A DNA stretch of 64,000 nucleotides. Source: Cetorhinus maximus. Taxonomy: Eukaryota. Below, piece after piece: positions 1 through 64,000 of this stretch. The notes below the pieces were generated by a model that had not been told where the DNA came from, did not search any database, and saw only the letters and a list, made by a program, of their open reading frames with translations. The DNA is taken from positions 173,104,001 through 173,168,000 of the forward strand of contig NC_135879.1 in NCBI RefSeq assembly GCF_964194155.1, written 5' to 3'. The position numbers and the translations under genes are program-made. Every line of letters begins with the position of its first letter. The stretch's first letter is position 1.

Positions 1-976
1 GCAGCCATGCACATAATTCTTAATGTTTGCAGCCCAGGATAGCTCTGTGAAGACTTGACCCTGAAAGTCAAGAAGAGCTCAGTGACCCGTCATTGGAATG
101 CCTTTTGCAGGCCTGCCGTGATGCCCTCCAACCCCACTCTGGCCGTAGGTGGTCCAGCAATCTCATCACTCTGGCTTGGGAAGCAGTGGCAGTGGTGGTC
201 AGTGGCCATCCAGTGCAGAAAGAGGGTGAATGATCTCATCCATGCTGGCAGGGGAAGGCAACCGTCTCATCACTCTAAACTCACACATTCACAAGGCCAT
301 CACACATTCATTAGCATTTCACTCACTGCCAGCCCAAAAGACATCACTACTCATTCCCTCACACATACCCTCACATCTCCATCTGGCCTCACCTCCTCTG
401 GAGACTGCCTTCTCAGCCCTCAGCATCTTGAGGCCACTTGCAAGATCAATATGTGCCCCACACACACTCTGGGTTACCAGCTTTCCCCAGTACAGCCCTC
501 GCCCTGCAGCATCTTCCCTTGCCTGAGGCCACTTCTCTCCCTTTCCCAAGCAGGCCTTAGCCCTGCAGCCATTGAAAAGCCACCCCCACCTTATGGCTAG
601 TCTGGTAGGTAGAAACCTGCCTGTGAGCAGGCCCCCCTAAAAGTGAAGTGGTGTTGCCTGCAAAGCCTGGCGCTGATGACCACAAGTGCTGCCCGAAGCA
701 AGGTAGGCAAACAAACCTCAAAACCCCAAGCAAAATGCAGCTCGCCATGTTGCGTGGGGAGATGATTCTGGCGAGCAAGGCTTATAATGAGATGGTAAAG
801 TATTGAAATTAGCCTCCCGATGTGTGGTGGCAGGAAATGCAGCCCACCAATGACAGGTGGAGCGGATGATCGCAAATTGGTTTTACAACATGAAACCAAT
901 TTTTGACCCTGTCAGCATGTTGTCCGTTCACGCTACCAAGCACGCCCGCTGCCAGTGGGAGCAGGAAATTCTGGTC
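1..976 (+). mobile_element. Degenerate Harbinger-type element end with Myb/SANT exon remnant
   Basis: ~78-253 translates with a frameshift as SDPSLECLLQACRDAL..AWEAVAVVVS..IQCRKRVNDLIHAGR, like the Myb exon at 54553. It ends in TIR-like GGAAATTCTGGTC at 964-976. Confidence 0.7.
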
Positions 977-1086
977 TTTTGCTTTCCAGACTGTGGCTAC
1001 TCTGCGTGACATGGTGGCCAAGGAGATCCATCCAACCGTGTGGGGGTTGGGGGGTGGGTGATAGGGGCGGTGGTGGTGGCAGCTAT

Positions 1087-1506
1087 CCAATGCCAGTGGC
1101 ATTGAAAGTCACAGTGGCTTTGATATTTTTTTGCCTCAGGCTCATTTCAAGCTGCATGTGGAGACCTGAGTGCAGTATGCATCATACCACAGGATAAAGG
1201 TGTTTGTAGATATCATGTTTAGACATGCAGGGCAATTCATAGCCATCACCACTGATCACAACACAATAGTCAAACAGAATAAGCCAGATGCTTGGCAGCT
1301 ATCACAGGTTTCCCAAGGGTGCAAATAAGGGTGAAATTGATTGCACCCATGTCACCATCAAGGCACCAGTAGGCCAGCCTGGGGCCCTTAATAACAGTAA
1401 GGACAACTGTTCAATCAGCATGCAGATAGTTAACGATCACTAGCAGTGCATTCTGCAGGTCTGTGCAAAGTACATGGGGAGCAGCCATGATCCCTATATC
1501 CTCAGG
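1087..1506 (+). pseudogene. HARBI1-type Harbinger transposase fragment
   Basis: PMPVALKVTVAL..SGSFQ, IDCTHVTIKAP and LQVCAKYMGSSHDPYILR motifs, with stops and frameshifts; homologous to 57084-58300. Confidence 0.88.
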
Positions 1507-2551
1507 GTGAAGCTAGATATTCTGAGGGGTGAGGGGGAGCGGAGGTGATGGTGGTGGTGTTGGACATTGGGTGTTAGGCTAAATCCATCATCAAGAGAAG
1601 GGTTGAATTAGAGAGTCTGGGTTGGGGTGGGTGTGATGGTGCTGGCTGTTTGCTGATCATAGGGTTCGATTGTGATGAGGAAAGCATTGGATCCAAGGGA
1701 AACACTCCTGTTCTTCCAGGCCCATAAGCAGTTTAGTAAAGGCCCTTGAATCAACCCTCTTGCTTCCTTTTACTTGCTGGGAATCCCAAATTGGGAATCT
1801 GGACCTCAATGTGTTAAAAATGAAAATGGAGTTAAAATGGAGGCACACAGCCTCCTTCAAAGATTTTAGTCACAAACCCACCTCCTGAGAGTGGGTTGAT
1901 CATCTACTGCCTAATCCGCCTCTATTAAAATTGGAAAAGGGGATTCGGAGGCAATTTGGGATTGGGTTTAAAAATTTAAAAATTTTAACCTTCTCACCCA
2001 GCCCACAAAGTTCTGCCTATTGACTATGTTTCTCTTCCCACAGGTCCTGTCTGACCTTCTGAATGTTTCCATTTTTTCTGATTTCATTTTTCACATCGGT
2101 GCTGCAGACCCTTAGCACTGCATCAGATTTTGCACATTTTGAATCAGCAAACTTCCACAGACAGCTCACTGAATTAAGGTTAAGTTAGGCTAGACCATAG
2201 AAATGGCAGAGGCCCCACATTGATTCCTTTGGGTGAGCACAGCACCTGACTTCTCTAGCCAACCAATATATGCTGCATAAGAAAATTGCCCAGTGAGGTC
2301 AAATTTCAGATCATTAATTATAAGGATTTGAACAAAGAAGTTGCCTTTTGCAATGGGGAGAAAATAAACAGGTAGTAGGATTGCACTGTAACACACGGTT
2401 ATAAGCTCACATCTCATCGTTTCATGAATCACTGCATTGGGGAATTTGACCAATTTCCCATCACAATTAAAATACCACAGAATTGAAAAATTAAAATTAA
2501 TTTTGCTTAGCTTTTCAAAAGTAATTTATCTAATCTAGACATTAAAAATAG

Positions 2552-2785
2552 ATTAAAAACAAAAAGCTACTGCGGATGCTGGAAATCCAAAACAAAAACA
2601 GAATTACCTGGAAAAACTCAGCAGGTCTGGCAGCATCGGTGGAGAAGAAAAGAGCTGACGTTTTGGGTCCACATGACCCTTCAACAGTTCTGTTGAAGGG
2701 TCATGTGGACCCGAAACGTCAGCTCTTTTCTTCTCCACCGATGCTGCCAGACCTGCTGAGTTTTTCCAGGTAATTCTGTTTTTGT
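2552..2785. mobile_element. Fold-back mini-element made of inverted Penelope pseudo-LTR sequence
   Basis: Arms 2592-2687 and 2690-2785 (96 bp, one mismatch seen, TT loop). TSD ATTAAAAATAG at 2541-2551 and 2786-2796. Sequence matches the termini of the Penelope copies at 18796 and 42123. Confidence 0.9.
2686..2724 (+). ncRNA. Minimal type-I hammerhead ribozyme motif (A6U core variant)
   Basis: AGTT-CTGTTGA-A-GGGTC-ATGTG-GACCC-GAAA-CG-TC-AGCT: stem I, core, stem II, GAAA, palindromic ACGT, GUC site. Confidence 0.7.
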
Positions 2786-5098
2786 ATTAAAAATAGGTTT
2801 TCTGAACAATTTTAAGATTGAACTTGTATACCAAATTTCATTTTTTCAAAATATATTTGGGGGTGGATGGGGCAGGGTGGGGTTGGGAAATGACCTGCTG
2901 AGATATTTAATATGTTCACTGTTGCTACTACAGTCGTTTCAGCACGTTACCTAAAGAATGGCATTGACCTTCAGATTAGTGACCATTTCATCTAAAAAGG
3001 TTAGATTGACTAGACTAATAGTCTCATATTCTATCTCATATTCTATCTTGACAACGATGAACAGGACACAACAGTTTTGGGGCATATTTTTCATTGCACT
3101 AAATACAGAAATGTTAAATGTAAGAGAATAAGTGCTAAGAGTTATGGTACTTTAACAAGCTGCCCCATGTGTTCATTTAGGTTGGTCACAATAAGATTTA
3201 CTCCTTATATAGTTTAGAAGTTGCTTCTTTTATTTTAGAAACTCAGCTGCAGCACTCTGGGTAGTGCTGGCCCAGATGTTATAATTTTTTTTAGGATGCA
3301 TTTAATTTGATAACAGCTGGTATTGCTAGCAAAGAAAGGCTGCCCTAGCCTTTGACATACCTGGAAATCATAACCTATAGCCCTGATTGTTATTGATTTT
3401 TCTTTCCTGGGGATTGCATTATAAAATCAATATTTTTTGCACAAGGTAAAATAGTTTACAAGGGCCGCAACATACTATTTGACTTCTGGAAACACACTGA
3501 GCTCTGTGAAACCACCCGGGCAGCCAATTAAGAGAAAACATCTATTAGGTAAAAACAGGTCAGTGCTATCGATCGCCATTGATTTTCTTATCACAGTGAA
3601 AGACAATCAATTAGAGAGAGGAGGCTAATGTTACAGATGCAATTTAATAACCCAAAAGAGAGGAGGGTTTATTGATCCCTGACGTGGAGCACTGAGATTT
3701 ATTGAAATATATTAAACTTCACCTGTCTTATGATCAAAAAAAGGCTGAATTAGAATTCAGCTGATGCAATAGAGTCAGCATTATAAAAGAAACTGTATGA
3801 GATCAGCCCTATTAGGAATTAAACTAAAACCGCAGAAGAAATATGAGGCTCAGAACTCAATACTAAATCACTGTGCTTTGAGTAAATCTGTATGTCTAGT
3901 AAAAGTTGGTTCTCTGTCCCTAACATACAGACAAGTGAACCACCTGTCATTTTCAGGAGGAAAGTCGGTTTTGTCAACCATCCACAAATGACAACTAAAG
4001 CCTTATTTGAGATTAAGGGGCACATTACAGCCCATTGTGCTCTGGTCTAAGTGCCAATTTATCTAGCTTTCTCTCTTCAGCAAACATGGGAGCAGATGTA
4101 TATGATAAAAAAATCTCTCTAATTATGCCACCATTTAAGAGAATACATAAAGAAAGATGTTGTATGTTCTTTAAAAAGGGTCTCCATGTAAAAAAGGGGA
4201 CAGAGGAAAATCTGACATTGCTAATGGCAATTAATGAAGTGTTGTTAGGCGCCACCATTACTGAACAAATAAACTTCTCCAGATTTGATATTAAAGCTTG
4301 CACCAGCTGGTGCACTGTTGTGTTTTGTCTGTAAATAGATGTACACCTTCATTGAGCCATTTTGGTAGACCTGAATGTGAAACTTTCCAACAAAGACTTT
4401 ATTGCATTTCACTGTGAAATGTGTATAGGGAAGGAAGAAGAAACATTGGCACATAGAAAATTATTTTTCGTTATTATTTACATCCCTTTCAATGCTACCA
4501 GCAGCTGCAATTCACATTAATTTGCAGGGCCAGTCAATTATAACATAAATGGAACCACTTGAGCTGGAGTAACTTGAAATTTTCAGAACATCTACACATG
4601 AAAAGACATAGGGAACCTGGTGTCAAAGCAAGCAGGCACCCTGATTCGATAAAACAACTTTCTTGTAGTCCATTCACCCTCAACAACTTTGGCATCAAAA
4701 AATATTAAAATATCTAATATTAAAATCCATCAAAATTAAAATTGCTGGATGGCAAATTATGTGGACCCTCTGGACTCAAATTTCTGTGTTTTTAAATTAA
4801 TTTATGGGATGTGAGCAATGCTGGCAAGGCCATTGTCCACCCGCTGCATTTAATTTTCCAACCATTTCTCCATGACACGTTCTAAAGGTCACCCTTCTTT
4901 AGTTCCTTTCTCTACCACCTTCCGCATCACCCATATTTTTGGAGTGCACTGTAATCATCAATAACCCCAGGAGACTCATTCCAAGAATTACTGAGGTAAG
5001 TTATCGAAATGACAGCTAAATGCCCAAGTGATTAAAGAAGACTCCTTCCAATGTTACTATTCCAATAAATAAATGTTATTTCTGTAAAAAGACCTTCT

Positions 5099-5290
5099 AT
5101 CAAAGCTTTTTGTCATGTACTCATCAGAACAATCAGAGTCCACTTGCCAATCAATCAGCACTCTCTTCTCATACAGCATAAAGTTGTTGCTTCCCCTGAC
5201 ATTGGTATTCTTGTGATTGTCCTGATGAGTGCAAGATGAAAAGCTTCAACAAAATGTCTTTTTTCAGCAATACTCAAGTTCTGTACTAAT
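5099..5290 (+). mobile_element. Solo pseudo-LTR of a second Penelope-like family with short inverted copy of its hammerhead
   Basis: 5131-5270 matches 39770-39912 (CAATCAGAGTC.ACTTGCCAA..AATCA.CAC...). 5099-5137 is an inverted copy of ~5215-5250. Confidence 0.8.
5217..5252 (+). ncRNA. Minimal hammerhead ribozyme motif, family 2 (CpG-decayed)
   Basis: TTGTC-CTGATGA-GT-GCAAG-AT-GAAA-AGCT-TC-AACAA. The copy at 39858-39892 keeps the pairing AC and GACAA bases. Confidence 0.65.
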
Positions 5291-5804
5291 AAATGCTACT
5301 TTTTTTTATTGGTAGACATGTTCCTTTTGGCTATCACCAATGTTATAACCAAATTGTTATAATATTTAAATTGCAGTCGTGTACAGCTGCTTTCTAGAAT
5401 TCAAAGCAAATCACTTTTTATGAAAGCTGGTACCATCACCAGATTAACTGACTAAACAACGAATTTTGTCTGAAGGGCAAACATCATGGTGGTGGCACTG
5501 GAAGTCGGTTTCCATTTGGTCATTAAGCGGTCAACCACACGCGATTTCACAGTGGCCGAGCAATTAACAAATGCAAAGCGCGAGGGCTGTCCAATCCCAG
5601 GCCCAGGTAGGAATGCAGGCAGTGAGGTCGGCGTCAGCTGATGTTGTGGTAGCTGCAGGTGCCATATTTAACGGGCTTTCAACCCTGCATTTGTTGTGGC
5701 CTGAACAAAGGACTCCACTGCTACTGCAGCCTTGAGCCAGCCTGTTGCTGCTTTGACTGAAGACTTAAACCAGCCAAGGGCCTCACCAGAAGGCTACAGT
5801 GACA

Positions 5805-6058
5805 ATGGCAGAAAGAAGACCCCAGATGGCACCACAGTGCAGCGATGCCTGTCTGCAGGTTCTCCTCCAGGCTGCAAGCGAAAGGCGGAAGGTCCTCTTC
5901 CCCATAGGCGGAGGGGGGACAAGACGGCCCCGCCTGGCCAAGCAAACAAGTAACACTGGATAGAGACCACAGAATGGGTCAGCAGCCATGGGATCACTGC
6001 CTCCTGAACCTGGATCCAATGCAGCAAGCATATCAATGACATCATTCAATCTGCAAAG
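5805..6058 (+). pseudogene. Harbinger Myb/SANT-like exon 1
   Basis: MAERRPQMAPQCSDACLQVLLQAASERRKVLFP...WIQCSKHINDIIQSAK, then donor GTGAAT; frameshifted. Confidence 0.8.
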
Positions 6059-6199
6059 GTGAATATTCCAGACCACTTCTCCCTTTGGCGAGACCAGGAG
6101 TACCAACCCAAGAGGGTGAGAGAATGAGTGAGAATGCACAAGGCACATACAAGGCACAGTGCTCATCTCAACACCGTCAGACACATGAAACTGCATAGA

Positions 6200-6660
6200 A
6201 AGTCTGGGTGGAATGAGGAGAAAGGGTTTGGAATCGCTTAACCCTTACATGTTTAGAAGTATTAGAGGTAATCTAATTGAAACATACAAATTTCTTACAG
6301 GTCTTGACAGGATAAATGCAGAAAGGACATTTCCTCTGGCTGGGGCGGGGGATCTAGAACTAGGGGACACTGTCTCAGAATAGGCCATTTAGGACTGAGA
6401 TGAGGAGGAATTTCTTCACTCAGAGAGTGGTGAATGTTTGGAATTTTCTACTCCAGAAGGCTGTGGAGGCTCAGTCAGTGAGTATGTTCAAGACAGAGTT
6501 CAATAGGTATTTAAGACGCCACAGGATATGGGTATTGTGCGGAAAAATGACATTGAGGTAGAAGATCAACCATGATCTAGTTGAATGGCAGAGCAGGCTC
6601 GAGGGGCCACATGGCCAACTCCTGCTCCTATTTCCTATTTCCCTACATTTATGTTCTCTC
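6200..6660 (+). mobile_element. CR1 LINE 3' fragment
   Basis: RGNLIETYKFLTGLDR, FRTEMRRNFFTQRVV and a CR1-type tail; homologous to 45400-45787. Confidence 0.9.
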
Positions 6661-7851
6661 AGGCAGAGCAGTGTCAAACCCAGGCATGAAAAGTTCAAGA
6701 GACTGGGGGCCAGCTGGAAACCTCTGAGGAGGAGAGGGGTCCTCAGAGGGTGCAGTGTCACCTCACCCTCCACCAGCACCAATGCTCTCACTTCAGTAGA
6801 ATTGTGTTCATGAGCAAATTCAGGGCCGCAAGCTGGTGAAAACATCACAGATGCACCCGAGCAGCTGACAGAAGCTGTGAAGGCCAAGGCCACTGACAGG
6901 CAGAGGAGTGGGAGAGGGCAGGCCCATGCTGAGCCGCAGACTGATTAATTGCCTTTGGAGTCATCGGCAACATGGCAACTGCTGCAGCTGCAGCAAGAGG
7001 TGAGAAAACATCTAACGGAACTGCCAGAAACTACGAGTCCATCCAGCTCATGAGCACTGATATATCTCTGATGTTCGGCAAACCCCATTGAGAGCCAGAT
7101 CCAGAAGCTCACCTCAGTGGATGCTGAAGATGCATGTAGACCTGCATACCCTCGCCTTGACAATGAGTTCAATGCAGTAATGGCAAGCCAAAAGGTGTAT
7201 AAGGTGCCTAGAATTTCCAGCAGGTTCTTGTCCTTCTCAGGTCAGCAGGAAGGTACAAGTGAACCGTGCAGGAGAGGAGCAGCAGCTGCCTTCTGCTTCA
7301 GTGAGGCTTCTCTCAGGATGCTCCTGGTGTGAACAGTGGCTCCTCAGCCCCTCTGTCAGTGACACCTGTGCCTCACTTACCCACAACAACAGAGTTTTGT
7401 GCCTGTGCAGGAGACCCTCAGAATGTCGGGACCCTCCCTGCCTTGTGTAGCCAGAGGATGGCCGCTTAGGTCATCCTAAGCCTGGGGGCACTATGAACCT
7501 GCCTTCACTGCAGCTGCAGGCGCACAGGTAACACCTCACAGGGGCATTCACAAGAGAGTTAAGGAGACCACCCGGGTGATTACAATATTTAGTTAAGTTT
7601 TGTTTCTGTTGTGTAACTCAATAAATCATTCACCCACTGTTGCCACTTGTCATTCTAATTCTAGTTATTCCATGACATCTCATCTACACCCTTGCTCCCT
7701 CAATGAACTGGTGGTGATGAAGTGTGCCCCATCCCTTCACCTCCTCAGCATTGCCACTGTGTTCTGTGAACTCTGGGTGCTGGGTGATGAAATGATAAAT
7801 GAAAGGGGGGGCTGCAGGACTGATTAAAGGTAAGGTTTTATTGAAATGTTT

Positions 7852-8650
7852 CTAAAAGTGCACAATGGTTACAGAAAATGGTTCTGTACTAGGGTGTCCC
7901 GGGCCTCCCTGGTGCGTATCATTGCACCTTGCCTGTGGTAGAAGCGGTTCCTCATCCTGCATCATCTGGTCAGCTGGCTCCTCCACATCCTCATCATCAG
8001 AGGAGGCAGCACCATCACCAATGCCCTCATTGTCCAACGCTTTCCCCCTCTGCAGCGTCAGGTTGTGCAGTGCAGAGCAGGCCACCATGATCCACGAGGC
8101 CCTTGCTTGGACATACTGGGACATACACTGGATTAAGGCACCTGAATTGCATCTTCAGAATCCAATGTTCTACTCCATAGTTGCTCAGGTTGACCTGTGG
8201 CAGGTGTTGTACCTCTCCTCTGCATCCGTGCATGGGTTCCTCACAGGCGTGAGTAGCCTTGTCTTTAGTGGGTAGTCCTTGTCTCTCAGTACCCATCCCC
8301 AAATGCAGACAGGGTCTGGAAAAGCTGTGGCACCTGAGACTGCTGAAGTGGGCACTGTGGCTGCCTGCTGGGAATCATGCACACACCTGAGGGATCAGCT
8401 GTTGGTACTCGTCTATCAGTTTGACATTGATGGAATGGAAGCTCTTCCTATTGATGATGGGCACTATCTGGTCTGTGGGAGCTTTGATGGCCACATTGGT
8501 GCAGTAAATGATACCCTGCGCCTGGGAGAATCCAACAACAGTCCCGAATTCAATGGACCTCTCAGTCCGACTGTCTGTCCGGAGGCGTAGAAGTTTACAT
8601 CCACAGTGATCTTCAGCGCCATTAGATGTCCACCAACCCTATGAGTCTCA
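7852..8650 (-). pseudogene. HARBI1-type transposase remnant
   Basis: GWVLRDKDYPLKTRLLTPVRNPCTDAEERYNTCH, ILKMQFRCL and ACSALHNL motifs split across frames. Confidence 0.9.
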
Positions 8651-8699
8651 GCTCATCCTGCAGCATGGTGCAGAGATCAATGATGGCCCCCCTCGAGGG

Positions 8700-9282
8700 C
8701 TACAATCTTTGCTGACACCATCGCTTGGACATTTGGAGAAAGTTCAGCAAAGAGTGGTACACTCTTTCCTGGGGATAGCCTCCTCTATGAGCAGCTGCTT
8801 GTTGGTGTACTCCTCTGTGTCCTTCTGCAGTCTACCTACCCTGACACTGACACACTTGCTGATCCTGAAGTTGATGATGTGCCCCCACCCATGCTCAGAC
8901 CTCTCTTCCTCCTGGCTGCCCTTCATCAAGGGCTACAAGGCCCAGGTGGATGAGGCCCATGCTAGGTGTCCTCTCTCTCTGATTCCTACGCTTTTTATCA
9001 GGAAGTCCCCCCACAAGCCAGGCCTGACCCTGAGTCCTTTCCTTGGAGCAAATGCCACTCGCCCCATGTGACCCTGACCTGAAGCCCTCTCAATACTGGT
9101 ACCTTTATGCCACCTTCTGCCACATCTGCAACTCACTCTGTGTACCACCCTTCATGCCGCCACACTCTGGTTCTCCCGATGGCTTCTTGAGAGACTACAA
9201 TCTTTGCTGACACTGTCGCTTGGACATTTGGAGAAAGTTCAGCAAAGAGTGGTACACTCTTTCCTGGGGATAGCCTCCTCTA
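8700..9282 (+). repeat. 88-bp direct repeat pair (8700-8787, 9195-9282)
   Basis: CTACAATCTTTGCTGACAC...GGATAGCCTCCTCTA occurs twice with two mismatches seen. Confidence 0.93.
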
Positions 9283-9949
9283 CTTAACCCCCATTTCCTT
9301 CCTGCCTCACTTCATCAGATGGGGCTCCATAGCCCCATGGTCCCCTTGTGCCATTGATAAAATTGGAAATACGCCATAAAATTGGAGTTAATTGCACTTT
9401 CAGGTACCTTAATTGGTGTCCTGCCACCTTAATGTCAGAAGTCCGCCTTCCATGGTTTCTGTCACTGCTAAAATCCAGAAGCCACATCAAGGGCATCAGA
9501 ATTCCAGCCAATGGCAGTCTGCTCCCATTTTATGGCCCCCCCCCACCCCATTTTAAATGGCCCAGTAAAATTTCAGTCAATGTACATAGTCAAGGTTTGT
9601 CTAGGTTTTTATTTCATGAAAACTTCTAATACATCAATTTTAAAGGCAGAGGCCAGGAGGAAACATTAATCCTGAGCACGAAGAACTATATTTTGAAAGG
9701 GCACAGAATTATGGGGCGGTAGAATTAAACTAATTTCATTTATTTTCTGTTATTGCCGTTTAATTTTCTTTCATGCCACTTACTCTACAGAACACAATCC
9801 AAAAGGAAAGATAACACAATTTGCTGTTCTGCCATTCAGTGCAAAACAAAAGGAGAGATGCTTAGGCAAAAAGGCAAGAAAATCTGCTTCAGATTTTGCT
9901 TTGATGCATGTATTTCTGATGAGAGGAGTTTCCTGAATGTCCTTTATAT

Positions 9950-10290
9950 CTTCCAATGTTAGCTGTGGCTCAAATGTGGTATTGTCTCAGAGTTTAAAAG
10001 GTTGTTAGTTCAAGTCCTATTCCAATGCCTTGGTGGAGGCCACAACTGCCCTCTCAGGTGGATGTAAATGATCCATGATGCTATCCTGAAGCTTTTCTGG
10101 CCAATTTTTCTCCCTTTATCAATATTACTAAAATAGATTAGCTGGTCAATATCTCATTGCTGTTTGTGGGACCTTGCTGTATGCAAATTGGCTGTCACGT
10201 TTCCTACATTACAATAGTGATTACACTTCAAAAGCACTTCATTGATTCAAAAGTGCTTTGGGACTTCATGAAAGGCAGCAGTTAAATGTG
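9950..10290 (+). mobile_element. tRNA-type SINE with Deu-like central domain
   Basis: GTTCAAGTCC box B-like head, CTCATTGCTGTTTGTGGGACCTTGCTGTATGCAAATTGGCTG core and an L2-like tail. Related copies at ~30020, 34310, 51000 and 53905. Confidence 0.7.
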
Positions 10291-10312
10291 AGGTTTTTTT
10301 TAACGTCCACCA

Positions 10313-10540
10313 TAGGAACAGGAGTAGATCATTAGCCCTGCGAACCTGTTCCCCATTCATTCAGATCATCGCTGATCAACTCCATTTACCAACCTTTGAT
10401 CTATACCCCTTACTACTCTTATCTAACAAAAAAATCTATTGATCTCAGTCTTGAAAATTTCAATCAAACCAATATCCAAAAATTTGGGGGAATAACATTC
10501 CAAATTTCCATAACCTTTTGTGCGAAAAGTACCCTTTTTC
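10313..10540 (-). mobile_element. CR1 LINE 3' end fragment
   Basis: Reverse complement of a CR1 tail (ATAGGAACAGGAGTAG...GATCATCGCTGATC), similar to 41965-42100. Confidence 0.7.
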
Positions 10541-11329
10541 TTGTGAATTGAGTAGGCACAGAAACGTAATAATAGGGAATAATAATAGGTAAGGGGGACA
10601 GTTATCCCTCTATCACTCTTACAGGATGTGCATGGGGAATAGTGCTTTCACTTCCCTTGCTGACCTTGTGAGGTCATTAATCATCTTTCTGCATGACTTT
10701 ATGTGAGATCCTGGTGGCTGTGCTAAGTGCTTCAAAAACCTCTCTCCATAATGCTTGCACTCATCTATTATGGGAATTCCTGTTCTCAGTACCTAGATGT
10801 CCAACCCCTTCTAGTCCACACTTCAGTGAATAGAACAAATGTATCAGTAAACCTGACAGCCTTTCCTGCATCTGACCCCTCTGAAGCTGCACCTCCTTCA
10901 GCCACTTTTTAACTGTCACAAAACAGGCTTATGCAGCTCTTTAATCAGCTGCAGGGTTTTAAACATTGCAGCATAATTTGACTTTTCTCCCTCCCATCCG
11001 TAGTAAAGCCAATGAACAGCAATTTAATAAGCCTAAAATCATCCAGCATATATAATTTGGACTGCCCTGCACAAAAGCAGTGAACTGATGCCGGGACCAC
11101 ATCGGTGGGTAAAAATCCCACTCTGCCGCCAACCTACTAATTAGAGGAAAATCTGGCCTCATTGTTTTATGTAATCATAATAATATTCCTTAAATAATTA
11201 TTGCAAAGTGCAAATCTTCTTCAACTAAGACATTTAATATATTTTCACTGATCTTCACAAACTGTTCTATGTATTAAATCAAATACTGTTTCCTAATATT
11301 AATTCAGTTATTAACTGCACACATGCTAA

Positions 11330-14300
11330 ACAGCGGAAGCAAAATGCTACAGACAGAGTTAAGTGACTCCATAAGCAACAGTTCAAATCAATGCTCTGCA
11401 GTCATGCCACATCCAATCATGAATGGTAGTGGACAATTAAACAAGTAGTGGGAAGAGGAGGCTCCATGAATATCCAACACCCACAAATGTGGTGGAACCC
11501 AGCATGTCAATACAAACGACAAGGCTGAAGCATTCACAACTATCATCAGCCAGAAATGCCAAGTGGATGATCTATCAAGGCCACCTCCTGAGATCCTCAT
11601 TGTCACAGACAGAAGTCTTCAGCCAATTCAATTCACTCCACACTCCATGAGAAAAATCAAAGTCGCTTGATATGGAAAAGTTTATGGGCCCTGACAACAT
11701 GCCACCTTTTCCAAGACAAACTTAGTGTGCCTCAAGCCAAGCTGTTCCATTAATAGCTACAACACTGCCATTTACCCAACAAAGTGTAAAATTGCCCATG
11801 AATACACCGTCTACAATGAAAAGACAAATCCAATGTGGCTAATTACTGCTGTTCATTGGCTTCACTAGTCTCAATCATTTGCCTGATGATTGAGTGATCA
11901 TAAAATCATAAAAATTTTCAGCAGCAAAGAAGGCCATTCATTCCACCCATGTCTGTGCTGGCTAAAAAAGCCATCCAGCCTAATCCCGCTTTCCAGATCA
12001 CGGTCCATAGACTTGTAGGTTACGGCATATCTGTCCATATCTGAGTACTTTTAAAGGCCATGAGTGTTTCTTTCTCTACCACACTTCCAATCAGTGAGTT
12101 CCCCAGCATCCTCTGGGTGAAAATATTTCTCCCTAATTCCTCTCTAATCCTTTTACCAATTACTTTAAGTTTATGCCCCCTGGATATTGACAACTTTGCC
12201 AAGGGAAACAGGTCCTTCCAATCCATTCTATCTAGGCTCTTATGGTTTTACACACTTCAATTAAATGCCCTCTCAGCCTGTTCTGTTCCGAAGAAAACCA
12301 CACTGACCTAGTCAATCTTTCCTCATAGCTAAAATTTTGCAGCCCTGGCAACATCCTCATAAATCACTTCTCTATTTCTCTGGTATCATCATCCCCCCTA
12401 CAATATGGTGACCAGAACTGTACACAGTAATAGTGGGTGTTAATGACACTTACTCACCAATGAGGTTTGGGTGCCACCAGGACCACTCCATTCCAGATTT
12501 CATTACAACCTTAAGTTCAAACATGGACAAAAAGATGATTATTCAGTTATGGGGTGGAAATTGAAATCAAACATTGAAGTCAAGGCAACCTTTGAATAAG
12601 TGTGGCATCAAGGAACCCCAGTAAAGTTGAACTCATTGAGGCATTGGGGAAAAACACTGCATGGGTTGGACTTAAACCTAGGACAAAGTTGAGGCGAGAC
12701 TGACTGCCCTTGACACCAAGGCAACATTTGACCGAGTTGACATCAAGTAGCCATAGCAAAACTGGAGTCTATGGGAATCAGGGGGAAAACTCTCTGCTTT
12801 TTAAAAACTTCATTAATGGGATGTGGGCATCGCTGGATAGGCCATCATTTATTGCACATCCCTAATTGCCCTTGAGAAGTGGTGGTGAGCTGCCTTATTG
12901 AACTGCTGCAGTCCATGTGGTGTAGGTACACCCACAGTGCTGCTAGGGAGAGAGTTCCAGTCATACCTAGCACAGAGGAAGATGGTTGTGGTTGTTGGGG
13001 ATCAATCATCTCAGCCCCAGGACATCACTGCAAGAGATCATCAGGTTAGTGTCCTCGGCCCAACCATCTTCAATTACATCATCAATGACCTTCCTTCCAT
13101 CATAATGTCAGAAGTGGGGAAATTTGCTGATGATTGCACAAAGTTCAGCAACATTTACGGCTCCTCAGTTGCTGAAGCAGTCCATATCCCTGTACAATAT
13201 CCAGACTTGGGCTGAGAAGTGGCAAGTAACATTCGTGCCACAGAAGTGTTAGGCAATGACCATCCCCAACAAGAGAGAATCCAACCATCACCCCTTTATG
13301 TTCAATGGCATTACCATCAATGAATCCCCTACTATCAACATCCTGGGGGGGTTATCATTGACCATAAACTGAACTGGACTAGCCATATAAATACTGTGGC
13401 TACCAGAGGAGGTCAGAGGCTAGGAATCATGCAATGAGTAACTCACCTCCTGACTCCCCAAAGGCTGTCCACCATCTACAAGGCACAAGTCAGGAGTGTG
13501 ATGGAATACTCCCCACTTGCCTGGATAAGTGCAGCTCCTACAACACTCAAGAAGCTTGACACCATCTAGGACAAAGCAGCCCACTTGATTGGCACCACAT
13601 CCACAAACATTCATTCCCTCCAACACCGACACATGATAGTAGCAGTGTGCATTACAGAATGTACAGTAGAAATTCACCAAGGCACCTTTAACAGCACTTT
13701 TCAAACCCACAACCACCACCATCTAGAAGGACAAGGGCAGCAGATAGATGGGAACACCACCACCTGGAATTCCCCTCCCAGCCACTCAGCATCCCGACTT
13801 GGAAATACCAAGTATTATGATTATAAAGTATTATGATTTTGGTTGCTATAGAGACCCCCATCTCAGCCCCTGGACATTGCTGCAGGAGCTGTTCAGGATA
13901 GTATCCTAGAGTAGATTTCCAACCATCTTCAGCTGCTTCACTCTGACCTCCATCATGAGGTCAGAGTGGGGATATTGACTGATAATTGCACAGAATTCAG
14001 TTCTGTACACAACTCAAGGGCATCTAGGGATGGGCAATAAATGCTGGCCCAGCCAGCAAAGCCCACATTCCGTGAATGGATAAAGAAAAAGGAACTCTCC
14101 AAGGATCCTTAGACAGCACCTTCCAAACCCATGACCGCTAACATCTAAAGGACAAGGGCAGCAGATGCATGGGAACACCACCACCTGCAATTCCCCTCTA
14201 AGCCACTCAGCATCCTTACTTGGAAATATATCGCCATTCCTTCATTGTCATTGGGTCAAAATCTTGGAACTCCCTCCAACAGCACTGTGGGTTTACCTAC

Positions 14301-15435
14301 ACCACATGGACTGCAGCAGTTCAAGAAGGCTGCTCACCACCACCTTCTCAAGGCAATTAGGGATGGGCAATAAATGCTGGTCTAGCCAGTGACGCCAACA
14401 CCCCATGAATGAAATAAAAAAAGTATTATGATTTTGGTTGTTAGAGACCCCACCTCAGCTCCAGGACATTGCTGCAGGAGCTGTTCAGGGTAGAATCCTA
14501 GAGTAAATTTCCAACCATCTTCAGCTGTTTCACTCTGACTTCCATCATGAGGTCAGAGTGGGGAAGTTGACTGATGGTTGCACAGAATTCAGTTCTGTAC
14601 ACAGCTCCTCAGATACTATAGCAGCCTATGTCTGCATGCAGCAAGAACTAGACAACATTCAGATTTTGTAGACAAGTGACAAATAACATCTGCACCACTC
14701 AAATGCCAGGCAATGATCATCCCCAACAAAAGAGAGTTCAAAGATCTCCCATTGACATTCAATGGCACTTCTTTCATCGAATCCCCCACTGATAACATCC
14801 TGGGGTGTCACCATTAACCAGAACTTTAACCAGTCTGGCTGCATAAATACTGCTACAAGAGCAGGCCAGAGATTGGAAATTCTAGGTAAGTGACTCACCT
14901 CCTGACTTGCCAAAGTTTTTTCACTAGCTACAAGGCACAAGTCAGCAGTATGATTTGCTTGGATGAATGAAACTCCAACACTCAAGCTCAACACCATCCA
15001 GGACAAAGCAGCCTGCTTGATTGGCACCTCATCCACCATCTTAAATATTCATTCCCTCCACCTACAGTGCACAGTAGCAGCAGTGTGTACCATCTACAAG
15101 GTGCACTGCAGCAACTCACCAAGGCTCCTTCGAATGCACCTTCCAAACCCGCAGCCTTTAGCACCCAGAAGGACACGGGCAGCAAGCACATGTGCGCACC
15201 ACCAGCCCCAGGCTCCCCTCCAAGTCACACATCATCCTAACTTTGAAATATATCACCATTCCTTCATGGTCACTGATTCAAAATTCTGGAATTCCCTAGC
15301 TAACAGCTCTGTGGGTGTACCTTCACCACACAGACTGCAACAGTTCATCTATGCTGCTCATCACTATGAAGGGAAATTTGGGATTGCAATAAGTGCCGGC
15401 CTTTGGAGCAATGCCCTGATCACATGAATGAAGAA
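11330..15435 (+). mobile_element. Cluster of CR1/L2-group LINE fragments of one family
   Basis: RT motifs SVLGPTIFNYIINDLPS and KFADDCT (13050-13140); KLNTIQDKAACLIG..IHSLH; repeated 3' tails GGGATGGGCAATAAATGCTGG at ~14030, ~14360 and ~15380. Confidence 0.85.
11897..12425 (-). mobile_element. CR1 LINE 3' fragment nested in the LINE cluster
   Basis: Minus ORF LFPLAKLSISRGHKLKVIGKRIREELGRNIFTQR, with tail at ~11900. Confidence 0.85.
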
Positions 15436-16584
15436 ATAATTTTAAAAGTTAGCTTTCCATTGTTTATTCTATTAAGTTTTTAACTGCAATTTGTCTTACG
15501 TTCTTGTGAAATTTTTGACGTGCACATTCATTTATGATGCAGATGTGATTATTGAAAAACTCAGCAGTAATAAAATAGTATGCTGACTTATTTCCACATT
15601 AGATGCGCAGATTCCCCTACATAAGCATTTCTTGTCAATTTACTGAAAACATGCTGTGGATAAAAATAACATAGCATAATGTCTTTCAGCATCTTTGGAA
15701 AGTCTCTGTAAGAGAATGCGATATTTTGAATGGATGAAATCACTGGTGGACTCCACCTCCCATTGGATATTGCAAGTTTTCTGTCAAAGAGCCATGGGAA
15801 TGTCCCAATGCTTGATGACAGAAAAGGATCTGGTTTGTAGAAAAGGAAATGACCAAGCCTGACTCAGGGTACTGACATGGCGTGAAAGGTTCCTGGCCCA
15901 TCTGAAAATAGGACTCAGAGTCTGATATCTGACAGCTTGGTTGCCTGTGCTGAGGGCACCAACTTCCTTTATTTGTTTAGATACACTGCAGCACCTTGCA
16001 AGGTTAAACACATCAAGGTTTTTGGCTTAGTCATGTCGTGAGCTGTACCTATTTATTTTTTTAAACAGGGAGAGACAAGCTATAAGGAAAAGGAAAGCTC
16101 CGATTCCACACATCAGATATTATCAGCAGCACAAAACCTGTACTAAATTGATCTGTAGGTGGAACATTTTGTTTTATTTTTTGGCTCTGTCAAAACAACA
16201 GAGGGTGTGGGAATTTGTGGGCACAATGGTTGTTTTTTCCTGACTCGTGATGAATCAGCATTAATTATTTTGAAGCAACAGGATTTGTTTTCATTTGCTC
16301 TTTCACATTGGTAACAAAATGCACAGAATAATATGGCAGGTAAAGACAAGTTACACGAAAGGTTAGTGAATCATCCATTCAGCAGCTCATTAAAAAAAAA
16401 CATTTGTATGATATACATGACTTTTTAAAAGGATCCATATTAACCTCTGTTATTCTACTAGAAACATATTTTGACCATGGTGGTCTGAGCAGGCTGCAGC
16501 TGTATGTCCTCACCTCTCTGCATCCTTAGTATCTCCACCAGACAGTATCCATATAACAAACTATATAACCTGCTCAACAAGCGT

Positions 16585-16890
16585 TTTTGCTCATGAGATG
16601 TGGGCATCACTTACTAGGCCAGCATTTATTGCCCCTGTTCAGAGGGCATTTAAGGGTCCACCACATTACTGTGGGTCTGAAGTCACATGTAGGCCAGATT
16701 TCTTTCCCTAAAGGATGGGTTTTTACATCAATCGGCAATGGTTTCCTGGTTATCAGACAACTTGTAATTCCAGATTTTTATTGAATTCAAATTTCACCAC
16801 CAGCCATGGTGGGATTCAAACTCAGGTCCCCAAAGCTTTACCCTGGGTTTCATGGAATACTAGTTAGCGATGATACCACTATGCCACTAC
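16585..16890 (-). mobile_element. SINE (same family as 21110-21490)
   Basis: Reverse complement shares the head, the CCACATT..TGTGGGTCTG core and the ATAAATGCTGGCC tail. Confidence 0.7.
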
Positions 16891-17136
16891 CTCCCCCATT
16901 ATTGATTGATGAGGGAAAGGCTCTTTGGGATTTCGCTGAATTCTCTCTCTGAGAGTGGAGGAAAAACGCTTGAGAAGTAACGCAAATTGCATCCTTCAAA
17001 AGGACAAGATAAAGTGCATACTACATCTAAAAATAATTTAAAAAAACACCCTGGTAAACTGAATGGTGTAGAACATTGGGATATTATAGGAATACTGTTG
17101 GGAGATAGACTTGAGTGTGCCCTGTGTTAAAACATG

Positions 17137-17843
17137 GGGGAGAATTTTTGGCTTGGTGAGCGGGGGCATAAAATGAAGCAGGGTGACGTTGGGCGTGCGT
17201 CCCGATGTCACCGCGCGTCATTTAGATTTTCAGTTCGGCGGGTGTGCAGCCACCTTGGCTGCGCGCCCGCCGAACTGTCAAAGGCCTGTTAAGACCATTA
17301 ATTAACTAATTAAGCCTATTGAGAAAGTGGCCTGTCCAACCTTAAGGTTGGTGGGCAGGTGAAGAGCCCAGGCGGCCTTCGCATTTTTCATGGAACTTCA
17401 TCCACAGGCAGGATGAGATTTCATGAAGGGCTTTTAAATTAAATAAATTTTTCCATTAAAGTTCATTGACATGTCCCAGCTCATGTGACGCTGTCACTTG
17501 AGGGGACATGTCTTAATTTTTTTTTTCTTTACTAAAATTTTTAAAACTTATAACTTATCTCCCTGAGGCAGCTCCGTACCTCAGGGAGATTTCTGTGTTC
17601 TTTTGCGCGCATGAGCACTCCCGACTCCGGGAACGCACCACCTCCCCCCACCCCCCCACCCCGCCCACACAGAGAAAGCAAAGCACTTCCGGGTGCGTGT
17701 CATGCTGGGCGGGCCTTAATTGGCCCACCCACATAAAATGGTGGCATGGGCTCGATCAGGGGTGCCGATCGGTTCTGCGCCCACCCGCGCCCGCCCCCGC
17801 ACCCGCACAACCCCCCCCCCCCCCCCCCCACCCCCACCCCGAT
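17137..17843 (-). mobile_element. Harbinger-derived MITE (one TIR lost)
   Basis: GGGGAGAATTTT start plus the family internal palindromes (AACCTTAAGGTT, GACATGTCCC..GGGACATGTC, TCTCCCTGAGG..CCTCAGGGAGA). Strand is relative to 54312-58801. Confidence 0.9.
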
Positions 17844-18089
17844 GTTTTTAAATGTTTCATTTATTTTCCTTGTGTGATCAGGAGGAATAGACAACACTCT
17901 GTCACCAATTGCTGCTCAGAATGATGGCCTCCGCTTTGTGATTTGATGTTGACTTCTTGCCCAAATAAAACCACAAACTGGCTATTTTTTCTTTTGTTTA
18001 TGGTCTCATGAATGTTTCTTTAACACCATATAGATGAGGATGAGGATGAGGATAGAATCATGAGGAGTTCTGGAAATAACAGTATGGGT

Positions 18090-18795
18090 ACGAGAAGGGA
18101 AGCTATTGCTGGAGATCCTCTGAAAAAGGTGATATAGGTGAGTGCAGTCCCACTGAACTGGACAATGAATGTTAAATAAAAGAGGAAATTGCTGTAGTCA
18201 ACCATGACCAAGGGTATAGAGAGATTTAGGAAATAATGTACCACAACTGTTGTCACAGAGATTTAATTTGTGATTGTGGTAGGGCCATTTAACTTACATG
18301 GTAGGGTGGAAACTTGGTCAGAGGGTTTTAAAACATGCACCTGCAGGAAGGATGGATGTTAATTTGAGTGAAAACAATGCATTGTAGGGTTTTGGAGAGG
18401 AAATAGTTGTAAATCACACAGAAGTCTGCAAGGAGAGCGAGGCAAAAGTGCATTGTTTTGAGGAGAGGGTGACGACAATAGATTTGAAAGGGATGGGGGC
18501 GGTACCTAAGGACAGGTAACTATTTCCGAAAACTAGTAGCAAGTGCACCAGAAAGGGAGGTTGGATGGTCAGCCATTTAGCAGAAAGGGGACAAAGGGAA
18601 CAGAAGGTGGTTCTCATGGATTGGATGTACGTGGATAAGGGGATATAGAGAAATGGAAGAAAAATAAGAATTCAGGGCTAAAGCAGAAAAGAGCCTGAGG
18701 GAATGTTTGACTAGGTGAACAAGGGAAGCAGCAGAGACAACTGAATCGGTGGTCTCAACTTTAGTGACAACAAAGCCCATGACATTTTTGCACTT
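18090..18795 (-). mobile_element. Old L2-like LINE fragment, continues past 20516
   Basis: Purine-rich degraded ORF2-like sequence, split by the Penelope insertion and its TSD. Confidence 0.55.
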
Positions 18796-20515
18796 AGATA
18801 AAAGCAAAAAACTGCGGATGCTGGAAATCCAAAACAAAAACAGAAATACCTGGAAAAACTCAGCAGGTCTGGCAGCATCTGCGGAGAGGAGCACAGTTAA
18901 TGTTTTGAGTCCGAATGACCCTTCAACAGAACTAAGTAAAAATGGGAGAGAGATGAAATATAAGCTGGTTTAAGGTGGGTGGGGGGGATGGCGGGGGGGG
19001 TGGGGGGGTGGGGTGGGTATGACAAGAAGAGCTGGATAGAGGGCCAGTGATAGGTGGAGATAACCAAAATATGTCACAGACAAAAAGACAAAGAGGTGTT
19101 GAAGGTGGTGTTATTATCTAAAGGAATGTGCTAATTAGAGGTAGAAAGCAGGATGAGCAAGGTACAGATAGCCCTAGGTGGGGTGGGGGGAAGGGATCGA
19201 AATAGGCTAAAAGGTAGAGATAAAACAATGGGTGGAAATACACTTAAAAATAATGGAAGTAGGTGGGAAAAGAAAAATCTATATAAATTATTGGAAAAAA
19301 CAAAAAGGAGGGGGAAAATCAGAAAGGGGGTGGGGATGGAGGAAAGAGTTCATGATCTAAAATTGTTGAACTCAATATTCAGTCCGGAAGGCTGTAAAGT
19401 GCCCAGTCGGAAGATGAGGTGCTGTTCCTCCAGTTTGCGTTGAGCTTCACTGGAACAATGCAGCAAGCTAAGGACGGACATGTGGGCATGAGAGCAGGGT
19501 GGAGTGTTGAAATGGCAAGCGACAGGGAGGTCTGGGTAATGCTTGCGGACAGACCAAAGGTCTTCTGCAAAGCGGTCACCCAGTCTGCGTTTGGTCTCTC
19601 CAATGTAGAGGAAACCGCATTGGGAGCAACGAATGCAGTAGACTAAATTGAGGGAAGTGCAAGTGAAATGCTGCTTCACTTGAAAGGAGTGTTTGGGCTC
19701 TTGGACGGTGAGGAGAAAGGAAGTAAAGGGGCAGGTTTTGCACTTTCTGCGGTTGCATGGGAAGGTGCCGTGGGAGGGGGTTGAGGTGTAGGGGCTGATG
19801 GAGGAGTGGACCAGGGTGTCCTGGAGGGAACGATCCCTGCAGAATGAGACCAGGGGGGGTGAAGGGAAGATGTGTTTGGTGGTGGCAGCATGCTGGAGTT
19901 GGCGGAAATGGTGGAGGATGGTCCTTTGAATGCGGAGGCTGGTGGGGTGATAAGTGAGGACAAGGGGGACCCTATCATGTTTCTAGGAGGGAGAAGAAGG
20001 TGTGAGGGCAGATGCGCGGGAGATAGGCCGGACACGGTTGAGGGCCCTGTCAACCACCGTGGGTGGAAAACCTCAGTTAAGGAAGAAGGAGGACATGTCA
20101 GAGGAACTGTTTTTGAAAGTGGCATCATCAGAACAGATGCGACAGAGGCAAAGGAACTGAGAGAATGGGATGGAGTCCTTACAGGAAGCGGGGTGTGAGG
20201 AGCTGTAGTCGAGGTAGCTGTGGGAGTCGGTAGGCTTGTAATGGATATTGGTGGACAGTCTATCACCAGAAATTTGAGACAGAGAGGTCAAGGAAGGGAA
20301 GGGAAGTGTCAGAGATGGACCATGTGAAAATGATGGAGGGGTGGAAATTGGAAGCAAAATTAACAAGTTTTTCCAGGTCTAGATGAGAGCATGAAGCAGC
20401 ACCGAAGTAATCATCGATGTACCGGAGAAAGAGTTGTGGGAGGGGGCCGGAGTAGGACTGGAACAAGGAATGTTCCACATACCCCATAAAGAGACAGGCA
20501 TAGCTGGGGCCCATG
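18796..20515 (-). mobile_element. 5'-truncated Penelope-like retroelement (RT C-terminus, GIY-YIG endonuclease, pLTR)
   Basis: MGPSYACLFMG..FLRYIDDYFG; YKPTDSHSYLDYSSSHP; LVYCIRCSQCGFLYIGETKRRLGDRFAE. TSD CATTTTTGCACTT at 18783-18795 and 20516-20528. Confidence 0.95.
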
Positions 20516-21109
20516 CATTTTTGCACTTGTTGGGTGGTGGAGGGATAGGAAAGAGGGATAGGGAAGAGAAGAAGCTGGGGATTAACTTTGCTCTTCAGGG
20601 CGATCTTAAAATAATGAATGGTTTTGACAAAGAAGAACAAGGACATTTGTGGTTCAAACGTCAATAGACTTATCCATTGCTCTAAAAAATACAATTAGCC
20701 TAAGAAGATATGTAAAAGTTTGTTACTGTCCTGTTATATATACAATAGAACCCCAAATGCCTAAGCTCCATGGACATAGTGGCCTGGAACGTCTTTTGAG
20801 TTACAACAACACTGTCACCTTAACATCATAGCTCTGTTTATGTGCATAACAGGGTTTCTAAGTCAAGTCTGACAAAGTTACAGCTGCAGAGTGGGGACAG
20901 GTCCAAGGTAATTTTAGGCCATTCTTTTTGTGCATGGTAACTTGTATTTACAAATGAAGCTACAATCTCAAGGTCAATTCATTTGAGATCCACTTTTTAT
21001 TTAAACCCAAAAGATGGGTTAATATTCACTCATTTTACTCAATAATTTACTCATAGCTTCATGAATTAATACTAAAAATTCATAAACATCTCTCAACAGC
21101 AATATGCTG

Positions 21110-21490
21110 TTGGCAGCATAGTGGTTCTATCACTGAACTAGCAATCTGGAAGCCCAGTCTAATTCTCGGGGGACAAAGGTTTAAATCCCACCATGACAGC
21201 TGGTGAAATTTCAATTCAATTAATAAATCTGGAATTTAAAAAAAGCTAGCCTCAGTAATGAAACAATTATCGAATGTTGTAAAAATTTGTGTGGTTCACT
21301 AATGTCCTTCAGGGAAGAAAATCTGCCATCCTTACCTGGTCTGGCCTATATGTGACTCCAAACCCACAGCAATGTGGTTGACTGTTAAATGATGTCTGAA
21401 ATGGCTTAGCAAGCCACTCAGTTAAAGGGAAATTAGAGATGGGAAACAAATGCTGTCTTGCCAGTGATGCCTGGATCCCATGAAAAAAAA
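21110..21490 (+). mobile_element. tRNA-type SINE with LINE-derived 3' tail
   Basis: Box A/B-like head (GGCAGCATAGTGG..GGTTTAAATCCC). The tail resembles the LINE end at 14351-14420 and finishes in poly(A). Confidence 0.75.
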
Positions 21491-21659
21491 ATCCAAGATG
21501 CTTTAGAGGCAGAAAACTGATCTGAATTTTCATGAAAAATATTGATAAGTTTCTGAAAGTGATAACAATGAATATTTTTAAAACAAATCTTCCAATACAT
21601 TTTGTAGCTTTAGTCCTGATCACAGATATCATCAAATTCACTTTGACTAAAAACTTAAA

Positions 21660-24230
21660 TCCATTTAGAGACAGTGATCATTGTATCATAAGGTTTAGGT
21701 TGGCCTAAAAGGACAATGAACAATCCAGAATAAGAATAATTAACTGGGGAAAAGCCAACTTCAATGAGGAAAGAATGGATTTGACCTAGATAAATTGGAA
21801 TCAACAGTTGGCAGGCAAAATGGTGTCTGAACTTTGGGCTGCATTTAAAGAAGAGATAGAGCAGCAGAGTCAAGTTATGTTCCCACGAAGAGGAAAGGCA
21901 GGGCAAACAAATCCTGAGCTCCTTAGATGAAAATGGGTGTAGGGATTAAGATGAAGAAAAAAAGTGTGCTTATGACAGATGTCAGGTGGATAATACAACC
22001 AAAATGAAGGTTCAGAGGGGAACTGAGAAAGCAAATAAGAGGAGCAAAGAGCAACTATGAGAAGAGATTGGCATCTAACATAAAAGGGGAATCAAAAAAT
22101 CCCCTGTAGGCATATAAATAGTAAAAGAGTGGTAAAAAGAGGAGTGGGGCCGATTAGAGACCAAAAGGGGGTTATGTACGGAGGCAGAGGGCATTGCTGA
22201 GGTATTAAATGAATACTTTGCATCTCTCTTTACCAAGGAACAAGGTGCTATGCATATCATGGTGAAAGAGGGTGTAATTCAGAGACCCAAAGGTTTAAAG
22301 TTGATCAGGAGGTGGTATTGGATAGGCTGTCTGTAGTTAAGAGTTGATAAGGCACCAAGAATGGATGGGATGCATCCAAGGATACTGAGGAAAGTGAGAG
22401 TGGATATTGCAGAGGCACTGGCCATAATTTTCCAATCTTCCTTAGAAGCAGGGTGGTGCCAGATGACTGGAGAATAGCAACTATTACACAGTTGTTGATT
22501 AAATGGTGTAAAGTTAAGCCCAGCAACTACAGGCCAGTCAGTTTATCCTCAGTGGTGGGGGAGTTCCTAGAAACAATAATTCAGGACAAAATTAATACCC
22601 ACTTGGGAAAATGCAGTTAACCAAGGAAAGTCAGCATGAATTGTTAAGGGCAAATCATGTTTAACTAATTTGCTGGAGTTTTCTAATGAGGTAACAGAGA
22701 GGTTTGATAAGGGTAATGCTCATGATTGGTCTTCCAAAAGGCATTTGCTAAAGTGCCACACAACAGACTTGTGAACAAAGGTAGAGTTCATGGTAGAGAA
22801 AGGACAGTAGCATCATGGGACTCGATTTCATAGGGGTGCCGTGGTCTCCGAACACCTAGCTAAAAAGTCACTGACAGGTCTGCCCACCATTGTGATGGTT
22901 GCCTCTCAGCAATTTAACGCTGGGAGCAGCACTAATTGTTTAAAGGTGACTTCTGCCCTTATCTCGAGAGTAAGTTCCACCTTAGAAAGCCAATCAGATA
23001 GTCGCAGTAATGCCAGATGAGACCGATGGCTATTGCAAGGATTCCAGGCGGGTCCCAATGATTAGGATCTCGGAATTCAGGTAAATCTGGGGTACAGTAT
23101 TGCCTGGGGGCAGGCTGGCAGGCCCTGGTGAGGGGGCTGAGGGGTTGGGGGACTTGGTTTGAGAGGCCACAGCGGGGAGATCAGTAAGGGGGAAGGATAA
23201 TCTTGACGGGAGTGGTACCTCTAAAAGGCACAGGGGACCCTGGCCCGGCATCAACCTGCACAGCTAAAGCTGCTGGGCTTCTCACATAACGTGGGCCTGC
23301 CCCTGCTGTGGGCAAAATAGAGGCAGGGGTTGGATGAGGCCCTTAAGGGGCCATTAATTTGAGACAGGTGGGGGGCAGTTGGGTAGGCAGCAGGCAAGCC
23401 ACACACTGGACTTTATGAGCCTCCCGCTTTTTAATCTGCGGGCAGGGAGCGTAAAATCCAGCCCATGGATACAAAATTGGCTGAGTGACATGAATCAAGG
23501 AGTAGTGGTTAATGAATGTTTTTTTGGGCTGGAGGAAGGTTTGTGGTGGAGTTCCCTGCTGGCCGGTCTAAGGACCCTTGCTCTTCCTGATATATATTAA
23601 AGGCGTAGACCTTGGTGCACAGGGCACCATTACAAAATTTGCAGAGGATACAAAGCTTGGAAGCATTGTGAACTGTGAGGAAGTTGGTGCTGAACTGCTA
23701 AAGGACATAGATAGGTTTTGATGGAATGGCTGGACAAGTGGCAGATGAAACTTAATGCAGAGAAGTGGGAATTGCAGAGGCACTGGCAATAATCTTTCAA
23801 TGTTACCTGGATTTGGGTGCGGGTGGGGAGGTTGCTGGAGGACTGGAGAATTGCAAACATTTACGCCCTCCTTCAAAAAAGGTTGTAAAGATCTGTCCTG
23901 CAATTACAGGCCAGCTAGGTTAAATCCGATGGTGGGGAAACTTTTAGAATCAATCATTCAGGATAGAATTAATAGCCACGTGGAAAAACGTGGATTGATT
24001 CAGAAGAGTCAGCATGGATTTGTTAAAGGGAAATCATGTCTAACTAACTTTCTGGAGTTTTTTGAAGAGGTAACAGAGATGATTGATGAGCTCAAGTTGA
24101 TGTGGTGTATATGGGCATTCGATACAATGCCACACAACAGGCTTGTAAGGAAAGTTATAGGTCATGGAATAAAAGGGACAGTAGCAACGTGGTTACAAAA
24201 TTGGCTGAGAAACTGATAGTAATGTTTAAT
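21660..24230 (+). mobile_element. Degenerate CR1 LINE ORF2 fragments (at least two copies)
   Basis: NYRPARLNPMVGKLLESII and SQHGFVKGKSCLTNFLEFFEEVT motifs; the same region appears at ~22400-22810 and again at 23766-24216. Confidence 0.9.
22818..23464. mobile_element. Harbinger-type MITE of a second family inserted in CR1
   Basis: TIRs GGACTCGATTT / AAATCCAGCCC; ATG TSD at 22815-22817 and 23465-23467; CR1 reading GTVAS-WIQNWL rejoins across it. Confidence 0.8.
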
Positions 24231-24484
24231 ATCACCACCGTCAACACCTCTTTATCCTTTTGTCTATGACATCTTTTGGCAATCTCCACCTATTACTGGC
24301 TCTCTATCCAGCTGTACCTGTCCTACTCCCAACCACCCCCCCCCCCGCCACCTTAAACCAGCTTATATTTCACCTCTTTTCTATTTTTCCTTAGTTCTGA
24401 TGAAGAGTCATTTGGACTCGAAACGTTAACTGTATTCCTCTCTGCAGATGCTGTCAGACCTGCTGAGCTTTTTCCAGGTATTTT
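24231..24484 (+). mobile_element. Penelope 3' UTR/pLTR fragment inserted in CR1
   Basis: Reverse complement of ~18840-19115; TSD TGTTTAAT at 24223-24230 and 24485-24492. Confidence 0.9.
24392..24432 (+). ncRNA. Minimal type-I hammerhead ribozyme motif with canonical core
   Basis: TAGTT-CTGATGA-A-GAGTC-ATTTG-GACTC-GAAA-CG-TT-AACTG. Confidence 0.82.
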
Positions 24485-25540
24485 TGTTTAATGGGTATTT
24501 TTCAGACTGGAAGAAGGTTTGTAATGCAGTTCCCCAGGGACCCCTGGGACCTTGGGTATTGAGACCCTTGCTTTTCCTGATACATATAAATGATCTAGAT
24601 CTCGGTATACAGGGGACAATTTTAAAGTTTGTGGATGACACAAAACTTGGGAGGATTGTAAACTGTGAGGAGGACAATGTAGAACTTCAAAAAGACATTG
24701 ACAGATTGGTGGAGAGGGCAGATAGGTGGCAGATGAAGTTCAACACGGAGAAGTGTGAGGTAATACACTTTGGTACAAAGAACATGGAGAGACAGTATAA
24801 CATAAAGGATACTATTCTAAAGGGTGTGCAGGAACAGAGAGACTTTGGTGTATATGCACATTAGTCATTAAAGTTGGCAAGGCAGGTAGAGAGAGTTGTT
24901 TCTAAAGCATACAGTATTCTAGGCTTCATTAATAGGGACATAGAGTACAAGAGCAGGGAGGTTATGATGAATTTATATAAGACACTGGTTAGACCTCAGC
25001 TGGAGTATTGTGTACAGTTCTGGGTGCCACACTATAGGAAGGATGTGAACTCATTGGAGGGAGTACAGAACAGGTTTATGAGAATGGCTCCAGGAATGAG
25101 TCACTTCAGTTATGAGGAAAGATTGGAGAAGTTGGGACTGTTTTCCTTGGAGAGGAGAAGGCTAAGAGGAGACTTGATAGAAGTTTTCAAAATCATAAGG
25201 GGTCTGGACAGAGTAGATAGGGAGGAACTGCTCGTAAATAGAATGAGAAGCAGAGAGCACAGTTTTCAAGTGTTTTGCAAAAGAAGCACATGCGAGGTGA
25301 GAAAACATTTTTTCACATAGCGAGTAGTTAGGGTTTGGAAAGCACCGCCTGGAAGTGTGTTAGAGGCAGGTTCAATTGAAGCATTCAAGAAGGCATTGGA
25401 TGATTATTTAAATAGAAACAACGTGCATGGTTACGGGGAAAAGGCAGGAGACTGGCACTCAGTTCAAATGCTCAGAGAACCGTGCAGACACGACGGGCCA
25501 AGTGGCCTCCTCCTACACCATAACAATTCTGTGATTCTGT
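24485..25540 (+). mobile_element. CR1 LINE RT to 3' end
   Basis: VPQG..LFLIHINDL..KFVDDTKL; LYKTLVRPQLEYCVQFW; LERRRLRGDLIEVFKI; tail ATTCTGTG repeat. Confidence 0.95.
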
Positions 25541-26335
25541 GAAGTGTCAAGTCATTTATTTTGGTAGGAAGAATGTGGAAAGACAATATAAATAAAGGGA
25601 ACAATTCTAAAGGGGGTGAAGGAGCAGAAAGACCTTGGTATGTATGTGTATAAATCATTGAAAGTGGCAGGACAGATTGGGAGAGTGGTTAATAAAGCAT
25701 TCAGCATCCTAAACTTGATTAATAGGGCCAGAGAGCGCACAAGAAAGGAAGTTATGCTAAATTTGTATAGAACACTGGTTCGGTCACAACTGGAGCATTG
25801 TGGCCAGTTCTGGGCCCCACACTTTAGGAAGGATGTGAAGGTGTTAGAGAGAGTGCAGGAAATATTCAAGAGAATGGTTCCAGAGATGAGGAACTTCAGT
25901 TATGTGGATAGATTCAAGAAGTTGGGACTCTTTTCATTAGAGAAGAGAAAGTTGAAAGGAGGTTTGATAGAGGCATTCAAAATCATGAGAATCTACTCTG
26001 TCATGGACAGAGTAGATAGGGAAAAACTGTTCTCATTGGTGGAAGGATTGAGGACCAGAGGGCACAAATTTAAGGTAGTTAGCGAAAGAAGCAATGGCAA
26101 AATGAGGAAAAACTTTTTCACACAGTGAGAGATTAAATCTAGAATGGAGGGAGGTTCAGTTGAGGCATTCAAGAGGGAATTGGATTATTACCTGAAAATG
26201 AAGAACGTGCAGGGCTATGTCCTGGAGAAGGCAGGGGAGTGGCACTAGGTGAATTGCTCCATCAATTAACCAGCACAGGCACAAAAGGCCAGATGGCCTC
26301 CTTCTGTACTATAACCATCCTGTGACTCTATGATT
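25541..26335 (+). mobile_element. Second CR1 LINE 3' portion
   Basis: ORF 25616-26128 LYRTLVRSQLEHCGQFWAPH..KNFFTQ plus tail. Confidence 0.93.
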
Positions 26336-26419
26336 TTATTGTCACTACCTTAACATAAAAGCATCAAAATGCATTTGCAGTGGAATTACTTCAAATTCAA
26401 CATTGCCATAAAATGCACC

Positions 26420-27560
26420 GGAAAGCATGGCAGCAAGGACTATACTGAAGAGCACAGGCGTCATGATACACATCTGCATTGCACCACTTGTCACGTCAAA
26501 GGGATCAGTGACTCTGGCCATTAGATGGCAATCTCTTTAACCTGAGGTGATTGAAATCCTCAGTGATAGTATCAGAGTTGATGATATGGGAATTGCTGTT
26601 TGCCAATGACTGTGCCCTCTTGTCATACTTGAGCATGGTCTTCAAAGGATCATGGACTGATTTTAAAAAGCATCTGATGACCATGGGTTAACCACCAACT
26701 TAAAGGAGACCAAGATACTCCACCAACCACCATCAAATTCTGACTATAACCCACCTACTACAAGTATCAATGACACAACCCTGAAAGCTATAGATAAATT
26801 TATTTATCTCAAAAGCACAAACTCCAGAAATGTCTCTATTGATAATGAGGTGGAAAATAAAATTGATAAAGATCAGAATTTGCTCATTTATGCAAAATAC
26901 TGTTGAGCGAATGAGGTATCAAACTTACAACCAGAACTTGCTGTGTACAAAGTTGTGGTAATACCTACCCTCCTATATGCCTGCAAGTTATGGACTACCT
27001 ACACTGGACATATTAAGCAGCTGGACATGTTCCACATGAGATGCATTTGGAACATCATGGATATCAAATGGGAGGACAAAGTACCCAACACTGAGGTACT
27101 TCAAAGAGCAGAAATGTCTGGAATTGAAGCACTCATCATCAGAGTCCAACCCAGATGCAGTGGGCATGTAGTATGTCTGACTAACGATAAAAAGGCGATC
27201 ATGTATTAACAACTAAAACTTAGGCACTGCCTGTGAGGTAAACTGAGATTAAGGTTCAAGGGTTCTTTGAAAGCAAACCTCGGGAAACGTGGCATGTCCA
27301 CCACAGACTGGGAGAAAAATGCTCAAGAAAGAACCACCTGGTGAGCATTCTCGAGTAGTGACATTGTTTCCTTCAAACAGCAAAGAATACAGGCAGCCAA
27401 GGACAAAAGGCAAGCTATAAAGACTGAGCAGCCCCAACAATACCAGACAATTCATCCTAGCCCACACTGCGGAAAGCCATGCAGATCTGTGTTTGGACTC
27501 ACAACCACGATAGAATGCATAACGTATGGAAGAAATGATCATCTTCGATAATGGAGGGAA
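26420..27560 (+). mobile_element. RTE-clade LINE fragment
   Basis: ELLFANDC motif ~26590; YKVVVIPTLLYACKLWTTY..FHMRCIWNIMDIKWEDKVPNTEVLQRA. Confidence 0.88.
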
Positions 27561-29496
27561 AATGACAACTTCAATTCCAAATATAATTAATCTTAACTGC
27601 ATGGAATTAATTCAATCTATAAAACAACGTATTGATTTCATTTGTATTTGCATTAATTTTAAATAGATATGTGTCTGTTGAACTTTGTTCACATCAAATT
27701 TAATATGGCTGAAATTTGATTCCGTGTGTGTTCGTACCACCACCTGTGTGAAAAGTCACAAAAATATTAAATACATAAAAACTCAATTAACATTCACCAA
27801 AAACGTGTGATTGCTTTAATAATTTGTTATTAACATCAACTATTCAGCTTCAGAAATATTCAGAAGTTTGAAGGACAAAATGACGATGAAAAAACTGCAA
27901 AGGACATATACCCTAAGCATGTTGGTCTGTTTTCCAAGCAGAGATTATTCTCATTCTTTCACTATCTCTGAGGTTCACTTCATTAAACCTGGATGAAGAT
28001 TACAGCAAAGCAATAGGAAGACCTACTGCTCCCGGTACCTGGTACTTGCTCATAGGAAAGTCAGTAATAACAGCACCTGACCCCCTTCAGCAGAACAAGG
28101 TCAGAGCAAACCAGGGCAGAGTGCTGACTATATGGCTGCCAGGGTTTAATTGAAATGTTGTGATAAATTTCACTACCAGGTCAGATGTTTCTGGCTGGGA
28201 AAACAGGGGTCACAGAGGTCCCCCCATGCAACTGTTCTGATTTTAGTGTCCAGTGATTTGTTTTGAGAGGTTGATTTACCACAGCCATGACTTGATCTTC
28301 CTTTGACCCTAACATTGCCAGGAACAAGTACAGATAAGTTCAATGTGGAAGGAGTGCTTTATTAAACTGGGTTTCATTTTATTAGTGTGGAAGTGAGTCC
28401 TGTCAGCTCATTGTGACAGGAAGCATTCACCTTATTACTCTAGACACTGGACCTGTAGGGTCATTCCACATGAAACAAGAGTTCAGCAGTTAAGCAAAGC
28501 AACAATAAATAACATTAAGATTTTAAATCAATGGCAAAAGAACTGCTGTTATGGACGGATAAAATACAAAACTAAACCTAAAAGAAGATATTCTATTCTC
28601 CTAAAGTAAATATTTTGACTGTTTAACTTGTAAAGGCTTGAAATGATTTGTTTGTTAAAATTGCTCTGAAAGATTTCTGTTTGCTAAGCTGGTATCAGTT
28701 GGGGTGGCAGCTGGAAGTGTTACAATTAGCCTCAGTGCCCTGTATTTGAATACGGAACATCCCTATTCACCGTCCACTAATTCTTCAAGTTAGGTGTAGA
28801 TATCGAGTGGGAATAAGATTGACTTCAACGCGATGACACTTTTCTACAGAATAGAAAACATGAAGGACGGGAAGATTGAACAACTAGTTGAGAAAACTGT
28901 CAAGAAAATGTTTTCTTTTAAATTACATAGTAACAGGTTATTAAAATGTGTCATGAAGGTAATTTCATTACCACCTTGCCCAGGTTTTGCAATCAGCAGT
29001 GCAGCGGCATCGCTGACATCAAATAAATCTCTGCACAACCTCAAATCTTTGTCTCTAGTGGCGAGAATTTCAGCTGCCTCGAGGGAGGGTTCCCTCCTGC
29101 TATGTGCAGCAGTGAGGCCCAGCAGCACAGGCTAGAGCAGGCGAAAATGGCAGGCATTTCTTTCCCATGGTTGAAACTCATGGTTTTACAAGATTGAAAA
29201 AGCGTTTTTTCCCAAATTAAAAATTTAAACTTTTTTTAAAGTACAATAATTTTGATCAGATAATTTATTTTGAAAATGGTAGTTTAAGAAGTCTGATAAA
29301 TCATGCTAAAAAGTCATGTATTTAACTTTTTAATAAGATTTATTGAACATTTAAAAGGGTTCATTTTAAATACCCTTTTAAATCAATTTTAACTTTTAAA
29401 ATGGTATTGGCGTATTCCTGTATTGAGAGGAGACATCTTATGCTTGAAACCTGGAACATTTTAAAGTGTAATTAATTTGGAACTAGCAAACTTTTT

Positions 29497-30016
29497 GCCC
29501 AAATTTGAGCTGGTTCCTTACATGCCCTTTGAAGTCGCAAACCCTCGGAGTAGTGTTGGCTGGACCACGACAACTTTCAGATAAGCATATGTTGCACCAT
29601 GGAAGTTGTGGGGCCTCTGCAACATCCAGTCGTGAACTCTGAATGTATTATCACTCTTGGCTCTTGCAAAACCTGGCTCCATCATGCACCAGTAAAATAG
29701 CCTAATTATCAGTTTGAACACTGCTGCATTGGTGAACATAACTTCATATCTCATATGATTTGGCTAAGTTTCCTTCATCTGTGGATTTATCATTGGAAGA
29801 GCACTAGAACAGTTTTTAAACTTGCTGGTGTTAGACTGCCAAGAACCCATCTAACTCTCATTATGCACCTTCATTGAATATTTGTACTGAGTTCCACACA
29901 TTAATAGTGTCCCTGTTTCTTTGGAGGCTGGAGAGAAAAAGTCAAGATCAAAGGCTCAAAGCAGCATTTTACACCTATGACTATATAGCTGACTATCAGT
30001 GGTAGGGTTCTGTGTT
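29497..30016. repeat. Local duplication, copy 1 (paralog 33280-33808)
   Basis: Colinear similarity with long identical tracts, e.g. TAAGTTTCCTTCATCTGTGGATTTATCATTGGAAGAGCACTAGAACAGTTTTTAAACTTGCTGGTGTTAGACTGCCAAGAACCCATCTAACT. Confidence 0.95.
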
Positions 30017-30171
30017 CAAACACCATTCCACGGAGTGCTACACTATGGAGATGACATTTCTTGGATAAAACATTAAACTGAGGCCCCAGCTGGATGTAGA
30101 AGATTCCATGGCACTATTTCAAAGAAGAGCAGGGATGTCTTAACCAATATTTATCCCTCAACCAACCTCTA

Positions 30172-30796
30172 GGGCAGAATCTTCTGTTTGGTGTGCTGGG
30201 GCGAGCCCCGCACGCCGACACGCAAAATGATGGCTGTGCGTCCCGACCTCACCGCGCATCATTTCGATCTTCAGTTCAGCAGGCATGCACCAGAGTCAAC
30301 TGCATGCCCGCCGAACTCTCACAGGCCTGTTAAGGCCATTAATAAACTAATTAAAGAGATTGTCAGGGCTGCCCATCCAACCTTAAGGTTGGTGGGCAGG
30401 TGAAGAGCCCAGGCGGCCTCCACATTTATCATGAAACCTTATCCACGGGCGGGATGAGGTTTCATGAAGTACTTATTAATTAAATAAAATTTTTCATGAA
30501 AATTCATAAACATGCTCATGTGACACTTTCACACGAGGGGACATGTCTGAATTGTTTTATTTTGTTTTTGCAATCTTTATAACTGAACTTAATCTCCCTG
30601 AGGCAGCTCCGTGCCTCAGAGAGATTTCTGCGAAAGAGCGCAGGCCCCGACTCTCCTACCTCCCCCTGTACGCACAGGAAGCACTGAGCCCACGCAAAAT
30701 GGCGGCACGCAGCCGATCGCGGGCAGCGATCAGCTCCTCATCCGCCCGCGCCCGCTCCGGCTGGCCCGCCCACCCAACGGGGAGAAAATTCTCCCC
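30172..30796 (-). mobile_element. Harbinger-derived MITE
   Basis: TIRs GGGCAGAAT / ATTCTCCCC; CTA TSD at 30169-30171 and 30797-30799. Confidence 0.93.
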
Positions 30797-30866
30797 CTAG
30801 TTTTACGTTGCTGTGCCCCAATTGACTGTCACGTTTCCTATATTATCTCAGTGGCCAAACTTGAAT

Positions 30867-31491
30867 GGCAGCATTTTCCCATCGGCGAGCAGGGGGCAGG
30901 TCCCATCCGTCGACATGTAAAATGACGCGCAGTGACATCGGGCAGGCATCCCGATGTCACCGCACGTCATTCAGATGCTCAGTTCGGCAGGTGCGCGGCT
31001 GAGTCGGCTGCGTGCCCGCTGAACTGTCAAAGGCTTATTAAGGCCTGTTAAAAAGTAAATAAAGTAATTAACTGAGCTGCCCGTCCAACCTTAAGGTTGG
31101 CGGGCAGGTGAAGAGCCCAGGCGGCCTTCACATTTTCACGAAACCTCATCCATGGGCGGGATGAGGTTTCATGAAGGGTTTATTATTTAAATAAAAATTT
31201 TTGACATAAACAATGGACATGTCCCAGCTCGTGTGACAGTTTCACATGAGGGGGCATGTGCTTAAATTTTTTTCCCACCTTTATTCAAATTTCCATAACT
31301 TAAACAAATCTCCCTGAGTCACCTCCCATACAGGTAGCTCAGCATTTCCAGGCGCGCGTCACGCCGGGTGAGCCTTAATTGGCCCGCCCATGTAAAATAG
31401 CAGTGTGGACCCAATCGGGTGCGCCAATCGGGTTCGCGCCCGCTTCCGCCCGCCCCCGCAAAACCACCCCGACGGGGGGAAATTTCTGGCC
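30867..31491 (-). mobile_element. Harbinger-derived MITE
   Basis: Family palindromes; ends GAAATTTCTGGCC. Confidence 0.9.
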
Positions 31492-31496
31492 TTTAC

Positions 31497-32295
31497 TTAG
31501 ATAAAAGCAAAATACTGTGGATGCTGGAAATCTGAAACAAAAGCAGAAAATGCTGGAAAAACTCAGCAGGTCTAACAGCATCTGTAGAGAGAGAAAAACA
31601 TGCATGAGAAAGAGTGCAGTTTTCTCCGTGGGGCATGGAGCTGCCTCAGGGAGATTGGTTAAAATTTTTAAAAGCTAAATAGAGGGAAGAAAATATTTTA
31701 AGACATGTCGCCTCATGTGACAGTGTCACATCAATTGGGACATGTCAAGGAGCATTAATGAAAAGCTTTATTTAACTTATAAAAACTTCATGAAACCTCG
31801 TCCCACCCGTGGATGAGGTTCCATGAAAAATGCGAATGCCGCCTGGGCTCTTCGCCTGCCGCCAACCTTAAGGTTGGACGGGCAGCTTACTTAATTGTTT
31901 TAATTAGTTTTTAACAGGTTTTAATAGGCCTTTGACTGTTCGGTGGGCGCGCAGTCGACAGCTGGAAATCTAAATGACGCGCGGTGACATCGGGACGCAT
32001 GCCCGATGTCACGGCGCGCCATTTTATGTGTCAGCGAGTTGGCCCCGCCCCTGCTCGCTGACCTGAAAATTCTGCCCAATGTTTCGAGTCTGTATGACGC
32101 TTCTTCAGAGCAAGAAGGAGGGTCTGAAGAAGCATCATACAGACTTGAAATGTCACTCTGTTACTCTCTCCACAGATGCTGTTAGACCCGCTAAGCTTTT
32201 CCAGCATTTTCTGTTTTTGCGTCACTCTGTTACTCTCTCCACAGATGCTGTTAGACCTGCTAAGATTTTCCAGCATTTGCTATTTTTGCTTCAAA
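31497..32295. mobile_element. Penelope pLTR fold-back element split by a partial Harbinger MITE (31600-32078)
   Basis: Left arm 31497-31599; MITE ends GAAAATTCTGCCC at 32078; centre and right arm 32079-32295 with a hammerhead-like motif at 32120-32158 and a ~70-bp tandem duplication. Confidence 0.85.
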
Positions 32296-32524
32296 AGTAG
32301 TTAATTGCCTGTAAGCCACTTTGGGATATTCTGAGGTCATGAAAGACATTACATATATGCAAATCTTTCTTTCTTTCTTTACTAATGTCTGATGCAGCTG
32401 CATTTTCAGGACACCAAGTCTACAATTTTAAAATCTCTTCAGTTGAGTTGTTACAGACCTGGACTTCCCTAGGCATGGTGATATGCTGGCAGGGCAGGAA
32501 TTCTGCCTCATGACATCACCCTAC

Positions 32525-32766
32525 TGTGGTAAAGTGAGGTACTCTGTCCCTTTAAGATAATGCAAGTGTACTGATCATGTGACAGCACTGACAACTCACT
32601 GTACAGCGTGGGCAACTGGAAACTGTAAGTCTAGTTCTGGAGGTTTCTGAGTGAGCATGTATGATCTGCTGCTCTGCCCTATGTGTCAATAAACCATCAC
32701 TGTTTATTCTTACATCAGTCTCTCCCCATTATTGATTGCAAGCAGCAATTGATGAGAACATAAGAA
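32525..32766 (+). mobile_element. Possible solo LTR
   Basis: Starts TGTGG..TCCCTTTAAGA, contains AATAAA at ~32688 and ends AACATAAGA; no TSD seen. Confidence 0.3.
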
Positions 32767-33208
32767 GGGGTTAGAGTTCGGTTGGCTAACAAACTCATTT
32801 ACACAAGACATATAACCTACCCAAAGTCCCAAACCATTTTCCTGAGTCAAAAGTTGTTAATTATGCATGGCATGAGGTGGGATTTTCACTGCCAATGTGA
32901 TGCTCACCAGTGTCACTGGAAAGAATCTAGTAGTGTTGCTGTTGGTACCATAAGGGCAGTGAAGGGCCATTTAAGGTGCAGAGCAGCCATGAAGATGGTA
33001 TGGGCTGTAGCCTCCTAAGTGTCAGCAGGGGCTGAGACGTCAATGGATAAGTAAGTGGGGAGCAACTTTATAAGAAAGATGCACCCTATTAAAGCCTCTT
33101 TCTCCACTGCTGTACTTCGGGAGTATGTCAGTTATTGGTTTAGGCATAATTTAAATTCCAGAAAGAGGATTTCAGTTTCCTAGTGGTTTAACTTTGCTTT
33201 AAAGTAAC

Positions 33209-33275
33209 TTTAACCCTCAATTGTTTGTCTATTGTATCAAAAAATGATACAATAGACAAACAATTAAGGGTTAAA
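33209..33275. repeat. 31-bp inverted repeat with 5-nt loop
   Basis: TTTAACCCTCAATTGTTTGTCTATTGTATCA-AAAAA-TGATACAATAGACAAACAATTAAGGGTTAAA, one mismatch. Confidence 0.95.
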
Positions 33276-33279
33276 ATTA

Positions 33280-33808
33280 GCACAAATTCGTGCTGGTTCC
33301 TTACATGCCCCTTGAAGTGGCAAACCCTCGGTGTAGCATTAACTGGCCCACCGCTACTTTCAGATTAGTGCACACAGATGTCACATCACTTTAGAAGTTG
33401 TGGGGCCTTTGCAACATCCAGTCATGAACTCTGAATGTATTATCACTCTTGGCTCTTGCAAAATCTGGCTCCATCATGCATCAGCAAAGTAACCTAATTA
33501 TCAGTTTGAATACTGCTGCATTGGTGAACATAGCCAAATCATATGAGATATGATGTTAAGTTTCCTTCATCTGTGGATTTATCATTGGAAGAGCACTAGA
33601 ACAGTTTTTAAACTTGCTGGTGTTAGACTGCCAAGAACCCATCTAACTTTCATTATGCATTTTCATTGAATATTTGTACTGAGTTCCACACATTAGTAAT
33701 GCCCCTGCTTCTTTAGGGGCTAGAGAGGAAAAGTCAAGGTCGAAGACTCAATGTAGCATTTTATACCTATAACTATATAGCTGAAGATCAGTGGCAAGGT
33801 TCTGTGTT
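33280..33808. repeat. Local duplication, copy 2 (paralog 29497-30016)
   Basis: Same orientation and colinear with copy 1. Confidence 0.95.
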
Positions 33809-34309
33809 TTAAGAGAATTTAGACCTTTTAGAAAGATGGTAAATACGGGAAATATGATTATCTTTCTTTCATGTTCTGAACAGATATGTCAATAAGTTAA
33901 AAAATGCACTTAACATGTTATACAGCTACGTCATCCACATAATATTGCAACTTTTAAAAAATGGTTTCTTTTTTTTTTAATAGTAGGGATCACCAGGTTA
34001 ATACTGCTTACATTGGCTGTGGAAACTTTTGATCCTTTCAATCTTCCTTCTTATTTATTTTGTGTTATTCATCTGTTCCCGAGATGGAAACAAATTGATA
34101 AGCCACTTAATACATATTACTGGGATAACAAGCATTGCTTAGAAACAGCTGGGCTGGGTTATCAGCCTTTTAATATGGGAAAGGCACAGAATTGCTCAAT
34201 ACTATGTAAGCTTCTTATCGTTGGCTATAAAGTACTTGGCAAAAAATATCTGGTATGAATCCAATGGAAGCTCAGCAGGAACCACCACAGGGAGAAAAAA
34301 AGAGAGGCT

Positions 34310-34755
34310 TACATATTATTTAGCATCCTTCATGACCTCAAGAAATCCCAAAGGACTTTATAGCCAGTGAAGCACTTTGTCGTATTGTCAATTTTATAAC
34401 GTGGGAATCATGGCAGCCAACTTGCACACAACATAGTCTCGCACACCGCGAAATCTCACACACAGCAAAGTCTCACAAACAACTATGTGATAATGGCCAG
34501 ATAATCCATTTCAGAAATGTTGGCTAAGAGGTAAGTATTCACCAGGACACTTAGAAATAGTGCCATGTGATCCTTTATGCCCATCTGAGAGGGGACCTCA
34601 GTTTAAAATCTCACCTGGAAGATGGCACCTCCATAATGTTTCCCTCTAATAACGCAATCTTCCAATAGTGTAGCACTAGGTTTTCAGCCTAAATTCCGTG
34701 TTCAAGATTTAAAACTACAGCCTTCAGACTCAGGTGAGAGTGCTACCACTGAGTC
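34310..34755 (-). mobile_element. tRNA-type SINE (Deu-like family)
   Basis: Reverse complement of the 9950 family; head GACTCAGTGGTAGCACTCTC at the right end. Confidence 0.7.
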
Positions 34756-34908
34756 AGGTAAACAATTTGAAAAGGGAAATAGGTACATGGGTTAAGAGGT
34801 CTAGACTGAAAGAAAATGTAGGGCTAAGGTTAAATGGAAGGGGTTTAGCGCAGACAGCAGGTGAAATTGATTAACACAGAGCATTGCAAGGATGGGGAAT
34901 GCGCTCCT

Positions 34909-35620
34909 GGCCCTGAACTTTTCAGGCTGCAGGTGGGCTCGGCGGGAACAGGCGGGGACGGCCGCGGAGCTGATCGCCGCCTGCGATCGGCTCTGCAACG
35001 CCATTCTACATGGGTGGGCCAATTAAGGCCCGCCCAGTGTAATACGCCAGCTGTAGCGCTCAGTGCTACCTGTGCAGACGGGGGGAGGAGGAGAGTCAGG
35101 GCCAGCGCTCTTTCGCGCGCATGCACGAGAAACAGCGCTTCAATCTCCCTGAGGCACAGAGCTGCCTCATTGAGATTGAATCGATGTTGAAACAATTAAA
35201 TAAATGGTTTAAAAATGTATTTACACATATGCCCTCATGTGACTGTGCCCCATGAGATGGGACATGTTTTTATATTTTTTAGGCAATTTTAAAAAATTTA
35301 TTTAATAAACGCTTTAGAAAACCTTATCCTGCTCGTGGATGAGGTTTCCTAAAAATCGCGAAGGCCGCTTGGCCTTTTTGCCTGCCCGCCAGCCTTAAGG
35401 TTGGATGGGCAGCATAAAAAATTAGATGAATTACTTTCTTAATGGCCTTGATAGGCCATTTACATATTGGTGGGCATGCAGCCGACTCCGGCACGCACCC
35501 ACCGAACAAAATATTGAGGGGCTGCGTGATGTCGTCAGGATGCATGCCCAACGTCATTGTGCGTCATTTTACGTGTCTGCGTGTCGGGCCCATCCCCGCA
35601 CGCTGACTGAAAAATCCTAT
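34909..35620 (+). mobile_element. Harbinger-derived MITE
   Basis: GGCCAATTAAGGCC left motif, family palindromes, degenerate TIRs. Confidence 0.9.
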
Positions 35621-36065
35621 GTATACTCTTGAGAATAGGTTAGATAGTAGTTGAAGGAAAGCAAATAAACTGATATTAAAACAAGGCAGGTGAGTATCAT
35701 TAAGACCACTGTTCACATGGAGGATAAACATCAATATAGACTGTCATTGACCTGAAAAGTTAACTTTGTTCCTTTCTCCACAAATGTTGCATGACCTGTT
35801 AACTATTTCCAGCATTTCCTTTTTTTTATATTAACATGGACAGCTTGGGCCAAACAGTTTGCTTCTATGCTGTAATTATTATGTAGTTCCATGTAATTAA
35901 CATGCATCATTCTATATATCCAATATGGAGAAAGATTAATAGATATATATTACTTTAGTATGGCATAATTTTGTATTTGGATGCTAAAACATATGTTACT
36001 GTTCTTTCCTGTTTATTACTATCAGGTAACTTTGAGGCAGTAAAGCTATGATTGTTTCGATCTTA

Positions 36066-36294
36066 GATTAAGGCAAAACACTGCAGATGCAGGAAATCTG
36101 AAACAAAAACAAAAATTGCTGGAAAAGCTCAGCAGGTCTGACAGCATCTGTGGAGAAAAAGACAGAGTTAACGTTTCGAGTCCGTATGACGACTCTAACG
36201 AAGAGTCATACAAACTCGAAACGTTAACTCTCTCATTCTCTTCACAGATGCTGTCAGACCTGCTGAGCTTTTCCAGCATTTTTTGTTTTTGTTT
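36066..36294. mobile_element. Penelope pLTR fold-back mini-element
   Basis: Inverted arms ~36101-36190 / ~36206-36294 centred on a decayed hammerhead (CTAACGA-A-GAGTC..AACTC-GAAA-CG-TT-AACTC). Confidence 0.88.
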
Positions 36295-37029
36295 GAACCT
36301 ATACTGGCCCAAGAAATTAACCTTAGTAAAACCCTTCGGTCCACATGTAGATAGAAATGGAGACAGGTAGATGTGGCCTAAATCTCTACACTATTTTACA
36401 CTATTCTCTACACTATTACCATCTCAAACTAGAGCATTGAAAGCACTATCACTATAATAATTGTGGTTGATGCTGATATCTCTGAGATCGAAAGAGTGTT
36501 GAGAAGACTATCTTGCTTGATATATTTGAAATTTTATGAAACTTAGTCTGTTTTGTGTTTTGGCAAATGAAATGAAATTTAGATGAACAACTATATTGGC
36601 CTAGGGACATAGGAACAGGAGAATGCCATTCAGCCCATTGAGCATGCTCCGCCTTTCAATACGATCATGGCTGATCGAACACTCATCTAATCTAATTACA
36701 TAATTGCAGGAAATTATTTCTTTATTGACAGTTAATACCAAGAAAAAGCATCAAATTGATCATAGAAGATTCCAGTAATAAAAGATCAACTTTACTAAGC
36801 ACGCATTTCCAGTGTATGATCACTTAAAATCTGAGCATATACATAATTCATTACTGCATGTGCCAAATGTATCACCACTAGCCATGGGGCATATCACTAT
36901 AAAACCTAAGAGCTAATATTCTGTTAGGTAACCGCTGGGATTGCTGGGGTAGACTGCAGTGTAAGTGGCCATGCTTCACCTGTTCATATGGGTGCAGCTA
37001 GTGGATCCCTACATATCTTTACCCAGACC

Positions 37030-37493
37030 TCAGATCTGCCTCAGGGAGATTAATTTGATTGTGAAAAATGGAAAGAAAGAATTAAAAAAATTATTCAGAC
37101 ATGTCCCAGCTCATGTGACAGTGTCACATGAGCTGGGACATGTCTATGAATTTTAATAAAATTTTTTATTAAAGTTATAAACCCTTCATGAACCTCATCC
37201 TGCCCGTGGATGAGGTTCCATGAAAAATGCAAAGGCCGCCTGGGCTCTTTGCCTGCCCGCCAACCTTAAGGTTAGACAGGCAGCCCTGACAAGCACTTCA
37301 ATTAGTTGATAAATGGCCTTAATAGATCCTTGACAGTTTTGCGGGCGGACAGCCAACTCCAGTGCGCGCCCGCCGAACCGAAGATTGGAATGATGCGCGG
37401 TGACGTCGGGACGTACGCCTGACGTCACCGTGTGTCAGTTTATGCATCAGCATGAGGGGTCGTCCCCTGCACACCAACCAGAAGATTCTGCCC
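37030..37493 (+). mobile_element. Partial Harbinger-derived MITE
   Basis: Perfect palindrome at ~37097-37145; ends GAAGATTCTGCCC. Confidence 0.9.
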
Positions 37494-37989
37494 ATGATCT
37501 TACCAAATGGCAGTCCAGGCTCAAGTGGCCAAACGGCCTACTCCTGTTCCTAAATCTTCTGTTCATATGTATGTATGTAAATGGATGTACTGAGTTGAAA
37601 AGCAGGGGAGTTATGCGATACGTTTAGAAACTCAGGTTAGGTCACAACTGGAGTATTTCGTTCAGTTCTTCTCACCACACTTTAGGAAGGACGTGAGGGT
37701 TTTTGAAAGGGTACAGAGGAAATTTACCAGGATGGTTCCAGGGATAAGGGTCAGGGATTCGGCATTGTCATTGGATATTTGTTTGTGACGGGATAGCTGA
37801 GAATAGAAGAGTTCAAACTTCGCAAATACCTCTTCCAGTTTGATGTGGGACATATGAACACCAAAGCTGAAGTTGTACACAGGGACAAACTCCTTGCTTT
37901 TGGAATGTACATGATCTGATGCCTAGCTGATCTAGTGCATGCATATTGCGGGATACCCAATGACTTGTCCGATTTTCACATGCAGCACA

Positions 37990-39915
37990 AGTGCCTGGTG
38001 GCATTGTGAGGCCTCAAGGCCAACCTAGACATACCTATTTGCGAGCCTGACAAAGGGACTGGAATGGTCACCCTTAACAAGTGTGACTATATTCACAAAA
38101 TGCATGCCCCATTCTTAATGATGCATCCAAATTTGTATCCATTGGACCCGTCGCTATGCATGACCACACAGCTATGCTTGAAAACAAGTTACAAAAATGT
38201 TTGTTAAATTTGCAAAAGGGTAAGGGCTGCCTTGTGGCATATACAATAGGATTCATCCTCATGATTCACTGCATCCACTTATGGGTATGAGCTGCCCAAG
38301 ACACACAAAAGTGATGTCCCATTATGCCCTATTTTATCTCTGACTGGTTCTGCATAACATGAGTTGGCCAAATAGTTGAATGAGTTGCTACAACCAGTTA
38401 TGAGTGAGTTTTCAACATACATGGATTTCTTCACCTTCATGAAGACAATATGTGACCTTCATATGGATAGCTATGATGTGTCTATGTGTTCATTCAACAT
38501 TCCTAGCCTATTACTAATGTGCTGCTCAAGGAAGCCATAGACATTTGTGCCTCATCACTATGGCATCGCAATCTAGATGGGTCACTGTAGTAAATCTGTA
38601 TTCATTGAACTTACAAACTTAACAACTCACACAGTTGCATTCAGCTTTGATGACATCACGTATGCCCAAATTGATGGTAGTGCCAGGGCATCCCCTCTGG
38701 AACCAGCTCTCATGAACATTTTTGTCAGTTTCACGAGAAACCCGTTCTCGGTAGAATGGCTCCTAACCTCCTACCCCTTGCATACCTCTGAATTATAGAT
38801 GCCAATATGTCTGCTGTATTTGAATCTGCAGCTGTGTGTAAGCATTTTCTTACACATTTTAATGCGCTCCATTCCACGCTTAAATTCACCTTTGAAATGG
38901 GGCAGCCTAATGAGCTTCCTTTCCTCAGTGTGCTAATTGAGAAATTCACTGATGGGTCCTCAACTACCTTCACTGATCATTATACACGTTGGATTCCTAC
39001 ATCTCCACCCGCTTTAAAATTGCCTTTATTTGCAATTATCTAAATAGGGCCCGAGCCATTTGCTTACTGGGCAAGCTTGATATTGAAATAGAGTGCATCA
39101 AAGCTATCCTGCAGGATAATGCTGAGATCATTGCTCACTGTGTATCACACATAGCTACAAATGGGTCTAAAGTCATTACGTTTGAACCTGAAAAGTTCCC
39201 AGTCTACCTCAAATTACCATTGAAGTTATCACAAAAATTTGAGCAACATGTAAAGCTGGTTGTTTCAAGCTGCTACTATGTAGTAGCAACATGTGTGGTA
39301 TTTACCACTAGCAGATCCAGCCGTCGAGGCAAAAAGATGTTCTGCATACCACGGAAATGAGTTGTGTGATATATGAATTTCAGTCCTGATGTGATGCTGT
39401 ATGTCCCAATGATTAGCAGATTGAATCAAACAGTATGTCTCTTTGGCTGTTCGAAATAGACTGTGTATTGACCATGCTCAACCAGCCCATGCTTTGAAAC
39501 TCAGAACATAATATCCAACATTAGATGTAATTCCACAATTGGGCAGCACTGGCTGAGCAATCCTGAGTGTGCTAGGAGTTACATTAACAACAAATTTAAG
39601 ATTATCAGATGGGCTCACGATGTGGCTCACTTACCCATGCTAGAAGCTATATATATTCATATGCAGGGACCTGCCTTCTGCAGGAAAAAGCACCATGCCC
39701 AGGAATTGTGCTTCTTTTGAATTAAACAAATGCATGGGGTACAATAGTTCACTCCATAGTAATGCCTTGACCAATCAGAGTCAACTTGCCAACTAATCAA
39801 CACCCTTTTCTCATGCAGTATGAATTGTTGTTCCCTTTGAAATTTGGCCTCTGCCTCTGTCCTAATGGGTGCGAGACGAAAATGTTCGACAACATGTCTC
39901 TTTTTTTCAGCATAA
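37990..39915 (+). mobile_element. Degenerate Penelope-like element, family 2
   Basis: PDKGTGMVTLNKCDYIHKM; YAQIDGSARASPLEPALMNIFV; FNALHSTLKFTFE..LPFLSV; decayed GIY-YIG ~39360-39440; pLTR with hammerhead remnant at 39858-39892. Confidence 0.88.
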
Positions 39916-40029
39916 CTAAAGAGCTGATTGCATATGCCAGGGGTCTTGCCCGACCTGGACCACTACTTGCTGTGGCCATATGTTTTTGCTATGTAGCGAG
40001 TATGCATGTTGTGTTTAATCAGATTTTAA

Positions 40030-40310
40030 TTGACTGATATTGGTAACAACAAATTAGAAAGATTAAAATCACTACAATGTGAGGAAGAGCTTTTTTACGC
40101 TGTGAATGGAAATGATCTGAAACTCACTGCCTACGACAGTGCTGGAGGTGGAGATGAACAGTTATTTCAAAATGCAAGTGTTTGGACTGTTGAAGGAAAT
40201 AAACTTGCACTGCTAGCAGGATAGAGTGGACGAACAGGTTGCTCTATAGAGAGCCAGCATGGGCTTGATGGGCTGAACGGCCTCCTTCTGTGCCATTATG
40301 ACTTAATGAC
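40030..40310 (+). mobile_element. CR1 3' fragment
   Basis: Tail GATGGGCTGAACGGCCTCCTTCTGTGCC typical of the CR1 copies here. Confidence 0.7.
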
Positions 40311-42122
40311 TGCCTATAAAATGATTTGTTTAAGCAAGAATTATACCCAATATTGCTTCACTTGTATTAGAGGAATAAGAAAAATACATAGGTGCATGAA
40401 CGGCTGAAGGAAAAATTCAATTTTTGTATTTCTAGGTGGAGTACAGGACTTGCTCATGCAGAAAAAAAATGAGTTTCTCTATGGAAAATGATGTATTCTG
40501 GTTAAGTTTAAGCAATTTTAAACTTCGCAATTAATGCACTTACAACTTAAAAAAGAAAACAAAGTACGATTTGAATTATCAGCAGAGCAATCATACTTTC
40601 ATTGACACAAAAGCTACCCAGTCAGTGCTCCACCTCTCCAGCTCGCAAAGACATTCTAATCGCTCCGCAAGAAAACAAGAAAGAAAGTAAGCTTATATAA
40701 CGCCTTGCCATATTGTCATACCTTCAGGATGTTCCTAAGAGCTTCACATCCAATACAAGGATGATCCGGAAATGTTTGTTGATTGCCAAATACAAAACTA
40801 TTATTCAAATGTTCAATATTACTTCGGCCTCTTAAAAATTTGAAAAAGGATTCTCTTTAAAAAGGGCTCAGTCCAATTTCTTCTCTATCGTGTATGCATA
40901 TCTGGAGTGAAGGGCTTTGATTCAAACTTACCTGAAGAATAATCCCAAGGAAAAGAACAGGTCCCTTCACTCACTGCATCGTTTTCTTCTTCGGCATCCG
41001 TCTGTCTAGGAGACGGTGGACTGTGCACAGGGTGTAAATCGCTTCTGGATTGGACATCATCTGTTGTGGCTATAGAGGCCAATTCACAAGTGATTGTTCC
41101 TTCTGTAGCTGGCAAAGATGAATGTCATTGGCCCGAAGTTGACTGATGTTGTTTTCCTTCTGGCAGGCTCTCTTTTCTGCCATCTTGTCATTTCTTTTGT
41201 CCTCTGCTTTTTCCACACCCTTTTTTGACAGTTTGTCTTCAGGCACTCCAGTCAGCAATGAGGACATTCCATGCATCGGCACCGACCCAGGTCAGCTTGA
41301 GGTCTCGCTTACAGGTGTCCTTGCATTACAGACGTGGGTGACCTGTTGGCCTTGTGCTTATAGTAGGCTCGCCATAGAGCAATAGAGCATGTCTTTTGGC
41401 ATGTGCACATGACCCAGCCATCAGTGTCGCCGCTGAATCAAAACAGCACACATGCTGGGGATCCCCGCATGCTGGGGGACTTATATATTCGGCACTCCAG
41501 GAGTTGCCCAAAATTTGCCTGAGGCAGAGGGAGTGTAAGATGTTCAGCCACTGTTCTTGGCTTGCATAAGTTGCCCATGCTTTGCTACTGTAAAGGAGGG
41601 TGCAGAGAACACAAGCCTGGTACACAAGGAGATTTGTATTTTCGGTTAGTTTGCTGTAGGCCCACACTCAACCTCTCAACTTTGACATGACAGCTGCGGT
41701 CCTGGCAAACCTGGTGCTGATTTTGCCATTGAGGGACAGATTGTTGGTAATGGTTGACCTAAGGTATGTGAAGCTGTCAACGACCTCCAGAGTGAGGTTG
41801 TCAATGTTGATGGAAGGTGGAGTCTCTACGTCCTGGCCCATAACTTTGGTCTTCATGACACTGTTCATATGTCCAAACTCCTTGCAAGTCTGGGAGAATC
41901 GATCTACAAACTGTTGCAAGTGAGCTTCTGTGTGGGATGCTAGCATGGTGTCATCAGCAAACAGAAGAACATAAGAAATAGGAACAGGAATAGACCATTC
42001 GGCCCCTCAGGCCTGCTCCGCCATTCAATAAGATCATGGCTGATCTTCTTGTGTTTTAATTTCCACATTCCCATCTACCCCCTATTACCTTTGATTCCCT
42101 TGCCTAACAAGAATCTATCTAC

Positions 42123-43490
42123 AACAAAAACAGAATTACCTGGAAAAACTCAGCGGGTCTGGCAGCATTGGCGGAGAAGAAATCAGTTAACGTTTCGAGC
42201 CTTCATGGCCCTTCGGCAGAACTGAAGCATAGTTAGAAGAAGGGAGAAATATAAATTGGTTTAAGGTGGGTTGGGGGGGGTGGAGAGACACATTGAGGGT
42301 GTGGTGATTGTGGAGATGAGCAGATAATCAAAAGATGTCACAGACAAAAGGGTCAAAGAGGTGTTGAAGGTAGTGATATTTGTCTAAGAAAAGTGCTAAT
42401 TAAGAATGGAAGACAGGATATTCAAAGTACAGCTCTAGTGGGGGTGGGGTGGAAAGACTAACAAGGTTTTAGTTTAGATTTAAAAATAATGGAAATAGGT
42501 GGGGAAAGAAGAATCTATATAAATTATTGAAAAAAAAAGGGGGGGGGGAAGAAACGGGTTGGGGATGGGGGGAGGGGGAGTTTAAGATCTAAAGTTGTTG
42601 AATTCAATATTCAGCCCAGAAGGCTGTAAAGTGCCTAGTCGGAAGATGAGGTGCTGTTCCTCCAGTTTGCGTTGGGCTTCACTGGAACAATGCAGCAAGC
42701 CAAGGACAGACATGTGGGCAAGAGAACAGGGTGGAGTGTTAAAATGGCAAGCGACAGGGAGGTTTGGGTCTTTCTTGCGGACAGACCGCAGGTGTTCCGC
42801 AAAACGGTCGCCCAGTTTGCGTTTGGTCTCTCCAATGTAGAGGAGACCGCATTGGGAGCAACGAATGCAGTAGACTAAGTTAGGGGAAATGCAAGTGAAA
42901 TGCTGCTTCACTTGAAAGGAGTGTTTGGGCTCTTGGACGGTGAGGAGAGAGGAAGTGAAGGGGCAGGTGTTGCATCTTCTGCGTGGGCATGGGGAGGTGC
43001 CATAAGTAGGGGTTGAGGAGTAGGGGGTGATGGAGGAGTGGACCAGGGTGTCCCGGAGGGAATGATCCCTACGGAATGCCGTCATGGGGGGTGAAAGGAA
43101 GATGTGTTTGGTGGTGGCATCATGCTGGAGTTGGCGGAAATGGCGGAGGATGATCCTTTGAATGCGGAGGCTGGTGGGGTGATAAGTGAGGACAAGGGGG
43201 ACCCTATCATGTTTCTGGGAAGGAGGAGAAGGCGTGAGGGAGGATGCGCGGGATATGGGCCGGACACGGTTGAGGGCCCTGTCAACGACCGTGGATGGAA
43301 AACCTCAGTTAAGGAAGAAGGAGGACATGTCAGAGGAGCTGTTTTTGAAGGTAGCGTCATCAGAACAGATGCGACGGAGGCGAAGGAACTGAGAGAATGG
43401 GATGGAGTCTTTACAAGAAGCGGGGTGTGAGGAGCTGTAGTCGAGGTAGCTGTGGGAGTCGGTAGGCTTGTAATGGATATTGGTGTTTTT
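42123..43490 (-). mobile_element. 5'-truncated Penelope-like element (GIY-YIG + pLTR)
   Basis: ORF 42582-43085 with CPRRRCNTCP and LVYCIRCSQCGLLYIGETKRKLGDRFAEHL; TSD AAGAATCTATCTAC at 42109-42122 and 43491-43504. Confidence 0.95.
42184..42224 (-). ncRNA. Minimal hammerhead motif (A6C core variant)
   Basis: Minus strand CAGTT-CTGCCGA-A-GGGCC-ATGAA-GGCTC-GAAA-CG-TT-AACTG. Confidence 0.68.
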
Positions 43491-44789
43491 AAGAATCTAT
43501 CTACCTTTGCCTTAAAAAATATTCAATGACACCACCATCACCACTCTGAGGCAGAGAGTTCAAAGTCGCACAACTCTCTGAGAGAAAATTTTCTCTTCAT
43601 CTCTGTGCTAAAAGGGTGACACCAAATTTTAAAACAGTGCCCCCTAGTTCTGGACTCGCCCACAAGAGGAAACAACCTTTCAACGTCCACCTTGTCAAGG
43701 CCGTTCAGGATCTTATATACTTCAATCAAATCACCGCTCACACTTCTAAACTCCAGTGGAAACAAGCCCAATCTGTCCAACCTTTCCTCATAAGACAACC
43801 CACTCATTCCAGGTATGCAGCAAACAGCAATGAACGGACGAGGACATTACACACTTTGGTCTTGTTGTGCAGTCTTGCCAAGTTGAACAGCTTGTTGTCA
43901 GCTCTGGCATGCAGGTATACACTCTCATTTGAGTTGCAAAAAAGCCTGCACATTCATCGGAAACTACCTTGCTTATAGGGGAATTACCAACAAACAGGAC
44001 TGCTTTAAAACATGAGGCCTAAGTCCTATTCGTTATGATGTGTCATTCTTTTGTATAAGCCTTAATGCTAGAATAGCTCTTGTCCCTTGTTAAAACTCAG
44101 AAATCAGAAGGATCCTTCCTTAAAATTCATGGAATCTAATATTGAAAAATACTAGGAAGACATACCAGATGGCAACCTCTGAAAGTTTTTCTTCAGACTC
44201 CAGAAGCTCATTAATGTTAAAAAGGCAGATGTCTGAAATCATGATTTAACATCAATATTTATTATGTTTCTGCCTATTTTACAGATGGCGCTGATGATAC
44301 ACCGTTATTGGAGTCACTTGACTAAGAAAAATAGCCTAAAAACACAGGATGTATATCACCAGGAGAAAAGAAGTGACAGAAGTTAGATCTAAAGGAGGAT
44401 GCACACCAGACGCTTTGAGAGGAACAATGAAAGGTATATAGACAGAACAGAGGGATACATGGGGATAAACAAATACATGAAATGTCTGGAGCAATAAATA
44501 GAGGGAATCTTTTTGGACCATTAATAGGTTATTCCTATTCTATAAACTGCATATATTTTACAGAAAAAAACTTCCCTGCATTAGCATCAGCATTAAGTAC
44601 TATGAATTCCTTCGTGTGTCTAGGAGTTCAAAGTCTTGTCAATACAGATGTTACCAAAAGCACATAAGGAAAAATTAAGTAAAATTAACATCATTGAATT
44701 TTACATGGAGACTATTCTGGGCTTATGGGACACAGTGAGTGGTATTTGGGGCAATATGCAATTACACTTTTTTATTGTTGCTGCAATCT

Positions 44790-45787
44790 GACTAGTGGGG
44801 TACCACAGGGATCGGTGCTGGGACCCCAGCTTTTCACAATATATATTAATGATTTAGATGAGGGAACTAAATGTAATATCTCCAAATTTGCAGATGGCAC
44901 AAAGCTGGGTGGGAGGGTGAGCTGTGAGGAGGATGCAGAGATGCTTCAGTGTGATTTGGACAAGCTGAGTGAGTGGGCAAATGCATGATGCAGTATAATG
45001 TGGATAAATGTGAGGTTATCCACTTTGGTAGCAAAAACAGGAAGGCAGATTATTATCTGAATGGCTATAAATTGAGAGAGGGGAATGTGCAACGAGACCT
45101 GGGTGTCCTCGTACACCAGTCGCTGAAGGTAAGCATGCAGGTGCAGCAGGCGGTAAAGAAGGCAAATGGTATGTTGCCTTCATAGCCAGAAGATTCGAGT
45201 ACAGGAGCAGGGATGTCTTGCTGCAATTATACAGGGCCTTGGTGAGACCACACCTGGAATATTGTGCGCAGTTTTGGTCTCCTTACCTGAGGAAGGGTGT
45301 TCTTGCTATAGAGGGAGTGCAGCGAAGGTTTACCAGACTGATTCCTGGGATGGCGAGACTGACATATGAGGAGAGATTGAGTCGGTTAGGACGATATTCG
45401 CTGAAGTTCAGAAGAATGTGGGGGGATCTCATAGAAACCTATAAAATTCTAACAGGACTAGACAGGGTAGATGCAGGAAGGATATTCCCGATGGTGGAGG
45501 AGTCCAGAACCAAGGGTCACAGTCTGAGGATATGGGGTAGACCATTTAGGACTGAGATGAGGAGAAATTTCTTCACCCAGAGAGTGGTGAGCCTGTGGAA
45601 TTCGCTACCACAGAAAGTAGTTGAGGCCAAAACATTGTATATTTTCAAGAAGGAGTTAGATATAGCTCTTGGGTCGAAAGGGATCAAAGGATATGGGGAG
45701 AAAGCAGGAGCAGGTTATTGAGTTGGATGATCAGCCATGATCATAATGAATGGTGGAGCAGGCTCGAACGGCCCACTCCTGCTCCTA
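44790..45787 (+). mobile_element. Relatively young CR1 LINE, RT to 3' end; tail resumes at 46496
   Basis: [30 protein letters not shown]; ORF 45218-45721 LYRALVRPHLEYCAQFWSP. Confidence 0.96.
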
Positions 45788-46495
45788 GGGCAAAATTTTG
45801 CCCTTGGTGGGTGGGCGGGCCCCACCGGCTCGGCGGCGGCGGGCAGCCGAACTCCGCCACCGAAACGGGGCCCGCCACCATTTTGAGTGGGCGGGCCAAT
45901 TAAGGTTCGCTCAGCGGTCTGCCCGACAGGAAGTGCTATGTCCTTCCTGTGCGGGGGGGGGGAGGGAATCCCCATCTGTCAAAGTGCGCTCTTTCATGCA
46001 TACGCGTGAAAGAGCACACTGCTCCCTGAGACCAAGTGCTATCTCAGGGAGATTACTGACAGGTAAAAAAACTCCAAAAATAGAAAAATATTAAAATTAT
46101 TAACATGTCCCCCTCATGTGACAATGTCACACGAGATGGGTCATGTTAATAAGAAACACAGAAACTTTATGAAACTTTTTAAAAACGGACATGAAACCTC
46201 ATCCCGCCAGTAGATGAGGTTTCATGTTTTATCAGAAGCCCGCTGGGGCTCCTGGCCTGCCCGCCAGCCTTAAGGTTGGACAGGTAGGTCTTTAACAATC
46301 TTAATTATCCTGTCGATGGCCTTAATTGGCCATTGACAGGTCAGCGGGTGAACAGCTGATTTCGTTGTCCGCCCGCCTTTCTGGAAATTTAAAGGGACCG
46401 GGATGACGTCGGGGGTTCCTCTCGACGTCATCCATGTCATTTTCACGTTGGTGTGCGGACCCCGCCCCCAAATTGCCGACGGGAAAATCCTGGCC
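45788..46495 (+). mobile_element. Harbinger-derived MITE inserted in a CR1 tail
   Basis: TIRs GGGCAAAATTTT / AAAATCCTGGCC; CTA TSD at 45785-45787 and 46496-46498. Confidence 0.93.
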
Positions 46496-47385
46496 CTAGT
46501 TTCTATAATCTATGTTTCTATCTGCCAGAAGTGGGGGTTGAAAGGTTGTAGTAAATTTCCTACCCCTCCACCTTTCCCAGCAAAGGTAGGCAGCTGGTAC
46601 TATTGCACATGATGAGAGTGTCCAGAGCCATAATCAAATATCCTCTATTCCAGGAAGTGAAATGTGGTCGGAGGCATAGGCAGCCAGAAATCCCATCCTG
46701 CCAAACTTTTAGTGGTGGAGCAAAGCCACGGGAATTTCAGGCTCGACAGGCTCACCATCCACCAACACTAAATGTCCTGTAAGGGGTAAATTTTTACTAA
46801 AGCAGGCAGGTTTGCCTTGCAGAAAGGCATTCTGAAAACTTAGCTGGGCTATAGTCAAGTACAACACACAGACAGGGGTTTCTGCTGTACATGCTTGATG
46901 GCCTGAGGCTCCACTGGGACTTAATAAGAAGAGCAGTGCTAGAAAATTATTTGCATTCATGCTACATCATACTTCATTCCAATAACTATAAGTAGTTAAG
47001 GCAAATAACATAGATGCATTTAAAAGGTGAAGCGAGATAAATACATGAGAGAGAAAGGAGTAGAAGGTTATGCAGATAGGGTTAGATGAAGTAGGGTTGG
47101 AGGAGGCTTGTGTGAGCCATAAACTGCTACTACTGAACTATCTTGTTTGGAAACTGCACATTTGAAAGGTGTTCTTTTTTAAGGCATACCCCTGGTCCAG
47201 CAGTTATATCATGATGTGAAAATCTGATGGCCAAATCTAACACTTATCATTAGTTAGACTGTTTTGAAATAATTTGCTTTACTGAGAAAAATTTAATTTA
47301 ATGTATCACCAAACATCTCCTTATGTACCTCGTTGTCATATTTTGTTTTATAATGCTCCTGTGAAGTGCCTTGGAATTTTTCATT

Positions 47386-48064
47386 GAGGAGAATTTTTCC
47401 TATGGTGGGCAGACTGGGCAGGAGTGGGCGGGGTGGGCGCAGAGCCGATCGCCGCCCACGAATGGCTGTGCGCTGCCATTTTACGCGGGCCGGCCAATTA
47501 AGGCCCGTCCACCGTAACGAGCAGCCAGTCGCGCTCACCTGTGTGGGCAGGGGGAGGATGGAGAGTCGGGGCCTGCGCTTTTTTGTGCATGTATGTGAAA
47601 GAGCGCTTCAATCTCCCTGCGGCACAGAGCTGCCTCAGGGAGATTAATTGGATTAGAAAACTTTTTAATAAATTTATTTAAACATGTCCCCTCATGTGAC
47701 AGTGTCACATGAGCTGGGACATGTTTGTGAAGTTTGGAAAATATACTTATTTATTTTATAAAAGCTTCAGGAAACCTCATCCCACCCGTGAATGAGGTTT
47801 CCTGAAAAATGCTAAGGCCGCTTGAGCTCTTTGCCTGCCGCCAACCTTAAGGTTGGACGGGCAGCGTTCCTAACTAATTTAATTACTCTTTTAATGGCCT
47901 TAATAGGCCGTTAACATTTTGGCGGGCGCGCAGCCACCTCCGGCATGCGCCTGCCAAACAAAAGATTGAGATGACACGCGACGACGTCAGGAGGCATGCC
48001 CGACGTCATTTTACACGTCGGTCTGTCGGGCCCGCCCCCGCACACCTACCGGAAGATTCAGTCC
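47386..48064 (+). mobile_element. Harbinger-derived MITE
   Basis: TIRs GAGGAGAATTTT / AAGATTCAGTCC; ATT TSD at 47383-47385 and 48065-48067. Confidence 0.92.
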
Positions 48065-51000
48065 ATTATGTTAAAAGCGGGATATAAATTTAAGTATTTG
48101 TTTTCATTTGTTTAAAGAATTGTGAGGAGTTAGTTAAAGGTAACCATATTTCTTGATTGGCATTACTTTAGAATAAATCCATAACATGTTTACATCAAAT
48201 TCTTCCCTGTGCTGTTTGGACACAAATGTTAACCATTTTATTTGAACTTTGGTACACAAGTGTATTCAGTATTTGTGCTAAAATAATGCCAGTCAGAAAA
48301 TATACCTTAATACATCCTGATCATTTGTATTGATGATAATCTCTGGTATAGCTGTGTTTGAGGCAAGTCCATGTTGATTTTAGATTTTCACAATAAGAAG
48401 CAAAATATCAACATATAAGCTTCCTGAGAAAAGTGTGTGATTTACTTTCAGTCAGAACTCAGATATTCAACTGTTTACATATTACATTTAGACACAAGTT
48501 AAGTGTTTCTTCACATTAAATCACATTTTCAGGGCCCTGTGCTTTTGTTGCAATATAATTACTATCTCAGGTTCAGATTTGAACCAATGCTTTAGGGCAT
48601 CAAAAGCTGCCTCATCTGGCAGTCCAGAACAAGTTTATACTTTGAACCAGGGCAATAAATAATTCAAAGTGTTAATTTGACAGACAACTCTGGCAGGTCT
48701 CCCCCCACCCCGCCCCCCATTACTACTATCATTAGGCTGTAACATACAGCAAGAAAGCATGAAGCCATCAAACAAATGGTCTTCACTGCTCATCTCTAAA
48801 TAGCTGTTTGCTGCACAATTAACTAATGAAGCAATATGTGCGTTTTTGTTCTGAGCACCTTACAAGCCAAAAATTGGAACGAGCAACGTAACCAAATTGA
48901 AAACAGGAATGAAAACATTTCCATCATGTAGGTCCCAGCCCTGTGGCAAGGTTATTTTGCAATCTCAGACTTTTCTCAGTTTCTGGCTCAGCTCGAACAA
49001 GACATCCCTCATGCCAGTGCTACATGTGTCAGCCTGATGAAAAGGAAAAAAAGGAATTAAGCGTATAATAGCCTGCTGCTTATGTATCTAATGTCGGGGG
49101 CCATCAGCTTTGCAAGGACATCCCTATTTTTAACTCCTGAAATCTGTCCAAGGCTGCATACAAACAAGCAGCCCACAGCAACTCAACAACTGCTTCATTA
49201 CTCTTAATTACCTTGTAAAGAAAGGAACTAGTTGTTGCCAGTGACAAAACAAAACTCCCTGTGGAGCAATGGCTACCATAAAAAGACAGTTTGCATTACT
49301 TCAGCTTGATGTTACTATTCATAAGTTCTCACTTCAGTCGAAGGTGATCAAGACCAATGAAAGCTAATGTAATAGTGCACTTAAGAAATCAGTTTACATA
49401 TGATGGATAACCTGCTTGCAATAAACAATTTGCATATTGGAAATAAAAAACATCTGCTACAGATGACTTTGAATACTTTTTGGTGAGGTCTGCAAGGACC
49501 ATCTGTGGCATAGAAGCTTTGTAACTCAGTCTTTCTCTCAAAATCCTATATCTATAGGGATAAATAATTCCCAAAGACAGCTGACTTCTAATGGGAACTA
49601 AATACTTTTAATATATGGGAACTGAATAGACACTTTTCACCCAGCCCAACTGGTGGAAACAGGATAGCTGCATTGTTAAAATTGCTGCCCTATTTACACA
49701 CTATTCACACCTGCTGCAGATTTAACTATGTCCTTTTTGTAGGTGATTGAGGTGTCTGCTTGGCTCAGGCAGAAGCCTCATTAATATATGTGAATTTGGG
49801 TCCTATGATGCAGAGAACCCTGGGGGCATTTTAAGTGTCAACTGAGCTACCAGCTACCCTGCTCTATTGAATGTGTCAAGGAAGAAACAGAGGCCCTAAA
49901 AGGTAAGTTTTAAACTCACCTTTGTGGCATCAGGAGGACCCTGTGGATCCTGTAGGAAAATCAAGACTCTACTCCCAGGCTGCATCCTTTTCCCTTTCCT
50001 AGTTAAGTGACCCTTCTAAAAATCCCTTCTGTTATCTCCCTAAGTGGCAAATGGGAGATGTTAAAACTTTCCAAACTTCATCAACCATTAACCAGCTGAA
50101 TGCATCTTACCCCATAGCAATACCTGAGTCTCAGGAGATAAAATAGCTCCAGCCTCAAATAGATGCCTTTACGTAGTTTGGCACCTGCCCAACCCCACTT
50201 ATGGGAAACTTTCCAAGTTAAAATCCTCACCCACAAATATCCTTACATAAATGTAGATAATGTTAAGTCATAGCTAATAGCCACAATCCAATGGACTATT
50301 CCTCATTTTTATTTATTAAATTTGCTCTCTGGTTTCATAGTTCATGTAAAAAAAAAAGTGGGATTAAAATACTTCTTCTTGGAGCATGGGAGAATTTGAA
50401 CAAAGCTAAAATCCATGTGATCTTAGTTTACACCTGCCGACATTTTGTTTCGAATGCCGTCAAGAATATTGTTAATGCAAAAGGACACAATAAATCGTAT
50501 CAATTCTATTTTTACTGCAGTTTAAATTTAAGTGTCACAGTACTGACAACAAAGTAAGGAGCAAAACCTCCTATTTGATTTAAGTAAGAATAAGAAGTTC
50601 AGGAATCCTCTCCCAATCCAAATTTGCTTGGAGAATTCCACAGTCCAATTTATGGACAGTAAACATCATATGTAGCCGACCAAACAGAAGTGAAGTCAAA
50701 AACACTATACACTTCACTTAGGAATTTGATCAGACCAGCATTACAACCAGCTGTATTTTAAAATTAAAGTGCAGATATTTCAATCCCTGCCAATTTTTAA
50801 AACTCAAGTATGGCAAGTTTATTCATCAAGGGCAAGGCAACCAAATGCATTACTGATATTCAGTTGTGGATCATAAGAACTGATTTTTGGCTATAATTTG
50901 AATATTAGTAATGTGCTGCGGTCAAAAATTTAAGGCCTTTTTATCGGTACCAGCCTTTTCATTGCAGAACAGAGGTAACATTCTACTCTTAAAGGTGCAG

Positions 51001-51794
51001 TCTTCAACGAAAGATCTTCCTACTCTCTCAGTTGGATAGAATGAAGGAGAGCAGGTTAGTTTGCTTGGTGTCTTGGTCAATGTTTATTGTTCAATTGATA
51101 TCATTAACAAAACAGATGAAGTGATCATGCATCACATTGCTGTTTGTGGGACCCTACTGTGTGTAATTATCAAGTATTGCAGCTACATTTCGTGAGTGCA
51201 AGTACAGTAAGTAATGAAATCAGAAAATATCAGTGGAATGTTGGAGATTAATGATTCTGATTTTTTAAAAAATCAATAACCTTTTTCAGTACATCCAAAA
51301 AGTGTTGTATGTCTACATGAGTCAGGAAATTAAACTATTCTACAGTTATATAGAATCTGTTATTCCTTCTGGTCCTCAAAAGTTCAAAATAATCACACTA
51401 TTTTACACACATACAGGAGCTGACATTGAACGTATTTCACACATCTCAACATCTTCTGTGGAGTGATGCATTGTTAGTTGGGAACACAGGCCTACACAAT
51501 AGAGAGTGAAGTAGCATCCTGGATACTTATGTATGCATGTGCATTACAATATAGTTCTTGACTCTTTTCCCATAATTTAACAATATAACAGAATTTACAG
51601 CACAGAGCTTATGCAAATTACCATCGACAGTATTAGCACATGGTCACTTAACACATCCTTACAATATTCCTCAGTCCTCTATTGTAATGAAGGTTGCCTG
51701 TTTATTTTAAATAACAAATGGGAGGTGTTAAGGGGGTACCCTGTTTCTCCCACCACCAGCCTGTGCACTTGGCGTGGGCCTCCCCTGCTACCGG

Positions 51795-52346
51795 TTAAAA
51801 AGAAGGTCTGGAGAGAGATGCAGTGGTTGCTGTCGAGGTTCATCCCGAGCAGTTCTGTGACACAGGACTCTGTGCTCTACGGGCTGTTCCCAGGGACACA
51901 TACCGAGACAAACATCAACTGCAGCTGGAGGATCATCAACTCGGTGAAAGACGCGCTTTGGTCTGCCCGAAACTTGTTGGTCTTCCAGCACAAAGAGTTG
52001 TCCCCGACCGAGTGTTGCGGACTGGGACAATCCAAAGTCCAGGACTACGTGCTGAGGGACGCACTAAAGCTTGGGGCAGCTGCCGCAAAGGCGCAATGGG
52101 GAAGGGTCGCTGTCTAAGACCTTTCTGCCACAGTGTACCGAGGGGCTGGGAACTGTTTAAATCCCCTCGGGCTGTACAGCTCAAAATGAAAGGCTGTAAA
52201 TGATTGTAATATTGTTTGTACTGATGCACCTTGTGATACATTTTGGAAAAGTTGAACCGGATTGTACCCTTGTAATGGTGTTTTTGAAATGGTTTGGAAT
52301 GTGGTTGAAGATATTTTATGAATAAAGTATATTTTTGCAAAAAAAA
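51795..52346 (+). mobile_element. Tx1/L1-clade LINE 3' end
   Basis: KKVWREMQWLLSRFIP..VLYGLFPG..WRIINSVKDALWSARNLLVF C-terminus; AATAAA at 52321 followed by an A-tail. Confidence 0.85.
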
Positions 52347-53499
52347 GGTGGCAACAGGATCAGGAATTAATTGCCCACTGGGTACCAGTCTTAAACTTGT
52401 CTCAATTGGCTCATGTGGACAGGCCACCCAACACCACCTCCCCCCACTGCTACTGGTATAATTGCAGTGGGGTCAGGAGTGGGTGGGTAGGCAGTGAGCA
52501 GGTCGCCCTGCAGATTTAACGTGCCTATCCACCTTTAAATCCACTGGCAGGGGAATGTTAAATCCAACCCATGTTGTCAAAGTTAAATGTTTAACTGCAA
52601 CTATGGCTGACCATGGCCTTACTATTGCATATTGACAGAACAAGTTCTGTTGTAGGCATTGTAGTGGAATTGTATCGTTACTTGCTAAAGTATCTTTGGT
52701 TCCACCTTTAAAGATCTGGTGGACTTCTTGTTGATTAGCTCTGAAAATGTTTTCCCTAAACTGAAAATTATTGGTAACAATAATCAAATTGCAGAAGACT
52801 TGATCACCATCTATTGTAGATCATGCCCCATTTTCATGCCGCACTCAAATGAAAATCAGGTGGGTTCTACAAGGGGTGGCCTATCTGTTCCATTAGATTA
52901 CCACCTAAATATTCCCAAATGAGGGTTAAAATAGCTCCAGTAATGTAATGAAGCTATCCCACTGTTAACAAGCAATATTTGCCTAATACACTCGGTGATA
53001 CAGATTGACGCTATTTTATAACATATGTTAGCATCCAGCTTGTGAAACTTTCTCAGGGAACGCAGGTTTTATATCCGAAATGGTAACTTGCCATTCTGCA
53101 TTTGCACACAATGTAAAACAATTGCTGAAGAAGAACAACTTGTCAAAAATCTTCAAAATACTCATAAAATCGTTCACTCAGGACTCGGCTCTTAGCAATC
53201 CTAGCCTACTTTTTACAGAATTAATTTATCTATTAGAGTGCAGAATTGAGCAATGCAACTGATTTGATTGTAGGAGAAGAAAAATTGAAATGACCCTTTG
53301 ATCGAACTTTCTCATGGAGAATGGAAAGAAAATTGTGTGTTGCTGTTTAAAAGTCTTTTAAAGGGACAGGTTTCCCAATTTTCACAGTTCATTCATTAGT
53401 TTCACCCAGGTCATGTGGGTACCAGTCTTAAACTTCTGAAAGGGACCTTTGATGATGACAACGCCAAACTTGCATTTCTATACCTATCCTTGATATTAC

Positions 53500-53720
53500 T
53501 AAACTCTGTTGAATTCAGTCAGTTTCAGCCCTACTCACAGTATTCAGTACTTGACCAAAGTCATGAATAACATCCTCTGTCACTGTATCTTCTTGGACCC
53601 CTCTGTAGTGCTTGATACGGTCGACCATACCTCCACTCACTTTTATCCATTGTCTACCTCCCGGAGATTACCCTTGTGTGGTTCCACTTTTATCTGAACC
53701 AGTCCAGCTAGTGCATCTCT
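53500..53720 (+). mobile_element. L2 LINE RT fragment
   Basis: LTKVMNNIL..FLDPSVVLDTVDH resembles the L2 RT motif LLDLSAAFDTVDH. Confidence 0.7.
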
Positions 53721-53904
53721 AGTATTTGTGATCAATCACCCTTGTCAAATTGATTTATATTGCAGTGAATGGCTTTGATATAAAATTATCATGTTGAGGT
53801 TTACTGAACCAATATCAATGCCCTGGCTACAGTTAAGAGGAAGATGGGGAGATTGTACACCTGTGAAAGCCAAATAACCTCATTTCTCTCATATTCAATT
53901 AGTT

Positions 53905-54311
53905 AGAAAGACTGCATTTATGTAGCGTTTTAATAAGACCACCGGACATCTCAAAGCATTTTACAGCCAATGAAGTACTTTGGAAGTCTAGTCACTGTTA
54001 TAATGTAGGAAACACAGCTGTCCAATTGCACCCAGCAAACTCCCACAAACAGCAAAATGATAATGACCAGGTTCTCTATTTCTTTTTGTGACATTGATTG
54101 AGGGATAAATCTAGAATGTCGAAGAGAACTCCCCAGCTCTTCTTAGAAATAGTGCCATGGGGCCTTTACATCCACCCAAGCAGACAGGAGGGGCCTTGGT
54201 TTAATGTCTCATGTGAAAGACAGCACCTCTGACAGTGCAGTGCTTCCTCAGTACTGTCGGAATAGTATTCAGTGCAGAAATGTCTGCCTTGATTTTTGTG
54301 CTCAAGTCCTG
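53905..54311 (-). mobile_element. Deu-like SINE split by the Harbinger; head resumes at 58802-58870
   Basis: GTGCTCAAGTCCTG joins GAGTGAGACTTGAATCC; family core CAAACTCCCACAAACAGC. Confidence 0.8.
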
Positions 54312-54552
54312 GGGCAGAATTTTCTGCCTGTTGGGCGGGCGGAGCAGGAGCGGACTCAATTGCTGCCAGCAATCGGGTCCGTGCCGCCATTTTACGCGGG
54401 CAGGCCAATTAAGGCCCACCCAGTGTGAATCGCGGCTCCCGAGGACAGCGGGAGTGGGCGGGCTGTGGCAGGACTGCAACAACCACTGGGTTCAATGGCG
54501 ACCCGGCGGCCTGCCTTAAAAAGCTCCTGCAGCCTTTCAAAGGCTGCGAATC

Positions 54553-56749
54553 ATGGGCAGTGGAAGGGCTCCCCAGAGCGCTGCTGGTGAGCAGGCCAGG
54601 CAGGAGGGTAGGGCAGGTGGGCACTGTGCCCCTTGTTTTTCTGACGATTGCCTTGCTGCCCTCCTCGAGGAGGTGGCAGCATGGTGGGAGGTCCTCGTAC
54701 CTGAGGGCGGGAGGAGGAGGCCCCCCCTACATGACCAAATGTGCCTTGGAGGAGGTGGCGGAGGTTGTGAGCACTCATGACATGGTGTGACGCACCTGGA
54801 TCCAGTGTCACAAGCGCTTAAACAACCTGTTGTGCTCGGGAAGAGTGAGTACCATGTTGGCATTGGTCACTTAGCCCAGCAGGTAGGCTTTCCCCCCTGG
54901 CGCCCCACCCCCCAAGTCTGAGTGTAGTGACTGCATTGAATCATTGACGGCATGTATCCTTCGCTGGGTGGGCCAGCAGATACTTCCCATGCCGAGGTCA
55001 CCCTGAGAGGGTGGTGAAGAGATGGGTTCTGCACCCGCAACATGTGGTACACTGAGACCCACATGACTGTTTTGGGGGCAACCTGGAGGAGCTGCACCTA
55101 GGTGCTGTGCTGGAACTCCAGGACATGTCAAAGTCAGGGTGATGACATGCTGGGAGGGGAGCTTCAAGGTGGCGGACACTGATTGATCTGCTGTCCTCTG
55201 CGCTCCACATGCTTGCACCTCCTTGCTATGGAAGGTTAGACCGTGTGGTGCCAAATGTGATGTAGGCAGCAAGGGGGGCAGCAGGGGAAAACAGGCCTAG
55301 CATCTTTGTGTGAGTGTTCGGCAGCAGCAGGGTGAGAAGACACTGGAGCCCTGCAATGTCCCACTCTGGTTGGGGTGGGCCGTCCGCGAAGAGCGTCCAG
55401 GTACAATTAACACTAATCAATGCTCTTCTCTCCTTTTCAGGAGAAGAATGCATATAATGCAGCCGAGCGGGTGAGGATTGGCGGAGGCCCGGCACAGTTA
55501 GCGATTCTCAGCCACTTTGAGCTGGAGGCCCTCGATCTGGAGAGGCGCCATACACCCAGGTCCACCGGTGTCGGTGAGGCTGGGGGGCCACGGGCAGGTA
55601 TGTTAGCCCAGCACTGAGGTCACCATTGTTCTCCCAACAGCCATGGCAGTGCTGAATGTCCAGTGATTGAAGTTTGCAACATGGCTTGACCATTGCTTAT
55701 GGGAGGACGAGCGCATAATGAACCGGGGAACAGGGATGCACATTGACATTGTCTCCACGTTAACTGATCCAATATCCTTGTCCTTCCTTTCAGCATCAGC
55801 GGATCAGGGCCGGGAGGAGGAGCAGCAGCAGGGGCCCACTCTCACACCTGAGGGCCCTGAAGTCTCGGACTCACCAGTGTCACACCATCTCTGCCAGGCA
55901 GGCACCAGCGCAGATACCAGCACCTCGGTAGGAATTAGAACATCAGCTAGTGTCCCGGGGCACAGCGGTCAGGACACTTCACAGTCGCTGGAAGAGCTGG
56001 CAGAGACAGAGAGTGCCCATGGCGCCAGCAGTCGGAGGACTGCAGGGGGCCAGGCAAATGCTCAGCCAGATGATGTGCCTCTGGAGTCGTCCGCGACGCA
56101 GCAAACGCAGGAAATGCGGCCAGGTGTGCGGGAGCATCTGGGGGAGACACATGAGGCTATGCTTGGCTTGGTGTCCATGCTGGAGGAGTCCACACGGACC
56201 ATCACCGATGCAATGAGCCTCATGGCTGAGCGTCATGCGTCCTCCATGGAGAGAGTGGAGAGGCTCCTCCAGGAGACCCATGAGGGCTTCCTGGGGATGC
56301 GCTCAGACCAGCAAGCCCTCACATCGGCATTGACCTCAGCTGGTCAGTGTCAGTGTGGGAGATGGTCAGGGCACCAAGTTGCCCAGCTCATTGCCCATCC
56401 ATCTACGGTGAGCAGGGAGGTCCGAAGTGACTTCACATCAGCGCAGCAGCTGCCTGTTGTCACTGCGAGCTCCTCACAGGGTGCTCCGGATGAGGGCGGC
56501 AGCTCCTCCGCCCCTCTGCCAGTGACCGTTGCATCCGATGAGGCTGCAACGACGGGGGAGATGCCAGCTGTGGAACAGGCAGCTCCTTCCCAGGCAGGGC
56601 CAGCACAGGCTCCATGGGCCAGAGGACGATCACTAAGGCCATCGAGGCCAACAGGACAGCAGAGTCAGCAGGCTGTCTCAGATGCCACTCCCAGCAAGGG
56701 GGCAGCACTAAGATGTAGTACCCGGAAACGCAAACATAAGGCACCTTAG
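54553..56749 (+). pseudogene. Harbinger Myb/SANT (NAIF1-like) gene, exons 54553-54844, 55441-55597, 55794-56749
   Basis: APCFSDDCLAALLEEV..EEVAEVVS..RTWIQCHKRLNNL; exon 2 ERVRIGGGP; GT-AG introns in compatible phases 0 and 1. Exon 1 has a C-run frameshift and TGA at 54788-54790. Confidence 0.87.
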
Positions 56750-57083
56750 GCACACCAGTTTATCACTGGTACTTTTGTGTTGGCCCGAGATGAGGTCATT
56801 ATGAGTTGGTGTGATGTTTAATACCTTTGTCATTTTGTTTTCTTAAGATCCTTTGGTTGTAATATTAAATTCAGGCATGTCACCATGTCTGAGGGTGCCT
56901 CTTTTCTTCTGTGGGTGGATAGTTACCAATAATGTTATGAGTGATTTGTGGGACATTCAGCTTTATTGACAAGGCCCTTAGTTAATGTTCCGATCCAGGC
57001 AGATTTTGCACTCAGGTATCAGGTATGGAGCCTACAACCCAGGCTTGTCCTGGAGGTCCATCTGTGGTGTGCTAGCTTTAGGT

Positions 57084-58300
57084 TCATTCGATTAAAGCCT
57101 CTCGGGTGTCCCTGCCTCCCTGGAGTATGCCCGGGTCAGCGTCTACCCCCTCTGCATTTCCCTGTGCGTGCTCACCCTCGGACTCACTGCTGGACTCATC
57201 GTGTGCAGCTGCAGCCACTGCGTTGACGTCTTCATTGTCCACTGCGTCCCCCCTTTTCAGCGCAAGATTGTGGAAAGCACAGCCTGCAACCACTATCAGT
57301 GACACACAATCTGGGAGGTACTGGAGTGCGCCCCCCCGAGCAGTCCAGACATCGGAAGCGCATTTTGAGAAGACCAATGGTTTTCTCCACCATAGCGCTT
57401 GTGGTGCCGTGGCTCCTATTGTACCGCTGCTCAGCTTCTGTTCTTGGATGGCAGAGAGGTGTCATGAGCCACCTTCTGAAAGGATAGCCCTTGTCACCCA
57501 GTAGCCATCCATCAAACCAGGCTGAAGCATTGAAGAGCTCAGCACCTGGGAGTGTCTGAGGATGTAGGCGTCGTGGGAGCTGCCAGGGTACCTTGCACAG
57601 ACTTGTAGAATCAGCATCCTGTGATCACACACTATCTGCACGTTCATGGAGTGGAAGCCCTTCCTGTTGACGAAGGCACCGGGCTCACCTGCTGGTGCCT
57701 TGATGGCCACATGTGTACAGTCTATTGCATCCTGGACATGGGGGAAGCCAGCAATGGCCGTGAAGCCTCTGGCTCACTGTGTCTGGCTTGCCTGATCCCA
57801 ACAGAAGTGGATGAAGGTCAATGCATGCCTTAACAGAGCGTCTGTAAACTGCTTGACACAAGTGTGGACAGCTGATTGGGAGACACCGCAAAGATCACCC
57901 ACCGAGCCCTGGAAGGAGCCAGAGGCATAGAAGTTGAGGGCAGCTGTGACCTTTAGAGCCACTGGCATGGGGTGTCCACCCACACAATTTGCGGAGATCT
58001 CAGGTCCAATCACCTGACAGATATAGTTGACTGTCTCCCTTGACAGTCGGAGCCTCCTCCAGCACTGCACCTCAGACATATTGAGGTAGCTGCTTTGCTG
58101 CCTGTATACCCTGGCAGCAGGATAGTGGCGTCTTCTGCGACCCCTTCCACCTTGGACTACCTCTTGGCCCCTTGTGCCTGCGCCTGTCCTCCCATAGGTG
58201 GCTCCCCTGGAGGCTGAATGTGCACTCCTGGCCTCCTCCCCCTTATATCCCTCCCTTCCTCCTCAGAGGAGGTGCCTCCAGTGGAGAGTTCAACTCCCAT
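57084..58300 (-). pseudogene. HARBI1-type DDE transposase (frameshifted)
   Basis: [74 protein letters not shown] and ACAFHN-like motifs; putative ATG at 58300. Confidence 0.95.
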
Positions 58301-60249
58301 TCCCAGGCTAAGGGAAGGCTTCCTGAAACCTGCAGGTACAAAAAAGATTCCTCACTGCAGAGTGCTGACCTGAAGGTTCTGAGTTCAGTCCAAGCAGCTG
58401 GTATGCGTTTTGAAGTATTGCAGATCACACAGGCAAGTATCAGTAATTTAAGAAATCAATATTTGACAGAGCACACTCGCGACCCCACTGAGCCCTCTTC
58501 TCCCGCCCGTGGATGAGGTTTATACAAATGTGTCCTGCCCGTTGTGCCCGTGCGCCAACCCAAAGAACGCACGGACGCTGATAAGTCACCATCAATTGGC
58601 GCCTCAAGGGCCTTCAGTGGCCCATTAATTAATAGCGGGTGCGCATTGCACTCCAGGCTGTTGCTGCCATCAGGACTTTGCTGCTGTGTGGACACGTTTG
58701 TCAAAATCCATCTGGTTTAAATATTGCAATGAAGTCGTGATGGCGCGCAGTGACTTCGGGACGCTTGCCCGCCCCCGCACGCCAACGGGAAAATTTTGCC
58801 CTTGGAGTGAGACTTGAATCCAGAACCTTATGATTCAGAACCTTGAGATTCAGAAGCAAGAGTGCTACCAAATGATTGATGGATGGAAAAAAGTGGAAAT
58901 TTAATAAATAAAATGGGAAGCAAAAGGGAATCCCTAGATCATCTACCTTGTATTTTTTTGCATTAACTAATACAGTCAGTACTCAATTTTTTTGTTTGGG
59001 TATTTTTTTATGTCAGAAATTTTATTTGGAGGGCATACATTTACAAAAATTCAGTGCCAACAGTATGTTTAAAAACACAAGGATTTTATAAGGTATTTTT
59101 TGTTTTGCTCAGTGTAAGAAGAATCAACTTCTTTAATGACATTTTGTCGATGATTTCATTATTTCATTGAGGAGGGTGGTCAGATACAATCTAATGGTCC
59201 TAAAAAATGTTTAAGAAGATTTTACGGTGATAAGGGTTTTAACATCAACATTAGAGCCCAAAAGACAGCTTCCAAATGCCATTTATTTTTGCATGACTGG
59301 ATAGCCTTGAGTTGTCTGCTTTCCTGTGTCAGAGACTAGTGCTCTAAGTGCTGCAGAGTCACAACAGCTTTTTGGAGACCTGAGGCTTTAATCTGCACCA
59401 GTAAGACTTCTGCATGACTCCAACAAAGACCCCAGAGGGGAAGCTAAAGATTAGTTCAATGTTGTTATTTGAATCAACATAAGGTCTGCACCTGCCTGCA
59501 ATTGGATGTGCAGGGTTTAGGAAGAGGAGGAACTTAGAGAAAAAAAATTACACATACACCATTTTACTTACCCACATCACTGCGCTTGGGGACATACTCC
59601 ATGAGATTAATTTATAAAAACAAAATAAATTGAATTTCCAGCACTTTAGCTGGCTATTTTTTAAGGATTTAAGAGTATACAATATAGCATTAACTCTGGT
59701 TCTATTTCATTCTAGAAAGTAAGATGGGAAAGTGTTAGACGAACTGAATGTGATAATAGGGTGAGAGGAGAGGGAGATGGAAGGGAGTGCCTTCCACCTT
59801 GCACGAATATTTACATAATTATACAGTAGTGCCTTCAGTTATAAGAACAAAGCAACTCTCCATTAAACCTTTTTCGAAAATTTCTGTGATCACGAGATTT
59901 GCTTCTTAATGCACTGAAAATATGTTCAAAATCTTACTATAATTTAAATAGTTTACTTACATTTTTTTTAAAATTCCGCTCTTTAAATTTTCGAATCCAA
60001 CATTTTTCCATCAAGCTGAACCTGCAGCATTATTGGTTTCTTGACATGGCTTTCCAAGGGTCACATTGCATCTGCTGGAAACTTGAAAATGATGGGTAAC
60101 CTAGCACATTAACAAAGGGATGAACAAGCTGGAAACCCTAACAGATAAGATCTAAAACCAGAAGCAGGAATAGGACATGAGAAATTAATAAAATATTATA
60201 AAGCAAATCATTAATGTTATTTGCTGTAAACATAATTACTGAAAACGAT

Positions 60250-63140
60250 CTAACAAATTTGCAGTATGGGGGAAGAATTGGATGAGGCCTGATATTGGGC
60301 ACGGCAATTACAAAGTGAAACTTTGTGCTACTTGCTCAGCAACGTGACTACAGCGTGCAGACCACCGTGAAATGTGCTGATTGCTGACTGCATGGTCAAT
60401 AGGGCGCCCAGGTATGTACCTGATTAAGATGACGCATGGTTGCCTGCACCTCTTAAAAGCAGCCTGCCCTTCTTAAAGGCTAGGTGGACTCATGTTGTAG
60501 GAGCTGCTGAAATAGTCAGGAAGACTTTGCTGGTTATAGAGTCATAGTCATAGAGGTCTACAGCACAGAAGAAGACCCTTTGGCCCATCGAGTCTGCACC
60601 AGTCAAACAAGTACCTAACTATTCTAACCCCATTTTCCACCACAAGGCCCATAGCCTTGTATGCCATGGCATCGCAAGTGCACATCTAAATACTTCTTGG
60701 TTGGTAGAGGACTACAATTAGAGAAATAGGCCTGAGGGCTCCAACATACTTGGATGCAGACCTGGAGCCCTTACTGATGGAGGTTGAAAGGAGAAGAAAT
60801 GCTATGTTTCCACAGGGGGCCAGAATGCTTTAAAAGCACATCCTGTGAGGAGAATAGGAGCAGATGACCAAGAAGAGAATGAGAAGATGACCAATTCCCA
60901 GAGCCTGTCCAGAAGGACCTGGCTATAGTGTGGGAATATAATTCAATTACCTCACATGACAGGTCAAAGGTGCATATTCAAATTACTTCTACCTACTGCA
61001 TCATGAGCCTCTCCTGCTGCTCAATGCATCATACCTCCATCACTCACCCATCAGCAATCAGAACTTATACTGAACATTCAGAGACTCCATCTAACCCTCA
61101 CACACTTAGCATGCTTCCAGCCTCAAACCCTATTCTTGCTACTTCCACATTCCTTCAGCTATAGAATGCACATCACCCAAACACTTTGCACAGTCATCAC
61201 TGACATTTACCCACTTTCTTGCAGGACAAGGTGGTACATAACAGCAGAGGGCAGAAGTGAACTGATAGTGTGACAGGCATACCTACATCTCCTGACCCCT
61301 GCATCCTGGCTGTGATTACGGTTGTTGCAACAATTGTTCCTGAGAACATCCAGGATGATATGTTCCTGCCTATGCACTTTCTCAAATCCCATGTCACCCT
61401 CATCCTGCTATCTGGCATGAAGTGCAAGTTGCAGATAGTGTGATCATGGACATCTTGCTTTCAATCCCACTCCCCTTCTCTCACCCCAACCCTCCCTCTG
61501 ACTTTCTGCTTTCAGATACCCAAGAGGTGCTACCTGGTCAGATACTACAGCCTCATTGTAAAGGGTGAGAACAACATCAGACCTCTGATGAAGAGGCACC
61601 ATTACATGACACGCACAGTCACTAGCTTAGAAACTAACACTATGGGTCTTCGAGGGTAGTATAGAGTCAGGATCAGAATGGGGTGAGTCAATGGGGACAA
61701 GTAGGCTGCAGTCAGACAAAGGAGAAAGGACAGTTTGTGTGTCAGTTCCCTGCAGGGTGAGGTTAATGATGAGTTCTGCTGCAAAGGATCTGATTGAGGA
61801 TTTCATTGGAGTGGCATACCGAAGAATGCTGATGGCCATGCGCACAGAAATGCCTGTTGCACTGGCATGCTTCTTGACACTATCAAGCAGCATGGAGGAG
61901 TCCAGCTCCAACTTTGTACAGGGCTACACGCGGTGTTTAGAGCCCATCCTTCCCAGATAGAAGTGGTGGCCAACAACATGACAACAGTTGTGAAGCAAGC
62001 TGAGGTGCAGTGTCTGGTGGGCAATGTCTCAGCTTCCATTGCAGCACAAGCAGACGCTACCCAACATCCTGGTGCTGCAATGGAAGCTCAGACTGAGGTC
62101 ATGCCTATTGCTGTGCAAGCCCAGTTTGGTGCCAAACAGGCTCAGCCCACTGCCATCATGGCTGCAGGCTCTCACAGCAATCCAGAAATCTGTTCTCCAA
62201 CAGGTAGGATCAGGGATAATTGGTGCCAATTGACTCATTAATGAGTCTAATTAACATCTCACTGCGAGCGGGCGAGTTTCCCACTTCTGGGAGGTGTCAA
62301 CTGTGGCTCAGTTCATAGCACCCTCGCCTTTGAATCAGAGGGTTGTGAGTTCATGTCCCACTCCCGGAAACCAAGAACTGTGATTGTACTCGAAAGAGTT
62401 GCAATCTGTGACTGTTGATAACGCGAAAGAGTTTCCCACTTCTGGCCCCTTCTGACCTTGGGCTTAACTGCAGGAAGATTTCCAACCACTGGGAGATTGA
62501 CACGTGATCTCTCCCATGATTAGCTGAGCCTGGCCGCCATGTTTCCTGCCACAATGGGCTGAATTAAATTCCACCCATTGTGATGTGAGAATGACACCTC
62601 AGGGGAACTGAAATCTGAGTATCCACTCCCAGATAGCTTAAAGAGAAAAAGGGGTCCTGGATACCTCATCCTTGCTTTTCTCCTTTGCCCTCTTCCCCTT
62701 TCTTTTTTCCTTCACTTCATCTCCCTCCTGAAATGTTCTCCAAGTGATTGGTGGCAACGGCTTTGTCCTCATGATAGCAAGGTTGTAGAGCATGTAGTAG
62801 ATAAATCATGAACTTGGAGACACATGCTGCAGTGTACTGAAGGGTACCCCTTGTGTGGTGCAGGCTGCAGAACCATTGCTTCAAGATGTTGTTGGTTTGT
62901 TCCACGATATTCTTGGTGGCTGCATGGCTCACATTGTAGACGTGCTATTCCTGCCTGGTTGGGTGGCAGAGGGGAGTCATAAACCAGGTGTAGAGCAGGT
63001 TTCCCTTGTCACACAGCAACTAATCTCTGGTTCTGTCTATGGGGCCAAAGATGGTTGGTACAGCTATACCAGCTGCTGCTAGGATAATGGCCATTCATGA
63101 CAGGATATTCTGGGTTACACACCAGCTGCATGTTAATGGA
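60250..63140 (+). mobile_element. Old Harbinger remnant (Myb + ~60730-60970, transposase - ~62700-63140) with CR1 tail insert at 60537-60697
   Basis: RAPTYLDADLEPLLMEVERRR Myb-like start; minus strand HAATKNIVEQTNNILKQWFCSL..LQY. Confidence 0.75.
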
Positions 63141-63149
63141 GTAGTAGTT

Positions 63150-63770
63150 ATAATCTTCCAAAATTCCTCAGCTTCTGGAATGGTCCCAGTCAGTTGAGAG
63201 GGAACAAATGTAACACTGCTGTTCAAGATAAAAGGGGAGAGAAAACAGGAAACTACTGGCCAGTTAGCTGACATCAGTTCTTGGGAAAATGCTGGAATCC
63301 ATTACTAATGAATTGGTAACAGGGCACTTAAAAAAATCATAATATGATTAGCCAGAGCAACAGTGTTTTACGAAAGGGAATTTGTGTTGGGCACGTATTA
63401 GAATTTTTGATAATGTAATTACCAGTTTAGCTAAAGGAGAACTAGTGGATGTGTGTACTTGAATTTTCAAAAGGCATTCAGTAAGTTGCAATATGCAAGA
63501 TTGTTGCACAAGGTAACAGCTCATTGAACTGGGGAAAATATTACTATGAATAGAGGTTGAAGGACAGAAACCAGAGTAGGAATAAATGAATCATTTTCAG
63601 GTTGGCAAGTTATTACTAGTGAAGTGCTGCAAGGATCAGGACTGGAGCTTCAGCTATTCACGGGTTATATTAATGACTTAGATGAAGGGACCGAGTGTAA
63701 CATATCCAAAATTTCTAAGGATACAAAGCTAGGTGGGAAAGTAAGCAGTGAGGAGGACACAAAATGTTTG
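63150..63770 (+). mobile_element. CR1 LINE RT fragment
   Basis: TGNYWPVS, VYLNFQKAFSK and INDLDEGT motifs, degraded. Confidence 0.85.
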
Positions 63771-64000
63771 TGGGCTTAAAGTCTAAAAATCTCTTTCCCC
63801 ACCCAAATATGCCTCTAACCGATCCATTTCTGACTTCAGTGAGGCCAGAAGGTGGGAAGGCAACCAATCTGATCCCCAAGTGTGGTCATCATAGTATATT
63901 GATTGCCTAAACATCCTAGTCATTGACATTCATCTTATTTTAAATTACAAACAAAAAAAAAAACAATGGAATAGAACTGATTGTACTACTTTCATATTGC

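Follow-up and report, generated by a model that had tools for sequence, protein, structure and literature searches.

The insertion at 2541-2796 consists of 3'-end sequence from an active Penelope-like element (PLE) that encodes RT and GIY-YIG domains. It has the known layout of an inverted pLTR plus a tail and is not a member of a hairpin family. It is not a new type of mobile DNA and belongs with the insertions of EN-bearing (EN+) PLEs. It was probably made in cis by an EN-bearing PLE from two cDNAs primed at two target nicks, one with a tail and one without, that ran to a defined 5' end of the RNA and were end joined. It would be the shortest member of a head-to-head continuum. The insertion lies in a 64,000-nt stretch of DNA, referred to here as the window.

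The insertion and its parent element

The arms (2592-2687 and 2690-2785) are 96 nt each, differ by 1 mismatch, and enclose a 2-nt loop, and the palindrome is 234 bp. The direct repeat ATTAAAAATAG is exact at 2541-2551 and 2786-2796. Arms, loop, and TSD are as a preliminary description of this DNA had given them. With one mismatch allowed, the repeat is 14 bp, the modal TSD length of the family. The single substitution of the tail-bearing arm sits in the GAAA box region. The hairpin folds with -195.1 kcal/mol (z, -28.9), and 0 of 200 shuffles were equally stable.

Forty nucleotides (2552-2591) have no pairing partner. They are the PLE tail, which in tandem units lies after the pLTR end and before the ORF. 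The insertion had been described as made only of pLTR; the arms are indeed the Penelope pLTR end, and the tail had been left unnamed. Read on the minus strand, 2541-2796 contains an inverted pLTR without a tail, followed by a pLTR with a tail, and the TSDs lie outside. It is an inverted 5'-truncated copy with a TSD around the whole insert, as in EN+ PLEs. An Rfam scan of the element gave only sub-threshold miRNA hairpin matches. These were generic, and identity as a miRNA hairpin was dropped.

Table 1. Features of the insertion at 2541-2796 and related copies in the window
Feature	Coordinates	Strand	Description
Left TSD	2541..2551	+	11 bp, exact; extends to 14 bp (2541-2554) when one mismatch is allowed
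PLE tail, unpaired	2552..2591	-	Equals unit positions 1-40 of full elements; marks outer RT initiation site
Tail-bearing arm	2592..2687	-	pLTR end on minus strand, ~4 nt trimmed at axis
Head-to-head junction	2686..2689	+	AG microhomology; AGTT is the inferred RNA 5' end (Inr-like) and hammerhead stem I 5' strand
Minimal type I hammerhead	2686..2724	+	Stem I AGUU/AGCU; core CUGUUGA 2690-2696; stem II GGGUC/GACCC; GAAAC-GU-C; predicted cut after 2720
Tail-less arm	2690..2785	+	pLTR end; stops at inner RT initiation site
Right TSD	2786..2796	+	Pairs with left TSD as exact direct repeat
Second hammerhead-bearing family, inverted insertion	5068..5298		Strongly asymmetric; 11-bp TSD with one mismatch
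Non-inverted related copy	18783..20528	-	5'-truncated, tail, RT/GIY-YIG remnants, 13-bp TSD
Older palindromic copy	31497..32295		Tail and inverted arms as at 36066..36294, split by 480-bp unrelated repeat at 31601-32080
Older palindromic copy	36066..36294		Tail and inverted arms 14 nt apart; centre inside ribozyme core
Non-inverted related copy	42109..43504	-	Tail-less, youngest subfamily, GIY-YIG domain, 14-bp TSD

The same architecture had been claimed for three more loci in the window. All three agree with it partially. No TSD was found by searching at 36066-36294 or at 31497-32295, and the insertion of the second family, at 5077-5290, is strongly asymmetric. The span 18799-24489 was considered as a single long inverted element and rejected; the copy at 18799-20516 bears its own 13-bp TSD.

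The Penelope origin proposed earlier holds, and the arms correspond to the 3' end of RT and GIY-YIG PLE units. The parent unit is 3.3 kb and contains the tail, a short leader, the ORF, the 3' UTR, the hammerhead, and the pLTR end, as read from 20 long loci that were hand-picked for long frames or pairs and are not a random sample. It has a single ORF with RT plus a GIY-YIG domain at the C terminus. Its pLTR comes from a partial tandem and has a 30- to 40-nt tail at one end. Both are as in EN+ PLEs. A protein search gave 150 scored matches among 120,064 candidates with 98 to 100% identity, many in 924-aa open frames. The 924-aa frame matches RVT_1 (E, 1.8e-6) and GIY-YIG (E, 4.9e-4), both slightly below the Pfam cut-offs. 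The window copies 18799-20516 and 42124-43487 extend into the ORF with the GIY-YIG domain, and the GIY-YIG domain of a window copy scores above the Pfam cut-off. A CxxxxCxxC motif lies ahead of GIY-YIG, and such a motif is described for Neptune and Nematis in PMC8557442. The Neptune clade has a Zn-finger-like linker connecting RT and EN, and the parent may be a candidate member. A 15-nt motif from the arms is present 27,276 times in the genome (control, 6).

A minimal hammerhead begins at the symmetry axis on each strand. The preliminary description had placed it there; its presence is supported by fold and stem conservation, but its core is noncanonical. The core is CUGUUGA and not CUGANGA, and the conserved A6 is replaced. 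Its detection rested on a relaxed pattern together with folding and conservation of the stems. A search with the canonical CTGANGA pattern did not match the element's hammerhead, and the Rfam models gave no hammerhead match to the element. In the fold, a short palindromic stem III is present with stems I and II, as in the minimal type I. In a set of 168 distinct arms, G-U pairs and compensatory changes keep stems I and II intact. The core of these arms is CUGUUGA in 141, CUGCUGA or CUGCCGA in 25, and CUGAUGA in 1, and A6 is absent in all but 1. The family carries a core variant in place of canonical CUGANGA...GAAA. The predicted cut is ~35 nt from the axis, and the axis lies upstream of the cut.

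A population of rebuilt palindromes

An exact pattern retrieved at least 1,349 palindromic centres from the genome (control, 0). The first 50 of these 1,349 palindromes, in genome order, are referred to here as the unbiased loci. The preliminary description had proposed that the centres be collected and mapped, with identical centres expected of a propagating family and differing centres of independent events. They differ, with 37 different centre strings in the 50 unbiased loci, which points to independent events. The tail is on exactly one side at 49 loci, on neither at 1, and on both at 0. The description also counted on TSDs in other copies, and these are present: a TSD of at least 11 bp was found at 37 of the 50 unbiased loci and at 0 of 50 with swapped (shuffled) flanks. 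The modal length was 14 bp.

All 40 scored matches (of 2,659 candidates) span nearly the whole element with 94 to 100% identity, and among the 30 closest copies fetched, 12 share a single centre. Both would fit a palindrome that is itself copied as a non-autonomous unit, whether a hairpin retrozyme or a MITE-like element. We consider such copying improbable. The same 30 copies contain 15 junction types, counted by eye. The element's centre is found on unrelated arm haplotypes, and a single haplotype bears many centres, which refutes the strong form of the idea. The element's own arm haplotype is present in 150 exact arms; 20 of the first 30 run on into the 3' UTR or ORF, so that this haplotype is carried mostly by longer read-through copies. 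Internal sequence is not inherited along with the arm haplotype, as it would be in a MITE-like unit. The insertions are single and head to head and do not form the head-to-tail tandem hammerhead units of retrozymes.

Because centres vary on the same arms and the haplotype reads through, the centre is rebuilt at each insertion. The propagating hairpin family that had been offered as one reading does not survive these counts. A weak form of unit copying, included in the same low estimate, has mini-copies transcribed from their own Inr as short templates, with the mirror half rebuilt. It would be in keeping with the internal promoter of Drosophila virilis Penelope, as given in the account in PMC2377424.

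Two loci, one long (L133) and one short (L078), contain inverted flanks and no tail. They resemble what might be left by palindromic reads in the assembly or by recombination between nearby inverted copies. As an account of the element, either is hardly credible. TSDs surround the whole unit, and the tail is one-sided. The arm mismatches are of the CpG-decay type, and the 1,349 loci have varied centres.

Two fixed stops in the pLTR

The axis of the element coincides with an Inr-like (C/T)AGTT that follows a TATA-like box at a distance of 29 nt. Of the 100 arms of the 50 palindromes, 63 end at the A or G of this motif, 11 read through it, and 26 are shorter. Two samples unselected for palindromy gave a further 60 arms, in which two pairs share a locus. 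Nineteen of these start within a few nucleotides of the AGTT site (15 by BLAST and 4 by eye), compared with ~6 in the next 57 nt. Solo non-inverted copies of ~100 bp also start at the AGTT site, and a TSD was found in 3 of the 7 checked (L225, L231, and L110). Since the solo copies share this start, the stop is independent of hairpin formation. TATATTT is present at -28 to -30 from the site in 26 of 26 read-through contexts (the pattern allowed 23 to 40). The site agrees with what we take to be the initiator consensus. In the treatments of PLE promoters in PMC8557442 and PMC2377424, start sites lie in the pLTR. We infer a capped transcription start, with the A or G within (C/T)AGTT as the RNA 5' end. 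CC additions, as a cap-templated C at cDNA ends would leave, are present in 3 of the 22 arms ending at +2, which is too few for a claim. An RNA contig (run X2) covering just the pLTR was considered as a start-site signal. Its upstream letters are those of the unique locus L206, and it was set aside as host read-through. The assembled contigs shown for 4 runs contain no GT-AG joint and gave no starts.

The second family contains 37 palindromes. At 14 of the 15 loci fetched, an arm extends to ~20 nt upstream of the core of the ribozyme; among the 15 arms, 13 have their stop at that position to within 4 nt (by eye). In the window copy, this stop is 24 to 28 nt behind a TATA-like box. The stop thus tracks promoter geometry and not the edge of the ribozyme.

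The two cDNAs may have been joined as proposed at an AGTT stop of another kind. It could be a splice-related end, or a point at which RT is halted by RNA structure or protein at the ribozyme. Either is unlikely, although the splice-related end deserves consideration. The AG of AGTT also ends a polypyrimidine tract, and the tract and its YAG stand immediately before TTCTG. An intron of D. virilis Penelope has its end at the 5' margin of helix I, according to the structure described in PMC4209133. The RNA 5' ends proposed here are read from genomic copies. Against splicing, the 63 arms noted above contain the G or AG that splicing would place in the intron, and a recurring upstream exon is absent from the 50 centres. 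RT stalls are expected when the enzyme enters a stem and not when it leaves one. In the second family, the stop lies ~20 nt off the ribozyme and keeps to the TATA-like box.

A second class comprises 323 palindromes without the ribozyme core (control, 0). In the first 40 of the 323, the tail was one-sided in 40 and a TSD was present in 33. Of the 80 arm ends at these 40 loci, 16 fall exactly at the predicted hammerhead cut; the next class holds 7. GTTAAC and AACGTT are short palindromes near the cut site that could bias junctions there. As its other reading, the preliminary description had palindromes arise when reverse transcription reaches a ribozyme-defined RNA end. That they are rebuilt at an RNA end with each insertion agrees with the 15 junction types in 30 copies and the 37 centres in 50 loci. 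The element's own axis is not at the ribozyme-defined end, because the cut lies ~35 nt downstream of it. The fold-back step of that description fares less well, and the junctions and arm lengths fit two separately primed cDNAs better.

Origin of the mirror half and relation to known systems

Fifteen of the 16 long inverted loci carry one tail. By eye, the tail-less arm is the one that extends further 5' at 10 of these 15 loci, and the tail arm at the other 5. L096 and L097 contain short arms joined to long ones, with kilobase arms at L097. Fold-back, in which the 3' end of one cDNA snaps back and copies itself or antisense RNA primes itself, is quite unlikely here. If a tail cDNA folded back, the second arm would never be further 5' and the junctions would have a single polarity. 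An arm extending further 5' than the tail cDNA, as seen at the 10 long loci and at L097, cannot have been templated by that cDNA, and a tail-less cDNA cannot provide a tail. Both mirror-image junctions are present in the 50 unbiased loci (6 versus 2 exact). The element's junction type leaves the tail-less 3' end intact, which fold-back of a tail cDNA cannot give. Two exact junctions of the 50 do match the 2-nt-loop product of fold-back, and 6 of 50 in the AGCT subfamily are of similar length, orientation aside. In that subfamily, 19 of the first 50 centres (of 124) are zero-loop palindromes (by eye, read from the centre sequence). These are as expected from two 3' ends annealed through AGCT, and they require two ends. 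The second arm has its end where, in the experiments described in PMC11167929, RT used a second start site in vitro on sense RNA. Self-priming on an antisense template is the proposal set out in PMC3846280; unlike it, the junctions here favor two sense-templated cDNAs.

The arms of a locus share haplotypes, which would also suit fold-back. Arms differ by 2.9 within loci and by 7.1 between loci (45 of the 50 loci kept). The partner arm is tied-closest in 23 of the 45 short loci. In the long loci (15 of 16, with L149 left out), the arms of 14 of 15 differ from each other by less than the between-locus median, and the partner is strictly the closest in 8 of 15. It still fits that the two arms of a locus share one source. 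Arm concordance is also compatible with fold-back or later gene conversion.

The joining of two cDNAs probably proceeds as follows. A PLE protein (predicted dimer) would nick the two target strands ~14 bp apart. Each 3'-OH would prime RT on the same RNA, or on RNA of the same source copy. One cDNA would be primed at the outer tail end and the other at the inner end. Both would extend toward the RNA 5' end, and their 3' ends would be joined through 1 to 4 nt of microhomology or a few untemplated or locally templated bases. A template with its 5' end at the Inr-like A or G of (C/T)AGTT would give two "strong-stop" cDNAs of ~100 to 140 nt and so the 234-bp palindrome. A hammerhead-cut template would give a palindrome ~70 bp shorter without the ribozyme core. 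A template longer than one unit would give long inverted elements, and one nick priming alone would give a non-inverted copy.

Paired priming is suggested because of the arm lengths, the junction polarities, the shared source, and two-strand extension in vitro. The same RNA molecule may have been read twice. That paired priming is obligatory, on one RNA at two tail-flanking sites, with strong-stop cDNAs at both the transcription start and the hammerhead cut, has somewhat less than an even chance.

The in vitro work concerns PAc (Poseidon, green anole; Frangieh et al. 2024, PMC11167929). In the assays it describes, the PAc protein, a predicted dimer, cuts and extends both target strands and uses two RNA start sites that delimit the tail. 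PAc shares with the present family the two tail-flanking RT starts, the extension of both strands, and the predicted dimer, and it contains a minimal hammerhead near the ORF start, as here. Hammerhead mutants left insertion in vitro unaffected, and zero RNA-seq reads ended at the hammerhead cut in anole. In its sections on the ribozyme, that study gives no role to the cut and no reads at it, and it leaves later steps open; here, the predicted cut is marked by a peak of junctions, and the start sites are paired.

The insertions of EN+ PLEs described by Arkhipova et al. 2013 (PMC3846280), Craig et al. 2021 (PMC8557442), and Schostak et al. 2008 (PMC2377424), as far as their sections on insertion structure go, have the same head-to-head layout, a tail at one end, and a TSD. 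They also share the hammerhead in the pLTR, the parent with RT and with GIY-YIG at the C terminus, and partial tandems. Those published accounts have variable truncation and antisense self-priming, whereas in this family the stops of thousands of copies fall at two fixed sites. The origin of the inverted ends and one-sided tail of PLEs, and in vivo cutting by PLE minimal hammerheads, are stated as open in the relevant passages of PMC3846280, PMC8557442, and PMC11167929. In the literature searched, no report was found of fixed-end mini-palindromes in cartilaginous fish, of PLE twin priming, or of genomic ends at a ribozyme cut; subscription papers, Repbase or Dfam entries, and supplements may hold them.

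The family is very active; its ORFs are intact, and its minimal insertions number in the thousands. Its junctions can be counted, they distinguish paired priming from fold-back, and their record names two RNA ends, the putative transcription start and the predicted ribozyme cut. If paired priming is obligatory as outlined above, with strong stops at both ends, the record would document later steps of PLE transposition at nucleotide resolution. The second class would then count as in vivo evidence for germ-line cutting of PLE RNA by a minimal hammerhead without A6. The host would gain thousands of near-perfect hairpins of 60 to 100 bp, some of which may be transcribed as short templates. In annotation, the palindromes resemble MITEs or miRNA hairpins but are PLE stumps.

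Non-LTR retrozymes, as outlined in bioRxiv 10.64898/2026.07.22.740005, are short, non-coding, hammerhead-bearing, and PLE-derived, as here. They are head-to-tail tandems copied as units, whereas the insertions here are head to head and dispersed and their centres are made anew.

L1 offers a further comparison. In L1 twin priming, cDNA synthesis on a single RNA is primed from both target strands, which leads to an inversion between TSDs, and the two cDNAs are copied from different parts of that RNA. In contrast, the PLE cDNAs here overlap almost fully, and their starts are only ~40 nt apart.

Coding loci of the youngest subfamily

The youngest Penelope-like element (PLE) subfamily includes 20 long genomic loci (L131-L150) that were picked for long frames or pairs. 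Many contain intact 924-aa frames, identity is 98-100% genome-wide, and arms longer than one 3.3-kb unit are present. These features together point to a subfamily that is currently or was recently active. The N-terminal region also contains a conserved 275-aa frame in a different phase from the 924-aa frame.

A splice-donor-like CAG|GTAATT is conserved near the pLTR end in all copies, and AG acceptors are located in the tail. These copies may possess a 5'-UTR intron resembling that of D. virilis Penelope. Among the joints listed from the RNA contigs of four runs, none was a spliced joint.

Inverted and solo loci

Two inverted PLE loci, L133 (one of the 20 long loci) and L078 (a short palindromic locus), do not contain the tail. 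Their host flanks are inverted too, forming larger palindromes; these are artefacts of assembly or, alternatively, inverted duplications of secondary origin.

L206 (G000:C25:39816502-39819525) is a solo, unique PLE stump in which the ribozyme start is locally duplicated over a short stretch. The stump is followed by a 109-bp tandem. It probably sits inside a strongly expressed host transcript, because a very deep contig of run X2 matches this locus.

Other repeats and hairpins in the window

A repeat family of ~500-700 bp with GC-rich ends is frequent in the window. One copy is nested in the older PLE palindrome that begins at 31497.

Features of the window
Feature	Position	Description
Donor-like site, main element	2770-2776	
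Copies of ~500-700-bp repeat	17160-17590, 30170-30800, 30860-31480, 31601-32080, 34900-35620, 37030-37500, 45790-46490, 47590-48010	
Perfect palindrome	37097-37145	24 bp; internal to ~500-700-bp repeat
Direct duplication	29800-29990 and 33595-33790	~190 bp, ~3.8 kb apart; apparently non-PLE; spotted by eye
Degenerate 3' end of second hammerhead-bearing PLE family	39500-39921	Decayed hammerhead, preceded by PLE-like C-terminus and by CCAAT and TATA-like boxes
AT-rich hairpin	33205-33279	35-bp arms, 5-nt loop; no relation to PLE ends
Small hairpin	62023-62096	Weak miRNA-like Rfam match alone

Follow-up and report, generated by a model that had tools for sequence, protein, structure and literature searches.

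The DNA between positions 24393 and 24431 (+ strand) of the 64-kb window, which is the whole stretch that was analysed, carries a hammerhead motif with a complete core and a minimal type I fold, as read from the sequence and the register of its pairs. The motif is almost certainly a minimal hammerhead of the kind found in Penelope-like elements. With good confidence we regard it as the hammerhead of a Neptune/Nematis-type Penelope element of sharks and rays, which was left as a solo, 5′-truncated piece of a pseudo-LTR (pLTR), is intact by chance and is most likely inert. The relevant features of the window are listed in Table 1.

Table 1. Positions of the hammerhead motif, its parts, the surrounding repeat and related copies in the window
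Feature	Positions	Strand	Remarks
Minimal type I hammerhead motif	24393..24431	+	Predicted cut after 24427, GUU triplet; single descriptor match in the window
Stem I, 4 bp	AGTT 24393-24396 / AACT 24428-24431	+	Assigned by register
Core C3-A9 (CUGAUGA, 24397-24403) and extra A (24404)	24397..24404	+	Extra A between 9 and 10.1
Stem II, 5 bp, 5-nt loop	24405..24419	+	GAGTC 24405-24409 / GACTC 24415-24419
G12-A14 (GAA 24420-24422), ACGU 24423-24426, U17 24427	24420..24427	+	Helix III needs two copies to close
5′-truncated solo pLTR fragment of a Penelope-like element, ~260 bp	24231..24489	+	Family match from 24227
8-bp direct repeat, left copy	24223..24230	+	Likely target-site duplication; some of it matches the element as well
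8-bp direct repeat, right copy	24485..24492	+	
Host LINE reverse transcriptase before the insertion	23749..24216	+	Pfam RVT_1 profile 7-106, E 7e-8
Host LINE reverse transcriptase after the insertion	24490..24864	+	RVT_1 profile 106-194, E 1.6e-6, frame 24430-24864
3′ splice-site-like stretch (putative)	24369..24394	+	Pyrimidine tract, YAG; overlaps 5′ arm of stem I
ATG (24448) and short frame start	24448..24489	+	Donor-like CAG/GT at 24477/24478
Penelope-like copy, 5′-truncated	18800..20514	-	RT end, GIY-YIG, pLTR with hammerhead 18933-18895, tail
Penelope-like copy, 5′-truncated	42117..43484	-	Linker, GIY-YIG, pLTR with hammerhead 42223-42185 (A6C)
Head-to-head inverted pair of short copies	2596..2781	.	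Joined at 5′ edge of core; both A6U, one also G12A
Inverted pair (32078-32216) and 69-bp tandem duplication	32078..32293	.	Decayed hammerheads 32124 (+) and 32108 (-)
Inverted pair	36107..36288	.	+ copy: G5A, mismatch in stem II; - copy: no core

The core, the extra A, the stems and the ACGT read exactly as an earlier note on this DNA had described them, and in this register the cut that the note had predicted after 24427 falls behind U17. When the core was compared with the pattern CUGANGA / GAAA / UH, the copy with C3 at 24397 showed no deviation. The extra base between positions 9 and 10.1 is A24404, and the G10.1-C11.1 pair is formed by G24405 and C24419. Positions 15.2-16.2 form the palindrome, which has no loop 3; helix III is thus a loopless, palindromic ACGU, and the self-complementary stretch reaches AACGUU. 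The loop of stem II departs from the majority of the family at 24412-24413. The stems that the note had quoted for other copies were found at their places. The motif had also been called the best preserved, and it is the one copy among the nine tabulated in which the core, both stems and the palindrome are all intact.

A descriptor of the minimal hammerhead, run over both strands of the 64 kb, matched only at 24393-24431. The descriptor was written after the motif had been seen; in dinucleotide shuffles it gave any match in 1 of 600 and a match with a palindromic helix III in none. The heptamer CTGATGA alone was not enriched (19 matches, 13.4 expected, and 9 of 100 shuffles reached 19), and the fold of the monomer was ordinary when compared with shuffles (z = -1.08). 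None of the 14 matches of an Rfam search at E≤1 was to a hammerhead family, a null result that lowers membership in the Rfam hammerhead models alone.

The repeat surrounding the motif (24231-24489) is a 3′ portion of a terminal repeat that belongs to a Penelope-like element encoding a reverse transcriptase (RT) and a GIY-YIG nuclease. When 24201-24510 was compared with the window by BLAST, there were 11 additional matches. The two longest, 19116-18838 (82% identity) and 42380-42128 (74%), are on the minus strand in repeats behind GIY-YIG frames, and in the two elements concerned the repeat follows directly 3′ of the GIY-YIG stop. These elements, both 5′-truncated, are 83% alike over 1435 bp; the hammerhead of the first (18933-18895) carries A6U and G12A and has lost the palindrome. 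Among 801 candidate proteins 27 matched the element frame at E≤1e-10, the top matches being from whale shark (64%), devil ray (62%) and zebra shark (59%) and carrying RVT_1 and/or GIY-YIG domains. These matches place the host among the elasmobranchs. The C-terminus of a zebra shark model, back-inferred from the protein, fits translation that reads through an A6 hammerhead following an ORF of this type. In viral contigs none of the four candidates for the GIY-YIG frame was a confirmed relative; a 21-base flank pattern found no stretch in viral contigs and one in metagenomes, which was unrelated coding sequence.

In the frames 42582-43304 and 19350-19982 a Zn-finger-like C-x4-C-x2-C linker is followed by a C-terminal GIY-YIG domain. 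Because the linker stands before the nuclease, the element would appear to be of Neptune/Nematis type. The C-terminal GIY-YIG and the Cys-rich linker (C-x4-C-x2-C in the 42582 frame) are shared with the Neptune and Nematis elements described by Craig et al. (2021, PMC8557442), as are 5′ truncation, inverted 5′ copies and an optional tail; this placement, by features alone, probably holds for Neptune and Nematis jointly and does not separate the two.

The insert splits the RVT_1 domain of a LINE at Pfam profile position 106. We take the interrupted host LINE to be CR1-type. The traits of Penelope-like insertions are present in the window: 5′ truncation, a short (8-bp) repeat resembling a target-site duplication, inverted head-to-head pairs and variable tails. 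The frame starting at 24448 may form the element ORF's 5′ end, by analogy with published pLTRs, which hold the first ~12 ORF codons.

The motif agrees in detail with the minimal hammerheads of metazoan Penelope-like pLTRs (see Cervera and De la Pena 2014, PMC4209133). As described there, these share with it the type I fold, CUGANGA with an extra base, the G10.1-C11.1 pair, a 5-bp helix II, the loopless ACGU palindrome and a short helix I, and U17 is common; they too occur mostly as single copies, with opposite-strand pairs, and in the 3′ pLTR behind the RT-endonuclease frame. The copy at 24393-24431 is one more example of this class described in 2014. Published accounts already include repeats with hammerheads from a chondrichthyan, and vertebrate elements of the Neptune and Poseidon types. 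In a literature search that covered few subscription papers nothing relevant on Penelope hammerheads in sharks was found, A6U was found only for twister ribozymes, and exonization of a Penelope hammerhead was not found.

The extra A had been said to be known from a viroid hammerhead, and it is: the (+) hammerhead of CChMVd has an extra A10 between A9 and G10.1, which is reported to lower the rate moderately (PMC1636495, PMC3705267). The viroid hammerhead differs in its full helices, loop-loop contacts and unrelated origin. As a link to viroids the extra A was rejected, since an extra base between 9 and 10.1 is described as general in Penelope minimal hammerheads (PMC4209133).

That the motif probably works only as a dimer, as had also been proposed, is borne out in structural terms: in a Penelope-type minimal hammerhead such as this, helix III can be formed only with a second copy. 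Judging from published relatives, when an intact element in tandem is transcribed, two copies would exchange strands, each supplying a core and a stem II; the ACGU of one copy would pair with the ACGU of the other to form helix III, and each copy would cut its partner after position 17, slowly and probably only in the presence of the element's protein. Penelope minimal hammerheads are reported to show no cleavage as monomers and low cleavage as dimers, and one of nine Xenopus dimers cleaved. A reduced, palindromic stem III is shared with the small hammerheads that cleave as dimers (Lunse, Weinberg and Breaker, as cited in PMC6765202 and PMC6466107); in those, cleavage as dimers is tied to a tandem layout, whereas the copy at 24393-24431 is not in tandem. 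In PAc, a Poseidon element of the anole (Frangieh et al. 2024, PMC11167929), the hammerhead also lies in a vertebrate pLTR near the ORF start, with a 3′ tail and an AT-rich target, but the element belongs to the Poseidon clade and its ORF begins at stem II. According to that report the anole hammerhead required the element's protein to cleave, insertion could do without it, and RNA-seq showed no ends where it cuts. Cleavage by Penelope hammerheads is weak, depends on protein in one case and is dispensable for insertion in vitro.

Folding argued against an active monomer. In energies that omit magnesium and other ions, tertiary contacts and proteins, the open-core monomer had a probability of 0.016, and in the favoured monomer fold the core pairs with the ACGUU side. 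The double hammerhead with all pairs drawn had -13.3 kcal/mol, compared with -18.6 for two monomers and -22.2 for the best dimer. Extension of the palindrome to AACGUU through U17 could tie up A14 and U17. The intactness of the motif requires no selection. The motif is 87% and 79% identical to those of the two long copies and the flanks are 82-91% identical, so that the motif is no closer than its surroundings; simulated neutral decay at 4-10% per site, a range assumed from pairwise identities, left 0.3-2.9 intact motifs among 8 copies. Since the copy at 24393-24431 has no neighbour, is predicted to misfold alone and would need no selection to be intact, it is in all likelihood inert in vivo. 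Weak cleavage may still be seen with a synthetic tandem dimer made from it.

Covariation was counted in a gapless alignment of seven of the nine copies; 2687 (-) was excluded as the inverted counterpart of 2690, and 36190 (-) because its core is missing. In this alignment 87% of the cells were paired and four of the nine pairs showed a double change; the covariation score of 0.376 was reached in 1 of 500 shuffles, a control that ignores relatedness. Stem II has two true double changes, A-U to G-C in 2690 and U-A to C-G in 42219, each in one copy. Both of these copies lack A6 (2690 is A6U, 42219 is A6C), and two copies break the pair that is changed in 2690. In stem I, AACT/AGCT is a one-sided wobble and the double changes come from junction copies. 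The GGGT/ACTC stem I was rejected as covariation: it belongs to copy 32124, which starts at an inversion junction, has a 3′ arm one base shorter, two of the five stem II pairs broken and a non-palindromic helix III. There is less covariation than the note had proposed: in stem II it amounts to these two double changes, in single copies with non-canonical cores, and in stem I the double changes are those of the junction copies. In data from four public runs 24406 was A>G in 15, 17, 8 and 8%, and a change of its partner 24418 was absent among the rows listed; the differences listed inside the motif across runs were 24400 A>T, 24406 A>G and three loop positions. Absence from this table is no proof of conservation, because it holds only listed rows and is biased towards reference-like contigs. 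A protein-level proxy for covariation gave too few pairs: phmmer found two unrelated repeat proteins, and a word search one true match among 16 candidates. Covariation is compatible with the hammerhead fold, yet thin.

The size of the family was assessed by mapping 321 bp to the four runs at 80% likeness, runs with small word shares being left out. Two large, genome-scale runs gave 26,334 and 20,292 matching contigs, and two runs guessed to be RNA gave 3,752 and 929. The family is very large, although contig depth is not a copy number. The RNA-like contigs match the family at large, of which the copy at 24393-24431 is one member.

In all four runs position 6 of the core (24400) was A>T in a large share of the family depth (48, 38, 57 and 45%). 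The window has A6U in two independent insertions and A6C in a third (42219). This differs from the 2014 alignment (PMC4209133, Fig. S3), in which all 56 rows, none from a shark or ray, have A6, and for which the descriptor required A6. That about half of the family depth is without A6 raises doubt whether cutting matters for the family, and we consider it unlikely that cutting has ceased to be the main role of the motif in this family. Besides the U6 share, the 5′ edge of the core is a boundary of copies: among the best-supported rows listed, loose ends at 24396 mark the start of 159 contigs in one large run and of 131 in the other, and their flanks are long and do not agree (0.35-0.37 agreement). 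Opposite-strand joints, in the rows listed, cluster at 24394-24400, and the three inverted pairs of the window also join at the 5′ edge of the core. No comparable row of loose ends at the cut site was among those listed for the two large runs. Two bases ahead of C3 there is a YAG in all three copies that retain the upstream repeat, and also in three published fish rows (PMC4209133), and the D. virilis Penelope intron ends at helix I. Mutants of the anole ribozyme had no effect on insertion in vitro in the published report (PMC11167929). On the other side, no spliced junction was seen in the contigs of the four runs, the peak of loose ends rests on the rows listed, and the pyrimidine tract before the YAG is weak evidence because the whole repeat is 72-75% pyrimidine. 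Nor need U6 copies be dead: a natural A6C hammerhead retains low activity, and U6 masters could hitch-hike on partner copies or on protein from others. For the A6 copies a loss of the cutting role is moreover compatible with the explanation preferred here, a solo and probably inert pLTR piece.

A wider form of the same idea, which we hold to be rather improbable, is that the shark Penelope hammerhead is largely uncoupled from cutting, that the 5′ edge of its core sets the ends of copies, and that the segment can be exonised and serves as a structural or splice landmark. About half of the family, with U or C at A6 and stem II still paired, would then be missed by standard descriptors. If uncoupling were true, the A6/U6 pair would be a natural experiment on the purpose of Penelope hammerheads. 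Two leads deserve to be kept, the division of the family into A6 and U6 and the boundary of copies at the 5′ edge of the core, and the copy at 24393-24431 is useful as an A6 reference for a family that is also spread with U6.

Two further observations concern this segment. A small pseudo-palindrome, YAG-TT-CTG, lies together with an acceptor-like signal at 24394-24400. Three white-shark COMMD9 models contain a 30-residue in-frame insert that is absent from the human chain and equals the translated hammerhead segment of the repeat up to the donor-like CAG/GT; back-reading implies U6. The insert is at one locus, in predicted models, and starts ~4 bases upstream of the YAG. It is a possible exonisation of the repeat.

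The earlier note had suggested that dispersed copies could pair in trans or within long host transcripts. The window speaks against this, and we judge it highly unlikely that such pairs form and cut transcripts. The family is indeed very abundant and its sequence occurs in both of the runs with a guessed RNA origin; for heterodimers with copies 2690 and 42219, structures in which every pair forms can be drawn (-15.2 and -14.6 kcal/mol), and in principle the copy at 24393-24431 could be the enzyme for a partner that retains ACGU-U-AACU. However, a cut after 24427 needs the core and stem II of the partner, and none of the eight other copies in the window combines a canonical core with an intact stem II. 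The distances to same-strand copies are 7.7, 11.8 and 21.7 kb, and no host gene was identified in the 64-kb window. A dimer would rely on 4-bp helices and is predicted to lose to misfolds; even published tandem constructs cleaved poorly, with eight of the nine Xenopus dimers showing no cleavage.

There is very little chance that the short copies make up a family of retrozymes of the non-LTR kind, in which tandem units give rise to circular RNAs, and not truncated Penelope ends. Such retrozymes, with type I hammerheads related to those of pLTRs, from which they derive, were reported in the one chondrichthyan genome sampled (PMC7229834; bioRxiv 10.64898/2026.07.22.740005), and the unit of the 69-bp tandem at 32152-32293 starts at most 3 bases from the predicted cut of the 32124 copy. 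Retrozymes differ in being tandem units that each have a hammerhead, whereas the copy at 24393-24431 is solo: no tandem of two or more consecutive units, each with a complete hammerhead, was found at this locus. Its upstream part continues into the repeat found behind a GIY-YIG frame, and it lacks the 6-bp helix I with loop contacts that hammerheads of canonical retrozymes have. In the 69-bp tandem the core is missing from the second unit, and the duplication is also explained by a short shared motif (microhomology) at its junction. A chance match, which the unenriched heptamer, the ordinary monomer fold and the Rfam result would allow, has a practically negligible probability and is refuted by the rarity of the full descriptor in shuffles and by the position of the motif, which is exactly the site of the hammerhead in Penelope elements and is in register between the copies of a family.

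Other repeats were seen in the window. A 127-codon frame at 38977-39360 (+) has no Pfam match; we presume a resemblance to the end of the RT in a different Penelope clade. The GC-rich region 55667-58262 (-) contains a piece of a DDE_Tnp_4 transposase and an adjoining 360-codon frame, and presumably belongs to a Harbinger-type element. Short perfect inverted repeats at 33204-33280, 37079-37170 and 62023-62096, unrelated to the hammerhead family, gave weak Rfam microRNA matches; these were rejected as microRNAs, all of them being inverted repeats that scored below the gathering score.
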